The position numbers and the translations under genes were made by a program. Shown here piece by piece: positions 1-64,000 of a stretch of DNA of 64,000 bases (positions within the stretch are counted from its first letter, which is position 1; the number at the start of each line of letters is the position of its first letter). The stretch lies in assembly GCA_964522405.1 (NCBI GenBank), contig CAZFTR010000001.1:4602-68601 (forward strand), read 5' to 3'. The stretch comes from an uncultured Gammaproteobacteria bacterium (GTDB lineage Bacteria; Patescibacteriota; Patescibacteriia; Magasanikbacterales; UBA922). The notes under the pieces are model-generated. The model saw only the letters and a list, made by a program, of their open reading frames with translations. It had not been told where the DNA came from and searched no databases.

Positions 1-106
1 ATTTTACTCCGCGTTGATATTCGTTTACCTGGCGGATACTGATAACTATTATCAGTAGTACGAAGCCGATGGCGTATCCCATATATTTTAATTAAGGATT
101 AAATTG

Positions 107-178
107 TGGGTCTGCAAGGAATCGAACCTTGATCTAAAGCTTAGAAGGCTTCTATTCTATCCGTTGAACTACAGACCC
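107..178 (-). tRNA. tRNA-Arg (anticodon TCT)
   Basis: The reverse complement GGGTCTGTAGTTCAACGGATAGAATAGAAGCCTTCTAAGCTTTAGATCAAGGTTCGATTCCTTGCAGACCCA folds as a cloverleaf: 7-bp acceptor stem GGGTCTG/CAGACCC, T-arm CAAGG-TTCGATT-CCTTG, anticodon loop CTTCTAA. CCA is not encoded. Confidence 0.8.
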
Positions 179-218
179 TTGATTTGTGTAATGAGTTTAT
201 ACTATTTTAGTCTTTTTG

Positions 219-1217
219 TCAATCCTGTTGACGATTTTTTCCATGAAATTTTTTATGTATATTTTTTAGTTCTCGGTCAGTAATGTGGGTATATATTTGG
301 GTAGTGGTGATAGAGGAGTGGCCAAGCATGCTCTGCACACTTCGAATATCTGCGCCATTCTGGAGTAAATCTGTCGCATATGAATGTCTAAGTGTGTGTG
401 GAGTTACTGGTTTTGTAATTCCAGCCATTTTTGCATATTTTTGCACACTTCTTTGAACAGATCTGGGAGTAAGCGGTATATCTTCTACAGGTTTTCCAGT
501 CTTGCCACTTACTGTCTTCTGTTTTCCGGTTCTTTTGTCATGAGAAATGAATAAATAGGGATTGATATCATATCTGGCTTCTAAATATTTCTTTATCCAA
601 TATCTGGCTTGCTCTGAAAGGAAGACAATTCTGCTTTTACCACCCTTTCCTCTTATAGTAAATTCTTCTTTTTTGAGGTTTATATCAGTTATTTTTAGCT
701 TAACTAGCTCTGACACACGAAGTCCGGCTGAAAAAAGTAATTCCAAGATTGCTTTGTCTCTAAGTGATATTAATTGCTTAGCAGAGGCTTTTTTCTTTTT
801 TTCAATTCCGGGGATTCCTTGAATCGGAGCTTCCATAAGTCTATCTAAGTCAGTTCCTTCCAGAAAACTAACTTCTCGATCTGGCATTTTCATAAGTTCT
901 ATTTTTTCCGGAGCCAAAGTCTCTACATCCCTTTTGGCTAGATATTTTAAAAATGATCTAACAGCTATAAGATGGTAATTTTGAGTATTTTTTTTGAGAG
1001 GGTCTCCATGAACATCAATAAGTCTATTGAGCCAAAGTCGATATTTACGTACTTTTTCTGCAGTTATAGCACTTGGTTTTTTATTTTCGCCAAGCCATTC
1101 AAGAAATCTGCTTAAATAAAAATGATAATTTTGTATAGTCCTATCACTACGATTTTTTTCAATTTCCAGGTATTCAAGAAATTCTTTTAAATAAATTTTC
1201 AGATTTTTTTCTGGCAT
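219..1217 (-). CDS. tyrosine site-specific recombinase, XerC/XerD-like
   Basis: The C-terminal catalytic region HTLRHSYATDLLQNGADIRSVQSMLGHSSITTTQIYTHI gives the R..H..R..Y signature of phage-integrase/Xer recombinases. The N-terminus has a SAM-like core-binding domain. Confidence 0.85.
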   Translation of the reverse strand: MPEKNLKIYLKEFLEYLEIEKNRSDRTIQNYHFYLSRFLEWLGENKKPSAITAEKVRKYRLWLNRLIDVHGDPLKKNTQNYHLIAVRSFLKYLAKRDVETLAPEKIELMKMPDREVSFLEGTDLDRLMEAPIQGIPGIEKKKKASAKQLISLRDKAILELLFSAGLRVSELVKLKITDINLKKEEFTIRGKGGKSRIVFLSEQARYWIKKYLEARYDINPYLFISHDKRTGKQKTVSGKTGKPVEDIPLTPRSVQRSVQKYAKMAGITKPVTPHTLRHSYATDLLQNGADIRSVQSMLGHSSITTTQIYTHITDRELKNIHKKFHGKNRQQD

Positions 1218-1413
1218 ATTTATATTTTACTATATATATTTTACGACACAATTTTGTCCACGTCAATTTAGATTAGTTTACTTTGTGGTTTATGCATTTA
1301 TTTGGTATAATAAATTGGACTTTTGCTAATATTTTTTGTAAAAAGTTTAAAAACCCTAAGGTTAATCCAGTCAGTTTTTCAAATGGCTTTCAATAGGGAA
1401 ATTTTTTATATTT

Positions 1414-4400
1414 ATGAATAGGCTTGAAAAGAAAACAAAGCCATTTTTGCATATCAGTGCATTTCTAACTGCTGCAGCATTTGTGGTTGCCTTTGCTTTT
1501 CTTTTTTCTGATCTTCATGCAGTAACTAAGACTTGGGATTTTGATAGTGCTTCAGATTATACCTTTGATGCAGATTATCTAAAAATAACAGATGGAAAAG
1601 CAGGGTTTGTGACATTTGATCAAACAGACGATGATAATACTCAAACAGGTTTTGGTGGTGGTACACACACAGGTACAGGCTGGAGTGCCAGTAATAACAG
1701 TCTGGGTATAGTTACCGGTACAGTTGCTCTTTATTGGAAATTTGATGAGGTAAGCGGAAATTTAGTCACTGATTCGTCCGGTAGTGGTATGAATGGAGGC
1801 TTGAATCAAAGTGATGGTTTTGATAATAACTGGGTTTTAGGAAAGTTTGCTAATGCTTTTGAATTTGCTAGCTCAACAAGTGAATCATTTGTAGCGCCAA
1901 CCTTTAATACTAAGCCAAATAGCGAACTGTATACCTCTGATATTTTTAGCGTTGCGCTTTGGGTTAGGTTAGATGAGTTGGTTGATAATAATTTTATTGA
2001 TTTATTTCATCGTATCAGCGGTGGAATTTCACGTTTGTACATGAGAGTCCAACCTACTCATAAAATAAGTTGGTCCATATGGGATGGAAGTCCGAATTGG
2101 AGTGGTTTGGTGGGGAATACTACTATTGAAATTGATAATTGGTACTATGTTGTTGGTACATATGATGGGGAAAATTTAAAGCTCTATATTAATGGTGAAT
2201 TAGATGGTTCAATGGCTAATTCCAATGGGATTGAGCAGTTTGATGGTAATAGAATCGCTGGTATAGCAACTATTACAGGAGGTCCTTATGGCGCAACTCA
2301 ACATTTGGATGGAATAGTTGATGATGTTCAATATTATTCTCGCGCCCTAAGCACAGAAGAAATATTGCATAATTACATCAACAGGCCCCCAGCCCAGCAA
2401 GGAATATTTGAATCACGTGTCATGAACAATTACGCAGCATCTTACTGGTGGTCATTAGCATGGAATCCAAAAGCTCCATATGGCAAAGAATTGCCAGATA
2501 ATCCACGTATGGGATTATTGATGCATTTTGATGAGGCAAGCGGAAGTACTGATTTTATCGATTCTTCAAGCGGTGGTAATTTAATATCATGTTCTGGCAC
2601 TTCTTGTCCGCTAACCGGCATAGCAAGTCAGCTTAGTACAGGCGCATATTTTGATGGAGTAGATGACAAGCTGGTTTTTAGTAATAGTCCTACATATAAT
2701 GCTGATGAAATCAAAGATTTTTCATTTAGTACATGGGTAAAGTCTGATTTGAGTCAGAATGGTTTTCATGTTATTGCTTCCGGAGGTTTATCTGATAACT
2801 CTGGCTGGAGTGTCTATACTTACAAAACTGCAAGTGGTGCTGAAAACGTGTATTTTGAAATAGCAAGACCTGGATATACAACTCAATACAAGATACGCGG
2901 TGTCAGTACACAAGATGATAGGTTTGTTTTTATTGGAGGTACCTATGATGCTAGTACTGATGAACTCATTATTTACAAAAATGGTAGTGGAATCGTTGGT
3001 TATGATTCAGCTGGAGCATTAACACAGGCACCTGGAGATGTTTTTGAAATTGGACAAAGAGCACTGCATTCCGGTTTTTCGGATTTTCCCTTCAGAGGTG
3101 TTATAGATGAATTTACGATTTACAATAAAAAGCTTTCAGATCAAGAGATGAGAAATCTATTTGTAGCCCAAAGACAAGGGGCTGCCATGTTGGACGACAA
3201 TGCACCTGATCGAGCTTTAGTGCTTCATATGAATGAAGCAGGAGGTAGTTCGGCGTTTAAAGACAAATCATCTTATAATAATAGCGCCTCTTGTTCTGGT
3301 AATACATGTCCTGTAGCGGGTGTAGAAGGACAAGTTGGCACAGCTTTGAAGTTTGATGGCGTTGATGATTATGTAGAGATAAGTGGTAGTAGTTTAGAAA
3401 TTTCTGATAAATTAACAATGGGTCTCTGGGTAAAACCGGAAACTAGCGGCTCGCATAAACAATTGATAAGTAAGAATCCGGCACCTGGCTCAGTGTCAAG
3501 TTATTATTTGTCATTAACAGCGCTAAAACCATGTGTTTGGCTTGGTCAAAACATGGTGGGTTGGAAATGTTCCATTAGTGCCGTACCTCTTAATGAATGG
3601 TCGTATGTTGCTGCAGTATTTGATGGTAGAAGTTTGAGAATTTATATCAATGGTGTTTTGGACAAAACATATAGTGGTCTAAGTGGTGTTATACCTACAA
3701 ACCCGGGTACATCAGTATGGCTTGGAAATAGACCTGATCTTTCCGGATATATGTATAAAGGTGGAATGGATGAAATAACCATATTCAGCAAAGCACTTTC
3801 CGCAGAAAAAATTTTAAATATATATAATGAACAAAAAATAGGAAAATTGGGATTGGAAAATATTGCCAGCGATCGCTCATTGGAAACAGCACAATACAGT
3901 GCAAGTGGAGCTAACATGACAGATAACGAATTATTATTGCATTTTAATGAAGCTTCATACAGTGGAACAGTAGATGAAGTTGTAGATAAATCAGGAAATG
4001 AGAATCACGGATTAGTGGTTGGAGGAGGCGATACTGTTGCCTATGGAAAATTAAATAGAGCAGCAAGTTTTGATGGAGTTGATGATAGTGTAACCATTGC
4101 TGATAACAATACCCTGGACACCAAGGAATCTGATTTAAGTATCGAAGCATGGATTAAACCGGAAAACGTTTCACAGGCCGGATATATCGTAACAAAACGT
4201 CTAAATGAATCTCCATGGACACAATGGGGCGTGGGAATATTTGATGGTAGTACTAATTATGGTTCAGGAAAGAAATTAGTCTGTACTTTCGGTTTAACCT
4301 CAGGTAGTGGTAGTTATTTTCATGATGTGGTGACAGTTGATGATATATTAGATGGGGATTGGCATCATGTAGTTTGTCGTGTTGATTATGGTAATAACAT

Positions 4401-7400
4401 AGAAGTATTTGTAGATGGTGTAAAAGTGGATACAAACATTATAAGAGATCAGAGTTGGACATCTCTTGAAAATGATGAACCAATTACAGTGGGTTCTGGG
4501 AATGGCGCCTTTTATTACAAGGGTTTAATTGATGAAGTTGCTGTCTATAGTCGTGCTTTATTGGATGAAGAAGTCCTAGATAGATACAAACGTGGGGCTG
4601 TTCGTGTTAAGTATCAAATTCGCTCATGCAATGACAGTGCTTGTGACGGTGAAACATATATGGGGCCGGATGGAACAGCAAGTACATATTATTCAGAATT
4701 ACAAAATAGTTTTTATTCAACTCCGGCCATAGGGCTTGCGAGTGTTCCGAATAATACGTACTTTCAGTATAAGGCAATATTTGAAACAGAAAACGCTTCA
4801 TATTTACCAGAAATATCATCAGTAACAGCAGGCCCAGATCATCAATCAATTGGTACATTTGAATTGATGCCAGCTAAGGCGTCAGCAGTATCATTTGCAA
4901 ATATAGACAGCTTCACAGATCAGGATGTTGGATTGATTACCGGTATAAATGATCCAGTGCCATACTACCAAATAACAAACCAAGGTGATCAAGAAATGCC
5001 TTCTTGGTATTTTTGGAATGGTTCAAGCTGGGCACAAACTTTTAACCCGGATGATTCCAATACTGAGTCAGAAATAAATACAAACATATCACAATTTTCA
5101 ACAGACATTGGAACTGGAAAATTCCTTTGGAAAGCATTTTTAAAAGTTATAGAAGCAGCAAAGAGTCTCAAGTTGTTCCAAGTAGAAGTAGATTACAATG
5201 CGCCTCCTACAGCTAATGTACTTGAAACAAAAGGGTCAGCAGTATATTTTGATGGGGAGAATGATTATATAACAATTCCTGATTCAGAAGGTTTTAATTT
5301 TGCAGGAAAGACGGCAAGTGTAGCCTTTTGGTTTAAGGTGCCTAATATTGAAATAATAAATCACATGATTGATCGTCAGGAGGGTGGATATCCTGGAGCA
5401 GGTTGGTATATAGGAATAAGACCAAATGGTAGATTGCACATAAATCATAGAGCCACAGATGACACTATTAATCTTTACTCAACAGCTCTTGTCAACGATA
5501 ATCAATGGCATTTCGGAGTGATAACCATTGATTCAGCTGATAATTTAGCAACAATGTATGTGGATGGAGTATTAAACTCAACCGATACCTTTGAGGGATT
5601 GATAGATAAAAATGATTCTTTCTTTATTGGTACTACTGGTGGTGGAAATTCGTCATATTATTTTAAAGGTTCAGTAGATGAAATAGCTTTTTATAATTAC
5701 AGTCTTACTCAGGAAGAAATAGACTTGTATTACAATTCAGGTAATGGCAGACGCGGTTTAGCTTCGGACAATGGATTAATTTCTGGTTGGAATTTTGACG
5801 AAGGAGCTGGAGATACCGCAAAAGACTATGGAATAAATGCCAATAATGGAGAATTATACAATGGCGCAACTTGGGTTCCAGGAAAGATTTCAGAGACAAC
5901 AAATATGTATGGTCCATATCCATATTTTTCAAGTATCTTTAATGATACCAAAGATAGTTATAAATCAGCACTTAGTTTTGATGGTGGCGGAGGATATGTT
6001 GAACTGGGAAAGAAGTTAGACGAAGAAAATATTACGGTTTTAGCTTGGATAAAGCTGGATGAACATAATTATTTTAATTATATAACCAGTAATTCCAGAG
6101 ATTGTTGTGCTAAATACGATGGGGATGAACTTAAGGTCAATGAAGGTGGTAGGCTTAGTGGTAGGATTTGGAATAATGATCCTGCAATTAGTGATTGGAA
6201 TTTAGTTAATGCAAAACTTGTTTCAAATCAGGTTTTAGCACTAGATACTTGGTACCAAGTAGCCTTTACATATGATGGCTCAACCATGGCTCTTTATGTG
6301 AATGGTGAACTTGATAATACTAAGGCCTCTACTCTCGGTATTGGTCAACCGTCTTCGTTTAATAGAACAATTGGAGCGATGGCAATGAGTCCGCATAATT
6401 ATAATTTTAGAGGTGATCTAGATGAGGTATCAATTTATGATCGTGCTCTTACAGCAGAAGAAATAGCAACTCATTATAACGGCGGTAATGGAAGATATGG
6501 TTTGGCAACAGATAGTGGATTAATAGGAGGTTGGCATTTTTATGAAGGTGCTGGAAATGCTGTGCAAGATTATAGTCCATACGGCAATCATGGAACAATA
6601 AAAAATAGTCTAGAATGGACCACAGGAGTTGTAAATGATCATGATTACGCCAACAAAGCTCGCATCCAAGTAAGTACAGATCCAAATTTTGAAAATATTA
6701 CTCACTGGGATTCAGGAGTTGAAGGTACAACACTTCCAAATTTTGTAGTTGCTTCTGAAAGATCAAAAGATATCAAATATGGCTCTCTTGGAAATGGTCC
6801 AATAATAGATTCGTTTAGTATGGCTGATGGGGACATTACCTATTATTGGCGTATAAAGTATTGGGATCATCATGGAGCAGAGGGAATATGGTCAGCTACA
6901 AGCAGTTTTACTATGCTTGACGCACCGGTTGCTCCTGGATCTGTTTCTGCTGCTAGAGTGTCAGACAATGAATTTACAGTTGGTTGGCAAGATCTTTCAA
7001 CTACAGAAGATAAATTTGTTTTAGAAAGAGACTACACACTCGGCGCTGGTGGATTTATGGGTTGGCAAAAGCTTACGGATTTAGCTCCAAACATAACCAA
7101 TTATACAGATAGTTCTACAGAAGTTGATTCAAAATACAAATATCGAGTAAAGGCAGTAAACCAAGCAGGTGAGTCAATTTATACAGAAGATCCGATAGAG
7201 CATTTCACCTCACCAAAGGCGCCTACCAGTGTAAGCTCAACCTATGATGGAGAAAATGCATTTACTGTTTCTTTTACTGATACTTCAGCAATTTCAAATA
7301 TACACGATGTAGAGAGATGTGATGATCAGATTTGTGACAATAATATCTATATGGCTGTAAGTGGTTCACCTGTTTCCACCTCGACTTTTCAAGATGCAGG

Positions 7401-10400
7401 TCTTGCTACAAACGCCAGATATAGATGGAGAGTACGTGCCTCTCTTGATCCAACTTCAGAATTGACTTCAGAATATGCCTATTCAAATTATGAGTTTAGT
7501 AAACCGCTTGCTCCAAGTAATTTTGCTTCAGAATTTGTAAGTGATAATCAGATTAATCTATCTTGGACAGATGATGTGCAATATGAGAGTGGATTTACAA
7601 TTTATGTTTCCGAGGATGGTAGTGAATATACTCCGATAACAATTGGAAACTCAACAACTACTGTTTCTCAAAATACTACAAATTATAGTTATGCTGATTC
7701 ATCCACAAATCATTCCTATAGTTTTAAGGCAAAATCATATATTGATGCTACAGCCAGTAACTCCGAGTTATTTTCAGATGATTCAGACATGACAGAAGTA
7801 ATTTATACATCACCTGTTGCGCCAACAATGTTAGCAGCAGTACCACTGAATTCAAGTAATATTCAATGGAATTTTACAGATAATTCAAATTATGAATTCG
7901 GGTATAAATTATTTACTGATGGGGGAGGAGAGATATTAAATTCAGAAAATGCAAATCTTGGCTCAATAGTTGAATCTGGCCTTTCTCCAAATACTGAATA
8001 TTCTCGTTATGTAACAACTTACAACAATTCAGGTTCTGCTTCTAGTGCAGTTACTTCAACTTATACAATCTCTGCAACTCCTTCAAACGGTCGTTCAATT
8101 TTCACATCTCAGACAGCTATAACAGTTGCCTGGGATGCAAATGGTAATCCTGATGGAACAGAATACTATATTGTCAATTCAAATACAGGTGCAAATTCCG
8201 GATGGGTAACAAAGCAAGAATTTGAGTTTAGTGATTTTAAATGTGGAAACAGTTATACTTTTGAAATAAAATCAAGAAACGCTCTAAGTCTCGAATCAAA
8301 TAATCATTCACTATCAATAAAAACAGATAATTGTTATGGTGGAGGAAGTCCAGCTACCCCACCTCCGGCATTGCCACCACCTCCAGAACCACCTAAGCCT
8401 GGAGATTTCAGCCTGGTTATAAATGAAGGTGAGCTGATTACAAACAATCTCACGGTAGTGCTTGCTATTGATGGAGGAGAAGATGCTATTATGATGGCTA
8501 TTTCAGAAGATGAAGGTTTTTTCGATACTTCTCAGATTCCATACAGTGAAGCATATGCTTTCCCATTATCAGAAGAAAATGGGACTAAGGTAGTTTATAT
8601 AAAGTTTTTTACAGAAGATGGAACTGAATCCCCAGTTATTTCTTCTGAAATTATTCTTGACACAGAAGCTCCGGAAATAATTGATCTAGAAATAGAAGAT
8701 GAATTTGAATTTGATCAAAATGTAATTGTAAAGGGAACTTCAGAAGCAGGAGCAAATATAATCCCAACTTTAAATAGTTCTCAAAAAACTGCAATTGAAA
8801 TTGATCAAGATGGAAATTGGGAAATTGATTTTGGTATTTTGGATTCAGGTGAATATATACTTGAACTGGTGACTAGAGATGGAGCTGGAAATGAGGGAGA
8901 TACTTATCTAGTTGCTTTTGTAGTTAATGAGGAGCCTATTGAAGAAGAGTCACAACCGCCGTCAGGAACAGCGACCACAACACCTGCGACAACTACCACT
9001 ACTCCGGAAGATGGCGAGGGCGGAGGATTGCCAGATCTTATAGACGAAGTTACAGACGTTATAGAAGATGTTCAGGATGCTGTGGACGAAACATATGAGG
9101 ATATAAAAGAAATAGTCAAAGAAATAATTCCATTGCCAGGACCACAAACAGGAGGTGAGTCTATAATTCCAACAGTGACCACCCAGAGCGGAAGTGAATT
9201 ATTAGGAGATGGACTATTGAGCTTTGGTTCAATAGGTCTGCCAAAAACATTTACAAATCTGGTTACCAGTTTCCCAACACTTGAAAAGACTTTTAGAGAT
9301 TTTGGAGTGAGAAATATAGCAGATCTTCATAGATTGCAGGGTGTAACTCTTGCTCTACCAACTATTGATGAACTTGTACCGGCTGATTCACTTGCTAAGT
9401 CAGCATTGGTTTTAGATACGCTTGAGGGATATACTATTGATGATTTAAGAGACGCTGCAGAAAAATTACCAACAGATGTAGTATTTTTTGAACTCAACAA
9501 TGGAAAGATTGCGCTTGCTCCGGTTGTAAATGGGGCATCATTTAGTGGAGAGGGTCCGACATTTAGAACTATACCAAATCAGGCTGTAAGCATGATTATA
9601 AGACCTTCAGAACCAGTTGAAACAATTACTTCACAGGTTGCGCTTAGAGAGCTTAGAACTAGGCAAGTTGCAGAAGCTCAAAAGAAAACAACCATACAAT
9701 CAGTAATTGATGCATTTGGGGAGACTGTCTCTGCTGTTCAGGTAAATGAAGTATCAGCAGCAGAAATAAAGGATCAAGATTTGGAAAGTACTCCTCAAGA
9801 TGAAAAAGGAAGATTTATTGTTGATCAAGTTGATTTTGAAGATTCAAATGATGATGGGGTTTATGTGGCAGATATAAATACTCCAGAAGTTTTTGGAAGT
9901 TTTGATATTATTACTGATGTTGATTATTCAACTCAGAAGAAGGACAATATCATTACCAATACCATGCTAATTGATCCTGAAGGTTATGTCTTTCACCAGA
10001 CAATTTCCGGAGAGGTTAGATTGGCAAATGCTAAAGTATCACTCTATCATTTTAGTGAAGAGTCTAGTGAATTTGAGCTTTGGGATGCAGAAAAATATGG
10101 ACAGGTAAATCCGCAGATTACAGATGATTCAGGAACTTATGCATTTTTAGTACCAGAAGGTCAGTATTATATTTCCGCACTTGCATCAACCTATAAACCA
10201 TATCAGTCACGAGGATTTACAGTACAGTCAAGTGGAAGAGGGGTACATATAAATATTGGACTTCAAAAATACTTTGATGTTGAACAATTCCTAAATATTG
10301 ATTATATAATTGTTACCATATTGATTGTCCTTTTAATACTTATGGTAAGAAGACTATTCAAAGGGATTAGAAAAATGAAAAAATACGATGATTATAATTA

Positions 10401-10401
10401 A
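1414..10401 (+). CDS. giant (2995 aa) cell-surface protein with an N-terminal signal/TM, six or more LamG (concanavalin-A-like, Laminin_G_3) repeats, several fibronectin-III-like domains, Pro-rich and Thr-rich linkers, and a C-terminal TM anchor
   Basis: Recurrent LamG motifs (L[KR][LI]Y[IV]NG..D) run with ALSFDGVDD...W.K and DE..IY.RALS..EI blocks at about aa 255, 520, 740, 975, 1380 and 1625. FN3-like SWTD/VGWQD segments lie at about aa 1850-2300. Linkers are PATPPPALPPPPEPPKPG and TATTTPATTTTTPEDGEGGG. The C-terminal hydrophobic helix IIVTILIVLLILMV is followed by RRLFKGIRKMKK. Confidence 0.8.
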   Translation: MNRLEKKTKPFLHISAFLTAAAFVVAFAFLFSDLHAVTKTWDFDSASDYTFDADYLKITDGKAGFVTFDQTDDDNTQTGFGGGTHTGTGWSASNNSLGIVTGTVALYWKFDEVSGNLVTDSSGSGMNGGLNQSDGFDNNWVLGKFANAFEFASSTSESFVAPTFNTKPNSELYTSDIFSVALWVRLDELVDNNFIDLFHRISGGISRLYMRVQPTHKISWSIWDGSPNWSGLVGNTTIEIDNWYYVVGTYDGENLKLYINGELDGSMANSNGIEQFDGNRIAGIATITGGPYGATQHLDGIVDDVQYYSRALSTEEILHNYINRPPAQQGIFESRVMNNYAASYWWSLAWNPKAPYGKELPDNPRMGLLMHFDEASGSTDFIDSSSGGNLISCSGTSCPLTGIASQLSTGAYFDGVDDKLVFSNSPTYNADEIKDFSFSTWVKSDLSQNGFHVIASGGLSDNSGWSVYTYKTASGAENVYFEIARPGYTTQYKIRGVSTQDDRFVFIGGTYDASTDELIIYKNGSGIVGYDSAGALTQAPGDVFEIGQRALHSGFSDFPFRGVIDEFTIYNKKLSDQEMRNLFVAQRQGAAMLDDNAPDRALVLHMNEAGGSSAFKDKSSYNNSASCSGNTCPVAGVEGQVGTALKFDGVDDYVEISGSSLEISDKLTMGLWVKPETSGSHKQLISKNPAPGSVSSYYLSLTALKPCVWLGQNMVGWKCSISAVPLNEWSYVAAVFDGRSLRIYINGVLDKTYSGLSGVIPTNPGTSVWLGNRPDLSGYMYKGGMDEITIFSKALSAEKILNIYNEQKIGKLGLENIASDRSLETAQYSASGANMTDNELLLHFNEASYSGTVDEVVDKSGNENHGLVVGGGDTVAYGKLNRAASFDGVDDSVTIADNNTLDTKESDLSIEAWIKPENVSQAGYIVTKRLNESPWTQWGVGIFDGSTNYGSGKKLVCTFGLTSGSGSYFHDVVTVDDILDGDWHHVVCRVDYGNNIEVFVDGVKVDTNIIRDQSWTSLENDEPITVGSGNGAFYYKGLIDEVAVYSRALLDEEVLDRYKRGAVRVKYQIRSCNDSACDGETYMGPDGTASTYYSELQNSFYSTPAIGLASVPNNTYFQYKAIFETENASYLPEISSVTAGPDHQSIGTFELMPAKASAVSFANIDSFTDQDVGLITGINDPVPYYQITNQGDQEMPSWYFWNGSSWAQTFNPDDSNTESEINTNISQFSTDIGTGKFLWKAFLKVIEAAKSLKLFQVEVDYNAPPTANVLETKGSAVYFDGENDYITIPDSEGFNFAGKTASVAFWFKVPNIEIINHMIDRQEGGYPGAGWYIGIRPNGRLHINHRATDDTINLYSTALVNDNQWHFGVITIDSADNLATMYVDGVLNSTDTFEGLIDKNDSFFIGTTGGGNSSYYFKGSVDEIAFYNYSLTQEEIDLYYNSGNGRRGLASDNGLISGWNFDEGAGDTAKDYGINANNGELYNGATWVPGKISETTNMYGPYPYFSSIFNDTKDSYKSALSFDGGGGYVELGKKLDEENITVLAWIKLDEHNYFNYITSNSRDCCAKYDGDELKVNEGGRLSGRIWNNDPAISDWNLVNAKLVSNQVLALDTWYQVAFTYDGSTMALYVNGELDNTKASTLGIGQPSSFNRTIGAMAMSPHNYNFRGDLDEVSIYDRALTAEEIATHYNGGNGRYGLATDSGLIGGWHFYEGAGNAVQDYSPYGNHGTIKNSLEWTTGVVNDHDYANKARIQVSTDPNFENITHWDSGVEGTTLPNFVVASERSKDIKYGSLGNGPIIDSFSMADGDITYYWRIKYWDHHGAEGIWSATSSFTMLDAPVAPGSVSAARVSDNEFTVGWQDLSTTEDKFVLERDYTLGAGGFMGWQKLTDLAPNITNYTDSSTEVDSKYKYRVKAVNQAGESIYTEDPIEHFTSPKAPTSVSSTYDGENAFTVSFTDTSAISNIHDVERCDDQICDNNIYMAVSGSPVSTSTFQDAGLATNARYRWRVRASLDPTSELTSEYAYSNYEFSKPLAPSNFASEFVSDNQINLSWTDDVQYESGFTIYVSEDGSEYTPITIGNSTTTVSQNTTNYSYADSSTNHSYSFKAKSYIDATASNSELFSDDSDMTEVIYTSPVAPTMLAAVPLNSSNIQWNFTDNSNYEFGYKLFTDGGGEILNSENANLGSIVESGLSPNTEYSRYVTTYNNSGSASSAVTSTYTISATPSNGRSIFTSQTAITVAWDANGNPDGTEYYIVNSNTGANSGWVTKQEFEFSDFKCGNSYTFEIKSRNALSLESNNHSLSIKTDNCYGGGSPATPPPALPPPPEPPKPGDFSLVINEGELITNNLTVVLAIDGGEDAIMMAISEDEGFFDTSQIPYSEAYAFPLSEENGTKVVYIKFFTEDGTESPVISSEIILDTEAPEIIDLEIEDEFEFDQNVIVKGTSEAGANIIPTLNSSQKTAIEIDQDGNWEIDFGILDSGEYILELVTRDGAGNEGDTYLVAFVVNEEPIEEESQPPSGTATTTPATTTTTPEDGEGGGLPDLIDEVTDVIEDVQDAVDETYEDIKEIVKEIIPLPGPQTGGESIIPTVTTQSGSELLGDGLLSFGSIGLPKTFTNLVTSFPTLEKTFRDFGVRNIADLHRLQGVTLALPTIDELVPADSLAKSALVLDTLEGYTIDDLRDAAEKLPTDVVFFELNNGKIALAPVVNGASFSGEGPTFRTIPNQAVSMIIRPSEPVETITSQVALRELRTRQVAEAQKKTTIQSVIDAFGETVSAVQVNEVSAAEIKDQDLESTPQDEKGRFIVDQVDFEDSNDDGVYVADINTPEVFGSFDIITDVDYSTQKKDNIITNTMLIDPEGYVFHQTISGEVRLANAKVSLYHFSEESSEFELWDAEKYGQVNPQITDDSGTYAFLVPEGQYYISALASTYKPYQSRGFTVQSSGRGVHINIGLQKYFDVEQFLNIDYIIVTILIVLLILMVRRLFKGIRKMKKYDDYN

Positions 10402-10412
10402 TAAATAATAAT

Positions 10413-10826
10413 ATGGGAAGATTTCGTGATACAATGCACAAGCCTGTCACTCTTGAAACTGTAATTATCTCAGTGATAATTGTTGCGCTGGTAGTTACAA
10501 ATATTTTGAGTTTCCTTAAATTAAATGAATACAAAGCTCGGGCAATTTCTCTTCAGCAGAAAAATACCATTCAGAGAAATATTATGAATTCAGAAAGGCA
10601 ATTATCAGATTTTTTTGCTTTTCTTCTTTCAAAGGTTTTGGTAGCAGAGGGAGAAATTACTTTTGAAGACAGATTAGCTCTTGAAAATAAAGTAAGATCA
10701 CTTGGTCATGAGGATATTTTGGCAAGTTGGAACGCTTTTACTATCGCAGAAACAGAGTTGCAGGCTCAGGAGAGAATTAGAGGTCTTCTAGGGCTTGTAG
10801 CAAATAAAATGCAGACAGAAAATTAG
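10413..10826 (+). CDS. hypothetical protein with an N-terminal TM helix
   Basis: The ORF starts 12 nt after the giant gene's stop and carries a hydrophobic N-terminus, VIISVIIVALVVTNILSFL. No family recognised. Confidence 0.5.
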   Translation: MGRFRDTMHKPVTLETVIISVIIVALVVTNILSFLKLNEYKARAISLQQKNTIQRNIMNSERQLSDFFAFLLSKVLVAEGEITFEDRLALENKVRSLGHEDILASWNAFTIAETELQAQERIRGLLGLVANKMQTEN

Positions 10827-10900
10827 TTTTCTAAAAAAATTATAAACAGTCGCATTTCAAATGTGACTTTTTTGCTTTTAAAAACTATTACTTAAAAATT

Positions 10901-10972
10901 GCTTCGCCGTCCTCGCCTCTCTTGCTAATCTGCTTTCAGCATTAGCAAGGAGTCTGCGGATTGTCTCATCAA
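10901..10972 (+). repeat. copy 1 of a ~70-nt conserved intergenic element (candidate structured-RNA motif). The other copies are at 36644-36712 and 62304-62372
   Basis: Conserved 5' flank gcttcgccgtcctcgcc, a hairpin with stem CTTGCTAAT/ATTAGCAAG and constant loop CTGCTTTCAGC, and conserved 3' flank ctgcggattgtctcatc. Confidence 0.6.
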
Positions 10973-11039
10973 TCTTTAAGTAATACTTTTTAAAAGCAAA
11001 AATAAACTATATCTTGACCCAGCACCATAAGCCAGAGGG

Positions 11040-11068
11040 TTGACAAAGTCACTTTTTTGTGGTATAAT
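11040..11068 (+). promoter_or_regulatory. sigma-70-like promoter, TTGACA-17nt-TGgTATAAT
   Basis: Perfect -35 TTGACA, 17-nt spacer, and a TG-extended TATAAT -10. It lies about 190 nt upstream of the 11260 gene. Confidence 0.6.
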
Positions 11069-11259
11069 ATATACATCAAAAATAAAAACAAACATAAAAA
11101 TAAACAAATATGAGCCAAATTCGTGGGGTTTCAGATACCCAAATAAAATCTGAAATTTCTTTTGTTTACGCATATCTTCTTACAGGTATCATGCTATTGG
11201 TAGCTGTTTTTTTATTCCTGCCTAGAGTCTCGGTAGGATAAAATATCACAAGTATTTTT

Positions 11260-12129
11260 ATGAGTGTGCAGTCTAAAATTAAAATCTCTCTAACAAGTAT
11301 TTTTTTTGCAATCATGATATTTATTAGTGCAGAGGCAGCACACGCAAATACTAGTAGTGCTTTTTATTTAAACAAAATTAAAGATCAAGCAGTAGATCTA
11401 ACTTCAGATGCAAAAGAATTTATTTCAAACACAGAAAAAACCATGCCATCTGAATTTAAAATATTTATACGTTCGATAAAAGAGCGCTTTTTTATTTTTG
11501 TAACCAGAAACCCGGAACAGAAAATACAAAGACGCCTTGAATACGCAAGAGACAATCTAGAGTTGGCTGATTTATTAAACCAGCAATTAGAAAATGATGA
11601 TTATAAAAGGATTGAGAAGGCTCTAAAAAGGGCAAATAACTATATGGGGGATATTGATATGAACTCAGTTGCTTGGATACCAAAAATTGATCAAGAAAAT
11701 ATGGATGATATCGCCTCCAAGCTTTCAGGGTATCAGATAAAGAGTGAAGATATATTAGATAAAGTTGAATTTCAATTTTCAGGAGAGAATTTGGATAAAT
11801 TTCAAGAATTAAGAGAAGATCTGCTTGGAACTGCCAAAACCATAATTGGAAAATTAAATTTGGAGAGCTTTTCTGGTGATACTAAGCAAAAAATAGTTGA
11901 GGTAAAAAATCAAATACAAACCAGAGAAAAAGATCTAGAAGAATATCAGGCTAAAAGAGAAGCGCTTTTGTATGAAGCCAAGGAGAGTGGAAAAGATACA
12001 CGCATAAAATTAGAAAAATTATACAAAGAACGTCGGGGAACTCTTGGTAAATACCTACAAAGAGCCAAAGAGGGTGGAAAAGAAATAAAGAAGAGTATCA
12101 AGGAGGCGGCTCAAGAAGATACCAGCTAA
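11260..12129 (+). CDS. secreted or membrane-anchored coiled-coil protein, hypothetical
   Basis: N-terminal signal-like segment SLTSIFFAIMIFISAEAAHA followed by a K/E-rich coiled-coil-like sequence. Confidence 0.6.
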   Translation: MSVQSKIKISLTSIFFAIMIFISAEAAHANTSSAFYLNKIKDQAVDLTSDAKEFISNTEKTMPSEFKIFIRSIKERFFIFVTRNPEQKIQRRLEYARDNLELADLLNQQLENDDYKRIEKALKRANNYMGDIDMNSVAWIPKIDQENMDDIASKLSGYQIKSEDILDKVEFQFSGENLDKFQELREDLLGTAKTIIGKLNLESFSGDTKQKIVEVKNQIQTREKDLEEYQAKREALLYEAKESGKDTRIKLEKLYKERRGTLGKYLQRAKEGGKEIKKSIKEAAQEDTS

Positions 12130-12130
12130 T

Positions 12131-12580
12131 ATGTTTTACTTGATTTTGCCTGATATAAGATCTTGTCACAATGTCGGAGCCATGTTTCGTACGGCAGACG
12201 CTTTTCAAGTGTCTAAGATTTTTTTAGTTGGCTATACAGCTTCACCTCCAAAAATACAAATTGATAAAGTCGCACTTGGTGCTGAAAAATGGGTTCCTTT
12301 TGAAAAGGTCGATGATCTTGAATCTCTATTAAAGAGTTTAAAAGAGAAAGGCATTGAGATCATTGCACTTGAAAAGAATAAAAAGAGTAAAGATATCTCT
12401 AAGATTAAACCTAAAAAGCCAATTGCCCTTATTGTTGGTAATGAGGTGGGTGGGATCAGCGAAGACATATTAAAAATTTGTGATAAGGTTGTTCACATCC
12501 CCATGTATGGAAAAAAAGAAAGTCTTAACGTAAGCATAGCAGCGGGAATTGCTATGTTCGAGCTTCATAAAAAAATTTAA
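12131..12580 (+). CDS. SpoU/TrmH-family (SPOUT) RNA 2'-O-methyltransferase, minimal 149-aa form
   Basis: Motifs GNEVGGISEDIL....HIPMYG...SLNVSIAAGIAMFEL match the SpoU methyltransferase C-terminal knot region. Confidence 0.7.
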   Translation: MFYLILPDIRSCHNVGAMFRTADAFQVSKIFLVGYTASPPKIQIDKVALGAEKWVPFEKVDDLESLLKSLKEKGIEIIALEKNKKSKDISKIKPKKPIALIVGNEVGGISEDILKICDKVVHIPMYGKKESLNVSIAAGIAMFELHKKI

Positions 12581-12661
12581 AAGATATTTATTGTTTAAAT
12601 TATCTGCTTCGGGTATACTATTATTAAATAGACTTTATCTGTCAAATAATAGTATTTTTTT

Positions 12662-13360
12662 ATGCATTTACCAATAGTAGCGCATACAATTTCAGTATTT
12701 GAACAAATGTACGACCGTATTCCTCCTGGTGTTCCGGAAGATATTGTTGCTGAATTAGAAACTCAGCTAAAAAGAATCAAATTAGATCATGATTTGAATT
12801 TAGTTGAGGTGGAAGACGCTATGATAGTTGCTGCCAAGAATCTCTGGCCTTACACCAGAGCTTTTCAGGAAATGTATTCTGCATATGCCCGAGATATGTC
12901 AGAGTCATTATTTTTGCAGATGGCTCAAGTTGGTTTGCGCTCTAAATATTCCAGATTTTTAGATTCCGGAGGAAATTTTGAAGATCTACATCGGGGCGTG
13001 GTAGCAGAATATTTTTCAGCAGAAGAGAGAGTTGAGCTCAGTGCTCTCTTGATAGAAATCCAAAATGAAATAAGAAAATTTGCTACTCAGTCACTTACTC
13101 ATTCGGACAAAGAAATATATCAGGAAAAAATAGAAGAATTTACTCAAATAATGGATCATATTGAAGATGAATTAGATCATCTCAGATCACTTGCAGAGCG
13201 TGAAGATGAGCATCCTCAGCTGATTGCAGAGATTAGAGAGCATATAAGGGCTTTTGAGCATGGTTTTGCTTTCCTGGGGCCTTCTGTGGACTATGAGGCG
13301 GTAAAAAATGCCAGAGGCTATGTAGAAGGTCGAAGATTTAATATTAAGATACGGGTATGA
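12662..13360 (+). CDS. hypothetical protein
   Basis: 232-aa ORF preceded by a plausible promoter TTGTTT-17-TATACT (12591-12619). It overlaps the next ORF by 4 nt (ATGA), which suggests operon coupling. Confidence 0.5.
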   Translation: MHLPIVAHTISVFEQMYDRIPPGVPEDIVAELETQLKRIKLDHDLNLVEVEDAMIVAAKNLWPYTRAFQEMYSAYARDMSESLFLQMAQVGLRSKYSRFLDSGGNFEDLHRGVVAEYFSAEERVELSALLIEIQNEIRKFATQSLTHSDKEIYQEKIEEFTQIMDHIEDELDHLRSLAEREDEHPQLIAEIREHIRAFEHGFAFLGPSVDYEAVKNARGYVEGRRFNIKIRV

Positions 13361-13731
13361 GACCAAAAGCAGAACCAACTAGAAAATCTGGATCAGTCGA
13401 AGTAGAGCTAGACACTGATTTAGATGTTGCTTCTGATGATTTTGATGATGATAGTGAAACTTTAAATAGACTTGCAGATGTTGTATCGGAAGAGCAATTA
13501 AGTGAGGGTGAATTTGTAAGATCTTATAGAGATAATGATGTCCTTTCCAGTTTAAACGATGGATTGAACACTGCATATGAAATATTGTCTGATTTGTTGA
13601 GTGGGCAGAAATTTGCCAATGTGTCCCCCGAACAAAGAGTACAGATGGAAAAAAGAATGCGTGATCGTATTGCCCAATATCATAGACAAATCGAAAAAAT
13701 AAAAGATCCTAATAGATTAAAACATGAATAA
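13357..13731 (+). CDS. hypothetical acidic protein
   Basis: 124-aa Asp/Glu-rich ORF, translationally coupled to the upstream ORF. Confidence 0.45.
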   Translation: MRPKAEPTRKSGSVEVELDTDLDVASDDFDDDSETLNRLADVVSEEQLSEGEFVRSYRDNDVLSSLNDGLNTAYEILSDLLSGQKFANVSPEQRVQMEKRMRDRIAQYHRQIEKIKDPNRLKHE

Positions 13732-14248
13732 TTCTAAAAAAATAATTTTGGTGGTTGCTAGTCAGGGTTTTCAGCCACATGAATATTTTGGTACCAAAGA
13801 AGTTCTTGAAAATGCCGGACTCCAAGTTCTTACTGCTAGTAATAAAATCGGAATAGCTCACTCAAGTGATGAGAGAGAAACTCAGGTAGATATGCTGGTT
13901 AGTGATATAGATCCCGAATTAGCTGATGGATTATTCTTCATTGGTGGACCCGGTGCTATGGATCATCTAAATAATGAAACAAGTTATCAAGTACTTAGAA
14001 AATGGCAAGAATCTGGAAAACCATTTGGCGCAATATGTATCTCTCCTAGAATTTTGGCCCATGCCGGAGTTTTGAAAGGGAAAAAAGCAACTGGCTGGAA
14101 TGGTGATAGTGAGTTAGAAGGAGTATTTAGTGAATTTAATGTTAATTTATCAAATGAAAACGTTATAATAGATGAAAATATTATAACTGCAAATGGTCCG
14201 GAAGCTGCAGAAGATTTTGGTAGAGCAATTGCAGGACTTTTTTCTTAG
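13724..14248 (+). CDS. DJ-1/PfpI (ThiJ) family protein
   Basis: FIGGPGAMDHL and the nucleophile-elbow segment GAICISPRILAHAGVL are typical of DJ-1/PfpI. Confidence 0.75.
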   Translation: MNNSKKIILVVASQGFQPHEYFGTKEVLENAGLQVLTASNKIGIAHSSDERETQVDMLVSDIDPELADGLFFIGGPGAMDHLNNETSYQVLRKWQESGKPFGAICISPRILAHAGVLKGKKATGWNGDSELEGVFSEFNVNLSNENVIIDENIITANGPEAAEDFGRAIAGLFS

Positions 14249-14267
14249 ATTTTCAAATTATAAATTT

Positions 14268-14294
14268 AAAAAACCCGAGTTATCGGGTTTTTAT
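14268..14294. terminator. bidirectional intrinsic terminator between convergent genes
   Basis: aaaaaaCCCGAgttaTCGGGttttt: a GC stem flanked by an A-run and a T-run. Confidence 0.7.
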
Positions 14295-14308
14295 ATTTTC
14301 TTTGGTAA

Positions 14309-14905
14309 TTATTTTAATTCATATGATCCAAATATTTCTCTACAAGTACACAGATTTCCTAAATGACAAAGTGTTAGCTTTGAAGCTCTGAATTTAAGAG
14401 GTAATTGATCATAAACAGGTTCATTTTTGCATTTCAAACTTATATGACCTTGGAAATTTTCAGGATTTTGATGATCTTTTTTGTAATTTTCTACCCAGTA
14501 TTTTGAAATAGGTTCAACCGGCTGATCTTGGTTAAACATTTCTATTTCTACCTTGTGGGTTAAAATTGAATCTAGTTGTTTCATTATTTCACCATGTAAG
14601 TCAGCAAGCTCTTTTGATGGTTTAATTTCAAAATAGAATGATTTTTTTCCATCAGGTTTAATATGTGTTGAAACTTTTGAAATTTCTAAATCAATTGAAT
14701 TGAATTTTTCGCTAATCTCTCCAAGTTTTTTGTTTATCAAATCAATTCGTGTTTTTTCTATTACTCCCATCGCTAGAGTAATATGAGGAAGATTATTTTT
14801 GTCATTGAATGCTGACAAGGGTGTAAATGTTTTGTTTAAGTTTATTGCAAGGTCAAGAATTTCTTTTGGTGGGATAAGGGCGACATCTATTGCAATTTTA
14901 GACAT
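14309..14905 (-). CDS. 2H phosphoesterase (LigT/ThpR-like, 2'-5' RNA ligase family)
   Basis: Two H-x-T/S-x motifs, LPHITLAMG and QGHISLK, at the spacing typical of the 2H superfamily. Confidence 0.65.
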   Translation of the reverse strand: MSKIAIDVALIPPKEILDLAINLNKTFTPLSAFNDKNNLPHITLAMGVIEKTRIDLINKKLGEISEKFNSIDLEISKVSTHIKPDGKKSFYFEIKPSKELADLHGEIMKQLDSILTHKVEIEMFNQDQPVEPISKYWVENYKKDHQNPENFQGHISLKCKNEPVYDQLPLKFRASKLTLCHLGNLCTCREIFGSYELK

Positions 14906-14925
14906 ATTTTGTAAGAGGCTTGTAT

Positions 14926-16287
14926 TTATTCTGTCTCAATAACAATCATTTGTTCAAGTCTACGAATATCTGCCAGAAGTTCAGATCGATCTTTGTTGAA
15001 CATGATAATATTGAATACACTGCTTCCGCCATGTTTGGCATAAAGACAGGAGTCTCCAATTTTTTTGTTTACGTAAATTCTTTTGAAGGATTTGAGATCT
15101 TGAGCTTTTTTGATACCAGTCATTTTTGAGAGTTTTCCTTCTTTTTGGGCAAAGAATTTCATAGCAACTGTATACCCCTTTACTTTTTTTAGAATTTCAG
15201 GTTTTTTAGGTAATTTAATCAACACATCATTCATGGTGTGGTTTATTCCATAAGAAAATTCATACATCATATGTCGAAAACCACCAACTCGAGGATTAAC
15301 TTCAATTATTTTCCAACCTTCTTCTGTTTTGAGTAGTTCGATGTGCGCGGTTGTGCTGCGAAGCGCAAGCGCATATATAGATTCTGCGGCAACTAACTTT
15401 GCTGTGTCTGCATTTGCTTCGTTTAATAGTGTTGGAGTTATTTGTCTATAGCCGAAGAAATCATCAAATCCAATACTTTTTCCAGGCTTAACATGAACTA
15501 TTGGACAAAAATAAATTTTACCTTTTGGATCAACATATGCATCGATAGAATACATCTCACCTTCCATAAATTTTTCAACCAGCACTTTCGGCTCACCTTT
15601 TCCACCATTCTCTTTGTAAACAGCTTCAATTTTTTTAAAAACTTTTTTCAGGACCTCTTCAAGTTCTTCTCTGTGATAGCAAATAGAAACAAGTCTGCTG
15701 GCAGCAAGGCCAGAAGGTTTGACTATGAGGGGATAGCCCACTTTTTCTTCTACTTCTTTTATAGTTTGCTTTGATAGTTTTTTAACTATGGTAAAAGGAG
15801 GGGTAATCTCAGGATCATGTGCAAAGAGTCTTTCTCGAGAAGCGATTTTGTCGCTGGACCATCTGAGAGATCTAACTGTAGGATTATTTACAAAAGGAAC
15901 ATGAGGAATTAATTTTTTTAGGAGAGGAAGTTCATCTTCTGATCTGGTTGTTAAAACTAAAATCTCATCTTGATAGGGTTTTAATGCTTGTTGAATCGCT
16001 ATTTCAGAAGAAGTGTCGCAGCTAAGTTTAAGGTCAAGCCTATCAATTGCATTTTTAGTAAATTCATCTAATTTTGTTTTGGAATCATAGATAAGTCCAA
16101 TGCGAAATTTTCTTTTTTCTTTTTTCTCGTATGCTTTTATGGCATCAATCATGTGTCCATAAATTTTACCAACATAGAGAATCAGATCTTTTTCTTTTTT
16201 ATTTTTTTCATCTTCGTTTGTGCGAATAACTTGATGATAAAGTTTTCCAACCAACTGTGTAATATTTTTTTCTATCCTTGAAGGCAT
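14926..16287 (-). CDS. ATP-grasp domain protein
   Basis: The C-terminal half (...EGEMYSIDAYVD...HIELLKTEEGWKIIEVNPRVGG) matches the ATP-grasp fold. The N-terminal ~180 aa are unassigned. Confidence 0.6.
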   Translation of the reverse strand: MPSRIEKNITQLVGKLYHQVIRTNEDEKNKKEKDLILYVGKIYGHMIDAIKAYEKKEKRKFRIGLIYDSKTKLDEFTKNAIDRLDLKLSCDTSSEIAIQQALKPYQDEILVLTTRSEDELPLLKKLIPHVPFVNNPTVRSLRWSSDKIASRERLFAHDPEITPPFTIVKKLSKQTIKEVEEKVGYPLIVKPSGLAASRLVSICYHREELEEVLKKVFKKIEAVYKENGGKGEPKVLVEKFMEGEMYSIDAYVDPKGKIYFCPIVHVKPGKSIGFDDFFGYRQITPTLLNEANADTAKLVAAESIYALALRSTTAHIELLKTEEGWKIIEVNPRVGGFRHMMYEFSYGINHTMNDVLIKLPKKPEILKKVKGYTVAMKFFAQKEGKLSKMTGIKKAQDLKSFKRIYVNKKIGDSCLYAKHGGSSVFNIIMFNKDRSELLADIRRLEQMIVIETE

Positions 16288-16381
16288 AAAATATATAATA
16301 AAATTACGTGGTTTAGTATAACAATTTTTCTGAGCTAGGTCAATGCTCTAAATCAAAAAATTAGCTAGTTTTAGCTAATTT

Positions 16382-17350
16382 TTATAGTGATTTTGGAGAA
16401 ATTTTACTGTGCTCTTTTACAATCGTCGAGATTTTTCTTTTATTTGCTAATCCTTTTTGCGCTCCAAATTCTTGAATAACGCTTACGGCATTGGCAGTTC
16501 CCCATTGCATGGCTTCGGCAATAGTTTTGTTGTTAATAATGGCTCCCATGAATCCACTTGCATAAGCATCACCTGCACCTGTTTTGGCAACAGCTTTTAT
16601 AGGATAGGCTTTCATGAATAGAAAATTTTCTCCATCATAAGTGTACGATCCTTCTGTTCCGTCAGTAATTACAACTGTTTTAACACCTTTTTTATGAATT
16701 GCTTTTAGACTGCTTTTTATATTTCGTTTTGAATTCAAAATAGTTGCAGCTTCTTCTCTGTTTACAAACAAAATATCAGTTTTGTCTAGCATCTCGCAGA
16801 CTTTTTTCAATCCATGCTTGAATTGAAATGAGCCAGGGTTCATGGCAATCTTGATTGAGGGATGTTTCTTTAGGTGAGAACAAAGTTGTTTTTGTAGACT
16901 AGAAAAAGATTTTCCAAGTGAAGTGTAATAGATCCACTTAGTTGCTGGAATTTTCATCAGGCTATAGCTGCGTGGAGCATGATACGAGAGTACTGTTCTT
17001 TCACTTTTATAATTTAGAATAATTGAGTATCTAGTTGCTTTTGATTTAAGGATTTTTATATTACCGGTATCAACTCCTGAATCTTTTAATTCATGTTCTA
17101 TAATATGACCTGTAATATCTTCTCCGAGTTCTGTAATTATTGAAGTACTTAGCCCTAGCTTTTTAAGGCCAACTGCAATATTGGCAGCGTTTCCACCGGT
17201 TGATTGGGCACTGTTTTTGATAGGGGTTTTATCAGCATAATTTATACAAAGAAGCTTCTTGTCCCTGTGCATGCCCACAGAAGAGGACTCGTCGTCTAAA
17301 ACTAGAAATGTGTCAAAAGTTGCGTCTCCAATTGTGACTAGATCAAACAT
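16382..17350 (-). CDS. PfkB-family carbohydrate kinase (ribokinase-like)
   Basis: N-terminal GG motif (STGGNAANIAVGL) and C-terminal PfkB signature AVAKTGAGDAYASGFMGA. Confidence 0.8.
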   Translation of the reverse strand: MFDLVTIGDATFDTFLVLDDESSSVGMHRDKKLLCINYADKTPIKNSAQSTGGNAANIAVGLKKLGLSTSIITELGEDITGHIIEHELKDSGVDTGNIKILKSKATRYSIILNYKSERTVLSYHAPRSYSLMKIPATKWIYYTSLGKSFSSLQKQLCSHLKKHPSIKIAMNPGSFQFKHGLKKVCEMLDKTDILFVNREEAATILNSKRNIKSSLKAIHKKGVKTVVITDGTEGSYTYDGENFLFMKAYPIKAVAKTGAGDAYASGFMGAIINNKTIAEAMQWGTANAVSVIQEFGAQKGLANKRKISTIVKEHSKISPKSL

Positions 17351-17355
17351 ATTTT

Positions 17356-17664
17356 CTATTTTATTTTTTTGTATTTTTTGAGATCCTGCTTATCGTGCTT
17401 GTGAAGTCCCATATATATTTCAACAATCTCTATTAAAGAAGCTATTGCAAGTCCACCCATTGCAATGATAAAAATTATATTACTAATAAAAAGCGCATAC
17501 ACTAACAAACATGATGCTCCAATCAATTTGACCAAATCTTGGCGTCTTTCTTGCTCTAGGAATACACTATAGGCAAGCAAAAGAGCTCCAATAATGGCAA
17601 CAATATAAACTAAGGCTTCAGTAGTCGTTATGGGTAGATTTGGAAGATATTTTTCTAAAAGCAT
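17356..17664 (-). CDS. small membrane protein, hypothetical
   Basis: 102 aa with three predicted TM helices. Confidence 0.45.
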   Translation of the reverse strand: MLLEKYLPNLPITTTEALVYIVAIIGALLLAYSVFLEQERRQDLVKLIGASCLLVYALFISNIIFIIAMGGLAIASLIEIVEIYMGLHKHDKQDLKKYKKIK

Positions 17665-17703
17665 AGTATTTTTATCGGTGTTTAGTATATCATAGCTCTA
17701 AAA

Positions 17704-19329
17704 TCAATCCAATATGCCATCTGGGAGTTGTTTTTTTATAGAATTTTTATTTTTTAACAAGTATAAAGTATTATTTGGGTTCCAACCTTTGATTTTTTCT
17801 TGCTCAATAACGTCAAATCCTTCGATCGGAGAAAAACTCAGAGCATAATCAGAAGTATTATTCACAAAAACATGACGTATCCACCACGGGCTACCAACCG
17901 GACCATGGGTTTTGTCTGATTCCTGAGCCGACCAGTAAGATTGGAATCCATTCCATTCATATCCAGCATCAATATGGTAAGTTTCCAGATCTGATTTAAA
18001 TAAAATATTTTCAGCCATATTCCATCTGGTTTTGTTCCAATTCATATAAAATGAAGTTTGACTAATGCTAAATATGGCAAAAATTAATAAACAAGTTCCA
18101 ATGGCAATTTTCGATATTTCTTTTTCTTGTAATTTTGCAACTAAAAGGATTGAAATCACAAAGAAAATTGGTAGAAAATATCGATCAAAACTTACAAATA
18201 GTAGAATTGGAATTAAAAATAAAATTCCAAAGAGATATACAAAATTTAACTCCTGTTTTTTTTCAGTTTTGTTTCTTAAAATCATGTAAATCAACCATCC
18301 GGCACTGGCAGCAGATATAATGGTGATAATTCCCAGAATTTTACTCGGAATAAGAGATGTGAATTCACCTCGCAGAACTCCCTGCATCGGTCCAAGTCCA
18401 TTTAGATTTATGATATTTGCTACATAGGGAAATTGCAGTAGTTTAATTTGTCTTATTAGGATCGCAATTATAATTGGGATAAGGGTGGTAGCCAAAAGCA
18501 ATTTGTCTTTGATTTTATTCAAATTTTTAATTCCCCAAGAAATAGAAAAAGGTAAAACAAAAAAACCAATATAAACAAAACTATACCAGAGCCACCAGAG
18601 CCCATTTATCAGAGTTTTTTTCAATCCAGGAATTTCATGGAGAGTAAAAGTATCTGGCAGAAAACCATTTTTCCATAAAAACCAATAAATTAGACAACCG
18701 AGAATTGCTGGGATGCCATAACTCCATAATAGGTTTTTGAATTTGATGTTTTTTAATTGTGTTAGAGAATAAATTCCGGCTGCAATCATGGCAACAATAT
18801 TTGTTTGTCGTGTATATGTTCCAAGAACCACGACAAGTCCAGCAAATAGTAACCAAATCGCTTTTTTGCTTACAAATCCTCTGTAGTACAGGTAAACAGA
18901 TAAGACAATGAAGAAGAGCCCGGGAATATCTGTCATAAAAGTAAAAGACAGATTATAGAAAATTGGATTTAGCCAGATTATTAGCGCAGCAAATAAGGCG
19001 AGTTTTTGTTTTTTGGTTATTTCAGCAATTAATTGATATGTAAGTAGAAGTGTTGCAAGAGACAGTACTAAAGTTGAAATACGTAGAGCAGAAAAAGAAA
19101 AAGTAAAAATTTTAGAAATGCCAACTCCAATAAGAATTGGCACATAAAAAGTCGGTCCGGCAAATGGATTCATGCGAAATTCACCAGTATTTACCCAGTG
19201 TTTGATAATTTCAGAGTGAACCCAGTCATCGTTCAGTGCAAATTCTCCGATTGGTGAAATAAAAACAAATTGGAGTAGAAAAAGTCCAATTATGATTAGT
19301 TGATATTTGTATTTTTTTAGGAAGTGCAT
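17704..19329 (-). CDS. polytopic membrane protein with a C-terminal soluble domain, possibly an ArnT/PMT-like glycosyltransferase
   Basis: Ten or more hydrophobic helices. The true start is taken as MHFLKKYK at 19329; the tracked ORF's first 66 codons read through the GC-rich repeat and look spurious. The family assignment is tentative. Confidence 0.5.
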   Translation of the reverse strand: MHFLKKYKYQLIIIGLFLLQFVFISPIGEFALNDDWVHSEIIKHWVNTGEFRMNPFAGPTFYVPILIGVGISKIFTFSFSALRISTLVLSLATLLLTYQLIAEITKKQKLALFAALIIWLNPIFYNLSFTFMTDIPGLFFIVLSVYLYYRGFVSKKAIWLLFAGLVVVLGTYTRQTNIVAMIAAGIYSLTQLKNIKFKNLLWSYGIPAILGCLIYWFLWKNGFLPDTFTLHEIPGLKKTLINGLWWLWYSFVYIGFFVLPFSISWGIKNLNKIKDKLLLATTLIPIIIAILIRQIKLLQFPYVANIINLNGLGPMQGVLRGEFTSLIPSKILGIITIISAASAGWLIYMILRNKTEKKQELNFVYLFGILFLIPILLFVSFDRYFLPIFFVISILLVAKLQEKEISKIAIGTCLLIFAIFSISQTSFYMNWNKTRWNMAENILFKSDLETYHIDAGYEWNGFQSYWSAQESDKTHGPVGSPWWIRHVFVNNTSDYALSFSPIEGFDVIEQEKIKGWNPNNTLYLLKNKNSIKKQLPDGILD

Positions 19330-19441
19330 ATTGTAAATGCTTGTCTCGCCCAAAGGATGGGATCCCGTCCAGTGAAAATTGGCGGGAAAAGGCTTAAAAA
19401 GCCTGAGAGATGACAGCGCTGTTATCCATAGTCTCCATTGT

Positions 19442-19520
19442 CGCCCATTCCACGTTCGCCGACAAGGGACTAAGAACAGGCGGCGCGCGAGCACCAGCCA
19501 GGCGCGTGTTGATTTACCAG
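19442..19520. repeat. GC-rich 79-nt perfect direct repeat, copy 1
   Basis: Sequence cgcccattccacgttcgccgacaagggactaagaacaggcggcgcgcgagcaccagccaggcgcgtgttgatttaccag is identical to 19875-19953. It is about 60% GC in an AT-rich context. Confidence 0.9.
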
Positions 19521-20209
19521 CCACCACCTTTGTTGTCTCTGCGGTTGGCGATGTGACCTGACAACGCCAGAGGCCAGACGATCCAGGCGATGAGAGCCGG
19601 GAAGCTCAGAACTTCCTCCCTCGGCATGGGGTTCCGCCTCGACTTTTCCATGCCCAGGTCTTTGGCGATGTAGATCAGGGCGAAAATGCCCAAGAACAGG
19701 TATCCGGCCAGGATACTGAGAGCAATCAAATCACTGGTGCTCAAAACCTTTCCTCCTTTCGCGGTTTTGCAATGTTGATTATAACAGTAAATAATTTTTT
19801 TTTCTATGGTTGGTTTCCAAATAAAAACCCTCCTTTTTAAGGGGGTAATAATGGTTAAAATAGTTCCCTTTCGCCGCCCATTCCACGTTCGCCGACAAGG
19901 GACTAAGAACAGGCGGCGCGCGAGCACCAGCCAGGCGCGTGTTGATTTACCAGTCTCCTTTTTTTTCTTCTTTTCGTCTCTGATCTCGATCAGGTAGCCG
20001 GCCAACATGAAGGGGCCTGCCATCAGCCCGAAGAGCCAGATCATGACACCGAATTTACTGGTGTCGGTGGGATTTCTTTCTTCTTCGCCCTTGCCGTGGT
20101 CACCGGTGACGTACAAGAGGGCGCCGAAGCTGAGGATGGCGTAGCCCCCGACCAGGCTGAGAATCATCAGGGCAGTGCTCAAAGTTCTCTCCTTGTTGCG
20201 ATTTTGCAA
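19514..20209 (-). CDS. GC-rich tandem pair of paralogous small two-TM membrane protein ORFs (A ~19955-20194, B ~19514-19754), fused in one frame through an A8 tract
   Basis: The halves LSTALMILSLVGGYAILSFGALLYVTG... and LSTSDLIALSILAGYLFLGIFALIYIA... are clearly homologous. Each is preceded by a conserved leader, atcaaYattgcaaaaYcgc, then AAGGAG, then TTG. Half B stops at the TAA inside the 79-nt repeat (cTGGTAAatc). Half A is out of frame by one base within an A8 run (19959-19966) and reads through. Confidence 0.4.
   Translation of the reverse strand: MQNRNKERTLSTALMILSLVGGYAILSFGALLYVTGDHGKGEEERNPTDTSKFGVMIWLFGLMAGPFMLAGYLIEIRDEKKKKKETGKSTRAWLVLARRLFLVPCRRTWNGRRKGTILTIITPLKRRVFIWKPTIEKKIIYCYNQHCKTAKGGKVLSTSDLIALSILAGYLFLGIFALIYIAKDLGMEKSRRNPMPREEVLSFPALIAWIVWPLALSGHIANRRDNKGGGW
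19875..19953. repeat. GC-rich 79-nt perfect direct repeat, copy 2
   Basis: Exact 79/79 match to 19442-19520. It is followed on the minus strand by a terminator-like hairpin, ccccctTAAAAaggaggg plus a T-run (19822-19846). Confidence 0.9.
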
Positions 20210-20325
20210 TATTGATTCTAGCAGGAAATAAAATTATTGTCTACTTTGCTTATAAAGAAAAAAGCCTCACCCTAGAAAAGGCGAGGCATAGTTTTTACTA
20301 TTGTTCACTGTTTATTGATCATTGC

Positions 20326-21297
20326 TTACTGTTCAGGCTCCCAAAGATTAATATATTCAATAGCACTAAGCGCAGCAGTCGCACCTTGCCCAGCAGAAAT
20401 ACTAATTTGTTTAAAAGGAATATTAGTCACGTCTCCGGCAGCGAAAAGTCCAGTACAATTTGTTTTGCAGCGAATATCTACTTCTATTTCTTTTGCTTTG
20501 TTTTTACTGGCACATTCTACAAATCCGGAATTTGGGATCATGCCAATGTGGACCATGACACCATTTATTCCATCAACTTGTTTTTCTTCTTCTGATCCAT
20601 TTTCTTGGTATTTAATACCAGTTACCATTTCATTGCCAAGTATTTCAGAAGTAAAACTATTGTAAATTATTTCTACATTTGATTTTTCTTTTACTTTGTC
20701 TACTAAAATTGTTTCACCTTTTGGAAAGCCTCCTAGATTGGACTCTGGATACTTGGTAACTAGATAAACTTTTTCAGCAATTTCTGCCATCATTAGAGCA
20801 GATTCGAGAGCTGCATTTCCTGCTCCAATAGTTGCTGTTGTTTTTCCTTTGTAGAGTGGTCCGTCACAAACCGTACAAAAAGTCACGCCTTTGTTTTTGT
20901 ATTCATTTTCTCCGGGAATTTTCAGTTCTCTAGGGTGAATGCCACTGGCAACTATCACAGCTTTGGTCTGGTATTCTTTTTTTTCACCGGAAAAATTTTC
21001 TGCGTGAACTACATGGTAGTTTTTTACTTGTTCAATTGATTTTACTTCAAAGCCATTATCAAATTGCACTCCATAGGAAAGAGCATGCTTGTGGAAATTT
21101 TGGGAAAGTTCAATTCCAGAAATAGTTTCAGTTCCAGGCCAGTTCTCTACAACTCCAGACAAAGCAACTTCACCACCAATGTCTTTGCTGACCACCACAA
21201 AATTCAATTTTCTGCGAGCAGCATAAATTGCAGCAGTACAACCTGCAGCTGCAGCTCCGATGATCACTAGATCAAGCATTTTTTCTTGATTTTCCAT
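20326..21297 (-). CDS. trxB: thioredoxin-disulfide reductase
   Basis: FAD-binding motif VIIGAAAAGCTAAIYAARR, redox-active CTVCDG (CxxC), and a second dinucleotide-binding motif. Confidence 0.85.
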   Translation of the reverse strand: MENQEKMLDLVIIGAAAAGCTAAIYAARRKLNFVVVSKDIGGEVALSGVVENWPGTETISGIELSQNFHKHALSYGVQFDNGFEVKSIEQVKNYHVVHAENFSGEKKEYQTKAVIVASGIHPRELKIPGENEYKNKGVTFCTVCDGPLYKGKTTATIGAGNAALESALMMAEIAEKVYLVTKYPESNLGGFPKGETILVDKVKEKSNVEIIYNSFTSEILGNEMVTGIKYQENGSEEEKQVDGINGVMVHIGMIPNSGFVECASKNKAKEIEVDIRCKTNCTGLFAAGDVTNIPFKQISISAGQGATAALSAIEYINLWEPEQ

Positions 21298-21336
21298 ATT
21301 TCATTTATTAATTTAGGTCTATATAAGAGTAACAGT

Positions 21337-22014
21337 CTATTTTCCCTTGGTCAAGCTGTCGATAAGTTGATTTAAGTCTTCAACATTTTCTTTTATAGTT
21401 TTTTCAGTATGAAAAACCGCACTCCCGGGACAAATTGCATCAACACCACTGGTGGAAATGTCTGGAATAGTTTCCAGATTTACTCCACCATCAAGAGAAA
21501 CAAACAGATCAGGATATTTTTCTTTTAGGTTTTTAATTCTTTCAGTGGTTTCCGGAATATACTTTTGCTTTTGAAAGCCCGGGACTACGCCCATGAACAT
21601 AACCGCATCAAGCTCTGAAATAAATTCATCTAAAACATCAATTGAGGTATCAGGATTGAGAACAATTCCAACCTTATGTCCTAGATTTTTTATAGAATTA
21701 ATAGTTTCAGCAATTTCAGTTTTCTCTACAGCTTCATAGTGAAATAAAACCCTTTTAATTTGGTGAACATCAGCCCATTTTGCAGTTTCTTCTACCGGGT
21801 TTGAGGTCATAAGATGAAGTTCAGCATCAATTTTCAGAAGTTCCTTGGTAACTTTCGGATCTCGCCAAGTGGTATTTGGTACAAATTTTCCATCAGCAAT
21901 ATCAATTTGAACCATTTTTATATATTTTTGTACCTCAAGAATCTGCTGGGTAAATTCTTCTTTTGATTGTACAAGTAAAGATGGAATTATCTGCATATCA
22001 CTCTTATTTTTCAA
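21337..22014 (-). CDS. rpe: ribulose-phosphate 3-epimerase
   Basis: Motifs MQIIPSLL, ELHLMTSNP and DGGVN match Rpe. The true start is probably the internal Met at 21996; the annotated start overlaps rpiB. Confidence 0.8.
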   Translation of the reverse strand: MKNKSDMQIIPSLLVQSKEEFTQQILEVQKYIKMVQIDIADGKFVPNTTWRDPKVTKELLKIDAELHLMTSNPVEETAKWADVHQIKRVLFHYEAVEKTEIAETINSIKNLGHKVGIVLNPDTSIDVLDEFISELDAVMFMGVVPGFQKQKYIPETTERIKNLKEKYPDLFVSLDGGVNLETIPDISTSGVDAICPGSAVFHTEKTIKENVEDLNQLIDSLTKGK

Positions 22015-22456
22015 GTTCTGCTACTTTGCCAAGTCTGCGTATATGTCGCTCATCACCACTAAATTCAGTTTCAAGCCATTTTTTGACCATTGCCAGGTGG
22101 TGATCTTCGCTTCCGAGTTTGGCTGCAAGGCAAAGCACATTAGTATTGTCATCTAGAACCATAGTCTCTGCAGCAGATAGATTATATCCAATTCCAGCCC
22201 GCACACCATTTACTTTGTTTGCAGCAATACAGACACCAACTCCATTTTTACAGATTAGAATTCCTCGTCCATTAGTTTCAGCGACTTTTTGAGCTAGCGG
22301 AATTGCATAATCCGGATAATCATCTGTTTCAATGTATTCAAAAGGGCCTAAATCTTCAATTTCAAGTTTGAGTTCGTTTTCAAGATAGCGAATAATCCGT
22401 TTTTTTAGTTGATATCCTCCATGATCTGATCCTATAAATAGCTTTCCTTGGTACAT
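22004..22456 (-). CDS. rpiB: ribose-5-phosphate isomerase B
   Basis: GSDHGGYQLK and ...CKNGVGVCIAANK match RpiB/LacAB. Confidence 0.85.
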   Translation of the reverse strand: MYQGKLFIGSDHGGYQLKKRIIRYLENELKLEIEDLGPFEYIETDDYPDYAIPLAQKVAETNGRGILICKNGVGVCIAANKVNGVRAGIGYNLSAAETMVLDDNTNVLCLAAKLGSEDHHLAMVKKWLETEFSGDERHIRRLGKVAELEK

Positions 22457-22591
22457 AATATATTGTTTATATTTAACTAGAAAAAATACTGTGATTATAT
22501 TGTAGCATAGAGATAGTTTGTGATAAAGGGAGTTTATGATTAGGTGAAATTGTGTTATAGTTTAACCAATATCGACTACATGGGGAGATGT

Positions 22592-22756
22592 ATGGTTTCC
22601 AGGTTGGGAAAGGAGCCGGTGGTGCTGGTCAAGGTTGTCTGGGGCGGGCTCAGCCCGGAGGATATTGCGGTTTACCGTCAAATCGCTAGGGACACAGTGG
22701 AGCGTTCCAAGCAAAATCGCTGCCATGGATGCGGCAGACCAAAGAAGGGGGAATGA
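22592..22756 (+). CDS. GC-rich small ORF (54 aa), possibly the product of a ~260-nt GC-rich transcript; could instead be a non-coding RNA
   Basis: A TG-extended -10 (tgtTATAGT) near 22545-22556, SD GGGGAGA 5 nt before ATG 22592, and an intrinsic terminator at 22795-22822. The protein MVSRLGKEPVVLVKVVWGGLSPEDIAVYRQIARDTVERSKQNRCHGCGRPKKGE has no recognised family. Confidence 0.35.
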   Translation: MVSRLGKEPVVLVKVVWGGLSPEDIAVYRQIARDTVERSKQNRCHGCGRPKKGE

Positions 22757-22794
22757 TGGGGGGCGCCACTCCATCTCGGATTGGCAAACTCGAA

Positions 22795-22822
22795 AAAACA
22801 TGAGAGAATCATGTTTTTTTGA
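22795..22822 (+). terminator. intrinsic terminator
   Basis: aaaaaaCATGAgagaaTCATGttttttt. Confidence 0.65.
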
Positions 22823-22843
22823 TATTAAATTTATCAAAACAAA

Positions 22844-22868
22844 AAAACAGCTTTTGCTGTTTTTCAGT
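22844..22868. terminator. bidirectional intrinsic terminator, likely ending the convergent minus-strand GC-rich gene
   Basis: aaaaaaacAGCttttGCTgttttt. Confidence 0.55.
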
Positions 22869-22959
22869 ACTTCCTAAAAATTCAAAAAAAATACTAAGGA
22901 AGGGGTGGGGCGGAAGGAATCACGGCGGGAGTCGCTGCGATCATCGCCCCGAGGGGGGA

Positions 22960-23631
22960 CTAGGCATCGATGGCCTCGAAGATCTGGGATCTGGGGCGGT
23001 CGGGGAGGGCGCGGGGCATGGCGTCGAGGGTCGTCATGTCCGCGTACCAGGCCTGCATGTAGCCGGTGGGACGGTGTTGGTCAGCGCTCGGCGCCGAGGC
23101 CTGGGCTCGGCTCTGGAGCAGGACGGCATTGAGCCGTTCCGGGTCGTTCTGGAACATCCAGAGCAGGAACTTCATCTGAAGCGCCTCCTCCTGGCTCATC
23201 TGGGGGATCTGGCCCGGACTGACCTTGGAGATCCGCTGACCCATGGTACGGAACAGGCCGTCGGCAGCCCTCAGCGCGGCCAGACGGTGCATCATGTTCT
23301 GGTTGTCCGGTTCCACCACTTGACTGCTCTCTTCGAGCGAAGCCCGCACCTTTTCCGGAATCTCTTCGCCGGCGGTTTCGTTGCCAGTGAAGATCAGGCG
23401 GTAGCGTGTCCGTTGACCCACGGGGATCTCGAGAATCAGTGCCAGCGGCGGGTTTTGGGCGATGGTGTACTCCAGGTAACACTCGATCATGTTTTCCGGA
23501 TCCTTGACTCCGGAGTCAGGGGGCTTGCTGTCTTCGTACGACTTCATGGCATTGTGCCAGTGCCAGAGAGTCAAGAAGAAGCCCAGGATCAGGACTGTGA
23601 TGAGGAGAGTCAGGAGGGTGAGAGAGTCCAT
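22960..23631 (-). CDS. GC-rich hypothetical protein with an N-terminal TM anchor (224 aa)
   Basis: Start MDSLTLLTLLITVLILGFFLTLW is preceded by AAGGAGG. Amino-acid composition is protein-like, whereas the overlapping plus-strand ORFs are G/R/L-rich antisense artefacts. About 58% GC. Confidence 0.55.
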   Translation of the reverse strand: MDSLTLLTLLITVLILGFFLTLWHWHNAMKSYEDSKPPDSGVKDPENMIECYLEYTIAQNPPLALILEIPVGQRTRYRLIFTGNETAGEEIPEKVRASLEESSQVVEPDNQNMMHRLAALRAADGLFRTMGQRISKVSPGQIPQMSQEEALQMKFLLWMFQNDPERLNAVLLQSRAQASAPSADQHRPTGYMQAWYADMTTLDAMPRALPDRPRSQIFEAIDA

Positions 23632-23759
23632 ATCGTGCCTCCTTGAGGCTTCCGGTTCTAGTCTGTTCAGTATTGTTGTCTTTTTTTGATAAAAAGTCAA
23701 GTCTGGAGTTTAGATTGACAAAACAACAATTTTGTCCTAATATGGGTATACAATTATAA

Positions 23760-23935
23760 AAGCGCAATACTCGCTATCAACGAGGATTCTGAGTCTCAGA
23801 AGCGCTGAAAGAAGAAAAACTTATATAAAGTTTAGTAGAATTTTCCGGGTAAGCCCGTAATAGCAGAAATTAAGAGCCACTTTGGAAGTGAGATGGTACC
23901 GCCCGATATTGGGTTCTCATGTGAGTGGTTTTTTA
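23760..23935 (+). promoter_or_regulatory. candidate T-box riboswitch leader of ileS
   Basis: A ~180-nt structured leader contains GAGAUGGUACCGCCCG, which resembles the T-box core (UGGUACCGC, 23895-23903), then a hairpin plus U-run near 23905-23934. ileS is the classic T-box-regulated gene. An Ile codon candidate (ATC, 23776-23778) sits in a loop context. Confidence 0.5.
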
Positions 23936-24083
23936 TTTATTATTAGTAAATTTGTTTAACCGTATTTATTATAAAATTCAACTCAGCTCTACAGAAATAA
24001 TTTGATATTCAGTTTAAATTGATCGCTCAACGTTTCATTTTATAATAAATACGGTTAAATTAACTCAAGCTATTAATTCATGT

Positions 24084-27053
24084 ATGCCTTACGAATCAAA
24101 TAAACATGAACTTGAAATAAAAAAGTTCTGGGACAACAACAAAATTTTTGAAAAATCTATAAATGAGCGTCCGGAAGATCAGCCCTATGTTTTTTATGAT
24201 GGTCCACCATTTGCAACCGGCTTGCCACATTATGGACATATAGTTGCCAGTTTGATGAAAGATGTTGTTCCCAGATATTGGACTATGCAAGGAAAGCGGG
24301 TTGAGCGTCTTTGGGGTTGGGATTGTCATGGTTTGCCGATTGAAAATATTGTTGAAAAAGAAATTGGATCAAAAAGTAAACAAGATATTGAAGAAATGGG
24401 AGTTGAAAAATTCAATGAGTCCTGTCGCTCAAAAGTTTTACATTATATAGATGAATGGAAAAGGACTATTCAAAGACTTGGACGCTGGGTTGATATGGAC
24501 AATGCCTACAAAACCATGGACAAAGATTATATGGAGTCAGTTTGGTGGGTTTTCAAAGAGCTTTGGGACAATGGTTTTGTTTATAAAGGATATAAATCAA
24601 TGCATGTTTGTCCACGTTGTGAGACAACACTTTCTCAGCAAGAAGTAAGTGAAGGTTACAAAGACATAAAAGATCTTTCCGCAACTGTAAAGTTTAAAAT
24701 TACCTCTACAATTTCAGATATTCATCAAGACCTGGGTGTGTGTAATGATCTCTTTGTTCTAGCTTGGACAACTACCCCTTGGACACTTCCTGGAAATGCC
24801 CTTTTGGCAGTTGGTGAGGATATTGAATATACAGTTGTTAAATTTGAAGGCTCTTGTTATGTGGTTGCCAAAGAAAGATTAATTGAAGTTTTTGATGAAA
24901 GAGAATTTGAAGTTGTTCAGCAATTAAAAGGAAAAGACCTGTTAGGTTTGGAATATGAGCCATTGTTTCCATATTATACTGATACAGAAAATGCTTTTAA
25001 GGTTGTGGCAGGAGATTTTGTAAGCACAGAAGAAGGAACAGGCGTGGTGCATATAGCTCCGGCTTTTGGTGAGGATGATTATCAAACAGGAAAAAAAGAA
25101 AAAACCGGCTGGGTCCAGCATGTTTCAATGAATGGAAAATTTAAGCCGGAAGTTGCAGATTTTGCAGGTCAGCAAGTTAAGCCAATAGAAGATCCTCAAA
25201 AAACAGATATAGAAATAATTAAATGGCTTGCTCACAATGAAAAGTTATTTTCAAAGAAAAAATATCTACATAGTTATCCGCATTGTTGGAGATGTGACAC
25301 CCCTCTAATAAATTACGCAACAGATTCCTGGTTCGTAAATGTAGAAAAATTAAAAAAGGACGCGCTTAAACATGCCAAAGAAATAAATTGGTCTCCAGAA
25401 CATATGAAAGAGGGGCGTTTTGGGAAGTGGCTAGAAGGAGCACGAGATTGGTCAATTTCTCGCCAGCGTTTTTGGGCATCAGTAATTCCAATTTGGGAAT
25501 GTGATAAGACAGGTGAATTTCATGTTATCGGTTCTGTAGAAGAACTTGAGAAATTAACCGGAGAAAAAATAGAAGACCTACATAAGCATACAGTAGATAA
25601 ACTAACTTGGAAAAATCAAAAAACAGGAGGAACTATGAAACGAATTCCAGATGTTCTTGATTGTTGGTTTGAAGCAGGTTCAATGCCTTACGCCCAAGTT
25701 CATTATCCATTTGCCAATCAAGAAAAATTTGAAGCAAGTTTTCCAGCAGAATTTATTGCCGAAGGACAAGATCAAACACGAGCCTGGTTTTATTATCTGC
25801 ATATTATTGCAACAGGTGTAAAACAAAAACATGCATTTAACAATGTGGTGGTAAATGGAATAGTTCTAGCAGAAGACGGAAAGAAGATGAGTAAGAAATT
25901 ACAAAATTATCCAGACCCAATGGTTGTGCTGGAGAAATACGGAGCAGATGCGCTTAGATACTACTTGGTGAGTTCACCGGTGATGCAAGCAGAAACTTTG
26001 AATTTTTCAGAAGAAGGTGTTCGAGAAGTTTTTAATAAGGTTGTCAATACACTTTGGAATGTAGGTAGTTTTTATGAGATGTTTGCAGATGAAAATTCAA
26101 AGTTCGATTTAGAATTGGCAAAGAATTCAAAAAATGTTTTGGATAAATGGATACTTGCCAAACTACATAGATTGCTTGAAGAAGTTACAAAAGAAATGAA
26201 TGAATACAGACTTAATGATGCATCTCGCCCAATTTTAGATTTTATATTAGATCTTTCACAGTGGTATGTGCGCAGATCAAGAGATAGATTTAAAGGTGAT
26301 GATGAAGAAGATAAAAAAGCAGCACTTGCTACGCTCCATGAAGTTCTTTTAACTCTTTCAAAAATCATGGCACCGTTTACTCCGTTTATTGCAGAGAAGA
26401 TTTATAAAGAAGTTGGTGGTGAGAAAGAATCTGTTCATTTGGATATGTGGCCAGAGGTGGATCAAAATATTTTGCTAGCAAACACGAATCTCTTAGTGGA
26501 TATGGAATCAGTCAGAGAAGTAGTTAAGCTTGGAAATTCTCTTAGAAAAGAAAACTCATTGAAAGTTAGACAGCCGCTTGCAAGTTTAAAAGCAGTTGCT
26601 ACTCTCTCAGGAGATAAAGATTATCTTGAGCAATATCAAAAAATTATTTCAGAAGAATTAAATATTAAGAAAGTTGAGTTAAGAAATTTACCTGGAAATA
26701 AAGAAATGGAAGAGATGAGAAGTTTGGCAAATGATAAAATTAAAGTTGCCGAAGATCAAAGATCTATCGTAGTCCTTAACACAGAAATAACCCCACAACT
26801 CGCCAAAGAAGGACTTCTCCGCGAAACAATCCGCGCCATAAATCAAATCAGAAAACAACAAGGCTTGATAATGCATGACCAAGTTCTTGTAGAATTTTCA
26901 ACAGAAGATAAAGTATTAAATGAAATCTTTACAAAAGCAGAATTTGCAGAAGAATTAAAAAAACAAACACTCACAAGTGAAATCAAATCAGGTGGAACTG
27001 AAGAAATAGAAATAGATAAAAGAAAAATTAAGATAATTGTGAAAAAAGCGTAA
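24084..27053 (+). CDS. ileS: isoleucine--tRNA ligase
   Basis: HIGH motif PHYGHI, KMSKS motif KMSKKL, WSISRQRFWAS and the Zn-binding CPRCE segment. 989 aa. Confidence 0.9.
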   Translation: MPYESNKHELEIKKFWDNNKIFEKSINERPEDQPYVFYDGPPFATGLPHYGHIVASLMKDVVPRYWTMQGKRVERLWGWDCHGLPIENIVEKEIGSKSKQDIEEMGVEKFNESCRSKVLHYIDEWKRTIQRLGRWVDMDNAYKTMDKDYMESVWWVFKELWDNGFVYKGYKSMHVCPRCETTLSQQEVSEGYKDIKDLSATVKFKITSTISDIHQDLGVCNDLFVLAWTTTPWTLPGNALLAVGEDIEYTVVKFEGSCYVVAKERLIEVFDEREFEVVQQLKGKDLLGLEYEPLFPYYTDTENAFKVVAGDFVSTEEGTGVVHIAPAFGEDDYQTGKKEKTGWVQHVSMNGKFKPEVADFAGQQVKPIEDPQKTDIEIIKWLAHNEKLFSKKKYLHSYPHCWRCDTPLINYATDSWFVNVEKLKKDALKHAKEINWSPEHMKEGRFGKWLEGARDWSISRQRFWASVIPIWECDKTGEFHVIGSVEELEKLTGEKIEDLHKHTVDKLTWKNQKTGGTMKRIPDVLDCWFEAGSMPYAQVHYPFANQEKFEASFPAEFIAEGQDQTRAWFYYLHIIATGVKQKHAFNNVVVNGIVLAEDGKKMSKKLQNYPDPMVVLEKYGADALRYYLVSSPVMQAETLNFSEEGVREVFNKVVNTLWNVGSFYEMFADENSKFDLELAKNSKNVLDKWILAKLHRLLEEVTKEMNEYRLNDASRPILDFILDLSQWYVRRSRDRFKGDDEEDKKAALATLHEVLLTLSKIMAPFTPFIAEKIYKEVGGEKESVHLDMWPEVDQNILLANTNLLVDMESVREVVKLGNSLRKENSLKVRQPLASLKAVATLSGDKDYLEQYQKIISEELNIKKVELRNLPGNKEMEEMRSLANDKIKVAEDQRSIVVLNTEITPQLAKEGLLRETIRAINQIRKQQGLIMHDQVLVEFSTEDKVLNEIFTKAEFAEELKKQTLTSEIKSGGTEEIEIDKRKIKIIVKKA

Positions 27054-27149
27054 TAAAAAAGTTTCCCCTCCTTTTTAAGTAGGGGCTATGCCACGTCAGT
27101 CGCGACTGACGTGGTTAGGGGGTGGTTTACTCTACACTTCTAACAAATA

Positions 27150-27176
27150 AAAAACACCCGAATCGGGTGTTTTTTA
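27150..27176 (+). terminator. intrinsic terminator after ileS
   Basis: aaaaaaCACCCGaatCGGGTGtttttt. Confidence 0.8.
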
Positions 27177-27679
27177 AATGGTGGTTTTTATGATCGCGCC
27201 ACACCGGAATTCACAATAGTTTATAAAATCCGGTGTGGCGGCGCGATCAAGTGTCTGTTCACGAGGTTGTTGTCCCTCGTTTACCAGAATCAATCCACCA
27301 CCTCTCCCTTATTTACTACTAACGCTCTTCTGGCGCTTTCGTTTTATTCTCGATAGGGAGCTGTTCTAATCGCGTTGCACGATCAGTCTAACGGGTACAG
27401 CCATGAACGGCTTCACGAACAGGCTGTTCGTATCGATCCAAACTGTTCCTGCATTGCACAGAAAACGACTGGTTTCGCGCTTTTTTGTGTGCGCGTGCTT
27501 CAGTCTCAGAATGATCGGAGTGGGTTCTTGCCGGGGTAGGTGCTACAGTCAATATATCTTGCCTTGGAATGAAGTCGAACCGGGCTTCAATCTTTGGTTT
27601 GATACTCGTGTAGAGCCTTATTCAGTCGTTCGGGTGACTGTCACACGTAGTAGGATCAGATCCTCTACGGTGCTGGTAG

Positions 27680-28141
27680 CTATCGCTTGCCGTACTTTTT
27701 ACGCAGGCTGCGACGCTCGATTTCGCGCTCCAGGAGATCCACCGCTTTTTTGGCTTCCTTGAGCCACCAGTGGCGGATGTCATGGATGTTGCCTTCTTTC
27801 AGGCACTTCCAGAGGAGCCAGAGCCAGTACTGGGTACCGTCTTCTTCGCCGTAGATCAGCGTTTCGAACGGTTCGGGGAGGTTGAAGCCCCCGTCCTTGT
27901 GCTCGGTCATCTCGAATCCCTTGTCGCCATTCTCAACTGCTGCGGCGACCAGGTCGACGAGTCTGTCCTCTCTGCGGTAGAGCTGTCTCTCCTCGCGCAT
28001 GACAGCGAGGAAATCAGTCCAGTCCTCCATGTACGCGGGGACGTAACTGAGGAACTGCTCACTCATCTCACCCACCCAGTGCTCGTGCCTATCAGCAACG
28101 AATTCCGTGTAGGAGAGATCCAAAAACTCTCTTCTATCCAT
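27680..28141 (-). CDS. GC-rich hypothetical protein (153 aa)
   Basis: Protein-like, Trp-rich acidic sequence. SD GGAG lies 7 nt before the ATG, and the 5' leader has a GC hairpin CCCCGGC-acggg-GCCGGGG at 28162-28180. About 57% GC. Confidence 0.55.
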   Translation of the reverse strand: MDRREFLDLSYTEFVADRHEHWVGEMSEQFLSYVPAYMEDWTDFLAVMREERQLYRREDRLVDLVAAAVENGDKGFEMTEHKDGGFNLPEPFETLIYGEEDGTQYWLWLLWKCLKEGNIHDIRHWWLKEAKKAVDLLEREIERRSLRKKYGKR

Positions 28142-28569
28142 CTAACACTCCGAAGCTACTGCCCCGGCCCCGTGCCGGGGAGCTCCGAGATCTCTCTCGG
28201 TTATATCTAGCAAATTTTGCAAAATATAATCGAGAGAGATTTTTGAGTTTTAAATGTCAGCTTTCAAATTATACAAACGAATTATATAATTTGGAACTGT
28301 CCCGAGGCTGAAGCTTCGGGTGAGTTTCTGGCGCTGTTGCGACCTGAGTCGCGAGGCGCAGTTGGTCTTGCTCTTAGAGTGTTGGGGGAGCTGATTGACC
28401 CTACCCCTTCTACTGATTTCGAACTTGTCGCACAGCCGGTTTTCTGGCTCTCTACCTACTCAATTGCCAACTCGTGGCATCCACATCTAGATTTCCCCGA
28501 AAGTTCAGAGAAACTCTCGGTCCACAGGAGCGGAGTTAAATCCGCATCTTCATCGATTAGAAATCGATG

Positions 28570-28872
28570 CTACTTGCTTCCCTCCTGGTGTTTCACCAGA
28601 CGTCGATGGACTTTCTCATCGGCGTAGTCCAGCTCGAGTCGGAGCATCGCGTCCTCGAAGGAGCTCAGCGCTTTCTCGACGCTGTCCGGCGTCGTCGTCT
28701 CGGTGGTGGTGATCGACTGGGAGATCGGATCGGCCCATGCATGGAGGATGCGCGTGGCACGTTTTCCGTACTTGTGGCGCGCGCCTTCGGGCATGTTGCG
28801 CATGACAGAGGTCAGTCGGTTCTCGAGCGCCTCGAGACGGACCTGGAAAAGATATTGCTCGCTTTTCTTCAT
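28570..28872 (-). CDS. GC-rich hypothetical protein (~100 aa; start ATG 28872 chosen by analogy to its paralogous leader, alternative GTG at 28893)
   Basis: A leader paralogous to the 153-aa gene: hairpin CCCTGGt-aaagg-GCCAGGG, then gcagtRgcttYggag, then 7-9 nt, then ATG. Confidence 0.45.
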   Translation of the reverse strand: MKKSEQYLFQVRLEALENRLTSVMRNMPEGARHKYGKRATRILHAWADPISQSITTTETTTPDSVEKALSSFEDAMLRLELDYADEKVHRRLVKHQEGSK

Positions 28873-29111
28873 CTTTCTTTTCTCCAAAGCCACTGCCCTG
28901 GCCCTTTACCAGGGAGCCCAAGAGATTTCCCTTGGTTAAGCGAAAAAAGCAGATAACCGCTTAAATTAGGCAAAAGCCTAAATTTTCGCTAAATCAAGGG
29001 AAATTTCAGTGAATTGTCAATAACGGCTAACAATTAATTATAGCAGGTTTTGACGGTTTTGTCAATGAGTGGTAAAATTAGATAACGACTTCAAAAATTA
29101 ACTAAAAAATT

Positions 29112-30596
29112 ATGATTAAATACACAAATGCTCCGGAATTGACCAAAAATACTGAATTTTTGATTGTTCCTGTACTTGAGGAGAAAGGTTTAGATGCTTG
29201 GACCAAGAAATTAGACCAGGAATATGGTGGACTTTTATCAAAAGCCATTGATACAGAAGAATTTGAATCAAAAAAGCTGCAAACTGTTCTACTTTTTACT
29301 TCAAATGAAAAAACTACCTATATTCTACTAGTTGGTTTGGGAGAAAAAAAGAATTTGAATATTGAAACCTGGAAACGGGTAGTTGGTGTGGGTGTTATAG
29401 CAGCACAAAGCAAAAAACAAACTAAACTTGGGCTTTATGTTTCTTCTAAGATCTTGAAAGTTTTTGATAGTAAACATCTGGCACAAGAAACAGTTGTTGC
29501 TGTTGAAACTGCTAATTATGCTTTTGATAATTACAAAGAAGAAAAAGCAAAAGTAAAATCAATTGAAAGTTTTGAATTGTTGGGAAGTTTTAGTTCTTCT
29601 GAGCAAAAAGCAATTGAAAAAGGAATTAGTGATGGGCAGGTAATTGGTCAATCAGTTAACACAGCTAGAACTCTTGGAAATACATCCCCTTCAGAAATGT
29701 TTCCAGAACAGCTTGCCAAAGAAGCTGAGAAAATCGCCAAAGTAGTTCCAGGATTAAAAACCAAGGTTTTAAATCAAACAGAAATTGAAAAATTAAAAAT
29801 GGGTTCTTTTCTTGGTGTTGCTAGTGGATCACAACATGAACCGAAATTTATAATTATGGAGTATTGGGGAGCTGCAAAATCTCAGAAACCAACTGTCCTG
29901 GTTGGAAAAGGAATCACTTTTGATTCTGGTGGGCTGTCAATCAAGACTGGAAACTATATGTGTGATATGAAGTTTGATATGCTTGGCGCTGCAACTGCCA
30001 TTGCTACTATTGCTGCTGCTGCCAGACTTAAACTAAAGAAAAATATTATTACTCTTGCTCCAACTTGTGAAAATATGCCGGGCGGAGATGCTTATCGACC
30101 AGATGACATTCTTACTGCCATGAACGGAAAAACTATTGAAGTAAAAAATACAGATGCAGAAGGAAGACTTATACTTGCAGACGCATTGTGCTATGCTAGT
30201 AAATATCAGCCAAAAGAAGTTATAGATTTTGCAACGCTTACTGGAAGTTGTATGGCTGCGCTTGGTCTTGAAAGAAATGGTTTGTTTTCTCCTGAGCAAA
30301 AAATCGCAGATAAAATACTTGAGAGTAGCAAGGCAGTAGGTGAGCAACATTGGCAACTTCCGCTTGGAGAAGAATATAGCGAGTCTATGAAGAGTGAAAT
30401 TGCAGATATTTCAAATATAAGCAGTATTAGATATGGTGGAGCAAGCACTGCCGCTGCGTTTCTGCAATTTTTTACAGATTATGCCTGGGCTCATATAGAT
30501 CTTTCTGCAAGTTACCACAAAGGAAAAGGAAAACCATGGATCAGACATGGGGCAAATGGATCTGCGGTTCAGACTATGGTTGAGTATTTGAGGTAA
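29112..30596 (+). CDS. pepA: leucyl aminopeptidase (peptidase M17)
   Basis: M17 signature NTDAEGRL and metal-binding residues conserved. Confidence 0.9.
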   Translation: MIKYTNAPELTKNTEFLIVPVLEEKGLDAWTKKLDQEYGGLLSKAIDTEEFESKKLQTVLLFTSNEKTTYILLVGLGEKKNLNIETWKRVVGVGVIAAQSKKQTKLGLYVSSKILKVFDSKHLAQETVVAVETANYAFDNYKEEKAKVKSIESFELLGSFSSSEQKAIEKGISDGQVIGQSVNTARTLGNTSPSEMFPEQLAKEAEKIAKVVPGLKTKVLNQTEIEKLKMGSFLGVASGSQHEPKFIIMEYWGAAKSQKPTVLVGKGITFDSGGLSIKTGNYMCDMKFDMLGAATAIATIAAAARLKLKKNIITLAPTCENMPGGDAYRPDDILTAMNGKTIEVKNTDAEGRLILADALCYASKYQPKEVIDFATLTGSCMAALGLERNGLFSPEQKIADKILESSKAVGEQHWQLPLGEEYSESMKSEIADISNISSIRYGGASTAAAFLQFFTDYAWAHIDLSASYHKGKGKPWIRHGANGSAVQTMVEYLR

Positions 30597-30625
30597 GTAG
30601 GGATCGCTTACGCGTTTATTAGGCT

Positions 30626-30670
30626 GGCTTGGGGTATTCGGATTTACGGATGATTCAGATAATACGGATC
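30626..30670 (+). repeat. copy a of a second dispersed intergenic repeat family (modules GGCTTGGGGTATTCGGAT and GGATTTACGGAT..ACGGATC)
   Basis: Both modules recur at 56858-56943 in a different order. The region is noticeably more GC-rich than its surroundings. Confidence 0.6.
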
Positions 30671-30736
30671 GAACAATGTGTTGGTAAATCATTATTCACT
30701 TGTTAATTATTAATTGTTAGTTGCTAGTTAAGTAGT

Positions 30737-31315
30737 ATGATTTCATACATCACCGGAAAAATACTTTCAAAAAGTAAAGTCAGTGCTGTTGTTTTGACAA
30801 CTGGCGGAGTTGGCTATGAAATTGGCCTTACAACACTTCAACTTTCTGGAATTTCAGAGGGACAAGAGATAGGTTTTTTTGCATATTTGAAAGTAAGTGA
30901 CAGTAGTCTTGATTTGTATGGATTTGAGTCAGCAGAGGAGAGAGAATTTTTCACATTGCTTCTTTCAGTTTCAGGAGTCGGACCAAAAAGCGCCATGAAT
31001 ATTCTAGGACTTGGCTCAATAGATCAGATCAAAGATGCAATAGCTCGCCAAGATGTAAAATACCTAACAGCAGTACAGGGAATGGGAAAGAAAACAGCAG
31101 AGCGAATGGTAGTAGAATTAAAATCTAAGATTGCCAAACAAGTTACGCAAGTTAGTGAAGAAAAAAATGGCGGTGTGTTAGGTGATGTGGTAGAAGGATT
31201 GGTTTCACTTGGTTATAGTCGGGATGACGCAAGAGAGGTTGCTCAGAAATTGGATAGTACAGGGAAGACAAGTGAAGATCTGCTACGTATCGCCTTGCGG
31301 ATGATGAGTAAATAG
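30737..31315 (+). CDS. ruvA: Holliday junction branch-migration protein RuvA
   Basis: N-terminal MISYITGKL...GVGYEI and a helix-hairpin-helix region (GVGPKSAMNIL) match RuvA. 192 aa. Confidence 0.85.
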   Translation: MISYITGKILSKSKVSAVVLTTGGVGYEIGLTTLQLSGISEGQEIGFFAYLKVSDSSLDLYGFESAEEREFFTLLLSVSGVGPKSAMNILGLGSIDQIKDAIARQDVKYLTAVQGMGKKTAERMVVELKSKIAKQVTQVSEEKNGGVLGDVVEGLVSLGYSRDDAREVAQKLDSTGKTSEDLLRIALRMMSK

Positions 31316-31324
31316 GAACTAAAA

Positions 31325-31541
31325 TAAATAAAAAATCGGTGTTGAGCCGATTTTTTTATTTATGGGTATTTTAAAATAATTGGGTATGTCGCTTCACATC
31401 CCCGAGCCAAAGTACAGAGTGGTTAGTTCAGCTCTCGCCATTAATGCGCGGTACTGGCGAAAGACCTACGCATCTTCAATAAGGACACACTCTCCTCCTG
31501 AATAGGAGCCGAAGCACCTTCCCATAAAGATGTGAAGCGAC
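31325..31541 (-). ncRNA. candidate small RNA (~215 nt) with its own promoter, a 13-bp closing helix and an intrinsic terminator
   Basis: Minus-strand promoter TTGACG(31576-31571)-17nt-TAACAT(31553-31548), TSS near 31541. A 13-bp closing helix pairs GUCGCUUCACAUC with GAUGUGAAGCGAC (31529-31541 / 31388-31400) around a GC-rich ~130-nt core containing a GCUUCGGC hairpin. It ends at terminator tcggctcaacaccga plus a T-run (31336-31350; this hairpin also terminates ruvA). No ORF. Confidence 0.5.
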
Positions 31542-31595
31542 AGGAGTATGTTAGCACTTTGGTTTTTTGGCGTCAAAAAAGTGAGAAAAAGTTTC

Positions 31596-31805
31596 CTATT
31601 TTGTTTTGAGTAAATTATAAATGGCTGCGATTATAAAAACTAACTGGAGAATAATAAAGATTAGATCTCCAATATAAATACTATATATTTCTAAACAGAG
31701 ACCGCCAATTATATAAAGAATATTCTGATTTTTTCTTTTTTTGGTAATTATTCCTATGGAGATAAGCAATAATCCGATTGCTCCGATAATTTTGAAGATG
31801 CTCAT
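31596..31805 (-). CDS. small membrane protein (69 aa)
   Basis: Two hydrophobic helices. 4-nt overlap with the upstream ORF in a minus-strand operon with mutM. Confidence 0.4.
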   Translation of the reverse strand: MSIFKIIGAIGLLLISIGIITKKRKNQNILYIIGGLCLEIYSIYIGDLIFIILQLVFIIAAIYNLLKTK

Positions 31806-32056
31806 AAAGACTTCTTATTTTTTTTATAAATTCTTCTTGTGTTGTAGAGAACAGCCACAAGAAACCAACCCAGTAAGGCAAATAATGAAGCTAGTATGAT
31901 TTGAAATAGGGCTAAACTTAATTTTGCATCTGGAGCATCCATCATAAAGGGTACTTGAAAAATAACCGCAAGCACAAAAAGTGGTAAAAGATATAGAATA
32001 AATTTAAAACTTTTTCTTAAGATTTTTCTTTTGTAGGTTTTTAAGGTTTTAAGCAT
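31802..32056 (-). CDS. small membrane protein (84 aa)
   Basis: Two TM helices. Immediately downstream of mutM on the same strand. Confidence 0.45.
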   Translation of the reverse strand: MLKTLKTYKRKILRKSFKFILYLLPLFVLAVIFQVPFMMDAPDAKLSLALFQIILASLFALLGWFLVAVLYNTRRIYKKNKKSL

Positions 32057-32087
32057 AAATTAAGGATATATTAAAAATATTTAAGAA

Positions 32088-32909
32088 TTATTTTTGACAA
32101 GTTGAGCAATAGAAACTAGATCTACCATTTTGTTTTACTCTCTCTATTGCCCCGGAACAATTTAAACAATTTTGAGAGTCTCTGCCATAGACTTTAAATG
32201 TTTGTTGGAATTCTCCAACGTCACCATTGAGTTGCACATAGTCTCGCAGTGTTGAACCGCCCAGCTTAATGGCCTTTTTGAGAATTTTTTTGATATTTTT
32301 TACTAATAATTTTACCTCTTGCGGCTCTAGAGAGTTTGCCGGTCTTAGAGGTGATATTTTGCTTTCAAACAAGGATTCATTTATATAAATATTACCAACA
32401 CCAACGACGATTTTATTATCCATCATGGCTGTTTTGATGTTGATTGATTTCCCGGAGATTTTTTTGGATAGGTATGCACTGTTAAATTTTTGGCTAAGAG
32501 GTTCAGGTCCTAATTCTCTGAGCATTTTATGCTCTGCAATTTGATTTGCAGGTAGTAGATCAATTAAGCCAAATCTGCGAACATCATTGTAGATTAAGCA
32601 ACTATGGTCATTAAATTTAACTACAAAGTGGTCATGTTTATTTAGTTGGTTAGGTGGATTTTTTAAATAAATTAATTTTCCAGTCATTCCCAGATGGATG
32701 AGTAGGGTTTGGGCATTATCAAAATCAATCAAGATATAACGAGCCCTTCTGCTGATCGCTTTTATCCTTTGTTTTTTCAAAATTTGAAGATTTTTAGGGT
32801 AGGGAAGCCTTAGTCTTTTGCCTGAAATTGAAATCTCGACAATTTTTTGGTTTGGAATATATTTTTTCAGGCCGGCGACAATGGTTTGTACTTCAGGGAG
32901 TTCGGGCAT
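32088..32909 (-). CDS. mutM: formamidopyrimidine-DNA glycosylase
   Basis: N-terminal MPELPEV with catalytic Pro2, helix-two-turn-helix, and a C-terminal zinc finger CLNC...CSTC. Confidence 0.9.
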   Translation of the reverse strand: MPELPEVQTIVAGLKKYIPNQKIVEISISGKRLRLPYPKNLQILKKQRIKAISRRARYILIDFDNAQTLLIHLGMTGKLIYLKNPPNQLNKHDHFVVKFNDHSCLIYNDVRRFGLIDLLPANQIAEHKMLRELGPEPLSQKFNSAYLSKKISGKSINIKTAMMDNKIVVGVGNIYINESLFESKISPLRPANSLEPQEVKLLVKNIKKILKKAIKLGGSTLRDYVQLNGDVGEFQQTFKVYGRDSQNCLNCSGAIERVKQNGRSSFYCSTCQK

Positions 32910-33185
32910 AGGGGGAGGGGGATGGGAGGGTTTAAGTATGTGTGAAATTTGGGAGAGTGCGAATTAGCGAATTATATATATTTTAATAGGTTAATAAAAT
33001 TTGGCCTATTTCACATAACGTTAGGGATATACGAAGTTTTTCTGCAGCGTAGCGGAAGAAAAATTTGGGTGAAGCCCGAGCCGAGGGCTGAACCGTATAT
33101 CCCTTGTTATGTGCCCCGACGACTGAAAGGAGGAGAGCGCAGCGTGGTTCGACCGAAGGGAGAAAGTCCGCCGTAGCCCACCGTC

Positions 33186-33833
33186 CTATTCGCAATTATT
33201 ATGCAACTTCCACATTTCTGGATCGTGTCCTTCAGGGATATTCTCGCATGGATTGCCAGAGGTATACCCTCTCAATTCATTATATTGTTCTACTTGCTGG
33301 GGCGTAAGAATTTCAACCATAGACAAGTGATATTTCAAATGAACAAACCTCAATTGACCATACAACTCAGCACTTTCTTTAACTTTTTCTTGAAGAAATG
33401 CGTTTGTAATTGTTTTAGTTGTGAATGAATCATCAATTTCTTTTTCAATATCTATAATTTTTTCACCAAGATCAATGGCTTCGGAACGCATTTCTTCATA
33501 AAGTGCTTCAATTTGTTTATGTTGTTCATTTGCTAGTTGAAATTCTCCTCCATCATACGCATCCAAAACATGACGAGGGCCAGGGTATCCGTTAAGTTCG
33601 GCAGGTTTTGCCATTCCTCCGAAAGGAGTTCCAGCCCCAGCAAGTAGTCCCTCAATATCATTTTGAGAAAGTGATTTTATACCTCTGGCTTCTTGTCCTG
33701 CATAAGGTGAATGTACTGCACTTTCGTCAGAAGTTTGAGAAGTACTTTTATGCTGTTGCGAGAATATCCCTACAACTACAGCGATAAGAATAACTCCAAT
33801 AATAATTGCGAATTTTTTATTAAACTTTTTCAT
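33186..33833 (-). CDS. secreted protein with an LTXXQ motif (Spy/CpxP-like periplasmic family)
   Basis: Signal peptide MKKFNKKFAIIIGVILIAVVVGIF, plus LTPQQVEQYNELRG and LSQNDIEGLLAG motifs. Confidence 0.5.
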   Translation of the reverse strand: MKKFNKKFAIIIGVILIAVVVGIFSQQHKSTSQTSDESAVHSPYAGQEARGIKSLSQNDIEGLLAGAGTPFGGMAKPAELNGYPGPRHVLDAYDGGEFQLANEQHKQIEALYEEMRSEAIDLGEKIIDIEKEIDDSFTTKTITNAFLQEKVKESAELYGQLRFVHLKYHLSMVEILTPQQVEQYNELRGYTSGNPCENIPEGHDPEMWKLHNNCE

Positions 33834-34086
33834 AATGATTAGCTAAATTATAAATGATTTAAAAGTTTTCCGCTAAAGGCGGGCGGAGGCGAATTGCACA
33901 TAACTAGCATTTATAGGAACAGTTTACCAAATAACAACAGAAATTGGTATGTTATGCGAACTGTCATCTGCAAATTAGCTCACCTCTAAATAATACCACC
34001 CATCCCTCATCCCATCAAATAAAAAACAAGCCCCCTCTCACAGGCCTGTTTTTATTGTTCATTGTTTATTGGTCACTGGTCATTGA

Positions 34087-36582
34087 TCAAAGCAAAGCAA
34101 TACTCGCCACCTTATCCCCCTCAACCTTAAATCTCATCATTCTCACTCCTTGAGTAGCTCGACCAAGCGTGGAAACACTCTTCAGCGGTGTTCTTACCAC
34201 TTGCCCGTTTACAGAAATCATCATCAGGTCTTGCTCTTCTGTATTGTTGATTACTCTGGCACCAATTATCTCTCCGGTTTTGCTGGTAATTGACATGGTC
34301 TTAATTCCGCTTCCTCCGCGACCTTGTACTTTATACTCTTTCAAGGCCGTGCGTTTTCCTAGTCCGTTTTCTGAAACCACTAGAAGTTCAAATACTTTTT
34401 TGTTGATTAGATCTGGTTGGGCTATTCCCATTCCTACTATCTGATCTTTGGATTTTAGTCTGATTCCTCGAACTCCACTGGCTGTTCGTCCCATTGCTCT
34501 TACTCCTGATTCTTTGAAGCGAATTGCTTGGCCCAGTTTGGTAATCAGCACTATATCGTCTTTCCCTGCTGATGGGCGAACCCATTCCAGATAATCGTCT
34601 TCTTTTAGTTTTAGAGCAATCAATCCTGATCTCCGCACATTTCCAAAGTCTTCTATTTTTGTTTTCTTGATGGTTCCTTTGTTGGTTACCATGACCAGGA
34701 ATTTGTATTTGCTCATATCATCCATGGAGAGTATGGCTGATACTTTTTCATTTGGTGCCAATTGCAAGAAATTTACCAGTGCTTGTCCTTTTGCTGTTCT
34801 GCTGGTTTGTGGTATTTCATAAGCTCGCAGCAAAAATACTCGTCCTCTGGTGGTAAAGAATAGCAAATTGTCATGAGTATTGGTTGAGATCAAGTGTTCT
34901 ACCACATCTTCTTCTTTGGTGGTTAGCCCCATAACACCTTTTCCACCTCTTCCTTGGGTTTTGAAGGTGTCTGTGGGCATTCTTTTGATATATCCGTCTT
35001 TTGTTCCAAGGATTATAGTTGGTTCATTTGGTACCAGGTCTTCTACACTAAATTCTTTTACTCCGTGAGCTATGATTGCTGTGCGTCTTTCGTCTGCGTA
35101 TTTTTCTTTTATTCCAGCAATATCTTTTTTGATAATCCCTAATATTTTCTTTGGACTTTTGAGGATTGATTCTAGCTCTGCAATTAGTTTTTTCTTTTCT
35201 TTTAATTCATCATCTATTTTCTTTCTTTCCAAATTGGCCAGCTGTTGTAGCTTCATTTCAAGAATGGCAACTGTTTGTCGCTCTGTAAATTTGAATTTCT
35301 TCATCAAATTAGCTTTGGCCTCTTCTTTGTCTTTTGATTTTCTAATTGTATTGATCACCGCATCTATTTTGTCCAGTGCTTTTTTCAAGCCTTCAAGAAT
35401 ATGGGCGCGATCTTTTGCTTTGTTTAATTCAAACTCTGTTCTTCTCCTTATAACTTCTTGTCTGTGCTTGATATATTCTTCTAGTACTGTTTTTAAATTC
35501 AAAACTCTTGGTTGAATTCCATCAATCAGAGCCAGCATGTTGACATGAAATGTTGTTTGCAAGTCTGTTAATTTGAAAAGTCTATTTAGGATTTTTTTGG
35601 CGTATGCGTCTTTTTTTAGTTGGATTACTACCCGAACCCCTTCTTTGTTTGATTCATCACGTAGATCTTTTATTCCTTCTATTTTCTTTTCTTGTACTAG
35701 TGTGGCAATTTTCTCTAGAAGTTTTGATTTGTTTACTTGATAAGGAACTTCTGTCACTACAATTTGATAATATCCGGTTTTTAATTCCTGAATATCTGTT
35801 TTAGCGCGAACCACTATTCCTCCGCGTCCGGTGGCATATGCTGCGGCAATGTCTTTTTTATTATAAATAATTCCACCGGTAGGGAAGTCTGGTCCTTTTA
35901 CATGTTTTACCAGTTCATCAATGGTTGTTTTCGGATCTTCGATCAAGGCTGCAATTCCATCACAAAGTTCTCCAAGATTATGTGGAGGTATATTGGTGGC
36001 CATTCCAACTGCAATACCCATGCTTCCGTTGAGTAGAAGATTTGGAAGTTTACTTGGTAGTACTCTTGGTTCTTTTCCTGATCCATCATATGTTGGACCA
36101 TAATCCACTGTTTGTTTTTCTATGTCTAGAAGCATTTCTTCTGCTATTGCTTCCAGTTTTGCCTCTGTATAACGCATGGCAGCTGCTCGATCTCCGTCCA
36201 TTGAACCGAAGTTTCCTTGTCCTCGAACCAGGGTATTTCTCATGCTAAAGTATTGCGCCATTCTCACCATTGAGTCATAAATTGCAGCATCTCCATGAGG
36301 ATGGTATTTTGCCATTACTTCACCTACTACATGAGCTGATTTGCGGAATTTTGAATTATGTTTAAGGCCGATACTCCACATAGCATAGAGGATTCTTCTG
36401 TGAACCGGTTTGAGTCCATCTCGAACGTCTGGTAATGCGCGTGATACTATTACACTCATTGCATAATCAAGATAGGATGTTTGCATTTCATCTACCAGAC
36501 TAATTGGTTCTACTTTTCCAATTGACCCCATTTCTGCAACTTCTTCTCCCTTTTTTGGAGTTTTGATCTTTTTCAATGCCAT
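34087..36582 (-). CDS. gyrA: DNA gyrase subunit A
   Basis: AAAMRYTE active-site Tyr region, KYHPHGD, and a GyrA-box-like QGRGGKG in the C-terminal beta-pinwheel. 831 aa. Confidence 0.9.
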
Positions 36583-36643
36583 ATATGTTTTTATATTTAT
36601 TTCTTCTTTGGTTATAATTTTAGAGTATATTTTATTAAACTAG

Positions 36644-36712
36644 CTTCGCCGTCCTCGCCTCTCTTGTTGATTTGCTTTCAGCATCAACAAGGTGGCTGTG
36701 GATTGTCTCATC
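36644..36712 (+). repeat. copy 2 of the ~70-nt conserved intergenic element
   Basis: gcttcgccgtcctcgcctct-CTTGTTGAT-ttgctttcagc-ATCAACAAG-gtggctgtggattgtctcatc. The stem carries compensatory changes relative to copy 1. Confidence 0.6.
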
Positions 36713-36805
36713 TACTTTAATAAAATATACTCTAAAATTATAACAACTGATTTCAATAAAAAGGGATCTTATTAGAATCATCCCGCCTATATTGTAGTTT
36801 GTAAA

Positions 36806-37540
36806 TTATTCACTGTCAATTTCTATAGTAGAAGTTGTGATTTCTATTGTGCTGGTTACTGAGTCAGTGCTGGTGGACATTTTTTCTAATATTAGATTGG
36901 CAAAACTTTCGCGAATGGCAGCAATCAATGATTGATCTTCATCTTTATTTTTGATTTCATCAATTCTTTTTTCCAGTGTTTCATCTGATTTGGTGATTAT
37001 TTTCATGGTTTCCTGCAGATCATCTTTGCTTTCACTGAGAAGTCTTTCTTCTAGTCCAGTTTCTTGCTTTGTGTCATATAGAAAAGTTTTTATATTGAAA
37101 AACCAAATGATAAATATTGCCAGAGAAAAAATTATCACTCCAGCCCACATCCAAACAAATAGATTTTTTCCATGTACAACAGGTTTTGCCATTTGTTTTT
37201 GTGGTTTTTGGAATTTAACTGTAGGTTTTGTAGGTGGCAGTTCAATATTTGCTGGTTTTTGAGCAGGTGGCTGTTTGCTTGGGGTGAGAACCGGTCTTTT
37301 CTTAATATCCTGCAATATCATGCTCGGAATTTCATCAACCATTTTTTTGATTGCTTTTTTTTCTTCTAATTTTTCTAGTTTTTCAGTAGGTGGAGTTTTT
37401 TCTAGAACTTTTTTCACTCTTTTTTTTCTGGGCTTAGTTTTCTTTTTTGCAACAGTTTTTTTTGCAGGTTTTTTTGGAGCAATTTTCTTTTTTTTGCCTT
37501 TTGCCTCTGCTTTGGGTTTTTTTGTTTTTTTGACAGGCAT
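36806..37540 (-). CDS. hypothetical protein with a Lys/Pro/Ala-rich (histone-H1-like) N-terminus, a central TM helix and an acidic C-terminus
   Basis: KKPKAEAKGKKKKIAPKKPAKK..., TM LFVWMWAGVIIFSLAIFIIWFF. Confidence 0.5.
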   Translation of the reverse strand: MPVKKTKKPKAEAKGKKKKIAPKKPAKKTVAKKKTKPRKKRVKKVLEKTPPTEKLEKLEEKKAIKKMVDEIPSMILQDIKKRPVLTPSKQPPAQKPANIELPPTKPTVKFQKPQKQMAKPVVHGKNLFVWMWAGVIIFSLAIFIIWFFNIKTFLYDTKQETGLEERLLSESKDDLQETMKIITKSDETLEKRIDEIKNKDEDQSLIAAIRESFANLILEKMSTSTDSVTSTIEITTSTIEIDSE

Positions 37541-37581
37541 ACCTTAATTATAGTTTGTAGTTTACAGTTGATAGTTTACAG

Positions 37582-38199
37582 TTATTCTTTTGATAGGATA
37601 ATTATTTGGGTGTCTTCTTGTGGAAGATCTTTTTTCTTTAGTATTACTTTTTTCTCAGGTTTAATATCATGAGCTATTCCCATTTCTTTTAGAAATTTTT
37701 CAGGACCTTTTATTTTTGGATTATTATCACTTTTGAATGCCATTGGAATGACAATTTTTGGTTCAAGTTCATTTATAACCTTGATGGCTGCTTCAGTTTT
37801 GTAAGCATCTTCATGTTCAATTGGAATTATTAGAATATCTATATCAGACAATAATTCTTTTTGTCTGTCTGTTAAGGATTTGTTAGTAAGTCCAAGATGG
37901 CCGACACTGAGATTCTCAGAGTCAATTCTAACCATGGTTTCACCTTTTTGTGTGCCCTCTGCTGAGGTTATTAGAACTCCCTTTACATCACATTCTCCAG
38001 GTTCAGATAGAGTAAAAGGATTTCCAGAGATAGTTATAGAGTCTTTTTCTCCTCTAGTATAGAGAGAAACATGAGAAGTCAGACTTCGTGGAAAATTTCC
38101 AGTTTTTGGTTTGTATGTGTCGATAGTAATGATCACATCTTCATTAAGTGCTTTTGTTTGGAGTTTAAAAGCAGTATTTCCCAGCCAAGATATATGCAT
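37582..38199 (-). CDS. metal-dependent hydrolase, beta-lactamase fold (UPF0173-like)
   Basis: The N-terminus MHISWLGNTAFKLQTK resembles the MBL-fold MKxTWLGHSxF family. 205 aa. Confidence 0.45.
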   Translation of the reverse strand: MHISWLGNTAFKLQTKALNEDVIITIDTYKPKTGNFPRSLTSHVSLYTRGEKDSITISGNPFTLSEPGECDVKGVLITSAEGTQKGETMVRIDSENLSVGHLGLTNKSLTDRQKELLSDIDILIIPIEHEDAYKTEAAIKVINELEPKIVIPMAFKSDNNPKIKGPEKFLKEMGIAHDIKPEKKVILKKKDLPQEDTQIIILSKE

Positions 38200-38434
38200 A
38201 TTTATTTTAAATCAGCTAAATTATGGGAATATTATACCAAGGTTTGCATCTATTGGCAAGTAATTAAAACTAGCTAATTTCCCCTAATATTTGGCTAATT
38301 TAAGCGATTTGGCCTAGGGCTTGCATTTTTTCATTCAAGGTGCTATAATATGCCCACTTTTATATATATCTGGTAATACCAGAGCTTGAGAAATCAGGCT
38401 AATCATGGATTGTTAAATCCATATTAATTTATTT

Positions 38435-39691
38435 ATGCAAAACACAGAAGTAGACACAAAAACAGTAGATTTTGGCAAACTTTTGACTGAGTATTTTGCT
38501 AAGATTCCTCAAATTGGGGATTTAGCAAAAGGAAAGGTTATTTCTATAGACAAAGGTGAGGTCAGAATTGATATCAACGGAATGATAGTTGGTGTTGTGC
38601 GTGGTCATGAACTGTTTAGTGAATCAAAGGAATTTTCTGATGTATCAGTTGGAGATGATGTAGAGGCTACTGTAATAGAAGAAGAAAATGAGAACGGAGA
38701 AATGGAACTTTCATTCAGAATAGCTGGACATAAGATTGTTTGGGCTAGAATGCAAGATTTTGTTAATGACAATACTGTTGTTGATGGAAAAGTTATTGGA
38801 GCAAACAAAGGTGGAATGATGATAAAAGTTGACGCTCTGGTTGGTTTCCTTCCTGTTTCTCAATTAAGTCCTGAGAATTATCCTCGTGTTCCCGGTGGAG
38901 ATAAAAATCGTATTTTAGAGCATTTACGTGATTTTGTTGGAAAAACAATGAAAGTAAAAGTTCTTGATGCTAGAGAAGATGAAGAAAAATTAATTTTATC
39001 AGAAAAAGCTGTTTGGGAAGATTCACAAAAAAGTATTTTAGAATCATATAAAACCGGAGATATTGTAGAAGGTGAAATTAGCGCTCTTACTCCGTTTGGA
39101 GCATTTATGAAGTTTGGTGATGGTCTTGAGGGGCTTATCCATATTTCTGAGATTGTTTGGCAGAGAATTGATCATCCAAAAGATGTTTTGAAAACCGGAC
39201 AACCTGTAAAAGCACAAATTATTGATTTGAATAAATCAAAAATTTACCTTTCTCTTAAACGTCTTATCAATGATCCTTGGAAAACTGTAAAAGATAAATA
39301 CAAAGTAGGTCAAACTGTAACCGGAGAAATTCACAAAGTTGAGCCGTTTGGGCTTATGGTAAAGTTGGACAATGAAATTCATGGTTTAGCTCATATTTCT
39401 GATCTCTCTGATAAACAAATTGGAGACAGTAAAGCTTTCTTGAGTAAATTCAATGTTGGAGATGATCAAAAATTTGAAATTATCTCTATAGAGCCTTCTG
39501 ATCATCGTTTAGGTCTAAGACTTGATGGTGTAAAAGGAAGAGCTGAAAAACAAGAAAAAGCTCCAGTAAAGACAGAGGCTGAAACAAAAGAAAAAGAAGA
39601 AAAGCCTGCAGAAGAGGTAAAACCTGCTCAAACTGAAGAAGCAGAGAAAAAAGAAGAGAAAACTGAAGAGAAAACTGAAGAGGCAGCTTAA
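38435..39691 (+). CDS. rpsA: 30S ribosomal protein S1 with a K/E-rich tail
   Basis: Four S1-domain repeats (G..V.G.V..I...G.FV). A promoter with gtgcTATAAT lies upstream at 38341-38350. Confidence 0.75.
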   Translation: MQNTEVDTKTVDFGKLLTEYFAKIPQIGDLAKGKVISIDKGEVRIDINGMIVGVVRGHELFSESKEFSDVSVGDDVEATVIEEENENGEMELSFRIAGHKIVWARMQDFVNDNTVVDGKVIGANKGGMMIKVDALVGFLPVSQLSPENYPRVPGGDKNRILEHLRDFVGKTMKVKVLDAREDEEKLILSEKAVWEDSQKSILESYKTGDIVEGEISALTPFGAFMKFGDGLEGLIHISEIVWQRIDHPKDVLKTGQPVKAQIIDLNKSKIYLSLKRLINDPWKTVKDKYKVGQTVTGEIHKVEPFGLMVKLDNEIHGLAHISDLSDKQIGDSKAFLSKFNVGDDQKFEIISIEPSDHRLGLRLDGVKGRAEKQEKAPVKTEAETKEKEEKPAEEVKPAQTEEAEKKEEKTEEKTEEAA

Positions 39692-39817
39692 AAAGGTTAA
39701 GAAATTATTAAAACCACCCTTAAAAAGGGTGGTTTTATATACATTGACAAAAGAGCCATTTTTGGCTATAATTGCATTCATTGTTAGTGAACAATATATA
39801 ATTAAGTATTTATTTTT

Positions 39818-41674
39818 ATGAAAGAACTTATTAAAAAATTTGGTGTGGTGGTTCTTACCTTGCTGCTTATAGCTGCTCTTTTGAGTTTTTCTGAGATGAA
39901 AAAAGAAAAACCAGAAGAGGTTGGTATTAATAAGCTGGTTCAGGAAATAGAAGAGGGTTCTGTTAAGTCAATTGATATTACCGGAGATATTTTAAAGGTA
40001 AAACTTGTTGATGATAATGCACCTAAGCAAGAAGTAAAAAAAGAATTTGGACAGTCTTTTTCTGAGCTTATGAACAACTATGATGTTGATCCTGTTAAGC
40101 TAAAAGCTGTAGAAGTTTCTATTAAAAAAGAAAGCGGAGCAGGTTATTGGCTTGAGCAACTAGCTCCTTACTTACTTCCATTACTACTTATTGTTGGATT
40201 GATTTATTTTATGAGCCGACAAGTTCAGGGAGTAAACAATCGTGCTATGGGGTTTGGACAAAGTAAAGCTCGTGAATCCAAGCAAGATGATAAAAACAAA
40301 AAAACTTTCAAAGACGTTGCAGGGTCAAAAGAAGCAAAGGAAGAACTGCGCGAAATAATTGAATTTTTAAAACATCCAAAGAAATTTTCAGACATGGGCG
40401 CAAAGATTCCTAAAGGAGTTTTATTGATGGGTGCACCTGGTACTGGAAAAACACTTCTTGCTAAGGCTGTTTCCGGAGAAGCTGGAGTTCCTTTTTTCCA
40501 TATAAGCGGGTCTGAATTTGTAGAGATGTTTGTCGGAGTAGGTGCCAGTCGTGTTCGCGACCTTTTTAACAAAGCAAAGAAAACAGCACCGGCAATCGTA
40601 TTTATCGATGAGATTGATGCTGTTGGTAGAAAGCGTGGAGCAGGACTTGGTGGATCTCATGATGAGCGTGAACAAACACTAAATCAGATTTTGGTGGAAA
40701 TGGATGGTTTTGAAACTAATAGTGGTGTAATAGTAATAGCTGCTACTAATAGGCCGGACGTTCTTGATCAAGCTCTTCTTCGTCCAGGACGTTTTGACAG
40801 GAGAGTAGTGATTGATCTACCTGATATAGATGCCCGAGAAGAGATTTTGGGAGTTCATGCAAGTAACAAGCCAATTGCCAAAGATGTTAAACTTCGTGAA
40901 ATTGCTGAGAGAACGCCTGGTTTTTCCGGTGCTGATCTTGAAAATTTGTTAAATGAGGCTGCTATTATGGCAGTAGGAAGGAAAGTTAAAGAAATTGATT
41001 CAAAGCTTGTGCTTGAAGCTATAGAAAAAGTAATGCTAGGACCTGAAAAGCGATCCAGAGTAATGGACAAAAAAGACAAAGAAATGACTGCTTATCATGA
41101 GGCAGGCCATGCAGTGGTTGGGCATTTTCTAGAGCATTGTGATCCTATTCGAAAAGTGTCTATCATTGGTCGTGGTATGGCTGGTGGTTACACACTTAGT
41201 GTGCCAGAAAAAGATATTCCTTATAGAACCCTTGCAAAATTCAAAGATGATATGGCTATGATGCTGGGAGGATATGTGATTGAGAAAATGAAATATGGAG
41301 ATGAATTTCTCTCAACAGGCCCATCTAGTGATTTGAAAAAAGCTACAGAAACTGCTACTAAGATGGTTATGAGATATGCCATGAGTGATAAGCTTGGACC
41401 AAGACTTTATGGTGAGAATGAAGAAATGATTTTCTTGGCTCAAGAAATTCATAATAAGAAAAATTATTCTGAGAAAACTGCAGAGCTTATTGATGAAGAG
41501 ATAGATGAGCTTCTTACAAACGCAAAGAAAACAGCAGAAAAAATCCTGCATGATCATATGGAAGAGATTGAGAAATTGGTTGAGCATTTACTAGAAAAAG
41601 AAACAATTGAGAGAGGCGAGTTTGTAAAAGTTATGGGCTCTGGAGCAAAGAAGGAAGAAGAATCTGAAGCCTAA
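39818..41674 (+). CDS. ftsH: ATP-dependent zinc metalloprotease FtsH
   Basis: N-terminal TM, Walker [12 protein letters not shown] region, and HEAGHA zinc-binding motif. Confidence 0.95.
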
Positions 41675-41803
41675 AAAATTGATTCTAAATATAAAATCCG
41701 CTGAAATGCGGATTTTATAATATTTGATCGCATATTAATAAAAAATATGCTATAATGCTGGATAGTTTAAAAGTCATTTAAATATATTTTTAATATCTTC
41801 TAT

Positions 41804-42790
41804 ATGAAAGAACCAAAATACGGAGAGGCTCTCCGTGCAAGTTGGAAACTTTCTTGGCAACACAAGAGTTTATGGTCATTTGGACTATTTGCTATGTTGC
41901 TTGGCCAGCTTGGAATTTCAGAGCTTTTGCTTAAGCTCGGTATGGCTTCATCCACTTTCCAAACAGGTGGTTTTTGGCCTTATTTAGTTTTTTTCTTAAA
42001 TCCAAAAACTTGGATTAGTGCAGCAAAAGCTGGTGAATTCGGGCCTGACAGAGTGGTCTGGATGATTTGGCTTATACTTATACTTGCGGCAGTTTTTGCC
42101 TTTTTATTGTTTATTGCTACAGTCTGCCAGGGGGCAATAGTACACGCTGCAGCAAAATATAGCAAAAGAGCTTCTTCTTTTCCAGACGAAAGAAAATCAT
42201 GGCATGCAGGAGTTAAACATTTTTGGCGAGTATTGTCTCTCAATATTGCTAGAAAGATCGCTTTTTTTCTGATGGCTCTTCTGGTTGTTTGGTCAACTTT
42301 CAATGCTCTTATTTCAGCAAGTTTTAGTGATAGTCTTTTGTTTATCTTAATTTTCATACTCGCAGCAGTGTTTGGTATGATTTTGTCACTTCTGCTTATA
42401 TACGCAGTTGCATATGTAATTGTAGAAGAATATTCATTTGGAGAAGCAATTTCATCAGCTTGGAAATTATTTGTAAATCATTGGTTGGTATCATTTGAGG
42501 TTGGTTTTTCTCTTTTGGTTTTGAATATTGTAGCAATAATCTTGGTAGTGGCAGGATTTTTATACCTATTCCTACTTCCTGTAGTGGTGGCAACCTACAT
42601 CTCTTCAGTTTTTGGCGGCTTGGTTCTGTTCAAGGTAGCTGTGTTTATTGGATATGTATTTTTTGTGGTATTTGCTATATCTATTTCAGCCATATTTACA
42701 GTTTTTGTAACTAGTGTATGGACTCATTTATTTGTAAAAATGCATAAAGTTGGTGTTAAGAGCAAGATTCTACATTTGTTTAGAAAATAA
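41804..42790 (+). CDS. polytopic membrane protein, hypothetical
   Basis: 328 aa with 6-8 predicted TM helices. No recognised family. Confidence 0.5.
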   Translation: MKEPKYGEALRASWKLSWQHKSLWSFGLFAMLLGQLGISELLLKLGMASSTFQTGGFWPYLVFFLNPKTWISAAKAGEFGPDRVVWMIWLILILAAVFAFLLFIATVCQGAIVHAAAKYSKRASSFPDERKSWHAGVKHFWRVLSLNIARKIAFFLMALLVVWSTFNALISASFSDSLLFILIFILAAVFGMILSLLLIYAVAYVIVEEYSFGEAISSAWKLFVNHWLVSFEVGFSLLVLNIVAIILVVAGFLYLFLLPVVVATYISSVFGGLVLFKVAVFIGYVFFVVFAISISAIFTVFVTSVWTHLFVKMHKVGVKSKILHLFRK

Positions 42791-42819
42791 GTATATTTGA
42801 GGAGTGAAATTGAGTATAT

Positions 42820-44565
42820 ATGGCCTATCCGTCAATTGATGATTTGATGAAAAAAGGAGGTGGTGGTGCAGGTAAGCCTGCTAGTTCTTTGCGTGTTTCT
42901 TCCAAAAAAACTGAAGAGCAGTTTGAAGAGAAAATGGATCAAATCAAAAAGAAAGAATTGGAAACTGAGGCCAAAAGAAGTCGTCAGCTATATGACAATA
43001 AGTATTCCTATATTGATCTTAATAAGTTTCCTGTAAGTCAAGAAGCTTTGAGACAAATACCAAAAGACATTGCAGAAAAATTAAAGCTGGTTTGTTTTTA
43101 TGCTGATACTCATGAAATTAGACTTGGTGCGCTTGACCCGGGCGATGAGGCGGTGCATCAATATATAAAGGAAATTGAAAAGCAAAGATATTTAAATTCA
43201 AAGCTCTATCTAATATCTCAAATTAGCTTTAATCATGTTTTAGATTTGTATAGAACTTTGCCGATTGTAAAACCAATAACCAAAGATGTTACCATTGAAC
43301 AGACTGATTTACAAAAAGTACAAGCTAGTATAAAAGATTTCAGTTCAGTTGAACAAACACTTAAACAAAAAACAACTACTGATATTCTCACTATCATTTT
43401 AGGCGCAGCATTCAAGTTGGGTGCTTCAGATGTTCATGTTGAAACAGAAGAAGAACAAATTGTAGTAAGGTATAGAATTGATGGAATTTTACATGATGTG
43501 GCTGAGCTCGATGTTGAGATCATGAAAAAGCTTATTTCTCGTGTAAAATTACTTTCTTCTCTTAAAATAAATATTAGAAATAAGCCTCAAGACGGGCGTT
43601 TTACAATTAAATTTGATACTGGAGATGTTGATGTTCGTGTTTCTGTTATTCCTACTGTCTATGGAGAGAGTGTAGTTATGCGTCTTCTTATGCAGAACAG
43701 GGAGGGTTTATTACTAGATGATCTTGGCTTTAGAGGTGCTGCTCTTGAGCTTCTGAGGGAAGAAATACAAAGACCAAATGGAATGATTTTAACTACTGGA
43801 CCTACTGGAAGTGGTAAGACTACCACCTTGTATGCCATTATGCAGATGTTAAATAAGCCTGGTGTTAAAATAATCACTTTGGAAGATCCGGTTGAGTATC
43901 GTTTAGAAGGAATAAACCAAAGCCAAATTGATCGATCAAAAGATTATACCTTTGCCAAGGGTTTGCGTTCGTTACTTCGTCAAGATCCTGATATTGTTAT
44001 GGTTGGTGAAATAAGAGATTTGGAAACAGGAGATATTGCTGTTCAGGCTTCACTTACAGGTCATCTGATGCTTTCAACAGTTCATACCAATAGTGCTGCC
44101 GGTGCAATTCCTCGACTTTTGGCCATGGGTATAAAACCTTTTCTGCTTAGTCCGGCTTTAAATGTAGTTATTGGTCAGAGGTTAGTTAGAAAAATTGCCG
44201 AAGGATCAAGAAAGGAAAAACCATTAGAAGAATTTGACCAAGCAACGCAAGATAAAATTTTAAAAATATTAGACAGTTTACCAGAGCAGGAAAAAGCAAA
44301 AATTGCTGACAAGCCTAAAGTTTTTTATGAACCAGTTGCAGAAAATAGTGAAGATGGTATAGGATATAAAGGAAGGATAGGAATTTTTGAAGTATTTAGA
44401 ATGACAGAAGAGCTGGAAAAAATGATAGCAGCAGGACAAATAGCAGAGGCCGAAGTAGCTTCAGTTATTAGAAAAGATGGTATGTTAACTATGGCTCAGG
44501 ATGGATTATTAAAGGCTCTTGATGGTTTAACTAGTGTTGAAGAAGTATTTAGAGTTTCTGATTAA
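42820..44565 (+). CDS. pilB: type II/IV secretion system ATPase (GspE/PilB family)
   Basis: Walker A GPTGSGKTTT, Asp box and His box conserved. 581 aa. Confidence 0.85.
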   Translation: MAYPSIDDLMKKGGGGAGKPASSLRVSSKKTEEQFEEKMDQIKKKELETEAKRSRQLYDNKYSYIDLNKFPVSQEALRQIPKDIAEKLKLVCFYADTHEIRLGALDPGDEAVHQYIKEIEKQRYLNSKLYLISQISFNHVLDLYRTLPIVKPITKDVTIEQTDLQKVQASIKDFSSVEQTLKQKTTTDILTIILGAAFKLGASDVHVETEEEQIVVRYRIDGILHDVAELDVEIMKKLISRVKLLSSLKINIRNKPQDGRFTIKFDTGDVDVRVSVIPTVYGESVVMRLLMQNREGLLLDDLGFRGAALELLREEIQRPNGMILTTGPTGSGKTTTLYAIMQMLNKPGVKIITLEDPVEYRLEGINQSQIDRSKDYTFAKGLRSLLRQDPDIVMVGEIRDLETGDIAVQASLTGHLMLSTVHTNSAAGAIPRLLAMGIKPFLLSPALNVVIGQRLVRKIAEGSRKEKPLEEFDQATQDKILKILDSLPEQEKAKIADKPKVFYEPVAENSEDGIGYKGRIGIFEVFRMTEELEKMIAAGQIAEAEVASVIRKDGMLTMAQDGLLKALDGLTSVEEVFRVSD

Positions 44566-44601
44566 AATTAAATAATTAAATTTCCATAAGAATAGTTAAA
44601 T

Positions 44602-45750
44602 ATGGTTCGAAAAAAGAATCCCAGACAAATTTCATCTAATTATGGTCAACCTGTGCGTTTTTATAAGCTGGTTGCCTTGAGTTTTTTATTTATTACCATT
44701 GTTTTGTTGGGCCTTATTGTTTTTATGTCTGCAAAGCGAGCAAATATAACTATTACTACCAGGCCTGAGCCGGTTGACAGTAATGTTAGTATAAATGTCG
44801 GTGAAAATGCCGTAGCACCGAGCATTGCCGGTACTGTTACTAGCTCTTTGGTAGTGTTGGAAAAGAAATTTGAACCAAAAGGAGTTAGACAAGAGGTTAG
44901 TACTGCGACCGGACATGTAACTTTGATAAATGATCGCTCTGTAGATCAGCCTCTAGTGGCTACTACTCGATTATTAACACCAGAAGGAGTATTATTTAGA
45001 CTTGAAAATCGAGTTTTAATCCCAGCAAAAAGTTCAATCCAGGCAGAAGTTTATGCAGATAAAGAGGGCGAGATAAGTAATATTGAGGCAACTGATTTTA
45101 CAATTCCAGGTTTGAGTAAATCTCTACAAAAATTAGTTTATGCGAAAAGTGATCAGCCAATTTCTGGAGGAGTTCGTTATGTGGGAATTTTGAGTAAAAA
45201 AGATCTTCAGCAGGCAGAGCAAGCTATGCTTGACGATGTCAAAGCATTGGCAAAAACAACTTTGGAAGAAAATAGCCAAGGTCAGAGATTTGTATTTTCA
45301 TTGGTACAAAATACTGTTGAGTCTGATACAGAAATTGGAGTAGAAACTGATGGTTTTAATTTATCTGCAAAAGCAACTGTAGTTGGGGTATATTATGATA
45401 TTGAGGAATTAAAAAAATTAGCTGAAAGTGTCTTAGCAAAACAAGCAGTTGGTTCAAGTGAATTTGTTCAGGTTGGAGAAGGAGAACCAACAGCAATTCT
45501 AGAAGATTATGATTTAGAAGATGAAACTGCAGTTTTGGCAGCCACTTTTAATGGGCTTGTCACTATTGATGCTAACAGCAAAGAGCTGGATAAATTAATG
45601 TTTTATGGAAAAACAGAGGATGAAGTAAGAAGATATGTTTTATCACTTGATCATGTTCATGGTGTAGATGTTAGTTTTCGTCCACTTTGGAATAGTACTG
45701 TTCCTCATGTTGCAGATCATGTAAATGTGGTGGTTAGGCAAGTTGAATAG
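44602..45750 (+). CDS. hypothetical protein with an N-terminal TM anchor; possibly pilus-associated given its position after pilB
   Basis: TM segment LVALSFLFITIVLLGLIVFM. No recognised family. Confidence 0.5.
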   Translation: MVRKKNPRQISSNYGQPVRFYKLVALSFLFITIVLLGLIVFMSAKRANITITTRPEPVDSNVSINVGENAVAPSIAGTVTSSLVVLEKKFEPKGVRQEVSTATGHVTLINDRSVDQPLVATTRLLTPEGVLFRLENRVLIPAKSSIQAEVYADKEGEISNIEATDFTIPGLSKSLQKLVYAKSDQPISGGVRYVGILSKKDLQQAEQAMLDDVKALAKTTLEENSQGQRFVFSLVQNTVESDTEIGVETDGFNLSAKATVVGVYYDIEELKKLAESVLAKQAVGSSEFVQVGEGEPTAILEDYDLEDETAVLAATFNGLVTIDANSKELDKLMFYGKTEDEVRRYVLSLDHVHGVDVSFRPLWNSTVPHVADHVNVVVRQVE

Positions 45751-45797
45751 TTTGATTTGTTTGACAACGATAATTTATCATGATAATTTAAAGATGT

Positions 45798-45851
45798 ATG
45801 AGAAATAGAAGATTTACAACCACTACATTGAATTTTCTTTTTTCGAGGTAG
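45798..45851 (+). CDS. candidate Thr-codon-rich leader peptide 1 (MRNRRFTTTTLNFLFSR)
   Basis: 17-codon mini-ORF with four consecutive Thr codons (ACA ACC ACT ACA). It is followed by a terminator at 45883-45905 (ACCCTCgaaaGAGGGTtttttt). There is no SD, so the call is speculative. Confidence 0.3.
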   Translation: MRNRRFTTTTLNFLFSR

Positions 45852-45909
45852 TGGATTTTTGCTAAATAATCTGATAACCATGACCCTCGAAAGAGGGTTT
45901 TTTATTTTT

Positions 45910-45966
45910 ATGAATTTGTTTATTTTAACAACTACTACAACTACTACTAACTCTCCACCGGTTTGA
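45910..45966 (+). CDS. candidate Thr-codon-rich leader peptide 2 (MNLFILTTTTTTTNSPPV)
   Basis: 18-codon mini-ORF with seven consecutive Thr codons. It is followed by a terminator at 45990-46013 (CACCCCaaaccaGGGGTGtttttt). There is no SD. Confidence 0.3.
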   Translation: MNLFILTTTTTTTNSPPV

Positions 45967-46093
45967 GGTAGTTTTTGTAAAGCAAAAAACACCCCAAACC
46001 AGGGGTGTTTTTTAATGAGTGAGAAAGTTGTAAACAGATTTGAAATTGAGATTTGTTTCTAGCTTTTTGACAAAAAAAGGAGGTGGCTAGATT

Positions 46094-47086
46094 ATGAGAT
46101 TTGGTCTTGAGGCTGAATTTCTGCTCGAAAACATCAAGGTCGATCAAGCGTTGGAGCTTGGGATCCCTGGTGTGACGAGAGAGTTCTTTGACATGATGGT
46201 GGAAGTCGTGACTGGCATCCATCAAACAAGGGGAGAAGCAGTAGAGGAGCTTCGCGATCGTACCATTGCCTTGCAGAGGGGTGGGGCAGTGCTTCATCCA
46301 TTTGCTTCGCATGCCTTTGGTGATCCCTGGGACAGGGTGGGGTTTGAAAGTGTGACCGGAGTAAGCGACTATTACCGTTGGGTGTACTACGTAGCTTGCC
46401 AGAATCCGCTTGAGCTTCACCACGTTGGGATCCACATCAACGCTTCTCAGGCTGGGTTGGTGGGTGACGCACTGATTCATGCCACTAACTGGTTGCGCTG
46501 CTTGAACTTCTTGTTCATTTTGCTCGGTTCCAACTCTCCGCTTCAGCGAGGTTTGCCTTCAGGATGTCTCTCCAGGCGTTCTTACTTCTATCCAAACCGG
46601 TATGACGTACCGCTTTGGTGTGGAGAGGCTAGTTTCAGAGCCTGGGTGCGGCAGGAGGAGGCTCTCGGCAAGATCTATCCTGGAAAAGCGCGTTGCTGGA
46701 TGTCGGTTTGCCCTCGGCTCGAGGGCGATAAGATCGATTCTGAGCTCGAGAGGATTGAGCTCAGATCGCTCGACAGTGGTGCCAACCTGTCGTGGGAGGT
46801 GCTGGAGGGATGTTGTCAGCTCCTCGAGCGCATTGTGGTCTACTCAGGCCATGGTTCAGAGCTCCCTGTTGACATTGATCAAATCCAGTTCAATGACAAG
46901 GCTGTAGCTCGTCTTGGCCGGCAAGCAACGCTCTTGTTTGAGGGTCGGAGCCGTCAAGCAGAGGAATTGGCCAGGTATTGGTGTCAGGGAATTGAGTCGC
47001 TTGAACAAGTTCTGGACTACGGTTCACAGGCTGAAAAAATCCTGAACCAGATCCAGGATTCTGGGGTCCAAACCCAAAGGAGGTAG
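46094..47086 (+). CDS. GC-rich carboxylate-amine ligase, glutamate-cysteine ligase family 2 (GCS2/YbdK-like)
   Basis: The N-terminal MRFGLEAEFLL block matches the GCS2-family ExE start. 330 aa, about 58% GC against ~35% in the flanks. Strong SD AAGGAGGTG. Confidence 0.5.
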   Translation: MRFGLEAEFLLENIKVDQALELGIPGVTREFFDMMVEVVTGIHQTRGEAVEELRDRTIALQRGGAVLHPFASHAFGDPWDRVGFESVTGVSDYYRWVYYVACQNPLELHHVGIHINASQAGLVGDALIHATNWLRCLNFLFILLGSNSPLQRGLPSGCLSRRSYFYPNRYDVPLWCGEASFRAWVRQEEALGKIYPGKARCWMSVCPRLEGDKIDSELERIELRSLDSGANLSWEVLEGCCQLLERIVVYSGHGSELPVDIDQIQFNDKAVARLGRQATLLFEGRSRQAEELARYWCQGIESLEQVLDYGSQAEKILNQIQDSGVQTQRR

Positions 47087-47199
47087 AGGAGGGGCGGGAG
47101 TGTGAAGGCGCTCCCGGTTCCCAAAATTATTTTATATATTTAAAGTAATTTAGGAATTTAAAAGTTGACAAAATATTTGAGATAATGTAATCTCAATAT

Positions 47200-47410
47200 T
47201 AGACGCATTTGTACAAAAGCCAGCCCAGTGGTAGCTTCCTAGACAGGAATAGATGATAGAACTGAGAGTCATCTTCTAGAGAAAGCCACATGGTACCACT
47301 TTTGGAGCGTCAAGACAAAATATAAAAGTTAAACTTTCAGGTGGAACCGTCTTTAATCTAAACTTTAAGGACCCTGATTAGCTAAGTTTTTGGGCTGTCA
47401 GGGTTTTTTT
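47200..47410 (+). promoter_or_regulatory. candidate T-box riboswitch leader of thrS
   Basis: Promoter TTGACA(47165-47170)-17-TAATCT. The ~215-nt leader has a hairpin AGATGA-tagaACUgagag-TCATCT with the Thr codon ACU at 47261-47263, a T-box-like CAUGGUACCACUUUUGGAGCG (47303-47323) with a UGGA bulge candidate, and a terminator CCCTGAttagctaagtttttgggctgTCAGGG plus T7 (47372-47410) just before the thrS start. Confidence 0.5.
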
Positions 47411-47425
47411 ATTTAAAATAATTAT

Positions 47426-49228
47426 ATGTCAGAAAAAGATATTTTAGTTGATTCAATTGCTAAAGAGCAAAATGGGTCAAAGAAAGAAAATTCAATTGTT
47501 AGATCAAGACATTCTTTGTCACATCTTATGACAATGGCGGTTTTGGATATGTATCCTGATACACCACTTGGCATTGGTCCGACAATTGAAAAAGGTTTTT
47601 ATCAGGATTATGATTTTGCAGAACCTGTGGCTGAAAATATTTTGCCAAAATTAGAAAAAAGAATCAAAAAATATCTTAAGCAAAAGATAGATTTTGTACA
47701 AAGCAATGGAAATTTTGAAGATGCGCTTGAGTTTTACAAAGATGATCCCTACAAGACTGAAATAATCAATGAGTTAAAAGAAAAAGGTGAAAAGCAAGTA
47801 AGTTTTTATGATTCTGATTGGTTCCATAATCTTTGTGGTGGTCCTCATGTTGGAAATACTTCTGAAATAAATCCAGATGCTTTTAAACTTGTCAAAATTG
47901 CCGGAGCTTACTGGAGAGGTGATGAAAAAAATAAAATGTTGACTAGGATTTATGGAGTTGCTTTTGAGACCAAAGAAGAACTTGACGCTTATCTTGAAAT
48001 GATGGAAGAAGCCAAGAAAAGAGATCATAGAAAGCTTGGAAAAGAACTGGATCTTTTTACTTTTTCCGAGCTTGTTGGGCCTGGTCTTCCGCTGTGGACC
48101 CCCAAAGGAACAGCACTACGAAATACATTAGATGATTTTGTTTGGCAGCTTCGTCAAGAAAGAGGTTATCAAAAAGTTACAATACCTCATATTACAAAAA
48201 AAGAATTATATGAAAAAAGTGGACATTGGCAGAAATTTGCTGATCAATTATTTCATATCAAAACCAGAGAAGGTCATGAATTTGCCATGAAGCCAATGAA
48301 CTGCCCGCATCATACACAGATTTATAATCATTTATCCAGGAGTTATCGCGACTTGCCGCAGAGATATGCAGAAACTACAACATGTTATCGAGATGAACAA
48401 ACCGGCGAACTTCATGGAATTTCTAGAACTAGAGCCTTTAGCCAAGACGATGCCCATGTTTTTTGTAGAACTTCACAAGTAAAGGAAGAATTTCTCAAGA
48501 TTTGGGATATTATTGATATTTTCTACAAAGCTACTGGTTTTGAGAAACTCGAAGTTCGCTTATCACTTCATGATCCGGATAATTTTGATAAATATTTAGG
48601 AACTCCAGAACTTTGGAAAGATGCAGAAAATCAATTAAGAGAGTTGGCCGAGGAACGGGGAGTGGAGTATAGAGAAGATCTTGGAGAAGCGGCATTTTAT
48701 GGACCAAAAATAGATTTTATTGCCAAAGATTCCATAGGAAGAGAGTGGCAAGTAGCTACAATACAGCTCGATATTAATATGCCAGAGAGATTTGATCTCA
48801 CTTGTATAAATGAAAAAGGAGAATCTGAAAGAATAGTTATGATTCACGCAGCAATTATGGGTTCTATTGAAAGATTTTTTTCAATATTCATAGAGCATCA
48901 TGCCGGCGCATTTCCAATTTGGCTTTCTCCAGCTCAGGTTCATTTTGTCCCGGTTTCAAATGAAAATCATCTCCAGGGTGTGAAGAAGTTCGCAGAAGAA
49001 CTAAAAGACTTGGGAATTAGGGTAAGTGTTGACAGTGCTGATGAAACAGTTGGAAAGAAAATTAGAAAGGCCTCAGGACAGAAAATCCCTTATGTTGTAG
49101 TTGTTGGTGATAAAGAGTTGGGTGGTGGAGATTGGACAGTAAGAGTTCGAGGGCAAGAAGAACAGATAGCAATATCCAAAAAAGAATTTATTGATAAAGT
49201 CTTAAAAGAAATTGAAGAAAAGAAATAA
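47426..49228 (+). CDS. thrS: threonine--tRNA ligase
   Basis: Class II motifs, FAMKPMNCPHH zinc site, and RTRAFSQDDAHVFC. 600 aa. Confidence 0.9.
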   Translation: MSEKDILVDSIAKEQNGSKKENSIVRSRHSLSHLMTMAVLDMYPDTPLGIGPTIEKGFYQDYDFAEPVAENILPKLEKRIKKYLKQKIDFVQSNGNFEDALEFYKDDPYKTEIINELKEKGEKQVSFYDSDWFHNLCGGPHVGNTSEINPDAFKLVKIAGAYWRGDEKNKMLTRIYGVAFETKEELDAYLEMMEEAKKRDHRKLGKELDLFTFSELVGPGLPLWTPKGTALRNTLDDFVWQLRQERGYQKVTIPHITKKELYEKSGHWQKFADQLFHIKTREGHEFAMKPMNCPHHTQIYNHLSRSYRDLPQRYAETTTCYRDEQTGELHGISRTRAFSQDDAHVFCRTSQVKEEFLKIWDIIDIFYKATGFEKLEVRLSLHDPDNFDKYLGTPELWKDAENQLRELAEERGVEYREDLGEAAFYGPKIDFIAKDSIGREWQVATIQLDINMPERFDLTCINEKGESERIVMIHAAIMGSIERFFSIFIEHHAGAFPIWLSPAQVHFVPVSNENHLQGVKKFAEELKDLGIRVSVDSADETVGKKIRKASGQKIPYVVVVGDKELGGGDWTVRVRGQEEQIAISKKEFIDKVLKEIEEKK

Positions 49229-49330
49229 ACATTTTAATTATAATTGAGCCGCTTCCAGAGTATTGGAGGCGGTTTTTTTATTCACAGTCTAATTCTTGAA
49301 ATTATTATCAACATCATGTAGAATATTTGT

Positions 49331-49533
49331 CTGTTCCTTTTTTGGCAGGTAACAGGGGGGCGTGATGATCATCATCTGAGATAGAGTCTGGAGACCTGAT
49401 TCAGGCGCCGCGTTCGCGCGGCAAAAAGATTTTTTTCCAGACAGCGCGTTCCCGGTTTGGGTAGTTTACCACTCCGGGGGCGTCGCAGGAATAAATTAGA
49501 CAAATCAAAAAACCGGCTTAGTGCCGGTTTTTT
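49331..49533 (+). ncRNA. candidate small RNA (~200 nt) with a consensus promoter and an intrinsic terminator
   Basis: The thrS terminator (49244-49278) is followed by TTGAAA(49296-49301)-17nt-TAGAAT(49319-49324). A GC-rich ~200-nt region follows with hairpins (GGCGCCGCGUUCGCGCGGC; GUCUGGAGACC...), ending at aaaaaACCGGCttagtGCCGGTtttttt (49510-49532). No ORF of 60 aa or more. Confidence 0.5.
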
Positions 49534-49540
49534 GATTGAT

Positions 49541-50653
49541 TTATGCACTTGCTTGTTGAGCAGAAGCTTGTTCTGTACTCATTTGTTCTTCGGCTTGCAA
49601 GTCTCTTATGGCCTGCTCTACTTCTATGCTACGAATATCTCCTTTGAGAAGTGCTATGTGTTCTGCCATTTCTTCTTTTGAAAATCCTTTAGATTTTATT
49701 ACTCGGTATTCATTTCCTTTGGCATCTACAAATTTTCCGGTTTTTTTAATTTCGTCTACAGTGGCACTTATGGCATTTTGTCGAGCTTTTTCATTGGCAA
49801 AATCTTGCTCATCTACAAGTTTGGTAGCTTCTTCTATAATTTGATCTTCACTCATTTCAGCAGTACTCATGATTTGTCCTGATTCTTTTATTTCTTGGGC
49901 AATTTTTCTAATAGCCTTCAGTTTTTCTTCTTCATTGGCATAATCTTGCTGGTCAGCAATTAGCGCAGCTGTTTGAATAATTTCTTTTTCATCCATTCCT
50001 GTTTCCAGATTTTCAATAACAGCAGATTTTAGATCATGAGTTTGATCCAATTGATCTGTAGATGCGTCAGCATATTGATCTCCGGTAAGTTTTTCCAGAA
50101 ACCCTTCAAGTTGATTATATTTACCTCTGATTTTCCTTAGGCTTAATATTACTTCTGCAAGCTGCTCAATATCTACATTTGGATCTTTTTCAAGCTCAAT
50201 GCGTTTTTCATCGAGATTTGCAATTAGTTCCAGGTAATCAAAAATTTTTTCATTTGCTTGCTCGATTAGCTGAGTAACTTCTGCAGTTTTTTCTTCTGCT
50301 ATTCTCTCCCCGATGTGAATCACATCTCTACCTCCAGGAGTTTCTAAATCCGAGTCATCAGCAGTAGCCATGGTCTCTTCACTTTGTCTTCGAATTTCAG
50401 CAAGAGATAAATTTTGCCTCCTGCTGAGAGGATCTGTTTCTTCAGAAGTGGCTGGTTTTCCGATGGGTTGATGCAATTCAATTAATTCTCCACCTTGTGT
50501 AGGATTGGGAGTTTGCTGTTCAGTTTGGGGTTCGTCTTCACGGTATTGATTAGGATCAATACCAGCCTCGCTTAAGGCTTGATTGATATCTGCCTGAGGT
50601 AGGTCTACTCTCCCGCTAGGGGAAATATTATATCTTTTTTCAGGTTTAACCAT
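49541..50653 (-). CDS. hypothetical acidic coiled-coil protein with internal repeats
   Basis: 370 aa. Repeated ...DQQDYANEEEKLKAIRKIAQEIKESGQ and DEQDFANEKARQNAISATVDEIKKTGK blocks. Confidence 0.55.
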   Translation of the reverse strand: MVKPEKRYNISPSGRVDLPQADINQALSEAGIDPNQYREDEPQTEQQTPNPTQGGELIELHQPIGKPATSEETDPLSRRQNLSLAEIRRQSEETMATADDSDLETPGGRDVIHIGERIAEEKTAEVTQLIEQANEKIFDYLELIANLDEKRIELEKDPNVDIEQLAEVILSLRKIRGKYNQLEGFLEKLTGDQYADASTDQLDQTHDLKSAVIENLETGMDEKEIIQTAALIADQQDYANEEEKLKAIRKIAQEIKESGQIMSTAEMSEDQIIEEATKLVDEQDFANEKARQNAISATVDEIKKTGKFVDAKGNEYRVIKSKGFSKEEMAEHIALLKGDIRSIEVEQAIRDLQAEEQMSTEQASAQQASA

Positions 50654-50661
50654 AAGTATAT

Positions 50662-52959
50662 TTAATTTGAAGATTCCGGAGTTTGATCAGGATTGTTTGC
50701 TGAGTTAAAAGCACTGTCTACGTCTTCTGGCTTTCCTGTAGAAAGTGGCTTGTCACCCACAGCTCCGAGAAGAGTTTTTCTTCTTAGTGCTTCTTTTCTT
50801 TTTGCAGCTGTGGTAAGCGGTTTGGCAGTTCTAGGATCAAAGCGTTTGCCAACCACGACTCTACCTTCTGGTCTCTTTGGGCTGGCTTTTACGCCAGGCA
50901 CTTCCAAATAACGAGCATCTTGCACAATGGCTGCTCTATCTGCGTCTGTAAGTTCTTTTATCTTTGGTCTTCCTTGAGTGTCTGTAGTCTCTCTTTTTCG
51001 ACTTGCAGGTCTTTTTGCTTTGGCTGGCTTTGATTGTGGTGGTTTTCTTGAGGCTGTATCTTCTTCTTCATAATCTTCATATAAATCAGCGTCAGCAGTG
51101 CCTGTATTAACTCTAGGCACTTTCAAATAGGGAGCATCTTGTACAATGGCTGCTCTATCTGCGTCTGTAAGTTCTTGTACTTCTCCAATTTCCGGAGGTA
51201 GTTCAGGTGGTCCTTCTTTTGGTTCAAATGTTTTTCTTTTTCTTGCTCCAAGTCCTGTAGGTCTTTTTGTTTTGGTAGGAGTTTTTGCCACTCTTACTCT
51301 TTTTGGGGCTTTTGCTGGTTCTGGTTTTTCTTCTGGCTCAGCTGTTTCAAGTGGCTCGCCAGTGTCAACTCGACGCTCAGTTTTTCCTGGACTCTCTTTG
51401 CCTCCAGGTACTTCGAGGTAAGGAGCATCTTGAACTAGCCTGGCACGATCTTCGTCTGTAAGCTCCTGTGGTTCAGGTTCAAAAGATACTTCTCCTGTCT
51501 TAGGTTGCGATTGATCTTTTTGTGTGGTAGGTTCTGCTTCAGCTTTTGTTGGAGCTTCAGTATCTGCAGGTGTCATAGGGCTAGTTACTTGAGCTTCTAA
51601 TGGTTCTTTTGGTTCTGGTGGAGGACCATCCGTAGATTCTTCCGTTGGGATTGGAAGCTCTTCTGGTTTTTCATCCGGTTTAATTATTTTAAGAATACGT
51701 TCTGTCTCTGCTTCTGCTTCTGCTCCATAGTCTGGAGCTAATGCTACTTTTCCTTCTGTTGGTGGTTGCATTGCAGCTCTTGCTTTGGCATCTGCTAATC
51801 CATCTACTGCTGAATCTGTTTTTAAAATTGCACCCATTCCCAGGCCTGCTGCAATTGCTGCTGCCCAGCGCATAAATTTTCCTTGTTCTTTAATTCCGCC
51901 TCCACCTCCGCCACCTTTTTTTCTTTGTGGCATAGGGATTACATCTGCGGCTTGGTCTGTTTGGGGTGTTTCTGGTTCTGGCTCAGTTGTGGTTTGTTCA
52001 GATTCTCTGGTAGCAAAAGCTTCAGTAAGTTGACTTACGAGGTTTGCGAAATCTTGATTGTTTGCAAGAAGTTTGTTATAAAGTCTTCCAGATCCAAATC
52101 TAGGTTCTCCATTTGGCTTCAGTTTTACGGTTTTTTGTTTTCCGTTTAATTCAAAAGCAACTGAATTTATTTGATCTATGATTTGTTCCGGGGTTAGTGG
52201 GGGAGTTTCGATTTCCTCTATGCTCTGTTCAAGTGCTTCAGCTCTGGCGTGAAGTGCCGCTGCATCTGCCTTTATTTCTTCTGGAGTGACATCTGCTGAT
52301 CCAGCTTCTAATGCTTGTATTTTTGCTTCTAGGGCAGCAGTTTGAGCTTCAATTGAATCATCAACTTGCGGGGTTTCTACACCCTCCACCACAGTTGCAA
52401 TTTTTGAAGTAGGCATTGTTCTTTCTTCTGGTACAATCTCTGCGAATGGAATTTCTTCTTCCTCATCCGGTACAATCTCTGCCAATGGGATTTCCTCCTC
52501 AATTTCTTCAGCCTTCGGGGCTTCTAGAACTTCAGCTCCGGTGATTCCTCCTTTGGCAACAGCTTTATCAGCTTCTTCTTGTGAAAGAATATCTGCATCT
52601 GTTATTTCTGTGACAGATTCTTTAAGTCTTTCCAGTTTTTCTACAGGCTGTATAGGTTTTCTCTCTGAGGGGCCTTCAAGCGCAGTTAGAAGTGTGTCAA
52701 TTCTAGTTTGCGCAGCCATAACTTTTTCTGCTATATCGGGATCCATCATTTCCATAGGTTCTGTTGGTACAAGCGCCTCATCTTCTGGATCTAAGCTCTT
52801 TTCTAACTTGATAGCGCCATCTTTAAAAAGCTCAACTCCTGTTTCTTTTTTTGTTTGTTCAATAATGCCTTTTATCGCTTGTTTTACCTCTGTGCTGGTT
52901 ATTTCACCTAATTTTATTTTTTGATTGACTTCTTCACCACTAGTTTCTCCTGATTGCAT
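50662..52959 (-). CDS. hypothetical acidic Pro/Glu/Thr-rich protein with four copies of an ELTDADRAAIVQDAPYLEVPG repeat and one TM segment
   Basis: 765 aa. Repeats LTDEDRARLVQDAPYLEVPGG, ELTDADRAAIVQDAPYLKVP and ELTDADRAAIVQDARYLEVPG. TM segment MRWAAAIAAGLGMGAIL. A Gly8 tract is encoded by a G/C homopolymer-rich run. Confidence 0.55.
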   Translation of the reverse strand: MQSGETSGEEVNQKIKLGEITSTEVKQAIKGIIEQTKKETGVELFKDGAIKLEKSLDPEDEALVPTEPMEMMDPDIAEKVMAAQTRIDTLLTALEGPSERKPIQPVEKLERLKESVTEITDADILSQEEADKAVAKGGITGAEVLEAPKAEEIEEEIPLAEIVPDEEEEIPFAEIVPEERTMPTSKIATVVEGVETPQVDDSIEAQTAALEAKIQALEAGSADVTPEEIKADAAALHARAEALEQSIEEIETPPLTPEQIIDQINSVAFELNGKQKTVKLKPNGEPRFGSGRLYNKLLANNQDFANLVSQLTEAFATRESEQTTTEPEPETPQTDQAADVIPMPQRKKGGGGGGGIKEQGKFMRWAAAIAAGLGMGAILKTDSAVDGLADAKARAAMQPPTEGKVALAPDYGAEAEAETERILKIIKPDEKPEELPIPTEESTDGPPPEPKEPLEAQVTSPMTPADTEAPTKAEAEPTTQKDQSQPKTGEVSFEPEPQELTDEDRARLVQDAPYLEVPGGKESPGKTERRVDTGEPLETAEPEEKPEPAKAPKRVRVAKTPTKTKRPTGLGARKRKTFEPKEGPPELPPEIGEVQELTDADRAAIVQDAPYLKVPRVNTGTADADLYEDYEEEDTASRKPPQSKPAKAKRPASRKRETTDTQGRPKIKELTDADRAAIVQDARYLEVPGVKASPKRPEGRVVVGKRFDPRTAKPLTTAAKRKEALRRKTLLGAVGDKPLSTGKPEDVDSAFNSANNPDQTPESSN

Positions 52960-52962
52960 TTT

Positions 52963-53667
52963 TCAAATTTCAGCATTTAACAGATGATCTTTTCTCATTT
53001 GGGCCTGAGCTTCTCTTTGTCGATCTAATTCTTCTCTTTTAGTAGTTTCCTCAGCAGTATCTTCTGCAGCTCTACTATCTTTTCGTTCTTGAAGGGTTGC
53101 TCTAACCCTATCCAGCTCCTCTGCTGATTCTTCTTCAGTCATTTTCACGAAATCTGCAATTCTAGCTTCAGTATCTCTTGAGCCTTGCTCTAACTCTGCT
53201 CGAAATTTGGCCTCTCTTAGTCTTTCATCACTAATTCCTTTTTCCCCTTCAAGAAGCTTTTCTAGATCTTGTTCTCTCCTATCTGCTTCTGAAGCTGTTT
53301 TTGGTTGTCTTTTTCTCATTTCTTCAAAGGCCTTTTCATCAGCCACTTTGTCTTCTTCTGGGCTTGTCATGTCAAAGTCTGCAACAAATTTTTGATGTGC
53401 AGCTTCATCTTTTTCCTTTTGTTTTTTTTCTGCAGCTGTCAGAGATTTTCCCGGGTCCTCGCTTGTGGTAGGCTCTTTGGCATCTGGTACCAATTTAAGG
53501 CCGACTTTTCGAGCTTCTTCTGGCGTGACGCTTTCCGCCATTACTTGCGGCAATTGATCAAAAAAAGGAGTTCTCGATTGTTCCATTTTTTTAGCAGAAT
53601 TTCGTTCTGGCATATAATTGAAGTTAATATTACTTAGTATTTTAGCATAAAAAACCCATTTTGTCAA
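52963..53667 (-). CDS. hypothetical highly charged protein
   Basis: 234 aa, K/E/D/R-rich. Third member of a same-strand trio of low-complexity acidic proteins. Confidence 0.5.
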   Translation of the reverse strand: MTKWVFYAKILSNINFNYMPERNSAKKMEQSRTPFFDQLPQVMAESVTPEEARKVGLKLVPDAKEPTTSEDPGKSLTAAEKKQKEKDEAAHQKFVADFDMTSPEEDKVADEKAFEEMRKRQPKTASEADRREQDLEKLLEGEKGISDERLREAKFRAELEQGSRDTEARIADFVKMTEEESAEELDRVRATLQERKDSRAAEDTAEETTKREELDRQREAQAQMRKDHLLNAEI

Positions 53668-53808
53668 GTTTTTTGGCTAATTTTAGCAAAATTTATGCAG
53701 TTTTAGTCTTTTTTTGGCCTTGATTTTTAATTTATTTTCGTTTATAATAAGCTCCCAATAGCCTGAAAACTGTAATTTATCTATTCATTATCACCCAAAA
53801 GCAGTTTT

Positions 53809-55185
53809 TTGTCTAAGAAATTTGTATTTATGAGCATCAACTCAGAGAAAAAGCAGTATTTTTACCATATTTTGACATTTGGTTGTCAGATGAATAAAAG
53901 TGATTCTGAGAGAATGGAGTCATTATTACAAAATATGGGCATGAAAAGCACTGAAAATCAGGAAGATGCTGATTTTATTGTTATGAATAGTTGTTCTGTG
54001 CGCCAAAAGGCAGAAGATAGGATTGTTGGCTTTAGTCAGAAATTTATTAAATTAAAGAAAAAAAATCCAAAATTGATTGTTGCGGTTACTGGTTGTATGC
54101 CCGGGAGAGACAAGGGAAGTAAAATGAAATCACGGCTTAAGGGCGTTGATCTGTATTTCCCTACCAAAGACATGATTTTTCTTCCAAAATGGCTCTCTGA
54201 GCTTAATCCTGATTTGCGTGAACTGGATAATATTGAAAAAGATTATTTGAATCTCAGACCAACTTATCAGAGCGGTTTCCAAGCTTTTGTAACTCTTCAA
54301 ACCGGTTGTAATCATTTTTGTACTTATTGTGTGGTTCCTTTTGCTCGTGGGCTTGAGCAAAATCGATCTCTGAAAGATATTCTTGAAGAGGTAAAAGATC
54401 TTGCTAAAAACGGATATCTTGAAATTACATTACTTGGTCAAATTGTAAATCATTATATTGCTGAAGATCCTGAGTATTTTTCTACTCAAAATCCATACAA
54501 AGAAAATGATTTTGCTAAATTGCTTTGGGAAATAAATCAGATTAAAGGAATTGAAAGAATTCATTGGACAGCCCCTCATCCGATTTTCATGGATGATGAA
54601 GTAATTGATGCTTTGGCTCTACCAAAACAAGTTAATTTTATACATCTTCCGGTTCAATCAGGTAATGATGAGATGCTCAAGAAGATGAACCGCAGGCATG
54701 ATCGAGAATTTTATATTGATATTATCAAAAAAATTAGAGCCAAAAAGCCGGATATTGCCATTGGAACTGATATTATCGTAGGTTTTTGCGGGGAGACAGA
54801 CAGAATGTTTAATGATACAGTAGAGTTGTACAAGGAATGTGATTTTGATATTTCTTATAACGCTCAATATTCAACCAGAAGTGGGACTGTTGCTGATAAA
54901 GTTTTTGATGATGATGTGACTCACGCAGAAAAAAAACGCCGATGGTGGGTTTTACAAGAGCTAATGGAAGAAATTGTTTTAAAAAAGAATCAAGCATATA
55001 AAGGAAAAGAAGTTAAAGTCCTAGTAGAGGAATGTAGAGATGGATGGTGTAGAGGAAATTCAAATGAAATGAAAAGAGTACATTTTCAGGGTGACCAGTC
55101 AATGGTAGGAAAAATTATTGTGGTAAAAATAGAAAGATGCGACGAGTGGGTTCTCTGGGGAAAATATCAAAAAACATATGTTTAA
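53809..55185 (+). CDS. miaB: tRNA-2-methylthio-N6-dimethylallyladenosine synthase (radical SAM methylthiotransferase)
   Basis: N-terminal MTTase domain TFGCQMNKSDSE, radical-SAM motif GCNHFCTYC, and a TRAM domain. Confidence 0.85.
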   Translation: MSKKFVFMSINSEKKQYFYHILTFGCQMNKSDSERMESLLQNMGMKSTENQEDADFIVMNSCSVRQKAEDRIVGFSQKFIKLKKKNPKLIVAVTGCMPGRDKGSKMKSRLKGVDLYFPTKDMIFLPKWLSELNPDLRELDNIEKDYLNLRPTYQSGFQAFVTLQTGCNHFCTYCVVPFARGLEQNRSLKDILEEVKDLAKNGYLEITLLGQIVNHYIAEDPEYFSTQNPYKENDFAKLLWEINQIKGIERIHWTAPHPIFMDDEVIDALALPKQVNFIHLPVQSGNDEMLKKMNRRHDREFYIDIIKKIRAKKPDIAIGTDIIVGFCGETDRMFNDTVELYKECDFDISYNAQYSTRSGTVADKVFDDDVTHAEKKRRWWVLQELMEEIVLKKNQAYKGKEVKVLVEECRDGWCRGNSNEMKRVHFQGDQSMVGKIIVVKIERCDEWVLWGKYQKTYV

Positions 55186-56122
55186 AAGTGAAGAGACAAA
55201 ACTTCCTAAATTAATTGTTTTGCTTGGACCAACGGCTAGTGGTAAGACTGGTTGGAGTTTGCGTCTTGCCAAAAAAATAAATGGAGAAATTATTTCTGCA
55301 GATTCAAGACAAATCTATAAGAAAATGGATATTGGTACTGCCAAAGCAGGTGGTGAATGGAAGAGAAATGGTTTGCGCAGGACTTATTTTGTAGAGGATA
55401 TTCCTCATCATTTAATAGATTTCCTAAATCCCGGGAAAACTTTTTCTGTGGCAGAATTTCGAGACAAGGCAATTAAATATGCAAAATTATCATATAAAAA
55501 TAAGCGTGTTCCCATGCTGGTTGGTGGTACTGGATTATACATAAGTTCTGTTGTAGATAATTTTAATATTCCCAGAGTTACGGCAAATAAAAAACTTAGA
55601 AAAAGTTTAGAAGAAAAAACAAATCAAGAATTAATGGAATTGCTTCAGCGTCTTGATCATGAACATGCCAACAATATTGATCCAAAAAATACTCGTAGGC
55701 TTATCCGCGCTCTTGAAGTTTGTATACTGACAGGCGAACCATTTTCTGCACAAAAACAAAAAGGCGAACCTCTATTTGATATTTTACAGATTGCTCCGGA
55801 TATTCCAAGAGAAATTTTACATGAAAGAATTAATACTCGTGTTGATGAGATGGTTGAAGAAGGTTTGATTGATGAATTAAAAAATCTTCTTAAGCAAAAA
55901 TATGGTTGGAATCTGCCTAGCATGCAGGGGATTGGTTATAGACAATTTAAATCGTATCTTGATGGTCGCGAGTCTCTTGAAGATGCCATTGAAATTTTAA
56001 AAAGAGATACCAGAAGATTTGCCAGAAGACAAATGACTTGGTTTAGAAGAGATAAGAGAATAAAATGGTGTAAAACTTATGAAGATGCTGAAAAACAGGT
56101 TTTAGATTTTCTTGATTCTTGA
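55178..56122 (+). CDS. miaA: tRNA dimethylallyltransferase
   Basis: P-loop GPTASGKT and SADSRQIYK motifs. Overlaps miaB by 8 nt, so the two form an operon. Confidence 0.85.
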   Translation: MFKSEETKLPKLIVLLGPTASGKTGWSLRLAKKINGEIISADSRQIYKKMDIGTAKAGGEWKRNGLRRTYFVEDIPHHLIDFLNPGKTFSVAEFRDKAIKYAKLSYKNKRVPMLVGGTGLYISSVVDNFNIPRVTANKKLRKSLEEKTNQELMELLQRLDHEHANNIDPKNTRRLIRALEVCILTGEPFSAQKQKGEPLFDILQIAPDIPREILHERINTRVDEMVEEGLIDELKNLLKQKYGWNLPSMQGIGYRQFKSYLDGRESLEDAIEILKRDTRRFARRQMTWFRRDKRIKWCKTYEDAEKQVLDFLDS

Positions 56123-56169
56123 AGAAAGAGGATTATTAGAATATAATAAGATTATATTGATTAAATTTT

Positions 56170-56841
56170 ATGCCTCAAAATCTCCCTCCAATATTACCAG
56201 GATCCAGTTCTTCATCAAAACCAGCATCAGGTATAAGTAGAGCCCAGGATCTGTCAGTTACCAAGCTTCAACAGAAAAAAGATCGAGAATCTGCTGTAGT
56301 TTCTACTAGTCAAGCTATACGTCGTACTCAGACAGGTCGGCCAATAACATCTGTGAGTCGTATAGGTCGGGAAGAAGCTAAGACTTCTATATCACGACCT
56401 GATAGAGAAGTGAGATCTATTTATGATTCAGCTGAGCAGCAAATAGGTGATGATTACAGAAGGCACGGCCATATCAGGAGGTTGATCAAGGAGAGACAGC
56501 AAGCAGCAGTTGAAGAGAAAAAGCGCGTTGAGGAAGAGTCAAAAGGATTTTTTATTGGTACTGGAAAGAGATATAGAAAAACTGGTCCAAGCACTCTTAA
56601 GAAAAAATTAAGAAGAATGGTAAGAAAAGATCCAGCACAATATCGAAATATTTCTTTGAAAGACAGAGAGAAATTTGAAGATATTGTGGATACTAGCTTA
56701 AAACATAAACGCACAGGTACTAGAATAAACAGAAAAGACCGAATCAAGATGAGAAGAAAAGCATTTAAATCATGGAAAGGTGGGGAGATTAGCAAGCAAG
56801 ATTACAAAGATTTCAAAAAACTTATCTATCGTTTGGAGTAG
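56170..56841 (+). CDS. hypothetical basic protein
   Basis: 223 aa, R/K-rich. No recognised family. Confidence 0.45.
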   Translation: MPQNLPPILPGSSSSSKPASGISRAQDLSVTKLQQKKDRESAVVSTSQAIRRTQTGRPITSVSRIGREEAKTSISRPDREVRSIYDSAEQQIGDDYRRHGHIRRLIKERQQAAVEEKKRVEEESKGFFIGTGKRYRKTGPSTLKKKLRRMVRKDPAQYRNISLKDREKFEDIVDTSLKHKRTGTRINRKDRIKMRRKAFKSWKGGEISKQDYKDFKKLIYRLE

Positions 56842-56857
56842 TAAATCAACAGGTGTA

Positions 56858-56943
56858 CTGCGGATTTACGGATAATTGAAACGGATCATTGGCGCGTTGA
56901 TGAAACTGGCTTGGGGTATTCGGATAGATTATTTTATCCGAAT
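56858..56943 (+). repeat. copy b of the second dispersed intergenic repeat family
   Basis: ctgcGGATTTACGGATaATTgAaACGGATCattgg...ctGGCTTGGGGTATTCGGATagattattttATCCGAAT. The tail forms an 8-bp hairpin ATTCGGAT/ATCCGAAT. Confidence 0.6.
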
Positions 56944-56967
56944 GCTATCTGTAAAACCGGATACATA

Positions 56968-58530
56968 TTAATTTTTATTTTTCAATTCTTCTTTTAAAAG
57001 TTTTTCTACAACTTTTGGATCGGCGCTTCCTTCTGTTGCTTTCATAACCATACCAATTAGGAATTTTAATACTGTATCTTTTCCAGAGCGAAATTGTTCC
57101 ACCTGTTGCGGATAACTTTTTACTGTATCTTTTATTATTTCTGTAATTTTTCCTTCGTCAGATATTTGGCCATATCCTTTTTCTTCCATAATATGGGTTG
57201 GATCCTTGTCAGTGTTTGCCTCAATCATTTCTAAAAGTATTTTTTGAGCATTTGTGGAGTTTACTCTACCTGCATATACCAATGCTATTAACTCTGCAAA
57301 ATTTTCAGGAGAAATTTTTATTTCAGAGATAGAGATTTTCTTTTCCTTTGTTAGACCCATCAGTTTGCTGGTCAGCCAACCGCCGGTTAATTTTGCTAAA
57401 GTATTTCGTTTGTTTTCTTTGATCTCATCAGTTTCACCTTTGATCTCCGGAAGACTGTGAAGCCAATCAACCAGTTCGCTCATAACGTTTTCAGCAAAAT
57501 TAGCCCAGTATCTGTCATCTGTCAAAATTTTTGAATCAGCATAAGAAAAACCATATTCCTGGTTAAATCTATTTCTTTTTGACTGAGGAAGTTCTGGAAG
57601 TGAAATATCACCAGCAATTTTCATCGGATGAAAAGGTGGTATGTCTGGTTCTGGAAAATAACGGTAGTCTTGGGCATTTTCTTTGGTTCTTTGTAATACA
57701 GTTTCTTGCTTGTTTTCATCCCAGCCTCGAGTTTGTTGCACCCAGCTTTCTCCTGCTTCAATCATCTCAGTTTGTCTTTTGATTTCAAATTCAATTGCTT
57801 TTTCAACTGCTTTGAATGAATTGATATTCTTTAGTTCAACTTTTTCGTTTAATTGGTAGTTTCCAAGTGGCTTTACAATTCCGTCCACTATTTCAAATTT
57901 TCCTGATTCTTGCATGGATATATTTGCTTCGCATCGCATATGCCCTTTTTCCATGTTTGCGTCACTTACTTCCAGATATCTCATGATCAGTTGTAATTCT
58001 TGGCAATATTTTTTGGCTTCTGCAGCTGTTTTAAAATCCGGATCAGTAACAATTTCAACCAGTGGCACGCCAGCTCTGTTAAAATCCACATAAGTCTCTC
58101 CTTTTGCGCCATGTAGCAGTTTGGCAGTGTCTTCTTCTAGGTGAACTCTGGTTATGCCGATTTTGGCTTGGTCTCGAACATTGTCTTCTGTTGGAAAATT
58201 GAGAGTAATTGATCCATGTTCTGCAATTGGTTCATCATATTGTGAAATTTGATATCCTTTGGGAAGATCAGGATAGAAATAATGTTTTCGATCAAATTTT
58301 GAGAGTTCCCTTATACTGCATCCTAGAGCTTTTCCAATCAAAACAGTCCAGACAATTGCTTGTCGGTTTGGAACCGGTAATGTACCAGGATGGGCAAGTG
58401 AAATTTCTGAAATATGAGTATTTGGTTGATTGCTATCAGGGTCATTTTTTTCAGAAGAGAACATCTTACTCTTGGTTTTGAGCTCGACATGGACTTCCAT
58501 TCCAATAATTGCTGTATATTGTTTTGACAT
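56968..58530 (-). CDS. gatB: Asp-tRNA(Asn)/Glu-tRNA(Gln) amidotransferase subunit B
   Basis: N-terminal GMEVHVELKT, central catalytic core, and a C-terminal YqeY-like domain. 520 aa. Confidence 0.85.
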   Translation of the reverse strand: MSKQYTAIIGMEVHVELKTKSKMFSSEKNDPDSNQPNTHISEISLAHPGTLPVPNRQAIVWTVLIGKALGCSIRELSKFDRKHYFYPDLPKGYQISQYDEPIAEHGSITLNFPTEDNVRDQAKIGITRVHLEEDTAKLLHGAKGETYVDFNRAGVPLVEIVTDPDFKTAAEAKKYCQELQLIMRYLEVSDANMEKGHMRCEANISMQESGKFEIVDGIVKPLGNYQLNEKVELKNINSFKAVEKAIEFEIKRQTEMIEAGESWVQQTRGWDENKQETVLQRTKENAQDYRYFPEPDIPPFHPMKIAGDISLPELPQSKRNRFNQEYGFSYADSKILTDDRYWANFAENVMSELVDWLHSLPEIKGETDEIKENKRNTLAKLTGGWLTSKLMGLTKEKKISISEIKISPENFAELIALVYAGRVNSTNAQKILLEMIEANTDKDPTHIMEEKGYGQISDEGKITEIIKDTVKSYPQQVEQFRSGKDTVLKFLIGMVMKATEGSADPKVVEKLLKEELKNKN

Positions 58531-58614
58531 ATTTTTAGTTTAATATTCACTATATTAGCATGGATTTAGAGATATTAAAAGCCCCTATTTAGGGGCTTTT
58601 TTTGTTGTGGTTTT

Positions 58615-59385
58615 TTATTCTTTTGTAGGCGCTGGCACTTTTTTTAGTTCAAGGAAAAGTATTACTTTGGCAAAAATTGTCAGAGGAGTAAATAGTAATC
58701 CTACAATTATTACTAGAATATTTATAATACTCATGGCAATCACATTTGCGATTGTTCCAAGTGTTACACTTTGTTTTAAAAATACAATTGCGTATTTGAG
58801 TATCTGCTGAGGAATAATGGCAATTACCGCAAAAACAATCCAAGGCAAAGCAAGTCTCCAAAGAACTGCCCACCATCTTTTATTTGTTAGGCTTTTGCTG
58901 AATTTAATAGCTTCAATAGGTTTTTTGATTTCATCAATTGCTATTGCTTCCATGGTAAACACAAACCAAACCCCAATTATTACCCCAGGGATAATAAATA
59001 GAATTGTACCAAGTATGGCAGCTATGGCAACGATTATAGATGCGGCTACAGCAGGCCAGAGCAAAAATCTAGCATCAGTAAGTTCTTCGCTAAGAGGTAA
59101 AAGTTCTTTTCCAGTGTACATTGAGGCCGAAATTCTGGTAATTGCAATTGAAATCCAAAGTTCAATCAAAATTGCAATAACATATAGTATGAAATAACCT
59201 ATGGCAATTATGAGATTGACTGTGGATGTGATTCCCTGTGAAATTATTGGGTCAACAATAGTTCCAATTATGGCCAAAAAACCAAGTGGAATAAATAGAA
59301 GTGTGAGATATTTAAATAATACTTGCCAATTTTTTTTATAAAGAGAAAAGCACTTGATGACAATATCCCATGCTTTGATAAGCAT
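58615..59385 (-). CDS. polytopic membrane protein, hypothetical
   Basis: 256 aa with about 6 TM helices. Confidence 0.5.
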   Translation of the reverse strand: MLIKAWDIVIKCFSLYKKNWQVLFKYLTLLFIPLGFLAIIGTIVDPIISQGITSTVNLIIAIGYFILYVIAILIELWISIAITRISASMYTGKELLPLSEELTDARFLLWPAVAASIIVAIAAILGTILFIIPGVIIGVWFVFTMEAIAIDEIKKPIEAIKFSKSLTNKRWWAVLWRLALPWIVFAVIAIIPQQILKYAIVFLKQSVTLGTIANVIAMSIINILVIIVGLLFTPLTIFAKVILFLELKKVPAPTKE

Positions 59386-59449
59386 ATAAATAGTTTTAAG
59401 AATAACTGTTTTTTATTATATCATTTTTACCTAAAAATGAGAAATATTT

Positions 59450-60034
59450 TTACAGTTTTTTTGATACTACACCCCAGATTTTTTCATGAATTTCTTCTAT
59501 TGATTGATTGGCATCTACTGGTATCCAACCGTATTCTTGGCCTAGTCTGGCGTAGACCGCTCTGACTTTTTCTTGAAGATCGTTGTTAGTTTCGTATATA
59601 TGATCTTTTTCTGTGGCTTCTTTGAATCTATTTCCATCAAAAACAAATGCAATGTCTTCCTTTAGAAGATGAGAATTAATTGTTTTCATGAATTCTTCAT
59701 CAACTCCTGATCCAATTCCCCAGCTCAGGCCCGAACCTGTATAATCTTCTCCTACAATATGTATTCCAGATTCAAGTTTTTGTTTTAGAATTGATTCATA
59801 CTGGGTACGATTGATAACATTCAGAAGTTGAGATTCTCGGTAAGAAAAATCATATGGATTTCCTCCGCGGAGAAAATCATTGACCATTTTCCCGGATGGT
59901 TCTATATCGTAAAGTGGATATTTTAGATATTCAGCTTCAAAACCTTCTTTGTTGAGCCGTTCAACTAGAAGTTTTGCTTGGGTACTTTTTCCTGTGTTGT
60001 TGATTCCGTAGAGGACAATAAATTTTCCATCCAT
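59450..60034 (-). CDS. tmk: thymidylate kinase
   Basis: P-loop YGINNTGKSTQ and the DRY-like EDYTGSGLSWG motif. Located next to folA and thyA. Confidence 0.65.
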   Translation of the reverse strand: MDGKFIVLYGINNTGKSTQAKLLVERLNKEGFEAEYLKYPLYDIEPSGKMVNDFLRGGNPYDFSYRESQLLNVINRTQYESILKQKLESGIHIVGEDYTGSGLSWGIGSGVDEEFMKTINSHLLKEDIAFVFDGNRFKEATEKDHIYETNNDLQEKVRAVYARLGQEYGWIPVDANQSIEEIHEKIWGVVSKKL

Positions 60035-60036
60035 AT

Positions 60037-60507
60037 TTATTTTTTATAAGTTACAAAAGCTAAATTATCTCTTTCATCGCGCTCAGTTTCATGCCAAGTA
60101 TTAAGATCAATCTCTGGGAAAAAAGCATCCCCATTAACTTGCTCATGAACATGGGTGATGTATAGTGTGTCGGCAATATCCATGGTTTGGTTATAGATTT
60201 GCCCTCCGCCAATAACTACTATTTCTTGATTTGGATACTTTGAAATAGCATCATTTATATTTTGGAAAAGATCTACATCTTTTGGAACAGCATATTCGGG
60301 ATTTCTAGTGATTACAATATTTTTGCGATGGGGTAGTGGTCTGAATTTTTCTGGGATTGATTCCCAGGTTTTTCTACCCATGAGGACAATTTTCCCTTTG
60401 GTTTTTTCCTTGAAATGCTTCATGTCTTCTGGTAGATGCCAAGGAAGGTCTCCATCTTTTCCAATACAGTTGTTTTCTGAAATTGCTGCTATGAGTGAGA
60501 TTGGCAT
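60037..60507 (-). CDS. folA: dihydrofolate reductase
   Basis: MPISLIAAISENNCIGKDGDLPW... and the GGGQIY motif. Confidence 0.9.
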   Translation of the reverse strand: MPISLIAAISENNCIGKDGDLPWHLPEDMKHFKEKTKGKIVLMGRKTWESIPEKFRPLPHRKNIVITRNPEYAVPKDVDLFQNINDAISKYPNQEIVVIGGGQIYNQTMDIADTLYITHVHEQVNGDAFFPEIDLNTWHETERDERDNLAFVTYKK

Positions 60508-60510
60508 ATT

Positions 60511-61383
60511 CTAAACTGCTATATCAAATGAAATTCTTGGATAGCTTTCATATCCTGTTTTTTTGGTGTCGCTTGCTTGCCAATCAAATATTGAAGTGAA
60601 ATTTTCTGTTTTGATTTTGCAAAGAGGGTATTTATCTGGATCGCGACTAAGCTGTTCTCTGGCTCCCTCTACATGGTTGCTGTAAATATGTACATCTCCT
60701 AAAAATCCAACCAGTTTTCCTTCTTCTAATCCTGCTTCTTTGGCAAGTAAGTGGAGGAGGATTGCATAGCTCGCTATATTAAAGGGTAGGCCAAGCATAA
60801 CATCTACTGATCTCTGGTTCCAAAGCAAATTTAATTTACCATCGATTACTGTAACTTGAAAACAATAATGACATGGTGGAAGCGCCATTTGATCAAGCAT
60901 GCTTGGATTCCAAGCATTTACTATCATTCTTCTGCTACTCGGGTCTTTTTTAAGTAATTCTATTAAGTTTTTTAGTTGGTCCACGCCCTTTCCAGTGTAG
61001 TCTGTGTCATAATTTTCATAATTTCCATTGAAATGTCTCCATTGAAATCCATAGACAGCTCCAAGATCTCGCTCTTCTGCCATTTTTTGTTTTGTTTCTT
61101 CGTCATGCGCATAAGGAACTTTTTTTGGATTACACCATTCGTCCCAAATATGACATTTTCGTTCTTTGAGCCATTCTTTGTCTGTAATTCCTTTTATAAA
61201 AAATTCTAACTCTGTGGCAACAATCTTAAAAGGCATTTTTTTGGTAGTGAGAAGTGGAAAACCTCTACTCATGTCATGTTCAAACATGGCTCCTGCAATA
61301 GCAATAGTTCCGGTTCCAGTACGGTCGGATTTTTCTACTCCTGTTTCTAGGATTTTTCGTACTATGTCTAGGTAGGTTTTCAT
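60511..61383 (-). CDS. thyA: thymidylate synthase
   Basis: Active-site PPCHYCFQ and LPFNIASYA motifs. Confidence 0.95.
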   Translation of the reverse strand: MKTYLDIVRKILETGVEKSDRTGTGTIAIAGAMFEHDMSRGFPLLTTKKMPFKIVATELEFFIKGITDKEWLKERKCHIWDEWCNPKKVPYAHDEETKQKMAEERDLGAVYGFQWRHFNGNYENYDTDYTGKGVDQLKNLIELLKKDPSSRRMIVNAWNPSMLDQMALPPCHYCFQVTVIDGKLNLLWNQRSVDVMLGLPFNIASYAILLHLLAKEAGLEEGKLVGFLGDVHIYSNHVEGAREQLSRDPDKYPLCKIKTENFTSIFDWQASDTKKTGYESYPRISFDIAV

Positions 61384-61385
61384 AT

Positions 61386-61883
61386 TTACGGATTGTTATT
61401 TAGAAGTCCTTCTATATGTTTTTTTTCTGCTGCTAATAATTTGAGTTCTACTCTATATTCATCGTACTCTTGGTCTAGCTCAGCTTTTTTATCAGTATTT
61501 GTTTGTGCGGTTCTTTCTTGGTCTATTTTTGTTTGTTTTTCTTCCATTTCTGCTATGCGTTCTTCAAATTCAGCAAGCTGTTTCCCGAGTTCTTCTGTGC
61601 ATATTGTTGGATTGCCAGTATTGATATCACAATAAAGATTTCTACGATCTTTTCTTAATTCTCGCCAGTAGCTGTGCATTCTTGATTTGTTATTTCTAAC
61701 TTCCTCTGGCTTTTTCTGCCTAAAAGGATTTCTGTCGTGCAATTTTCTCTCTATCCTTTTTCCTAGATTTGGTCTTTTCCCAATTTCTAAGGCTTTGCCG
61801 GCTGTAAATTGTTTTCTTGATGCTTCAGACATATTAAAACATTCCTGTGCTTCCATATTTTCCATCTCCTCTTGAGCTATCAT
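61386..61883 (-). CDS. hypothetical coiled-coil protein
   Basis: 165 aa, charged. Its end overlaps the dut start by 50 nt. Confidence 0.4.
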   Translation of the reverse strand: MIAQEEMENMEAQECFNMSEASRKQFTAGKALEIGKRPNLGKRIERKLHDRNPFRQKKPEEVRNNKSRMHSYWRELRKDRRNLYCDINTGNPTICTEELGKQLAEFEERIAEMEEKQTKIDQERTAQTNTDKKAELDQEYDEYRVELKLLAAEKKHIEGLLNNNP

Positions 61884-62259
61884 TTAATGTTTCGACTTCT
61901 TCTAGCTCAGCTATCGCGACTGGAAATATTATTAATTGGGCAATTTTCTGCCCTTTTTTTATTTCTACCGGTTTTTTTGTAAAATTTGTTAATATTACAT
62001 TATATTCTCCTCGATAGCCTGCATCATATACTCCTCCTGATGTTTTCATGCCTGACTTTGCCATTCCGCTTTTATCTTTTACTATGGCTGCATAACCCTC
62101 TTCAAATTCTAGTGCAAAGCCACAACCGAACACTTCTCTTTCTCCTGGTTCAATAACTGTATCTTTTTCTATTGAATACATGTCCAGCCCCACATCTCCA
62201 GGATGAGCATAATTCGGTAGTTTTGTGTCTGGATGTAATTTTTTTATTTTAATTTTCAT
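61834..62259 (-). CDS. dut: dUTP diphosphatase (dUTPase/dCTP-deaminase fold)
   Basis: Motifs PGDVGLDMYS and GVYDAGYRGE. 141 aa. Confidence 0.75.
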   Translation of the reverse strand: MKIKIKKLHPDTKLPNYAHPGDVGLDMYSIEKDTVIEPGEREVFGCGFALEFEEGYAAIVKDKSGMAKSGMKTSGGVYDAGYRGEYNVILTNFTKKPVEIKKGQKIAQLIIFPVAIAELEEVETLNDSSRGDGKYGSTGMF

Positions 62260-62303
62260 ATGTTGTTTTGACTTTTTGCGTTTGATTTTTTCTCTAAATC
62301 CTC

Positions 62304-62372
62304 CTTCGCCGTCCTCGGTTCTATTGTTGATCTGCTTTCAGCATCAACAATGTGCCTGCGGATTGTCTCATG
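62304..62372 (+). repeat. copy 3 of the ~70-nt conserved intergenic element
   Basis: ttcgccgtcctcggttct-ATTGTTGAT-ctgctttcagc-ATCAACAAT-gtgcctgcggattgtctcatg. The stem is again kept by compensatory changes. TGACTTTTTGC lies upstream, as in copy 1. Confidence 0.6.
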
Positions 62373-62476
62373 ATTTTTTAGAGAAAAAATCAATATAATT
62401 CATAAATTTATTCTACTACACATTTCAGAGATCAAATATAGATCTTTCAGCTATCTCCGAAGATGGATGCCCTGCG

Positions 62477-63064
62477 TTACGAGTTGTTGGCTTTATATTT
62501 GCCAATTATTTTTTCAATTTTTGCATAAAATTCTTCAAAGTCTCCAGTATTTTCTATAATATGATCTGCAATCTTAAATGATTCTCTAATTTTCCTTTCT
62601 GTCTCCTGATTGCATTCTTTTTGAAATTGTTCAAATGTCTTGTTTTGATCATCTGGATTTTCTGAACGCTGAGTTAGTCTCTCATATCTTGTTTTTTCAT
62701 CAAGATCAATGGCGATCAATATAAAGCCTGGAATTTCTTTGAGATATTCAACATCTGTTGGTCTTCTGATTCCTTCTGTAATGATAATTTTTGCGTCAGA
62801 TAGTTCTACGTCTTTGGCAAGTACTTTTGACATAATATCTTCACCATAGGTTCCTCGAAGAAATGTAGAAAGTGACTGCATATTGGTTCGGTTTTTTTCT
62901 ACATGAACTCTATCAAGTATATCACGAAGCATATCTGAAAAACGGAACGAAATCGCTCCGTATTTTTGTTTTATATAATCTGATGCTGTGGTTTTTCCTG
63001 ATGCAATTTCACCGGTTATTCCAATTATTAGTTTTTCCATATTATTTTTTTCTTTCAAAATCAC
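62477..63064 (-). CDS. P-loop nucleotide kinase (dephospho-CoA-kinase-like / dNMP-kinase-like)
   Basis: Walker A IGITGEIASGKTT. Sits in the thymidylate cluster and overlaps the dCMP deaminase gene by 23 nt. Confidence 0.55.
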   Translation of the reverse strand: MILKEKNNMEKLIIGITGEIASGKTTASDYIKQKYGAISFRFSDMLRDILDRVHVEKNRTNMQSLSTFLRGTYGEDIMSKVLAKDVELSDAKIIITEGIRRPTDVEYLKEIPGFILIAIDLDEKTRYERLTQRSENPDDQNKTFEQFQKECNQETERKIRESFKIADHIIENTGDFEEFYAKIEKIIGKYKANNS

Positions 63065-63542
63065 AACTATATTGTCGGTATTTTATTCCAGCTGCATCCA
63101 TAAGTCTTTTGGCTGCTATAAAAGCAGGTTGGCCGTCATACTTGTTGCTTTCGTATATTACTTCTTTTATTCCATTTTGGATTAAGGCCTTGGTGCATTC
63201 GTTGCAAGGAAAAAGTGTGCTGTATATTTTGCAATTAGTGGTGTCATTGTTGGAATTATAAACTGCGTTTTCCTCGGCATGACAGACATAAGCATATTTG
63301 GTATCTTGGTACTCTCCTTCACGCTCCCAAGGAAATTCTTCTTCACTAATTCCTCTTGGAAAGCCATTGTATCCTAGCCCAACCACGACATTGTTTTGGT
63401 CAGCTATTACTGCTCCAACTTGGCTGGAAGGGTCTTTGGAGCGCTCTGCAATGACATGGGCCATGCGCATAAAGCATTCATCCCAGGAGATATAGTTTTC
63501 ACGATATTTTATAGTCATAGTAGTAAAATTATAGCAGACCAT
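63042..63542 (-). CDS. dCMP deaminase (cytidine/deoxycytidylate deaminase family)
   Basis: Zn-binding motifs CHAEENAV and PCNECTKAL. Confidence 0.85.
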   Translation of the reverse strand: MVCYNFTTMTIKYRENYISWDECFMRMAHVIAERSKDPSSQVGAVIADQNNVVVGLGYNGFPRGISEEEFPWEREGEYQDTKYAYVCHAEENAVYNSNNDTTNCKIYSTLFPCNECTKALIQNGIKEVIYESNKYDGQPAFIAAKRLMDAAGIKYRQYSCDFERKK

Positions 63543-63605
63543 ATATTTGTTGGCAAATTAAAAAAAAGCCTCAATTTCGAGGCTTTTTTAGAAGTTTTTT
63601 TGAGA

Positions 63606-64000
63606 TTATTCAATTTCAATCTTTACACTTGGGCCCATGCTGCTGGCTAGGAATATTGATTTTATAAATGTTCCTTTTACAGATGATGCTTTGGCTTTTT
63701 TTACTGTTTCTATAAATATTTCGAAGTTTTCTTTTAGTTTTGAATCTTCAAAGCTAACTTTTCCAATTACCTGATGAATATTTCCAGAGTCGTCATTTTT
63801 AAATGATGCTTTTCCTTTTTTTAGATCATCAATCATTTTCTTTACATCTTTTCCAACTGTTTCTGTTTTTGGGTTGGGCATAAGGCCTTTTGGTCCAAGA
63901 ACTTTTGCAGCAATTGCAATTTTTGGCATCATTTCCGGTGTTGCAATTGCAATATCAAATTCCACTTTTCCAGTAGTTTTGATGGTTTTGATTTCTTCTT
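63606..64000 (-). CDS. rplA: 50S ribosomal protein L1 (C-terminal part; gene runs past the window end)
   Basis: The C-terminal ...KGTFIKSIFLASSMGPSVKIE matches L1. Upstream codons continue beyond 64000. Confidence 0.8.
   Translation of the reverse strand, partial: EEIKTIKTTGKVEFDIAIATPEMMPKIAIAAKVLGPKGLMPNPKTETVGKDVKKMIDDLKKGKASFKNDDSGNIHQVIGKVSFEDSKLKENFEIFIETVKKAKASSVKGTFIKSIFLASSMGPSVKIEIE

Follow-up and report, generated by a model that had tools for sequence, protein, structure and literature searches.

A GC-rich accessory islet of foreign composition, likely acquired horizontally, between rpiB and ileS of an AT-rich Patescibacteria genome

Why should a short, GC-rich segment separate two housekeeping genes in the AT-rich genome of a small groundwater bacterium of the Patescibacteria (CPR)? 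In the 64-kb stretch of DNA analyzed here (the window), the intergenic stretch between rpiB and ileS, 22545-23700, is 55.2% GC against 37.2% for the window as a whole. It lies among rpiB, rpe, trxB and ileS, and within its 1.1 kb two units converge, their intrinsic terminators standing back to back; a housekeeping gene flanks it on either side. An initial annotation had noted a gene for a membrane-anchored protein with a small unit of the plus strand running toward it, a layout that the individual sequence elements confirm, and had likened it to a toxin/antitoxin or immunity module. The sharp GC boundaries it reported are real, although its figure of ~58% GC is too high; likewise, the terminators are back to back as described, but lie about 20 rather than ~25 nt apart. 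The segment looks imported in base composition, in codon usage and in its ribosome-binding site, and is therefore most likely an acquired islet, not a toxin-antitoxin module. Its features and borders are these:

22004..22456 (-): rpiB, native context and left border of the slot (PF02502, E 1e-40; GC3 0.23)
22457-22575: rpiB upstream region, 24% GC
22553..22561 (+): TG-extended -10 TGTTATAGT of the small unit, read directly from the sequence
22576-22789: body of the plus-strand unit (unit 2a), 58% GC
22582..22587 (+): Shine-Dalgarno (SD)-like GGGGAG, only 4 nt ahead of ATG 22592
22592..22756 (+): putative 54-codon ORF MVSRLGKEPVVLVKVVWGGLSPEDIAVYRQIARDTVERSKQNRCHGCGRPKKGE, ATG at 22592
22790-22896: terminator spacer, 22% GC
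22790..22822 (+): intrinsic terminator of the plus-strand unit (A-run, 14-pair stem, T-run; terminator scan)
22842..22865 (-): intrinsic terminator of the 223-aa gene (A-run, 10-pair stem, T-run; terminator scan)
22897..22959 (-): GC-rich 3' untranslated region of the 223-aa gene, 63 nt, 70% GC
22960..23631 (-): coding sequence of the 223-aa orphan protein P0001, 61% GC, ATG at 23631, product beginning MDSLTLLTLLITV
23560..23622 (-): predicted membrane anchor LTLLTLLITVLILGFFLTLWH, codons 4-24 (hydropathy and AF2)
23638..23644 (-): SD AAGGAGG, 6 nt 5' of the ATG; the 5' untranslated region is 56% GC
23666-23747: divergent promoter region, 29% GC
23672..23700 (-): AT-rich, sigma-70-like promoter TTGACT-17-AACAAT of the 223-aa gene (promoter scan)
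23715-23743: ileS/T-box promoter TTGACA-17-TAATAT, back to back with the promoter of the 223-aa gene
23748..23921 (+): ileS T-box leader, native context and right border of the slot (RF00230, E 4e-7, at 40.5 bits under the Rfam gathering score)

The GC borders are abrupt and coincide with the transcribed bodies of both units. Because the promoter and terminator spacers are host-like (22-29% GC), the GC-rich domain amounts to the transcribed bodies themselves. Each terminator is an A-run, a stem and a T-run, and both are therefore potentially bidirectional; the two hairpins may insulate the units from each other, from rpiB and from ileS.

The 223-aa ORF is a real gene. Its GC content by codon position is.62/.41/.82, whereas the 275-aa ORF antisense to it has the wrong pattern (.74/.42/.58). 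It would be expressed as a monocistronic message, running from the sigma-70-like promoter through a 5' untranslated region of ~35 nt with AAGGAGG, 223 codons and the 63-nt 3' untranslated region to its own terminator. The membrane-anchored ORF, its AAGGAGG and its terminator had been described correctly, the reported 224 aa having included the stop codon. In P0001, Kyte-Doolittle hydropathy over 19 residues reaches its maximum of 2.62 at residue 4, and AF2 places a helix at residues 2-34 with a pLDDT of about 86, in a model that, built on a two-sequence alignment, has an overall pLDDT of 46.7. The inferred topology is that of a bitopic membrane protein in which a single anchor helix at the N-terminus precedes a largely helical soluble part of ~195 residues. 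Our guess is that the N-terminus lies outside and the bulk in the cytoplasm, since P0001 and the single homologue described below both have an acidic residue 2 and no Lys or Arg ahead of the helix. Neither product of the islet had been assigned to a recognized family, and this still stands: both are without a family match in Pfam, NCBIfam, PHROGs (hits of E 0.008 or weaker) and PADLOC, PDB sequence-profile searches gave none, and Foldseek against the PDB gave none at E up to 0.001. With low confidence, we suggest that P0001 is not a toxin but an accessory protein associated with the envelope and specific to the lineage.

The plus-strand unit does contain the TG-extended -10, SD, 54-aa ORF and terminator attributed to it, while the coding status of the ORF is undecided and we treat it as a doubtful gene. 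Its -35 is weak (TTTATG, 3/6) and below the threshold of our consensus scan, which for that reason missed the extended -10. The ORF is weakly coding-like in GC by codon position (.60/.46/.66) and hydrophilic, with VVLVKVVW as its longest apolar run. A helix-turn-helix look of GLSPEDIAVYRQIARDTVERS found no support in the AF2 models of the two products; that of the 54-aa ORF is one helix at pLDDT 61. Homology searches with the 54/58-aa ORF returned zero candidate homologues, Pfam gave no match, and the ORF is absent as a called protein from the protein collection, no gene caller reporting one. That record, an SD-to-ATG distance of only 4 nt, a promoter-like element of its own and a strong terminator would all suit a non-coding RNA of about 250 nt, acting on the convergent gene or elsewhere. 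We hold such an RNA to be decidedly unlikely. The plus strand of the body (22570-22789) has no Rfam match at E up to 5, and without the terminator its folding energy equals that of shuffles (z = 0.01); the only plus-strand Rfam match in the vicinity, to STnc40 (22803-22864; 18.6 bits against a gathering score of 45; E 4.5), spans the terminator hairpins. There is no complementarity to the mRNA of the 223-aa gene beyond the terminator region, the related locus L002 has no counterpart of the unit, and the order GC3>GC1>GC2 fits a coding sequence.

Could the two units nevertheless form a poison/antidote or peptide/immunity pair? In type I toxin-antitoxin systems, the toxin is a membrane-active peptide of under 60 aa and an antisense RNA overlaps its mRNA. 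Loci such as hok/sok and tisB/istR are like the islet in pairing a small transcript with a membrane-protein gene on opposite strands of an intergenic region, and the layout here, with a small unit converging on such a gene and adjacent terminators, is what invites the comparison. In the islet, by contrast, a 223-aa protein anchored by one helix is the sole hydrophobic product, and the small ORF would encode a hydrophilic peptide; each transcript stops at its own terminator (22790-22822 and 22865-22842), short of any overlap, and there is no extended complementarity between the bodies. A type II pair would be co-transcribed and carry toxin or antitoxin domains; these genes are convergent, not co-transcribed, and neither product matches a profile in PADLOC, Pfam, NCBIfam or PHROGs. 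A bacteriocin with its immunity protein might be read into the GG at residues 18-19 and the CxxC near the C-terminus of the 54-aa ORF, both read from the sequence. The GG, however, is not in a recognizable double-glycine leader context, the peptide has no homologue, and the neighbors are rpiB, rpe, trxB and ileS, with no peptidase-containing ABC exporter nearby. Moreover, the only related locus offers no homologue of the small unit here: the ORFs of 65 and 135/139 aa that converge there on the larger gene are unrelated to the 54-aa ORF, and Smith-Waterman alignment with shuffles found the latter unlike the 65-aa and 139-aa ORFs of L002 and a 75-aa ORF of another relative, L003. The likeness to a toxin/antitoxin or immunity module does not survive these observations. 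We regard such a pair as very improbable and read the islet as neither a defence nor a toxin module, with a function not assignable from sequence.

The departure of the locus from its host is far beyond chance. GC3 lies between 0.19 and 0.35 in all native ORFs of at least 100 aa (45/45), and is 0.82 in the 223-aa ORF. Relative synonymous codon usage (RSCU) of this gene correlates negatively with that of the window core (r = -0.58) and positively with the core of a relative of 57% GC (r = +0.65), a core against which that relative's own homologue, P0002, gives r = +0.66. GC1, GC2 and the amino-acid composition of the protein also fit a high-GC proteome; a preference for C- over G-ending codons, also considered, did not discriminate between candidate donors. 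Translation signals differ as well. An SD-like core precedes 7/7 islet ORFs, while a GGAG/GAGG core stands before any candidate start in only 2/45 native genes, even with alternative starts allowed. In published work, about half of Parcubacteria are reported to lack the anti-SD motif (PMC9297842). The foreign character that the initial annotation had implied is thus borne out by GC3, by codon usage and by the use of SD.

Such a departure could also be produced by an assembly chimera or contamination, in which GC-rich foreign reads are joined into an AT-rich contig, a caveat the same annotation had raised. Composition jumps at four boundaries, and the organism has been sampled once. An independent Logan assembly, however, yields an identical 5.1-kb contig over window positions 19924-25030, reproducing both outer junctions. 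The GC-rich bodies sit between suitably placed AT-rich promoters and terminators, a homologue occupies the same slot of another genome that was assembled twice elsewhere, and the four islets of the window (see below) are all intergenic with intact neighbors. An artefact of this kind is hardly credible.

The same annotation had asked whether the islet genes might prove to be widespread CPR core genes. They do not: across 1.84 billion representative proteins and 5.8 billion clusters, searched with the single sequence, a two-sequence profile and exhaustive HMMER, P0002 is the only homologue of P0001 found, at 30% identity (E 7e-11 in the search, 9e-19 pairwise). A further candidate, P0003, was a spurious repeat-protein match. 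P0002 is a 230-aa hypothetical protein on the groundwater CPR contig ERZ978281 k127_761715, also Ga0076004_104, so that its locus (L002/L024) has been assembled twice, from another site. It resembles P0001 over nearly its full length, with the same N-terminal anchor helix (the hydropathy maximum is at residues 4-22 in both) and the shared motif V-x-P-G-x-I-P-Q-x-x-x-x-E-A-x-Q. It lies, moreover, in the same slot, between ileS and rpiB-rpe, and converges on small ORFs. Unlike the window host, its genome is 57% GC, and its GC3 of.74 matches the core of that genome (.63-.75).

What fills the slot varies among relatives. In L004 it is empty, the 268 nt holding only promoter and T-box, and in L016 it is empty at 79 nt; in L003 it holds unrelated orphan genes, for which hhalign against A1 found no similarity. 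Family scans of the L002 and L003 slot ORFs gave no match. The islet gene is thus absent from this site in L003, L004 and L016, and has its homologue there in L002/L024. These last are as near to the window as L003 in 4/5 flanking proteins, with identities of 76% for rpiB, 48% for rpe, 64% for trxB and 53% for pepA.

This distribution brings in vertical descent. The gene may have been in the slot already in the common ancestor with the L002 lineage, evolving fast to its present 30% identity; its GC-richness would be upheld at the transcript level, by some local process or by selection in favor of mRNAs that are GC-rich, stable, or SD-dependent and specially translated. Several observations speak for it. 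The slot of the only homologue is the same one, and so are its orientation to ileS and rpiB and its convergent partner arrangement; its lineage stands as near to the window as L003 does in those 4/5 proteins, and for a same-slot homologue vertical descent is simpler than two independent insertions. The GC-rich domain is the transcribed body, flanked by a host-like promoter and host-like terminators, and host-like spacers are not what one would expect had a donor fragment simply been transferred. The gene also carries an SD in both genomes, both cores being without. Against this, no known bacterial mechanism keeps synonymous sites at 82% GC in a 24% genome, and GC1, GC2 and amino-acid composition, too, are those of a high-GC proteome. 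The trait is common to the untranslated regions and coding sequences of four islets that are unrelated, two of which (islets 1 and 3) L002/L024 lack at the corresponding junctions. Vertical descent would also need several losses to account for L003, L004 and L016, whose slots are either empty or otherwise occupied. We consider it unlikely.

Horizontal acquisition remains our preferred account: the segment is probably a small accessory islet of foreign composition, taken up into the rpiB / ileS T-box slot of an AT-rich, non-SD genome, and is best read as an accessory cassette, foreign in composition, in a slot of recurrent insertion. The 223-aa gene would most likely have come by horizontal transfer from a donor of ~60% GC. 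As to its source, no donor sequence was found, and the single homologue belongs to a related CPR genome whose GC would suit a donor. Since this only homologue sits in the same slot of a higher-GC CPR genome, and its GC3 matches the core of that genome, the most plausible donor would be a relative from the same CPR family with a higher GC content. The islet genes of the L002-type relative carry an SD and its core genes do not, and they may therefore be foreign there too. The convergent second unit, with its extended -10, 54-codon ORF and own terminator, may have arrived together with the 223-aa gene or been inserted alongside it. No function of the 223-aa protein finds support in homology or in a confident structure (pLDDT 46.7).

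How would such an islet compare with known mobile DNA? Neither an integrase or transposase gene nor a tRNA lies beside it, and there is no convincing target-site duplication; the only flanking repeat, the 11-nt direct repeat TTTTTTTGATA, is borderline against shuffles. Genomic islands and transferred genes have been documented in groundwater CPR, mostly exchanged between Patescibacteria and mostly unannotated (PMC12455944). The islet shares with those islands a compact CPR host, deviant composition, mostly unannotated genes and the likely traffic among Patescibacteria. It departs from them in its size of 1.1 kb, its one or two genes, its lack of mobility genes, the extreme contrast to its host (GC3.82 vs.24), its use of SD, and in having its only homologue in the same slot. 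Moron-like cassettes of phages and islands offer another parallel, being self-contained promoter-gene-terminator units of deviant composition between unrelated genes. In contrast to these, the islet has no prophage context, and IMG/VR, GenBank phages and PLSDB plasmids hold no relative, leaving a phage or plasmid origin unsupported. One candidate, L025, proved to be a phage protease that shares an 8-mer by chance.

The islet is not alone. At least four GC-rich islets occur in the 64-kb window, all of them intergenic with intact flanking genes, and the ORFs of all four have SD-like motifs and no close homologue. Islets 1 and 3 are missing from L002/L024 at the corresponding junctions. Among the ORFs of the other islets, a GCS2 match in islet 4 is the only family match. 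Sequence comparison ruled out a relationship of the islets to each other or to any of the other loci compared, and flanking repeats considered as target-site duplications were inconsistent across islets. It is tempting to speculate that the islets form a distinct class of self-contained, GC-rich, SD-led orphan cassettes, occupying a few intergenic slots of AT-rich, otherwise non-SD CPR genomes, although we regard this as a long shot. Such cassettes might have been taken from a high-GC partner or host, or have been adjusted to one, and their composition would then serve as its fingerprint. Alternatively, SD-dependent translation and GC-rich transcripts might mark a separately regulated set of genes.

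P0001 and P0002, a two-member family without a known fold, are candidates for a lineage-specific envelope component. If the islets are indeed acquired, about 8% of a 64-kb stretch of a streamlined CPR genome would consist of recently imported, self-contained orphan genes, which bears on how easily tiny symbionts take up and retain foreign DNA. Their SD translation signals would then be unlike those of the host, and this bears on whether such cells are able to translate an SD-led message in the first place. Should the islets be a class of their own, a shared slot and an SD kept in genomes 20% GC apart would point to function, not accident.

The window belongs to an AT-rich genome (37.2% GC over the window) that housekeeping proteins place in the Patescibacteria (CPR); the closest ileS matches come from Magasanikbacteria-like and other Patescibacteria MAGs, at 59-60% identity. 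Between rpiB and ileS lies islet 2, a stretch of 55% GC (22545-23700) whose GC-rich parts are the bodies of two convergent units, at 22576-22789 (58%) and 22897-23665 (56-70%). The spacers between and around these bodies have 22-29% GC and hold the promoters and both terminators. Every element that the initial annotation had listed for the islet (the -10, the GGGGAG, the 54-codon ORF, the AAGGAGG, the 223-codon ORF and the hairpins) was found:

22004-22456, minus strand: rpiB, the left flank of islet 2
22553-22561: TG-extended -10, TGTTATAGT, of the small plus-strand unit
22582-22587: GGGGAG of the small unit
22592-22756: 54-codon ORF of the small unit
22790-22822, plus strand: hairpin and T-run
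22865-22842, minus strand: hairpin
23631 (ATG) to 22960 (end), minus strand: 223-codon ORF
23638-23644: AAGGAGG, 6 nt ahead of the ATG at 23631
23700-23672: promoter-like TTGACT-17-AACAAT
23748-23921: T-box leader of ileS, the right flank of islet 2
24084: start of ileS

We reject an assembly artefact or chimera, and with it the contaminant or chimeric insert that the initial annotation had named as a refuting alternative, as an independent Logan assembly of SRR8146441 reproduces the whole islet with its flanks. Its 5,107-bp contig is identical to window 19924-25030, covering trxB, rpe, rpiB, all of islet 2 and the first 315 codons of ileS, and it ends inside a 102-nt repeat of the neighbouring islet, as expected of a repeat-limited assembly.

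Both hairpins have an A-run ahead of the stem and a T-run behind it, so each could terminate in both directions. From this anatomy we propose a model where two insulated monocistronic units are parked between two native divergent promoters, and where the bidirectional hairpin pair would end both units, with no read-through into each other, rpiB or ileS. The initial annotation had likened the arrangement to a toxin-antitoxin or immunity module, a reading that fails on every defining feature that could be tested: islet 2 has no small hydrophobic toxin, overlapping antisense RNA, bicistronic pair, matching domains or exporter. The 223-aa unit is bracketed by an 11-nt direct repeat, TTTTTTTGATA (22814-22824 and 23681-23691), which is borderline against mononucleotide shuffles (shuffled maximum 11, 95th percentile 9), and by a 20-nt imperfect inverted repeat (22830-22849 and 23674-23693); no comparable flanking repeats were found at other islets. 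In the adjoining ileS leader (23748-24083), the T-box reaches only 40.5 bits, short of the gathering score of 93. Between its terminator and the ileS ATG sits a 28-nt inverted repeat (23955-23982 and 24032-24059, 93% complementary), an insert that the relative L004 does not have.

The islet 2 gene looks foreign in the window genome by three independent measures: third-codon-position GC (GC3), codon usage and Shine-Dalgarno (SD) sequence. GC3 lies between 0.19 and 0.35 in every one of the 45 native ORFs that reach 100 aa, and between 0.57 and 0.82 in the islet ORFs. In RSCU the 223-aa gene runs counter to the window core genes (r = -0.58) and follows the core of a 57%-GC relative (r = +0.65) as closely as genes native to that relative do (0.66-0.72). 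A GGAG/GAGG core at a suitable distance precedes all seven ORFs of the GC-rich islets and only 2 of the 45 native genes, even when starts anywhere in the first 40 codons are admitted for the latter. Native window genes are thus essentially without SD sequences. The starts of rpiB and ileS were confirmed by alignment with relatives, and neither has an SD in any of the three genomes examined. In a published survey, about half of the Parcubacteria had no detectable anti-SD motif (PMC9297842); the 64-kb window contains no rRNA. Core genes of two related loci, L002 and L003, likewise lack SD motifs.

The 223-aa ORF is a real gene, with GC of.62/.41/.82 at the three codon positions, a profile typical of coding DNA from a GC-rich genome. 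An antisense 275-aa ORF and an out-of-frame 133-aa ORF were rejected as genes for their wrong codon-position patterns. Among all 1.84 billion representative proteins searched, the product has one true relative, a 230-aa protein (P0002) with 30% identity (E 7e-11 over residues 18-194; pairwise BLASTP E 9e-19); this speaks against widespread CPR core genes, which the initial annotation had considered. The other match, the repeat protein P0003, aligns in six stretches of 30 residues and was discounted as spurious. No further relatives came out of 5.8 billion clusters in word-indexed searches, whether the query was the single sequence or a two-sequence profile. The 223-aa protein has no match in Pfam, NCBIfam, PHROG, PADLOC or PDB sequences. 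Its AlphaFold2 model from the two-sequence alignment (pLDDT 46.7) is confident only in the anchor helix, and owing to this low confidence Foldseek returned nothing at E up to 0.001. With family scans of both islet products and the structure search blank, the earlier view that neither belongs to a known family holds. The two relatives share scattered invariant positions, including V-x-P-G-x-I-P-Q-x-x-x-x-E-A-x-Q, and each has one strongly hydrophobic N-terminal helix (Kyte-Doolittle maximum at residues 3-4) and no second one. Of the 223-aa protein nothing more can be said than that this helix tethers it to the membrane. In both proteins residue 2 is acidic and no K/R stands ahead of the helix, which by the positive-inside rule would favour a cytoplasmic location for the bulk of the 223-aa protein.

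The nature of the small unit is less clear. Of all frames in its region, the 54-codon one shows the most coding-like distribution of GC over the codon positions (.60/.46/.66), which over 55 codons is weak evidence of coding, and only 4 nt separate GGGGAG from the ATG. The ORF has no homologue and no family match, and its absence from a 15-billion-protein collection means that no pipeline has called it; its predicted structure is a single helix of low confidence. RNA folding of the whole unit gives z = -2.6, a value that stems entirely from the terminator, as z is 0.01 without it. The body has no plus-strand Rfam match. A small protein and a non-coding or non-functional transcript are about equally probable.

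The gene for P0002 lies on a 16-kb groundwater contig (L002; ERZ978281, Rifle project PRJNA268031), whose sequence is also found, 99.99% identical, within a 92-kb JGI contig (L024). This genome has the gene order trxB-rpe-rpiB | ileS-pepA in common with the window, and its proteins are, IleS excepted, at least as similar to those of the window as are those of L003, an AT-rich Magasanikbacteria MAG (JAZDMW010000012).

Table. Protein identity to the window.
RpiB: L002/L024 76%, L003 70%
Rpe: L002/L024 48%, L003 36%
TrxB: L002/L024 64%, L003 63%
PepA: L002/L024 53%, L003 50%
IleS: L002/L024 48%, L003 59%

In L024 (8839-9713) the trxB homologue aligns as two fragments, residues 7-254 and 292-322, that do not share a frame, which suggests a frameshift or sequencing error.

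With the ileS leader on one side and rpiB on the other, the P0002 gene fills the very same slot. It converges on two small ORFs (65 and 135/139 aa) that bear no detectable similarity to the 54-aa ORF by BLAST or by Smith-Waterman with shuffles. Core genes there have 55-60% GC and GC3 of.63-.75, so the P0002 gene (GC3.74) is not an outlier in its own genome at synonymous sites. In L003 the rpiB-ileS gap of ~1.27 kb contains a pair of unrelated orphan ORFs whose GC is intermediate (GC3.43-.53), one with GGAGG; in L004 it is 268 nt, with promoter and T-box only, and in L016 (Uhrbacteria) 79 nt. These contents make the slot a recurrent site of accessory genes in this group.

By its base composition, choice of codons and SD sites, the islet 2 DNA probably took shape elsewhere, in a genome of roughly 60% GC, and P0002, the sole homologue, makes the higher-GC members of the same CPR family its probable source pool. 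Horizontal import from such a relative is the most likely origin, as islet 2 has the composition and the presence/absence pattern of a horizontally acquired islet, although it carries no mobility hallmarks and has no identified donor. It is intriguing, however, that for a gene whose import looks recent the only homologue, at 30% identity, sits in the same slot of a relative, since independent insertions into one slot are improbable. Homologous recombination could have replaced the gene only across homologous flanks, of which there is no sign, as the spacers resemble the host. Nor does simple fragment transfer predict that the GC-rich domain coincides with the transcribed body, or that slot genes keep SD sequences in two genomes without them; in the L002/L024 genome, too, slot genes have SD-like sequences and core genes do not. 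For the shared slot, the GC-rich transcribed body and the SD retention, we retain as a serious alternative the vertical descent of a lineage-specific gene with a transcript that is held GC-rich, but such descent leaves a GC3 of.82 unexplained.

Among the loci scanned, segments more than 15% GC above the local mean occur only in the window genome, L003 and the L002/L024 genome. The window has four, one of which is also on the Logan contig (L001). Besides islet 2, the islets are:

19318-20240, minus strand: islet 1, a tandem pair of cassettes, each for a two-helix membrane protein of ~77 aa
27060-28966: islet 3, ORFs of 153 and 100/107 aa and long GC-rich non-coding stretches
46094-47131: islet 4, a GCS2-like ligase

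These three have GC3 of.57-.76, each with an SD-like motif, and no sequence relation was found among them or to islet 2. Islets 1 and 3 are missing from the corresponding L002/L024 junctions. The islet 1 cassettes resemble each other in promoter and 5'UTR; each has an SD, AGGAGG or AGGAG, and a ~77-aa ORF whose product has two hydrophobic helices. Although their proteins are only 33% identical, the two copies are 100% identical over a ~80-nt stretch that opens at the last codons (CTGGTAA...), pointing to gene conversion or a constrained 3' element. The stretch matches nothing in Rfam, and neither as DNA nor as RNA does it form a hairpin of marked stability. Islet 3, between ileS and pepA, has minus-strand orphan ORFs of 153 aa (27680-28141) and 100/107 aa (28570-28872/28893), whose 5'UTRs have 57 nt in common at 77% identity, and within these a hairpin that bears a compensatory change (CCCCGG..CCGGGG versus CCCTGG..CCAGGG); its non-coding stretches (~580 and 310 nt) have no Rfam match. 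At the same junction, just upstream of pepA, L003 has its own GC-rich islet (7481-8202, 54% versus 37%) with a 185-aa orphan ORF of GC3.69. Islet 4, between native genes, encodes a 330-aa GCS2-like carboxylate-amine ligase (GC3.57, AGGAGG site), which matches PF04107 (E 1e-5) and TIGR02048 (E 4e-8) far below cut-offs. Elsewhere, a 120-nt AT-rich palindromic intergenic element occurs at 10876-10995, 36618-36737 and 62278-62397, oddly regular at 25,742 and 25,660 nt apart; copies are 67-76% identical to the reference copy, and two have 33-nt arms, 94-97% complementary, with 68 nt between. A single native ORF of 2,995 aa (1414-10401, GC3.22) contains internal repeats.

Islands and transferred genes in groundwater Patescibacteria reflect mostly within-phylum exchange and are mostly unannotated (PMC12455944), and a horizontal origin of islet 2 fits this evidence. 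Islet 2 demonstrates no new mechanism; it merits a note for the sharpness of its contrast, the SD dichotomy and the shared slot, and is best regarded as a small islet of acquired orphan genes in a CPR genome, with a two-member orphan protein family.

Follow-up and report, generated by a model that had tools for sequence, protein, structure and literature searches.

Trp-type attenuators and riboswitch expression platforms are built from mutually exclusive helices, in which a 1:2 and 3:4 arrangement competes with a 2:3 arrangement. The leaders of lambda N and T7 are processed by RNase III, and the type I toxin genes tisB and zorO give rise to primary transcripts that are translationally inert.

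In T4-type phages, PeSL cassettes are repeated modules that combine a sigma-70 consensus promoter, a G/C-rich stem-loop with G-T pairs, a Shine-Dalgarno (SD) sequence and a start codon (PMC2839356; PMC4122927). They lie directly upstream of unrelated ORFans in variable regions, and are thought both to regulate these ORFans and to act as homology patches for modular shuffling (PMC2839356; PMC4122927). Correia repeat-enclosed elements of Neisseria bring promoter sequences and RNase III-sensitive hairpins to neighboring genes (PMC2649163). In integron attC sites the bottom strand is the more stable one and carries G:T mispairs, and an R box at the stem base pairs RYYYAAC with GTTRRRY and holds a conserved AAC triplet (PMC5027507).

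Here we describe two leaders, L1 and L2, that precede two orphan genes in a bacterial chromosome, within a 64-kb stretch of DNA that was analyzed as a whole (the window). The leaders are related, folded and differ by matching mutations, which points to a shared expression-control module, a candidate with two known copies.

Two foreign-looking orphan genes lie between ileS and pepA

An island of ~2 kb, rich in GC, separates ileS from pepA and holds both orphan genes (Table 1). Housekeeping genes flank it (ileS, pepA, ruvA, fpg and gyrA). An independent assembly (L018) corresponds to window positions 27089–31709 at 100% identity and thereby confirms the junction between the island and pepA; an assembly chimera was rejected because this assembly joins the two. 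No PHROG match was found, and blastn with the whole island found no match among plasmids and phages. We noted that apparently decayed non-coding DNA is also present within the island, and that another island of the same window (19340–20215) shows a plain tandem duplication.

Both genes are encoded on the minus strand at about 57% GC, as the earlier note had read them, and coding periodicity is found on that strand. GC at third codon positions is 0.74–0.77, compared with 0.23 in host genes, hence a foreign-looking codon composition. When 5.8 billion proteins were searched by word index, the 100-aa protein matched only itself and the 153-aa protein had no credible homologue; for the latter, a full HMMER scan covering 1.84 billion representatives likewise returned none. 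Neither protein had a credible homologue in Pfam, NCBIfam, PHROGs, PADLOC or PDB sequences, and the AlphaFold model of the 153-aa protein (pLDDT 42) was too poor for a structure search. A BLASTP comparison of the two proteins gave only a 7-residue patch (RKKYGKR/RHKYGKR, E 0.098), which is not significant, and the 3′ flanks of the two genes showed no similarity to each other. As judged from their sequences, the two orphan proteins are unrelated to each other although their leaders are homologous.

Table 1. Genes, promoters and leader elements of the island, in window coordinates.
Feature	Position	Strand	Details
ileS	24084–27053	+	
GC-rich island	27054–29111	.	~47–65% GC in 120-nt windows; between ileS and pepA; host genome ~35% GC
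ileS terminator	27148–27176		perfect terminator
153-aa orphan gene	27680–28141	-	ATG 28141; GC 0.56, GC3 0.74, GC2 0.33
Leader L1 (putative 5′ UTR, 153-aa gene)	28142–28261	-	minimum-energy fold −59.6 kcal/mol; z −6.8 for 141-nt version
GGAG Shine-Dalgarno, 153-aa gene	28148–28151	-	6 nt before ATG 28141
Hairpin B of L1	28162–28180	-	CCCCGGC-ACGGG-GCCGGGG
S1 of L1	28183–28247	-	5′ arm 28247–28216, 3′ arm 28214–28183; 32-nt arms, 81% complementary, 1 nt between
Hairpin A of L1	28185–28200	-	CCGAGA-GAGA-TCTCGG (86-nt fold)
Weaker alternative promoter, 153-aa gene	28267–28239	-	TTGAAA-17-AAAAAT; the one listed by promoter scan
Candidate promoter P1, 153-aa gene	28268–28296	-	TTCCAA-17 nt-TATAAT; read from sequence
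100-aa orphan gene	28570–28872	-	ATG 28872; GC 0.59, GC3 0.77, GC2 0.40
Leader L2 (putative 158-nt 5′ UTR, 100-aa gene)	28873–29030	-	minimum-energy fold −61.8 kcal/mol
GGAG Shine-Dalgarno, 100-aa gene	28882–28885	-	9 nt before ATG 28872
Hairpin B of L2	28896–28914	-	CCCTGGT-AAAGG-GCCAGGG
Hairpin A of L2	28918–28935	-	CCAAGGG-AAAT-CTCTTGG; forms in folds without S1 5′ arm
S1 of L2	28922–29007	-	5′ arm 29007–28983, 3′ arm 28946–28922; 25-nt arms, 88% complementary
Promoter P2, 100-aa gene	29037–29065	-	TTGACA-17 nt-TATAAT, TG before −10 box; 12/12 consensus positions
pepA	29112–30596	+	

The two leaders are homologous and share one order of elements

A promoter-like site for pepA that faces the other way (29050–29078, + strand) overlaps promoter P2; transcription of the 100-aa gene from P2 would start at about 29030. 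For the 153-aa gene the promoter appears weak or uncertain, and transcription by read-through from P2 is possible. Both leaders present the same order of elements: a long stem (S1), hairpin A, the GC-rich hairpin B, GGAG and ATG.

The homology of the leaders, which the earlier note had proposed, was borne out by a 57-column block running from TAACC to GGAG, with 44/56 identical positions, one indel and a score of 29. By comparison, 2000 dinucleotide shuffles scored 9.1±1.4 with a maximum of 16, which is also the score of the next best place in the window. Divergence is ~21% within this block and higher upstream, where a weaker similarity continues for ~45 nt; for the 5′ arm of S1 and its flank, the similarity was equalled by 38/2000 shuffles. 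Homology between the promoters, and between the first five codons, was not above chance. Both copies of hairpin B are present as previously written, each followed by GCAGTRGCTTYGGAG, and with up to 3 mismatches allowed the 17-mer GGGCAGTRGCTTYGGAG still has exactly two occurrences in the window.

Several details of that first description needed correction. It had placed the L1 element at 28142–28210, which is only the 3′ half of L1: the element covers at least 28247–28142, and 29011–28873 in L2. The 7–9 nt given between GGAG and ATG should read 6 nt (153-aa gene) and 9 nt (100-aa gene). A 12-bp palindrome, ATTTTGCAAAAT, is indeed present at 28214–28225, but it belongs to an imperfect palindrome of 65 bp (arms 28183–28214 and 28216–28247), which has a counterpart in the L2 leader (arms 28922–28946 and 28983–29007). 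The recurrence of TTGCAAAAY as a shared motif is not above chance, as the window contains nine copies against 5.6 expected and 12/100 shuffles reach nine.

Paired substitutions preserve the stems

Folded on the sense strand, S1 has a z-score of −6.6 in L1 and −7.0 in L2; for the + strand the values are −8.5 and −9.7, respectively. The corresponding energies (+ strand versus sense) were −36.2 versus −28.5 and −41.5 versus −37.1 kcal/mol. The greater stability of S1 on the + strand is due to two conserved A/C mismatches of the sense strand (positions −10 and +1), which turn into G·U on the opposite strand. Among the close inverted repeats of the window, S1 of L1 and S1 of L2 rank second and third in length, exceeded only by another intergenic palindrome (23955–24059). 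In L1 the core helices of S1 pair 28240–28231 with 28199–28190 and 28229–28222 with 28208–28201, and in L2 a 36-nt insert between the arms (28982–28947) folds into two small hairpins. The helices 3′ of S1 contain G·U pairs that are found only on the sense strand of the genes, and the 3′ domain as a whole (hairpins A and B and a helix around B) is favored on the minus strand.

We compared the two copies pair by pair. In S1, among the pairs from −9 to +7 of the pair table, 10 were unchanged, 6 were changed on both sides yet still paired, and 1 was lost. The double change from C:G to T:A in hairpin B that had been reported earlier is real, and the closing pair also differs, from C:G to T:G; this hairpin thus contributes one two-sided compensatory change and one G·U change, and is in itself thermodynamically ordinary (z about −0.9). 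Hairpin A shows one compensatory change from G:C to A:U and one change from A:U to G·U. In the trimmed alignment, 88.9% of cells were paired, versus 28–52% when the partners were slid. S1 and hairpin B together hold 7 two-sided changes, versus 0–1 in the slid controls, from two copies, which are too few for covariation statistics of the R-scape type. The observed values of pairing and two-sided changes were reached by 3/500 shuffles. Given 16 changed bases among 48, the probability of at least 7 two-sided changes is 7e-5, and that of all 7 keeping a standard pair is 3e-3. RNAalifold, applied to both leaders as had been suggested, independently recovered S1, CUC:GAG(SD), GRGCU:RGCUU and hairpin B. 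Collectively, these comparisons support the view that the substitutions separating the leaders preserve structure, and do so more extensively than the earlier note had seen.

A possible switch at the ribosome-binding site

S1 and hairpin A are mutually exclusive, since the 5′ arm of hairpin A also serves as the 3′ arm of S1. We infer from this arrangement how the leaders might act at the level of RNA. In the primary transcript S1 would form and leave free the pyrimidine stretch just 3′ of it (CUC/UCUCU), which could then pair with GGAG around hairpin B and keep translation low. If the 5′ arm of S1 were removed or displaced, its 3′ arm and the pyrimidine stretch would refold as hairpin A, so that the new 5′ end would be capped by a hairpin and GGAG exposed. 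The likeliest trigger would be a double-strand RNase, for example RNase III, that cuts the 22–24-bp stem. The repeated module might also provide a homology patch for swapping unrelated genes, as in the PeSL cassettes of T4-type phages.

For full-length leaders, the in silico probability that the SD is unpaired was 0.01 in L1 and 0.11–0.20 in L2, and in the minimum-energy fold of L2 the GGAG pairs with UCUCU (28925–28921). With L2 starting at 28982, 28946 or 28938, this probability became 0.62, 0.87 and 0.28, respectively, with hairpin A formed in all three cases. For L1 it was ~0.6 with starts at 28214 and 28203, but there the minimum-energy structures have the S1 3′ arm base-paired to coding sequence in place of hairpin A. 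The partners of the SD and the AUG differ in detail between L1 and L2. The predicted occlusion of the SD is not unusual, as 25/200 (L1) and 62/200 (L2) shuffles of the upstream leader occlude it at least as well, and the anti-SD pairs lack covariation support because they are identical in both copies.

No further copy or known family was found

The earlier note had called for a search for further copies. Neither the window nor Rfam yielded a third copy, and scans of genomes, metagenomes and viruses yielded none either. Scanning GTDB genome representatives and JGI metagenomes with GGCCNGGGCAGTNGCTTNGGAG gave 10 and 11 matches, respectively, none of which has the 5′ arm of hairpin B; we regard them as chance matches for this reason, and because most appear inside unrelated, mostly GC-rich sequence. 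In IMG/VR, three patterns gave 0, 47 and 0 matches, and none of the 47, all unrelated sequences, has the hairpin. When a covariance model built from the element was run over the window with filters off, it recovered just the two copies and their echoes on the reverse strand. A search of the whole window at Rfam 15 gathering scores found only a tRNA, and a permissive Rfam search of 26900–29300 gave nothing beyond miRNA precursor models, matched as generic long hairpins at scores far under their cut-offs.

Two known families were considered and rejected. Guanidine-II (mini-ykkC) has two GC-rich hairpins with ACGR loops; here the loop of hairpin B is ACGGG in L1 and AAAGG in L2, with no Rfam match at E up to 10. 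For a trp-type attenuator with a leader peptide, neither leader has a small ORF with an SD and a standard start, and no U-tract follows the 3:4 helix.

Alternative explanations

The palindromes might be a repeat that acts as DNA, akin to REPIN, MITE or Correia elements, and lie upstream of both genes by happenstance, with symmetric changes arising from template-switch (quasi-palindrome) correction or from the constraints of transposition. The rank of S1 among the inverted repeats of the window, where the longest is likewise intergenic, would suit such a repeat, as would the better folding of S1 on the + strand and the presence in this genome of another structured intergenic repeat family (D1); Correia elements likewise give their neighbors promoters and RNase III-sensitive hairpins (PMC2649163). 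We nevertheless consider a DNA repeat unlikely, given that the best-conserved homology lies outside the palindrome, through hairpin B to GGAG, and that there are two diverged copies in 64 kb and none in public scans. Moreover, the arms differ between the copies at 6–10 positions, unlike the sequence-specific ends used by transposases; a terminal target duplication was not seen by eye, and in a casual look near the island we noticed no transposase or RAYT gene. Rather more doubtful is a neutral origin, in which duplication or recombination placed a copy of one leader before the second gene and the similarity persists as a relic, with functionless stems. Just two copies are present, adjacent to each other in an island with apparently decayed DNA, and the tandem duplication at 19340–20215 offers a precedent in the same window. 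Against neutrality, all helices are kept despite ~21% divergence in the 57-nt block and more upstream; two-sided changes outnumber one-sided disruptive ones by 7 to essentially none (7e-5 and 3e-3 under random change, as above); and the arms of S1 are still paired though its center is wholly replaced (1 nt versus 36 nt). That the leaders are RNA thermometers, opening the ribosome-binding site on warming, would fit the paired SD in the predicted full-length folds of both, but folds predicted for temperatures up to 55 °C keep it closed (probability unpaired ≤0.05 in L1 and ≤0.11 in L2), and there is neither a ROSE or fourU signature nor an Rfam match; we rejected this account as scarcely credible.

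Two further explanations assign S1 to DNA or to the opposite strand. S1 might be a recombination site that acts as folded single-stranded DNA, like integron attC, and marks cassette boundaries. Its two copies form imperfect hairpins of 65 and 86 nt with a variable apex (1 nt versus a branched 36 nt), within the attC range (imperfect hairpins of ~57–141 nt with a variable terminal structure and a stabler bottom strand), and they keep their structure despite sequence divergence. Stability is higher, by 4–8 kcal/mol, for the strand opposite the genes, which also holds the G:T mispairs, as reported for attC bottom strands (PMC5027507), and the two sites are 734 bp apart in the same orientation, between unrelated orphans of foreign composition. 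However, the stem bases (CTCTCTCG/CGAGAGAG and CCCTTG/CAAGGG) contain no RYYYAAC/GTTRRRY box; AAC/GTT-like boxes (ATATAAC, GCTTAAC) sit inside the stem, and GTTAGAT is found in L1 only, 54 nt away at the start codon. As to the extrahelical bases near the attC L box, S1 shows conserved 1×1 mismatches and no one-sided bulged bases. The homology runs ~50 nt past the stem to the ribosome-binding site, a region that in an integron would belong to the next, unrelated cassette, and the genes appear to have their own promoters, with a consensus promoter preceding L2. The only tyrosine recombinase in the window (219–1217) is XerC/XerD-like and 26 kb away; it scored 250 bits to XerD and 139 bits to the integron-integrase model, whose cut-off is 265. 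We therefore rejected identity with integron attC, on the grounds that there is no R box, no integrase above the cut-off, and homology that passes the stem to GGAG, and a looser attC-like role has in our estimate only a slim chance. The long stems might instead serve the + strand, as terminators or as parts of antisense RNAs opposite the gene starts, which the stronger + strand folds would allow, as would ATTTTTGAGTTTT following the + strand stem of L1. The + strand stem of L2 has no U-tract, though, the promoter scan gave no + strand site inside or downstream of the genes reading into the stems, transcription of ileS is already ended by its perfect terminator, and the 3′ domain favors the minus strand; we therefore judge a + strand role to be highly improbable.

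Discussion

Our preferred but tentative reading, put at a little under an even chance, is that the two leaders are copies of one module of ~105–160 nt, perhaps including the promoter, which stands before unrelated foreign orphans and acts on the mRNA. Action at the level of RNA, the switch, the RNase trigger and the role in gene shuffling would be extensions of this reading. A riboregulator or protein-binding hairpin, and co-regulation of the two genes as cassettes, which the earlier note had put forward, would be further conjectures that go beyond the shared structure. At its most speculative, and improbable in our view, the module could be a portable "expression adaptor", in which a long stem, a competing hairpin and a GC hairpin gate the translation of acquired, possibly harmful genes through RNA processing, and which also serves as a joint for exchanging unrelated genes via homology or via a folded-DNA site recognized by shape; this would be a cassette system distinct from integrons.

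If functional, the module would add to the structured leaders a new motif that Rfam lacks, and would show how expression of acquired genes of very different base composition is wired in an AT-rich bacterium with a small genome. It could also extend the idea of a "mobile regulatory cassette" from T4-type phages to bacterial chromosomes. Its reach is limited to two known copies in one uncultured organism, both before orphan genes of unknown function.

Several known systems share part of this design. Like attC sites, S1 is a hairpin with conserved structure, divergent sequence and a variable apex, positioned between unrelated orphans, but it lacks the AAC/GTT core at the stem base and an accompanying integron integrase. 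The resemblance to attenuators lies in four segments (S1 5′ arm, S1 3′ arm, pyrimidine stretch and SD region), for which pairing of 1:2 and 3:4 is predicted to close the SD and pairing of 2:3, as hairpin A, to open it, with both alternatives kept in both copies. By contrast with attenuators and riboswitches, there is no leader peptide, terminator, recognizable ligand-binding aptamer or Rfam match here, and the 1:2 helix is far longer.

With RNase III-processed leaders and Correia elements the locus shares a long imperfect stem of about two turns in a 5′ UTR or between cistrons; in those systems, as is proposed here, cutting the stem changes how stable the message below it is or how well it is translated. 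Correia elements, however, are high-copy transposon-like repeats with defined terminal repeats, whereas here conservation passes the palindrome to the ribosome-binding site. What recalls tisB and zorO is the predicted masking of the ribosome-binding site by a long, structured 5′ UTR, together with the proposed activation by 5′ processing; the products here are soluble-looking proteins of 100 and 153 aa and not small hydrophobic peptides, and no antisense RNA gene was identified.

The closest analogue of the duplicated leader module, by comparison of parts, would be the PeSL cassettes. These number ~50 copies per phage genome, as opposed to two in a bacterial chromosomal island, and have no sequence similarity to L1 or L2. 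In the phages the stem-loops are terminators located in or beside the promoter. The stems here are in the leader, at least 20–30 nt downstream of the −10 box; on the sense strand they lack U-tracts, and among them are the far longer S1 and a hairpin that competes with it. Set against the PeSL promoter, L2 matches at 12/12 positions, while L1 offers only TTCCAA-17-TATAAT or TTGAAA-17-AAAAAT, and promoter homology between L1 and L2 is not demonstrable. Nevertheless, the same list of parts stands before ORFans in both settings (PMC2839356), down to the GGAG placed 6 and 9 nt before the ATGs of the two orphan genes.

Two homologous leaders in a GC-rich island

GC content is ~35% across the window, its housekeeping genes (ileS, pepA, ruvA, fpg, gyrA, trxB-like, rpe and rpiB among them) are ordinary bacterial ones, and its intergenic regions are broken by several short GC-rich islands. 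The island between ileS and pepA holds two minus-strand ORFs and their inferred leaders: L1, that of the 153-aa gene (ATG at 28141), and L2, that of the 100-aa gene (ATG at 28872). Both ORFs combine clear coding periodicity with a foreign composition (GC3 in the table, versus 0.23–0.24 for ileS and pepA), a signature absent from the long ORFs on the opposite strand. An assembly artefact as the origin of the island was ruled out: a separate run, assembled independently in Logan, yields a contig that is 100% identical to window 27089-31709 and carries the island linked to pepA and ruvA.

Coordinates of features in and around the island
Feature	Position	Strand	Details
ileS	24084-27053	+	left of island
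GC-rich island	27054-29111		between ileS and pepA; holds both leaders
Perfect 24-bp palindrome	27091-27114		island left end
Perfect bidirectional terminator	27148-27176		island left end
Palindrome, ~57 bp	27191-27248		island left end
153-aa ORF	27680-28141	-	GC3 0.74
Hairpin A of L1	28200..28185		CCGAGA-GAGA-TCTCGG
S1 of L1	28247..28216 and 28214..28183		32-nt arms, 81% complementary, 1 nt between
Candidate promoter, 153-aa gene	28267..28239		TTGAAA-17-AAAAAT; promoter scan
Candidate promoter, 153-aa gene	28296..28268		TTCCAA-17-TATAAT; read from sequence
100-aa ORF	28570-28872	-	GC3 0.77
Hairpin A of L2	28935..28918		CCAAGGG-AAAT-CTCTTGG
S1 of L2	29007..28983 and 28946..28922		25-nt arms, 88% complementary, 36 nt between
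Promoter, 100-aa gene	29065..29037	-	TTGACA-17-TATAAT, perfect, TG upstream
pepA	29112-30596	+	right of island

In run SRR8146440, Logan contigs stop at the island edges (27209, 29082) and within L1 (28142-28159), where two of them overlap by 18 nt; in SRR8146441, the region is covered by one Logan contig. A fall in read coverage over the GC hairpin may explain these breaks, as may variation of the leader within the population. Two palindromes and a terminator follow one another at the island's left end. Non-coding DNA of ~50% GC lies 3' of the orphan genes, over ~500 nt (27180-27680) and ~300 nt (28270-28570); both stretches keep a weak residual GC bias by codon position and may be decayed genes.

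The two products show no relationship to each other. No homologue of either was found among 5.8 billion clustered proteins or in Pfam, NCBIfam, PHROGs, PADLOC or PDB sequences, and a full HMMER scan of 1.84 billion representatives yielded none for the 153-aa protein. The 90% clusters of IleRS and PepA have one member apiece, leaving the organism without a close relative in that protein collection. A 7-residue patch is common to both orphan proteins (RKKYGKR at 27684-27704, RHKYGKR at 28760-28780; 16/21 bases identical at the DNA level), but the match is not significant (E 0.098).

L1 and L2 align from TAACC to GGAG, the Shine-Dalgarno (SD) sequence ahead of each ATG, over 57 columns with 44/56 identities and one indel. 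This alignment scored 29, compared with 9.1±1.4 (maximum 16) in 2000 dinucleotide shuffles and 16 for the next best site in the window. All features described in the earlier note were found in the sequence, with the GGAG-to-ATG spacing, given there as 7-9 nt, corrected to 6 and 9 nt. TTGCAAAAY, put forward as a shared motif, showed no enrichment. The 12-bp palindrome reported upstream is present, but it is merely a fragment of a larger inverted repeat, the long imperfect stem S1 found in each leader. The S1 5' arms and flanks had a modest sequence similarity that was reached by 38/2000 shuffles; homology between the two promoters, or between the first codons of the two genes, was not demonstrable.

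Compensatory changes preserve the leader structure

By length, the S1 stems of L1 and L2 rank second and third among close inverted repeats in the window; the spacer between the arms in L2 makes two small hairpins. We compared the stems pair by pair, anchored on a common G:C pair (28231:28199 in L1, 28995:28934 in L2). From pair -9 to +7, 10 pairs are identical, 1 is lost and 6 have changed on both sides yet remain paired (C:G to U:A twice, U:A to C:G twice, U:A to A:U, and A:U to G:C). Deeper in S1, where homology is doubtful, 4 additional pairs differ on both sides. In a trimmed alignment of both leaders, with the S1 apex swapped for GAAA, S1 and the GC-rich hairpin B together gave 88.9% paired cells and 7 two-sided changes, versus 28-52% and 0-1 in slid-partner controls. 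When 16 changed bases were scattered at random over the 48 paired positions, the probability of at least 7 two-sided changes was 7e-5; that of seven random two-sided changes all retaining a standard pair was 3e-3.

The align-and-fold check suggested earlier was run with RNAalifold, which independently recovered a consensus of four elements: S1; a CUC:GAG pairing between the CUC immediately 3' of S1 and the GAG of GGAG; a 5-bp helix, GRGCU:RGCUU, enclosing hairpin B; and hairpin B, which taken alone is thermodynamically not unusual. A conserved leader structure is well supported. The first observation, of homologous leaders with their structure kept, is confirmed and enlarged; the interpretation given with it is partly supported.

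The 3' arm of S1 (CCGAGAG in L1, CCAAGGG in L2) doubles as the 5' arm of a short hairpin A, hence S1 and hairpin A are mutually exclusive. Where this arm changes from G to A, both alternative partners, the S1 5' arm and the hairpin A 3' arm, change from C to T. A serious rival to an RNA element is a palindromic repeat acting at the DNA level. S1 is more stable on the + strand (-36.2 vs -28.5 kcal/mol in L1, -41.5 vs -37.1 kcal/mol in L2) because two conserved A/C mismatches of the sense strand, at positions -10 and +1, turn into G.U there; in the GRGCU:RGCUU helix and hairpins A and B, G.U pairs are present on the genes' sense strand only.

Transcription and a proposed switch

The promoter of the 100-aa gene overlaps a promoter-like site for pepA on the other strand, and the position of the former implies a leader of ~158 nt with the whole of S1 inside. 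Both promoter candidates for the 153-aa gene are weaker, and this gene may possibly be transcribed by read-through from the upstream gene. A 27-nt segment upstream of the L1 promoter region (28293-28319) shows 74% complementarity to L1 hairpin B with its tail (28150-28176), and the match includes a perfect 8-mer, CCGAAGCT/AGCTTCGG, that covers SD bases 1-2; this pairing would be relevant in read-through transcripts only, and may be a chance match. On the sense strand, neither leader has a U-tract 3' of S1.

In the full-length leaders, the predicted probability that GGAG is unpaired was 0.01 for L1 and 0.11-0.20 for L2. Without the S1 5' arm, L2 formed hairpins A and B and the probability was 0.62, 0.87 or 0.28 (starts at 28982, 28946 and 28938). 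For L1 it reached about 0.6, with the S1 3' arm pairing in minimum-energy folds with a complementary coding-region stretch rather than in hairpin A. Shuffles of the upstream leader occluded the SD equally well or better in 25/200 (L1) and 62/200 (L2) cases, so SD occlusion alone is no evidence. Given the four-segment switch geometry, and the length of S1 as a substrate for a double-strand RNase, we favour a model in which the primary transcript would be translationally quiet while S1 is intact. Translation would be switched on once the S1 5' arm is cleaved or displaced, and hairpin A would cap the new 5' end. This leader function is inferred. An RNA thermometer was argued against, as the paired SD stays closed below 55 °C in silico.

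Other structured elements in the window

An intergenic repeat occurs in three copies (10876-10995, 36618-36737, 62278-62397) with a conserved core of ~75 nt (minus strand, ATGAGACAATCCGCAG..CCTTGTTGATGCTGAAAGCAGATCAACAAG..GAGGACGGCGAAG), whose hairpin stays paired through compensatory changes. Two copies lie directly upstream of minus-strand genes (gyrA; dUTPase-like), and no Rfam family matched the repeat. In the GC-rich island at 19340-20215, two paralogous genes for small membrane proteins stand in tandem; both start with TTG, and each has a short leader and a promoter-like box, TGnTAnAAT. The two genes have a common 102-nt 3' repeat (90% identity; 19442-19543, 19875-19976), and their layout resembles that of type I toxin loci.

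A GC-rich, non-coding stretch (22565-22830, +) is suggestive of an unclassified small RNA: it folds well (stability score z -2.55) and has a strong terminator at its end. It adjoins a putative ORF of about 224 aa (22960-23634, -; ~61% GC) without a family match. A T-box-like leader upstream of ileS (23748-23921, +; 40.5 bits, E 4.5e-7, below the Rfam cut-off) is followed, before the ileS start codon, by the window's longest close inverted repeat (23955-24059; 28-nt arms, 93% complementary). Another GC-rich gene (46094-47086, +; 53% GC) is weakly similar to glutamate-cysteine ligase family 2/YbdK-type carboxylate-amine ligases and has its own host-like promoter region, without a structured leader.

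Relatives and comparison with known systems

The search for further copies proposed in the earlier note was run and gave nothing beyond the two in the window or in the public collections scanned. There is no third leader copy in the window; scans of GTDB representatives, JGI metagenomes and IMG/VR returned chance matches only, all without the hairpin; plasmid and phage collections gave no match, and no Rfam family matched the leaders.

The element is best described as a duplicated structured leader, perhaps including the promoter, before two foreign orphan genes. Integron attC sites have a more stable bottom strand and G:T mispairs (PMC5027507), and S1 has several structural traits in common with them, these two included. 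However, the base of S1 is without core AAC/GTT boxes, no integron integrase is present in the window, whose sole recombinase is Xer-like, the leader homology runs on into the next gene's ribosome-binding site, and each orphan gene seems to be served by a promoter of its own; an attC identity was therefore rejected. PeSL cassettes of T4-type phages are repeated units of a sigma-70 promoter, a G/C-rich stem-loop, an SD and a start codon, located ahead of unrelated ORFans, which they regulate and whose modular shuffling they drive via recombination (PMC2839356). The two-leader module does not count as a PeSL: it differs in the number of copies, in its genomic setting, and in where its stems lie and what they are like. 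Nevertheless, for a leader common to two unrelated genes PeSLs are the closest described parallel, and by analogy the module may be PeSL-like in how it works.

Follow-up and report, generated by a model that had tools for sequence, protein, structure and literature searches.

Small RNAs that derive from 3′ untranslated regions (UTRs) or share a terminator with an mRNA form a known bacterial class, which includes DapZ and CpxQ. Small palindromic repeats and MITEs likewise form a described group, including ERIC, Correia and the Rickettsia palindromic elements, and the known phase-variation switches comprise segments of 150–300 bp between repeats of 9–25 bp. The attC sites of integrons, finally, consist of an R box, a spacer that stays unpaired, an L stem and a terminal structure that varies, with AAC and GTT as the only conserved bases (PMC2727003). 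Here, a 156-base GC-rich stretch, referred to as the element, is compared with these systems within the 64,000-nucleotide stretch of DNA that was analysed as a whole (the window). The description that suits the element best is that of an orphan piece, bounded by a hairpin, at the end of an integron-like block of horizontally acquired genes and situated in a 3′ UTR. As such, it falls into a known category, that of cassette-end palindromes or that of orphan 3′-UTR RNAs; its context, comprising a mobile cassette, nested and constrained repeats in a coding region and a separate hairpin family, is more unusual than the element itself.

The insert between ruvA and gyrA

RuvA places the organism as Magasanikbacteria-like within Patescibacteria, the candidate phyla radiation (CPR), and the closest RuvA among 5.8 billion proteins is only 64% identical. 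In relatives, pepA is followed by ruvA, which faces gyrA across a gap of 60–500 nt or across unrelated small genes. This genome carries ~2.7 kb between ruvA and gyrA, and these are missing in relatives. Read along the minus strand, the order is the gyrA terminator, a promoter-like site, a Spy/CpxP-like cassette, the genes mutM-p84-p69, the element and a terminator shared with ruvA (Table 1). The insert is bounded by terminator-like sites (34053–34022 and 31356–31330), and no more than 30 nt separate the element from the second of these. The operon mutM-p84-p69 spans 31596–32909 on the minus strand, and the element, which lies 40 nt past the stop codon of p69 on the same strand, falls in its 3′ UTR. 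More generally, the GC-rich non-coding DNA of the window is found mainly in lineage-specific inserts.

The best relatives of MutM are 60–65% identical and are found in alphaproteobacterial neighbourhoods (CcmC, FadB, RuvC), some of them named Rickettsiales. Because these relatives sit in alphaproteobacterial contexts, while RuvA groups with Magasanikbacteria, mutM looks foreign to the lineage and appears to have been acquired horizontally. Neither p84, p69 nor the element was found among the neighbours of close MutM homologues. As a separate observation, parts of a diversity-generating retroelement (bAvd and an RVT_1 reverse transcriptase) lie near pepA/ruvA in one relative (L048:3587–3961).

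Table 1 Features of the ruvA–gyrA insert and copies of the neighbouring cassette, in minus-strand order where they lie in the window.
Feature	Position	Strand	Remarks
gyrA stop codon	34087	-	
Terminator-like hairpin (gyrA side)	34053-34022	-	
Promoter-like site	34018-33990	-	After the 34053-34022 hairpin
p215, 215-aa Spy/CpxP-like gene	33833-33186	-	
GC-rich non-coding stretch	33185-33004	-	Between p215 and mutM
mutM	32088-32909	-	First gene of the operon upstream of the element
p84, 84-aa membrane protein	31802-32056	-	In the operon upstream of the element
p69, 69-aa YgjV-like membrane protein	31596-31805	-	Last operon gene before the element
Sigma-70-like site TTGACG-17-TAACAT with TG upstream (extended -10)	31548-31576	-	9/12 consensus matches in a consensus scan
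Right repeat arm GATGTGAAGCGACA	31529-31542	.	100% complementary to left arm; 5′ strand of P1 in a minus-strand RNA; L″-like box if read as attC
GC-rich interior, P2-P4 and two hairpins at a three-way junction (predicted)	31401-31528	-	Stability equals that of shuffled sequence
Left repeat arm TGTCGCTTCACATC	31387-31400	.	100% complementary to right arm; 3′ strand of P1 in a minus-strand RNA; L′-like box if read as attC
Expected R′ box (GTTRRRY)	31374-31380	-	Reads ATTATTT, 6 nt beyond the repeat; conserved G missing
Bidirectional intrinsic-terminator-like hairpin	31330-31356	.	Scores on both strands
Cassette, copy in the window	33004-33905	-	
Cassette, copy in L145	4929-5831		
Cassette, copy in L146	5-905		Hairpin again at L146:1816-1952

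A neighbouring Spy/CpxP-like cassette with an attC-type hairpin

The unit at 33004–33905 (minus), which holds the Spy/CpxP-like gene p215, recurs at 91–92% DNA identity in two other contigs, L145 and L146, over exactly that span. In four copies, homology begins at G/TTATGTGCAAT (G/TTATGTG) and stops directly after ...CGTATATCCCTAACG/TTA (AACG/TTA), the slash marking the junction. The 3′ end of the cassette is a GC-rich hairpin of 100 nt (33013–33112, minus) reading ACATAAC-A-AGGGATATACG...CGTATATCCCT-AAC-GTTATGT, in which the outer boxes (ACATAAC and GTTATGT) are fully complementary and the inner stem has 11 bp (z −5.6 when folded as single-stranded DNA). The hairpin has the layout of an integron attC site, and in L146 it recurs behind the next ORF.

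In L145, a chromosome of 931 kb from a related organism of the CPR, the cassette adjoins a divergently oriented tyrosine recombinase of 270 aa. At 223 bits, this recombinase exceeds the cutoff of 220 for the 'XerA / integron integrase' model, and it lies under the cutoff of the integron-integrase subfamily (215 vs 265, with the match in two stretches); it is Xer/IntI-like and seems to be without the integron-specific extra domain. Homologues of p215, ranging from 92% down to 65% identity, are found in contigs attributed to very different taxa, and their similarity across taxa is far closer than that of any housekeeping protein of this genome. That some of them (65–92%) are named Thaumarchaeota and Anaerolineae suggests a spread across domains. 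On these comparisons, the Spy/CpxP-like gene together with its 3′ hairpin behaves as an integron-type gene cassette moving between unrelated genomes.

The coding region of p215 (33186–33833) has a further peculiarity, as it contains seven nested perfect inverted repeats of 11–15 bp, each pair with a different sequence. The outermost pair joins codons 5–9 with the last codons and the stop codon, and the DNA between the patches is not complementary. The region folds with z −7.4 in sense and z −9.3 in antisense. Among the 91–92% identical copies, substitutions avoid the arms (5/184 vs 55/464, p = 1e-4), also at third codon positions, and a 65% identical homologue outside a cassette (L148) contains none of the nested repeats. 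One idea is that the repeats would fold single-stranded DNA into a panhandle, by which the recombination sites on either side would be drawn close to each other. Parts of a diversity-generating retroelement also adjoin the 65% identical homologue, in another organism (L148–L156).

The inverted repeat and base composition of the element

The two ends of the element form a perfect inverted repeat of 14 bp, with 128 nt separating the arms. The helix had first been annotated as 13 bp; the perfect repeat is present, but it is one base wider on each side, and on the minus strand two G-U pairs lengthen it from 14 to 16 bp. The GC-rich core of ~130 nt in AT-rich surroundings described in the first-pass annotation corresponds to the 128-bp interior, which is 51% GC next to flanks of 0.21–0.31 (core 0.49–0.52 vs 0.37 for the whole window). 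Since 16% of dinucleotide shuffles of the window contain a perfect 14-mer repeat with a spacer of 30–300 nt, the repeat alone is only modestly significant.

The outermost bases of the repeat, TGTCGC...GCGACA, end in TG/CA. With a length of 156 bp and a GC content unlike that of the host, such termini would fit the remnant of a MITE or IS with TG...CA ends. However, the bases on either side (...TTGGGTA and GGAGTAT...) do not form a target-site duplication (GGGTA and GGAGT), the window and a 5-kb extension (about 69 kb of genome) hold a single copy, and viral, metagenome, phage and plasmid searches gave none, which leaves this origin very unlikely. The geometry also resembles that of known phase-variation switches, in which case a site-specific recombinase would invert the 128-bp segment that the two 14-bp repeats enclose. 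The probability of such an inverton is marginally smaller still: a promoter-like site was not found inside the segment, a downstream gene to control is absent on either strand, three independent assemblies contain a single orientation, and there is no recombinase within 15 kb, the only one of the window being of Xer type and 30 kb away.

It is also unlikely that the element is a coding remnant or pseudogene. All six of its reading frames are broken, and when its 41-aa frame was compared with 1.8 billion proteins, the sole match (P0241) was a repeat artefact, i.e., a spurious ORF of 14 tandem 72-aa repeats. This match was treated as noise because its score sums weak matches of 29%.

Distribution of the element

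Across the region of the element, identity is 100% among three assemblies of this organism, and these three contigs were the only ones found by nhmmer with the element in 44 ruvA loci and in further ruvA, mutM and p215 loci. It is missing at 24 ruvA loci of Magasanikbacteria, as well as in the nearest relatives by RuvA. The first-pass annotation had stated that a helix not conserved in relatives would speak against its proposal of a small RNA, and this is what was found, as all relatives examined lack the element. A covariance model (R1), built from the single sequence of the element and run over 53 sources, did not find a homologue. In viral contigs, a 14-mer from the arm gave single chance matches only and a 25-mer from the core gave none; an exact pattern built from the unpaired segments gave one chance match in the metagenome scan (L138), without further similarity, and blastn against phages and plasmids left the element unmatched. 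Repeats joining the element to a second GC island were also sought, and nothing meaningful was found. Among the collections searched, the element is, as judged by similarity, restricted to this one CPR genome.

An interesting positional analogue, with homology undetected, occurs in a distant relative whose RuvA is 56% identical (L004). There, a GC-rich island of ~300 nt (3640–3940) directly follows the ruvA terminator and contains a near-consensus TTGACA-17-TATACT on the strand opposite ruvA, the same relative strand as the promoter-like site of the element. The island folds at −109 kcal/mol (z −4.8), and it has no match in Rfam. A motif common to both, CCGA(C)AAGCACC, led to homology being considered, but neither MAFFT nor the covariance model supports it.

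Predicted fold and RNA families

For a stretch of 181 nt folded as RNA, the minus strand reaches −60.8 kcal/mol (z −2.4), compared with −47.9 kcal/mol (z −0.9) for the plus strand. For the element itself the values are −59.8 vs −46.4 kcal/mol, with 10 vs 1 G-U pairs, and the advantage of the minus strand can be attributed to its excess of G. Compared with shuffles, the 156-nt unit is stable on both strands (z −3.5 minus, z −2.9 plus), while the 128-nt interior without the repeat is not (z +0.7 minus, z +1.0 plus; 500 shuffles). The excess stability of the unit therefore comes entirely from the terminal repeat, which is the only exceptional structural feature of the element, and the internal structured core that had been proposed for it is not supported on either strand.

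The predicted minus-strand fold is a rod of four helices (P1 with 16 bp, P2 with 4, P3 with 7 and P4 with 8) whose far end is a three-way junction bearing two hairpins. P1–P4, small loops, an 11-nt one-sided bulge and the three-way junction are common to the MFE, centroid and MEA folds. The central bubble of 6S type, which had been suggested as a feature to look for, is absent, in that the predicted fold has the junction and no two-sided bubble. At gathering score, Rfam recovered only a tRNA from the whole window, with which ARAGORN agrees (tRNA-Arg), and 6S was not found. When the threshold was relaxed to E ≤ 10 for 31250–31650, only terminator-like or hairpin noise appeared, and 6S, SRP, Y RNA, ribozymes and riboswitches were not found. 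The earlier assignment to 6S or a similar class of regulatory RNAs is not supported, as matches to RF00013 or to other families are nil even at this threshold. A divergent 6S RNA or another housekeeping RNA of the CPR (SRP RNA, Y RNA) would have a suitable length and a long closing helix. Such an identity is nevertheless extremely improbable, with 6S, SRP, Y RNA and other families unmatched at E ≤ 10 and a three-way junction where the two-sided bubble is missing, and it is contradicted by the absence of the element from relatives and its location inside a lineage-specific insert.

Transcription of the element

The minus strand contains the promoter-like site that had been noted at the right distance (TTGACG-17-TAACAT), although sites of this class occur in the window at background density (12 found vs 9.9 expected from shuffles). 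Its -10 ends 5 nt ahead of the helix, and the predicted transcript would therefore begin at or beside the first helix base (~31542). The hairpin at 31330–31356, common to ruvA on the plus strand and to the mutM-p84-p69 operon with the element on the minus strand, begins ~30 nt past the helix. It scores on both strands, in agreement with the earlier view of a terminator that is shared with ruvA and would close the minus-strand transcript. A scan between the stop codon of p69 and the element found no terminator; hence it is very likely that a minus-strand transcript crosses the element as the 3′ UTR of the operon, whether its own promoter is active or not. The signals for a discrete transcript, i.e., its own promoter and terminator, are well-placed consensus matches of a kind that occurs at background density.

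The same anatomy would also fit an orphan small RNA of ~215 nt on the minus strand, reaching from the closing helix to the shared terminator and either trans-acting or protein-binding. It would be transcribed from a promoter of its own where p69 ends, be released from the 3′ UTR, or both. The extended -10 site sets the start within 1–2 nt of the first helix base, a terminator follows 30 nt past the helix, the predicted fold is more stable for the minus than for the plus strand, and the distant relative described above has an analogous GC-rich island with a promoter-like site on the same strand and a marked fold. On the other hand, the element has no Rfam match, the searches gave no homologues, and the island of the distant relative is not detectably related. 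The interior equals shuffles and the strand difference follows the composition (G>C), promoter-like matches are at background density, and it is unusual for an evolved RNA helix to have all 14 bp perfectly paired, with neither wobble nor mismatch. The combination of a perfect Watson-Crick stem and an unexceptional interior fits a DNA-level or recent palindrome better than an old RNA gene. What stands of the original proposal of a minus-strand small RNA is its anatomy, comprising the promoter-like site, the closing helix and the shared terminator; its functional reading, with neither Rfam match nor conservation, is not supported. A lineage-specific orphan small RNA is less likely than not, the only positive evidence for it being consensus matches.

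Other palindromes and GC-rich islands in the window

The element is one of several palindromic features of the window. A family of hairpin repeats occurs in three copies (10869–11002, 36611–36744 and 62282–62393), which share a conserved core of ~70 nt (CTTCGCCGTCCTCG...TGCTTTCAGCA...GGATTGTCTCAT) on top of an AT-rich perfect stem of 16–29 bp whose sequence varies by copy. The central hairpin shows compensatory changes between copies, the three cores have the same orientation, and one of them falls within the gyrA 5′ UTR, at a place that is empty in relatives. The family has no counterpart in Rfam, and copies were not found in other loci or in viral contigs. Upstream of IleRS, a near-perfect palindrome of 105 bp with perfect arms of 23 bp (23955–24059) ends in GTTTAAC...GTTAAAT, which match the attC R″/R′ consensus on both strands; an unpaired spacer is absent. 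Between IleRS and pepA lies a GC-rich insert of 2 kb (27054–29111, about 0.48) with non-coding islands, no Rfam match and two ORFs of 153 aa and 107 aa without a Pfam match. It contains an imperfect 27-nt inverted repeat (28150–28176 / 28293–28319) that ends in ATCTAAC...GTTAGAT-like boxes. A further GC-rich non-coding island (49229–49540), with an 80-nt maximum of 0.60 GC near 49404, is situated between ThrRS and a 370-aa ORF and adjoins a terminator-like palindrome (49503–49537).

Altogether, the window has at least seven distinct perfect repeat pairs of at least 14 bp with spacers of 30–400 nt, against an average of 0.22 14-mer pairs per dinucleotide shuffle. With such a large excess of long perfect repeats, a palindrome without function, arisen for example by template switching in a foreign non-coding spacer, is plausible as an explanation of the element. 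Several of the repeats stand at places without an obvious role, and the element is unique, with only its repeat unusual. Against this, the arms of the p215 repeats are constrained where this can be tested, and the other repeats of the window therefore do not look like neutral by-products either; moreover, it would still have to be explained why the interior is GC-rich and why the element stands precisely at the insert's edge. On balance, a by-product palindrome is unlikely.

Resemblance of the element to an attC site

Read on its top strand, the element has the order TGCTAAC, 7 nt, 14-bp stem, 128 nt, stem, 6 nt. The R″-like box TGCTAAC (31556–31550, minus) has its AAC at 31552–31550, 7 nt ahead of the stem. 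This AAC is not independent evidence for an attC site, because CTAAC/AAC is also contained within the -10-like TAACAT. The box is complementary to the putative cassette start (TTATGTG) for 4 nt at most. The GTT of R′ was not found at its expected site, the next GTT being ~70 nt off. In an attC stem, L″/L′ carries 2–3 extrahelical bases and an unpaired central spacer; the stem of the element is perfect, without extrahelical bases, and its spacers are 7 and 6 nt. Loss of the extrahelical bases lowers strand choice of attC sites, and recombination is not abolished (PMC2727003). As an attC site, the element would span ~183 nt, above the usual range.

The element lies on the same strand as the hairpin at 33112–33013 and about 1.5 kb from it, as would be expected of a second site in an array. 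A strict attC descriptor recovers that neighbouring hairpin (33013–33112) and not the element, and nhmmer found no sequence similarity between the two. A putative cassette with three genes would also be unusual, and an integron integrase was not found in the window, where the only recombinase (219–1217) is of Xer type. A resemblance of the 3′ flank of the element to the cassette-junction motif was discarded as being at chance level, since 15% of 16-mers starting with TTA score equally.

The element is accordingly not filed as an attC site; a decayed cassette-end hairpin is nonetheless its most likely origin, with a probability of roughly 0.4. It would then be a lineage-specific, single-copy spacer, bounded by a palindrome, at the distal edge of the horizontally acquired block between ruvA and gyrA, and would represent a degenerate cassette-end hairpin of the attC kind, composed of an AAC core, a 7-nt spacer, a 14-bp stem, a 128-nt top and a 6-nt spacer. 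Having lost the GTT crossover triplet, it would recombine no longer and may now be no more than a passenger in the 3′ UTR of the mRNA made from mutM-p84-p69, where its 16-bp stem just before the terminator could at best help to protect the 3′ end. Direct observations cover the repeat and where it lies, the lack of the element in relatives and the genuine cassette next to it; we infer the attC origin, the transcription through the element and any stabilising effect. An extension of this origin, in which the dead cassette-end hairpin has turned into a small RNA gene, is improbable; the R″ core CTAAC would now serve in the -10 TAACAT, and transcription would start at the old L stem.

Significance and relation to known systems

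As a single-genome feature without conservation, the element alone matters little. Its value is that of a flag for an integron-like insertion at the ruvA/gyrA junction of a CPR genome, whose cassette circulates among unrelated genomes at >90% DNA identity. If the element is the last, decayed attC site of an array, it helps to mark the limits of the insertion, and would show how foreign genes that lack a promoter, among them one for DNA repair of alphaproteobacterial type, become established in a reduced genome and are expressed there. Were it instead an expressed orphan small RNA, it would join a very short list of candidate regulatory RNAs in the CPR. Should a dead attC site have become a small RNA gene, such a site would yield a discrete structured RNA with a host terminator, and small RNA genes could be born from integron debris.

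Compared with 6S RNA (RF00013), the element is in the size range (about 150–200 nt) and has a long helix formed from its two ends, but it differs in having no match to the model, no central bubble and no conservation within its own candidate phylum. As in 3′-UTR-derived small RNAs such as DapZ and CpxQ, it lies between the last stop codon and the terminator of an operon, with a promoter-like site at the end of the coding sequence, and its RNA would share the terminator of the mRNA; in contrast to these, it has no conserved seed, homologues or internal structure above chance. ERIC, Correia and the Rickettsia palindromic elements are comparable in their 100–160 bp, terminal inverted repeats, intergenic location near gene ends and co-transcription, whereas the element is a single copy without target duplication and family members of it were not found. 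Integron attC sites differ from it in their R′ GTT and extrahelical bases, both of which the element lacks, and its perfect 14-bp stem, its ~183 nt, its dissimilarity to the adjacent attC and the three genes that the putative cassette would hold are further differences. Yet, like an attC site, it is an imperfect palindrome directly behind the final ORF of a block of acquired genes, and shares its strand with a neighbouring canonical attC-type hairpin. Its AAC core is followed by an unpaired spacer, then by a stem with a variable, branched top and then by another spacer, and like a CALIN it stands without an integrase nearby (PMC9024848, PMC9668308, PMC2727003).

Follow-up and report, generated by a model that had tools for sequence, protein, structure and literature searches.

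A candidate interspersed hairpin repeat with copy-specific stems upstream of gyrA in a Candidatus Magasanikbacteria genome

Introduction

To our knowledge, the genomes of the CPR (Patescibacteria) are small and tightly packed, and their non-coding DNA is almost unexplored. In the genome studied here, a structured element lies directly upstream of gyrA, within a stretch of 64,000 nt that we call the window. What is this element, and does it have a role at gyrA? A preliminary description had treated it as the second copy of a repeat with a covarying stem, and had proposed that an RNA from its plus strand runs antisense to the gyrA 5′ UTR region. The repeated element and its covarying structure are no chance match, but a specific link to gyrA and a plus-strand antisense RNA are unsupported.

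Three copies of a conserved core

The element upstream of gyrA (copy 2) has a core of 68 nt with about 50% GC, against about 35% GC overall. Its position was given correctly in the preliminary description, including the 62 nt between the first base of the core and the gyrA start codon (36582). The relation to a first copy also held, as the 24-mer that opens the element, GCTTCGCCGTCCTCGCCTCTCTTG, has exactly two occurrences in the window (10901 and 36643), with none expected (100 shuffles). A third copy, more diverged than the other two, was newly found by fuzzy search, and identity among the copies is 85–90% (Table 1). A covariance model (R1) was built from the three copies and run unfiltered over the 64-kb window. 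It matched exactly the three copies, all on the plus strand with 104–106 bits (106 bits for copy 2), and nothing else in the window scored above 15 bits.

The copies differ at 12 of the 68 core columns, all in the middle of the core. The 14-nt 5′ end CTTCGCCGTCCTCG, the 12-nt 3′ end GGATTGTCTCAT, and the 12-nt apex TGCTTTCAGCAT are free of variable columns. Of the 12, eight form four pairs with both sides changed, one converts a C-G pair to U.G, and the remainder are in bulges or loops. Three pairs of the copy 2 inner hairpin covary between copies. The stem variant that had been described as compensating, TTGTTGAT/ATCAACAA versus TTGCTAAT/ATTAGCAA, is a genuine double compensatory change. Since the variation is confined to the middle of the core and is mostly paired, the core is not in neutral decay, and its fold and its end and apex sequences are under selection. 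The core fold is preserved through compensatory changes, while the ends and the apex are constrained in sequence. A small protein or peptide gene was rejected because the sole ATG-led frame, on the minus strand, runs into a stop after 14 codons in copy 1, 23 in copy 2, and 16 in copy 3.

Table 1. Features of the element and of the gyrA locus (positions in the window)
Feature	Position	Strand	Description
Copy 1	10869–11002		Arms and core together
Copy 1 core	10902–10969		68 nt
Copy 1 arms	10869–10901 and 10970–11002		33 nt, 94% complementary
Copy 2 core	36644–36711		Subject of this study; conserved, GC-rich, 68 nt; found by repeat search and R1
Copy 2 inner hairpin	36663–36691		9-bp stem (36663–36671 with 36683–36691), invariant apex TTTGCTTTCAGC
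Copy 2 arms	36611–36643 and 36712–36744		33 nt, 97% complementary
Copy 3 (new)	62282–62393		Arms and core together
Copy 3 core	62304–62371		68 nt
Copy 3 arms	62282–62298 and 62377–62393		17 nt, 100% complementary
gyrA	34087–36582	−	831-aa ORF; DNA_topoisoIV (1.9e-166) and six DNA_gyraseA_C repeats; outside the element
Promoter-like TTGACA-17-TACAAT	36791–36819	−	11/12, consensus match only; upstream of the element

Copy-specific arms and the fold of each locus

Each core is abutted on both sides by a near-perfect AT-rich inverted repeat that is private to that copy. In copy 3, two further pairs adjoin the core beyond the 17-nt arms. All copies share one register of the arms, and a small zone of mismatches lies 3–5 nt from the core. 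No other inverted repeat in the window is as long as the arms of copies 1 and 2, and every empty palindrome in it is shorter and less perfect than either of these 33-nt pairs; an inverted-repeat search found many intergenic palindromes with 14–32-nt arms. No arm sequence occurs elsewhere in the window. Compared between copies, the arms are mostly no closer than shuffled sequence (the lowest of 18 uncorrected p values were 0.02 and 0.04). The left arm of copy 1 starts exactly at the T-run of the upstream terminator-like hairpin. At gyrA, the left arm of copy 2 stops 28 nt short of the ATG, and the outer end of the right arm, read on the minus strand, is the extended −10-like sequence TGTTATAAT.

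With the core and its flanking inverted repeats, each locus folds as one hairpin of 112–136 nt. The three folds have energies of about −40 to −59 kcal/mol and z values of −8 to −14. The copy 2 locus reaches −58.7 kcal/mol on the plus strand and −58.8 kcal/mol on the minus strand (z −13.8 and −14.3), copy 1 reaches −48.6 and −56.4 kcal/mol, and copy 3 reaches −40.6 and −38.7 kcal/mol. In an ungapped 112-column alignment of the three copies, 94.8% of the cells are paired, compared with 34–52% with a slid partner. Both sides changed in 17 of its 45 pairs, and none of 500 shuffles reached the observed values. The arms are almost wholly Watson-Crick: across the three arm pairs, one position can form G.U, on the minus strand of copy 1 only. 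Such near-complete Watson-Crick pairing is the look of a palindrome at the DNA level.

The gyrA locus and the strand of the element

Copy 2 lies between two minus-strand genes. The neighbor of gyrA had been called a gene for a Lys-rich membrane protein, and the product of the minus-strand ORF at 36806–37540 is indeed rich in Lys and has a single hydrophobic segment. For gyrA, the best promoter-like site is TTGACA-17-TACAAT, read from 36819 to 36791, and the hairpin between it and copy 2 is weak. As this site is upstream of copy 2, the gyrA transcript should carry the reverse complement of the element in its leader. Judged from these sequences, the most likely transcript at gyrA would be a gyrA leader that includes the reverse complement of the orientation in the preliminary description.

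All three copies are intergenic. Copy 3 is between two minus-strand genes as well, one kinase-like and the other dut, whose ATG is 22 nt away. The cluster around it comprises dCMP deaminase, kinase, dut, thyA, folA, and tmk. Since the cores share their orientation and these genes are on the minus strand, the mRNAs at copies 2 and 3 carry the reverse complement of the orientation described earlier. Copy 1 is between two plus-strand genes. It follows a terminator-like hairpin with a T-run (10848–10868) and precedes a perfect promoter-like site with a TG motif (TTGACA-17-TATAAT, 12/12, 11040–11068). Copy 1 would be transcribed only by read-through, in the sense opposite to copies 2 and 3, and its neighbor genes encode membrane proteins and a SpoU methylase. 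No Shine-Dalgarno-like sequence was visible before gyrA, dut, or the ORF at 11110. A common regulon was rejected because gyrA, dut-thyA-folA-tmk, and the genes for membrane proteins and SpoU methylase have no shared function and the relative orientation differs. The copies are placed regardless of gene orientation or gene function.

The earlier statement that the element is on the strand opposite to gyrA is a convention, as the sequence carries no net strand signal. For the plus strand there are one variable pair that is U.G (A.C on the minus strand) and two invariant G.U pairs. A second apparent plus-strand U.G was discounted because an alternative pairing of the apex leaves that base bulged. 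For the minus strand there is an arm pair of copy 1 that is G.U (A.C on the plus strand), and copy 1 folds better on this strand by 8 kcal/mol. The evidence is balanced, and neither strand is favored.

No promoter-like site was found around copy 3, and scans at all three copies found no promoter-like sequence common to them. With flanks that differ from copy to copy, neither strand has a conserved promoter. An intrinsic terminator was also rejected: a terminator scan gave no terminator-like site at any copy, and no U-tract or T-run follows either arm on either strand of the three copies. The only terminator-like site nearby is the one at 10848–10868, which is outside copy 1.

A plus-strand RNA acting as a cis-antisense regulator of the gyrA 5′ UTR would be consistent with a promoter-like TTTATA-17-TATAAT at 36590–36618 (10/12, a consensus-level match) and with the U.G pair and the two invariant G.U pairs kept on the plus strand. 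However, this promoter-like site is within the copy-specific left arm of copy 2 and has no counterpart at copies 1 and 3. The other copies are beside unrelated genes, relatives regulate gyrA without the element, and the copy 1 arm pair favors the minus strand. With no conserved promoter and the strand evidence tied, we consider this antisense RNA very improbable.

A small RNA gene has more to recommend it, and we still regard it as unlikely. Here, an RNA of about 70 nt would be freed by a double-strand-specific RNase that cuts the variable flanking stalk, as long flanking stems are cut in the processing stalks of rRNA. The conserved core on top of a 17–33-bp stem of variable sequence is consistent with this proposal, as are the strongly constrained ends and apex and the purine-rich junction loop of the minus strand (5′-AUGA/GAAG-3′), which may form tandem G.A pairs. 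Against it, no promoter is conserved, and the orientation relative to the transcribed strand varies among the copies, so that read-through would yield opposite strands. Copy 1 is flanked by a terminator and a promoter, and there is no homologue in the relatives examined or in Rfam.

Relatives and sequence collections

The gyrA sequence assigns the genome to Candidatus Magasanikbacteria, and the nearest other gyrA proteins are 80–84% identical. Four relatives have a Lactamase_B_3-family gene, a gene for a small protein, and gyrA in a common order. Their gap before gyrA is 2 nt (L004), 16 nt (L014), 39 nt (L005), or 203 nt with an unrelated hairpin (L003), and the element is absent from this site in all four. 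The covariance model found no copy over 67 kb of three relatives. The element at gyrA would thus appear, from these junctions, to be an addition to a gene junction that is normally tight. A gyrA-specific role, as implied by the preliminary description, finds no support in these relatives or in copies 1 and 3, which flank unrelated genes. The adjacency to gyrA looks incidental.

At gathering thresholds, Rfam 15 gave a single tRNA in the whole window and nothing at the element. At E ≤ 10, the only matches around the element were far sub-threshold models of plant and other microRNA precursors and one snoRNA, which reflect the long hairpin shape and not homology. Phage, plasmid, and IMG/VR searches gave no match to the element. 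Scans with two-part exact patterns covered 185,579 GTDB representative genomes and the JGI metagenomes and found chance matches only, in GC-rich DNA; as exact matches were required, diverged relatives may have been missed. The absence from the relatives and the collections suggests that the element is lineage-specific. As for a guide function, 22-mers from the arms of copies 1 and 2 were not found in IMG/VR as antiviral guides would be, and 10-mers of the core had no meaningful targets within the window at up to one mismatch.

Four Logan samples contain the same strain with an identical copy 3, and Logan contigs span copies 2 and 3 without interruption. In one sample (SRR8146441), the right arm of copy 3 has an assembly break to either side of it (L010 ends at 62408 and L019 starts at about 62374). 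These breaks leave about 33 nt unassembled, while the three other samples are continuous; low coverage or heterogeneity is possible.

Comparison with known elements

We compared the element with known families of repeats and structured RNAs. Like REP/BIME and REPIN sequences, it is short, extragenic, multi-copy, GC-richer than its surroundings, able to form imperfect hairpins, and found in either gene orientation; all three copies are extragenic, repeated, and hairpin-forming. In mRNA, REP/REPIN sequences can act as generic stabilizing stem-loops, as we propose for this element. In REP/REPIN, however, the paired arms are conserved, whereas the element has a conserved apex and long copy-specific arms. 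REP/REPIN are mobilized by RAYT transposases. Pfam found no transposase, RAYT, or other mobilizing gene among the scanned ORFs of the 64-kb window, and the density of the element is low, at about one copy per 21–26 kb.

Bacterial MITEs (Correia, RUP, BOX, ERIC) are also non-coding, intergenic, about 100–150 bp long, foldable, and lineage-restricted, and the orthologous site in relatives is likewise empty. Their terminal inverted repeats are conserved across copies and they have direct target-site duplications, whereas the element has neither. Its arms are unique and its junctions are inverted and not direct (TTG/CAA, TAG/CTA, CTC/GAT). Unlike MITE ends, its flanks are inverted repeats that reach the core and differ in each copy. 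Insertions of the IS1397/ISKpn1 type into the loops of palindromic units produce an insert flanked by the arms of a palindrome, as in the element. Their targets, however, are a conserved REP family and their insert is a full IS with a transposase, whereas the element has unique AT-rich arms and a non-coding insert of 68 nt.

The tigRNA units of TIGR-Tas systems, found in CPR bacteria, also have variable palindromic closing stems and, in some clades, a loop hairpin (Faure et al., 2025; Xu et al., 2026, preprint). In two reports, TIGR-Tas stems are described as palindromic throughout, variable, and conserved only beside the boxes, with an extended loop hairpin in a CPR TasR clade and CUU/UG boxes in PateTasR (PMC12045711; bioRxiv 10.64898/2026.09.09.750476). 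The three copies could then be orphan units of a TIGR-Tas-like (box C/D-like) system, each a stem-loop guide RNA. Their sequence-variable palindromic stems and loop hairpin match these descriptions, and the plus-strand core opens at the stem junction with a CUU-N9-CG interval that is exactly the invariant 14-mer; the chance of CUU-N9-YG at a given position is about 1 in 500, a post hoc figure. However, tigRNAs form tandem arrays beside a tas gene and contain two variable 8–12-nt spacers. The copies are single units 25.7 kb apart, and their interior is 85–90% conserved and paired, with variable positions that covary as base pairs and no variable spacers. The second box C-N9-box D interval is absent, no box D is beside the 3′ stem, and the window has no tandem array by a Nop-domain tas gene. 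In the window, Pfam gave no match to a Nop-domain or Tas-like protein, even at E ≤ 10 for nine ORFs without annotation and one with only a weak YtxH match. An orphan TIGR-Tas-like unit therefore seems highly unlikely to us.

Several other identities were considered and rejected. A box C/D kink-turn RNA has RUGAUGA and CUGA boxes and a three-base bulge followed by tandem G.A pairs beside a terminal stem. The minus strand has AUGAGAC and CGAAG in a symmetric 4 × 4 loop with possible tandem G.A pairs but no three-base bulge, and a complete UGAUGA is present in copy 1 alone, with the help of arm bases. For a hammerhead, twister, or other self-cleaving ribozyme, the arm bases on which a hammerhead-like UGAUGA...GAA would rely are not the same in every copy, and a three-way junction is missing. 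Domain V of group II introns has a similar 9-bp stem, 2-nt bulge, and GAAA-type loop, but the AGC triad is lacking and the upper helix is too short. An H/ACA-like guide was rejected because the ACA box after the stem is missing in copies 1 and 3 and the supposed pocket covaries as pairs.

Spacing and a possible role as a chromosomal site

The copies are 25,742 and 25,660 nt apart. The probability of two gaps so similar is about 0.003 for three random points in 64 kb, a post hoc value from three copies. All three cores point the same way, along the strand with rising cumulative GC skew. The element could be a chromosomal site at the DNA level, such as a core bound by a protein (e.g., a topoisomerase, condensin, or nucleoid protein) or a cruciform, placed regularly and one way along the replichore. 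The spacing, the common orientation, the placement independent of gene orientation, and the near-perfect Watson-Crick arms are in line with such a site. With three copies, however, the spacing and orientation may be coincidence. The core as double-stranded DNA is not palindromic, no binding protein is known, and nothing comparable was seen in the relatives examined. We find a DNA-level site of this kind unlikely, although the near-equal spacing and common orientation are also not predicted by random insertion.

Proposed origin of the element

Our preferred reading, to which we give a probability of roughly 50%, is that the element is a lineage-specific, non-coding, interspersed hairpin repeat of Candidatus Magasanikbacteria (CPR). 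It would behave like REP, BOX, or MITE sequences, with a selected structure and local stems. Each copy would consist of two parts: the conserved GC-rich core, and stems made of site-specific flanking AT-rich DNA. The core itself would be an imperfect hairpin with the covarying 9-bp inner stem, the invariant apex, and the invariant 14-nt and 12-nt ends. The element would have entered intergenic sites as DNA. As the material is only three copies, all in one strain, with no empty-site allele, this mobility is inferred and not shown.

The arms were probably not inherited together with the core, since they are as unlike each other as random AT-rich sequence, whereas the least constrained core positions differ by 25–33%. 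They may have a local origin by one of two routes. AT-rich palindromes that already existed may have received the core at their dyad, or the core hairpin may nucleate intrastrand template switching, by which one flank is copied in inverted form. The copying of an inverted flank would fit two facts better than insertion into existing palindromes, namely that two arm pairs (33 nt) exceed any empty palindrome of the window in length and perfection and that the left arm of copy 1 starts at a T-run. The first of these facts argues against simple insertion.

If the element is such a repeat, its effect on genes would be generic. Read-through of the operons at copies 2 and 3, on the minus strand, would place a very stable stem-loop 22–28 nt before the start codon. 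This stem-loop would protect RNA ends or serve processing, and would not be a gyrA-specific switch. Stem-loops of the REP type are a known analogy for the stabilization or processing of transcripts.

Against the repeat reading, conserved terminal inverted repeats and a target-site duplication are both absent, and we know of no described repeat family with copy-specific near-perfect arms. The element appears to be undescribed so far, with an architecture unlike known repeat families. A dedicated function would likewise be in keeping with how strongly the core sequence is constrained. A more speculative proposal, which we regard as a long shot, is that the core is a hairpin seed that induces the inverted copying of one of its flanks. 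The palindromes would then be self-grown, in one orientation and at intervals of about 25.7 kb, and would be domain markers at the DNA level (e.g., related to cruciforms or topoisomerase).

Other structured and repeated DNA

Other structured or repeated DNA was seen in the window and in the relatives. A sub-threshold T-box leader (RF00230, 23748–23921, plus strand, 40.5 bits, E 2.4e-6) is upstream of ileS (24084–27053). A hairpin at 23955–24059, between the T-box terminator and the ileS ATG, has 28-nt AT-rich arms (93% complementary) around a 49-nt center unrelated to the core, and its arm ends 24 nt before the ATG. In L005, a hairpin of unrelated sequence (20784–20858, 27-nt arms) follows a T-box terminator before ileS and lies 13 nt before the ATG. 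In L003, a hairpin just upstream of the ileS start (19926–20080), also of unrelated sequence, has arms made of AATTAACA repeats around a promoter-like TTGACA. Long hairpins before the ileS start are thus present in this genome and at least one relative, possibly two, and the clade may be characterized by long hairpins in leaders whose sequence changes fast. Repeats of the TTGTTAATTG type are directly before the start codons of ruvA (window 30695–30736), L003 gyrA (9950–10000), and L003 ileS (19921–19960).

A second GC-rich intergenic repeat occurs at 30601–30680 and 56860–56935, with 43 nt at 81% identity and rearranged CGGAT/TACGGAT motifs. Its copies are just after the plus-strand pepA and the ORF at 56170–56841, and are 26,282 nt apart, near the spacing of the main element. 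Downstream of ruvA, a perfect 14-nt inverted repeat (31387–31542) closes a GC-rich segment of 128 nt that may be a structured RNA; Rfam gave no match to it at E ≤ 0.1. A region of about 1.3 kb (22460–23750), immediately upstream of the T-box and ileS, has a GC content of about 0.47, compared with about 0.36 elsewhere. It has overlapping ORFs on both strands without a Pfam match and may be non-coding or foreign. At the end of the ORF at 28567–28956, a hairpin with 25-nt arms (28918–29011, 88% complementary, −41.5 kcal/mol, z −8.0) encloses two small hairpins.

A tRNA-Arg(TCT) at 106–178 adjoins a tyrosine recombinase (219–1217, Phage_integrase 1.3e-44), which could be XerC/D or mark the border of an integrated element. 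Logan contigs with this recombinase gene are short (about 2.5 kb) and end inside the adjacent gene for a 2995-aa protein. A 102-nt direct repeat (19442–19543 and 19875–19976, 90% identity, 433 nt apart) spans the junction of a PMT-family gene and its upstream ORF, and three 73-nt repeats (50888–51470) are within the 765-aa ORF at 50662–52959.

Conclusion

For gyrA, the outcome is in practice a negative one: annotation of the element as a regulator of gyrA should wait for expression data. Its conserved apex and long, site-specific, near-perfect stems do not fit the architecture of REP, MITE, or tigRNA sequences. If the stems are made locally, a palindrome-generating process would be able to reshape intergenic regions and mRNA leaders in these organisms. 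If the core did act as a seed for its own stems, it would be a chromosomal element of a new kind, self-extending and periodically spaced, with one copy directly upstream of gyrA.
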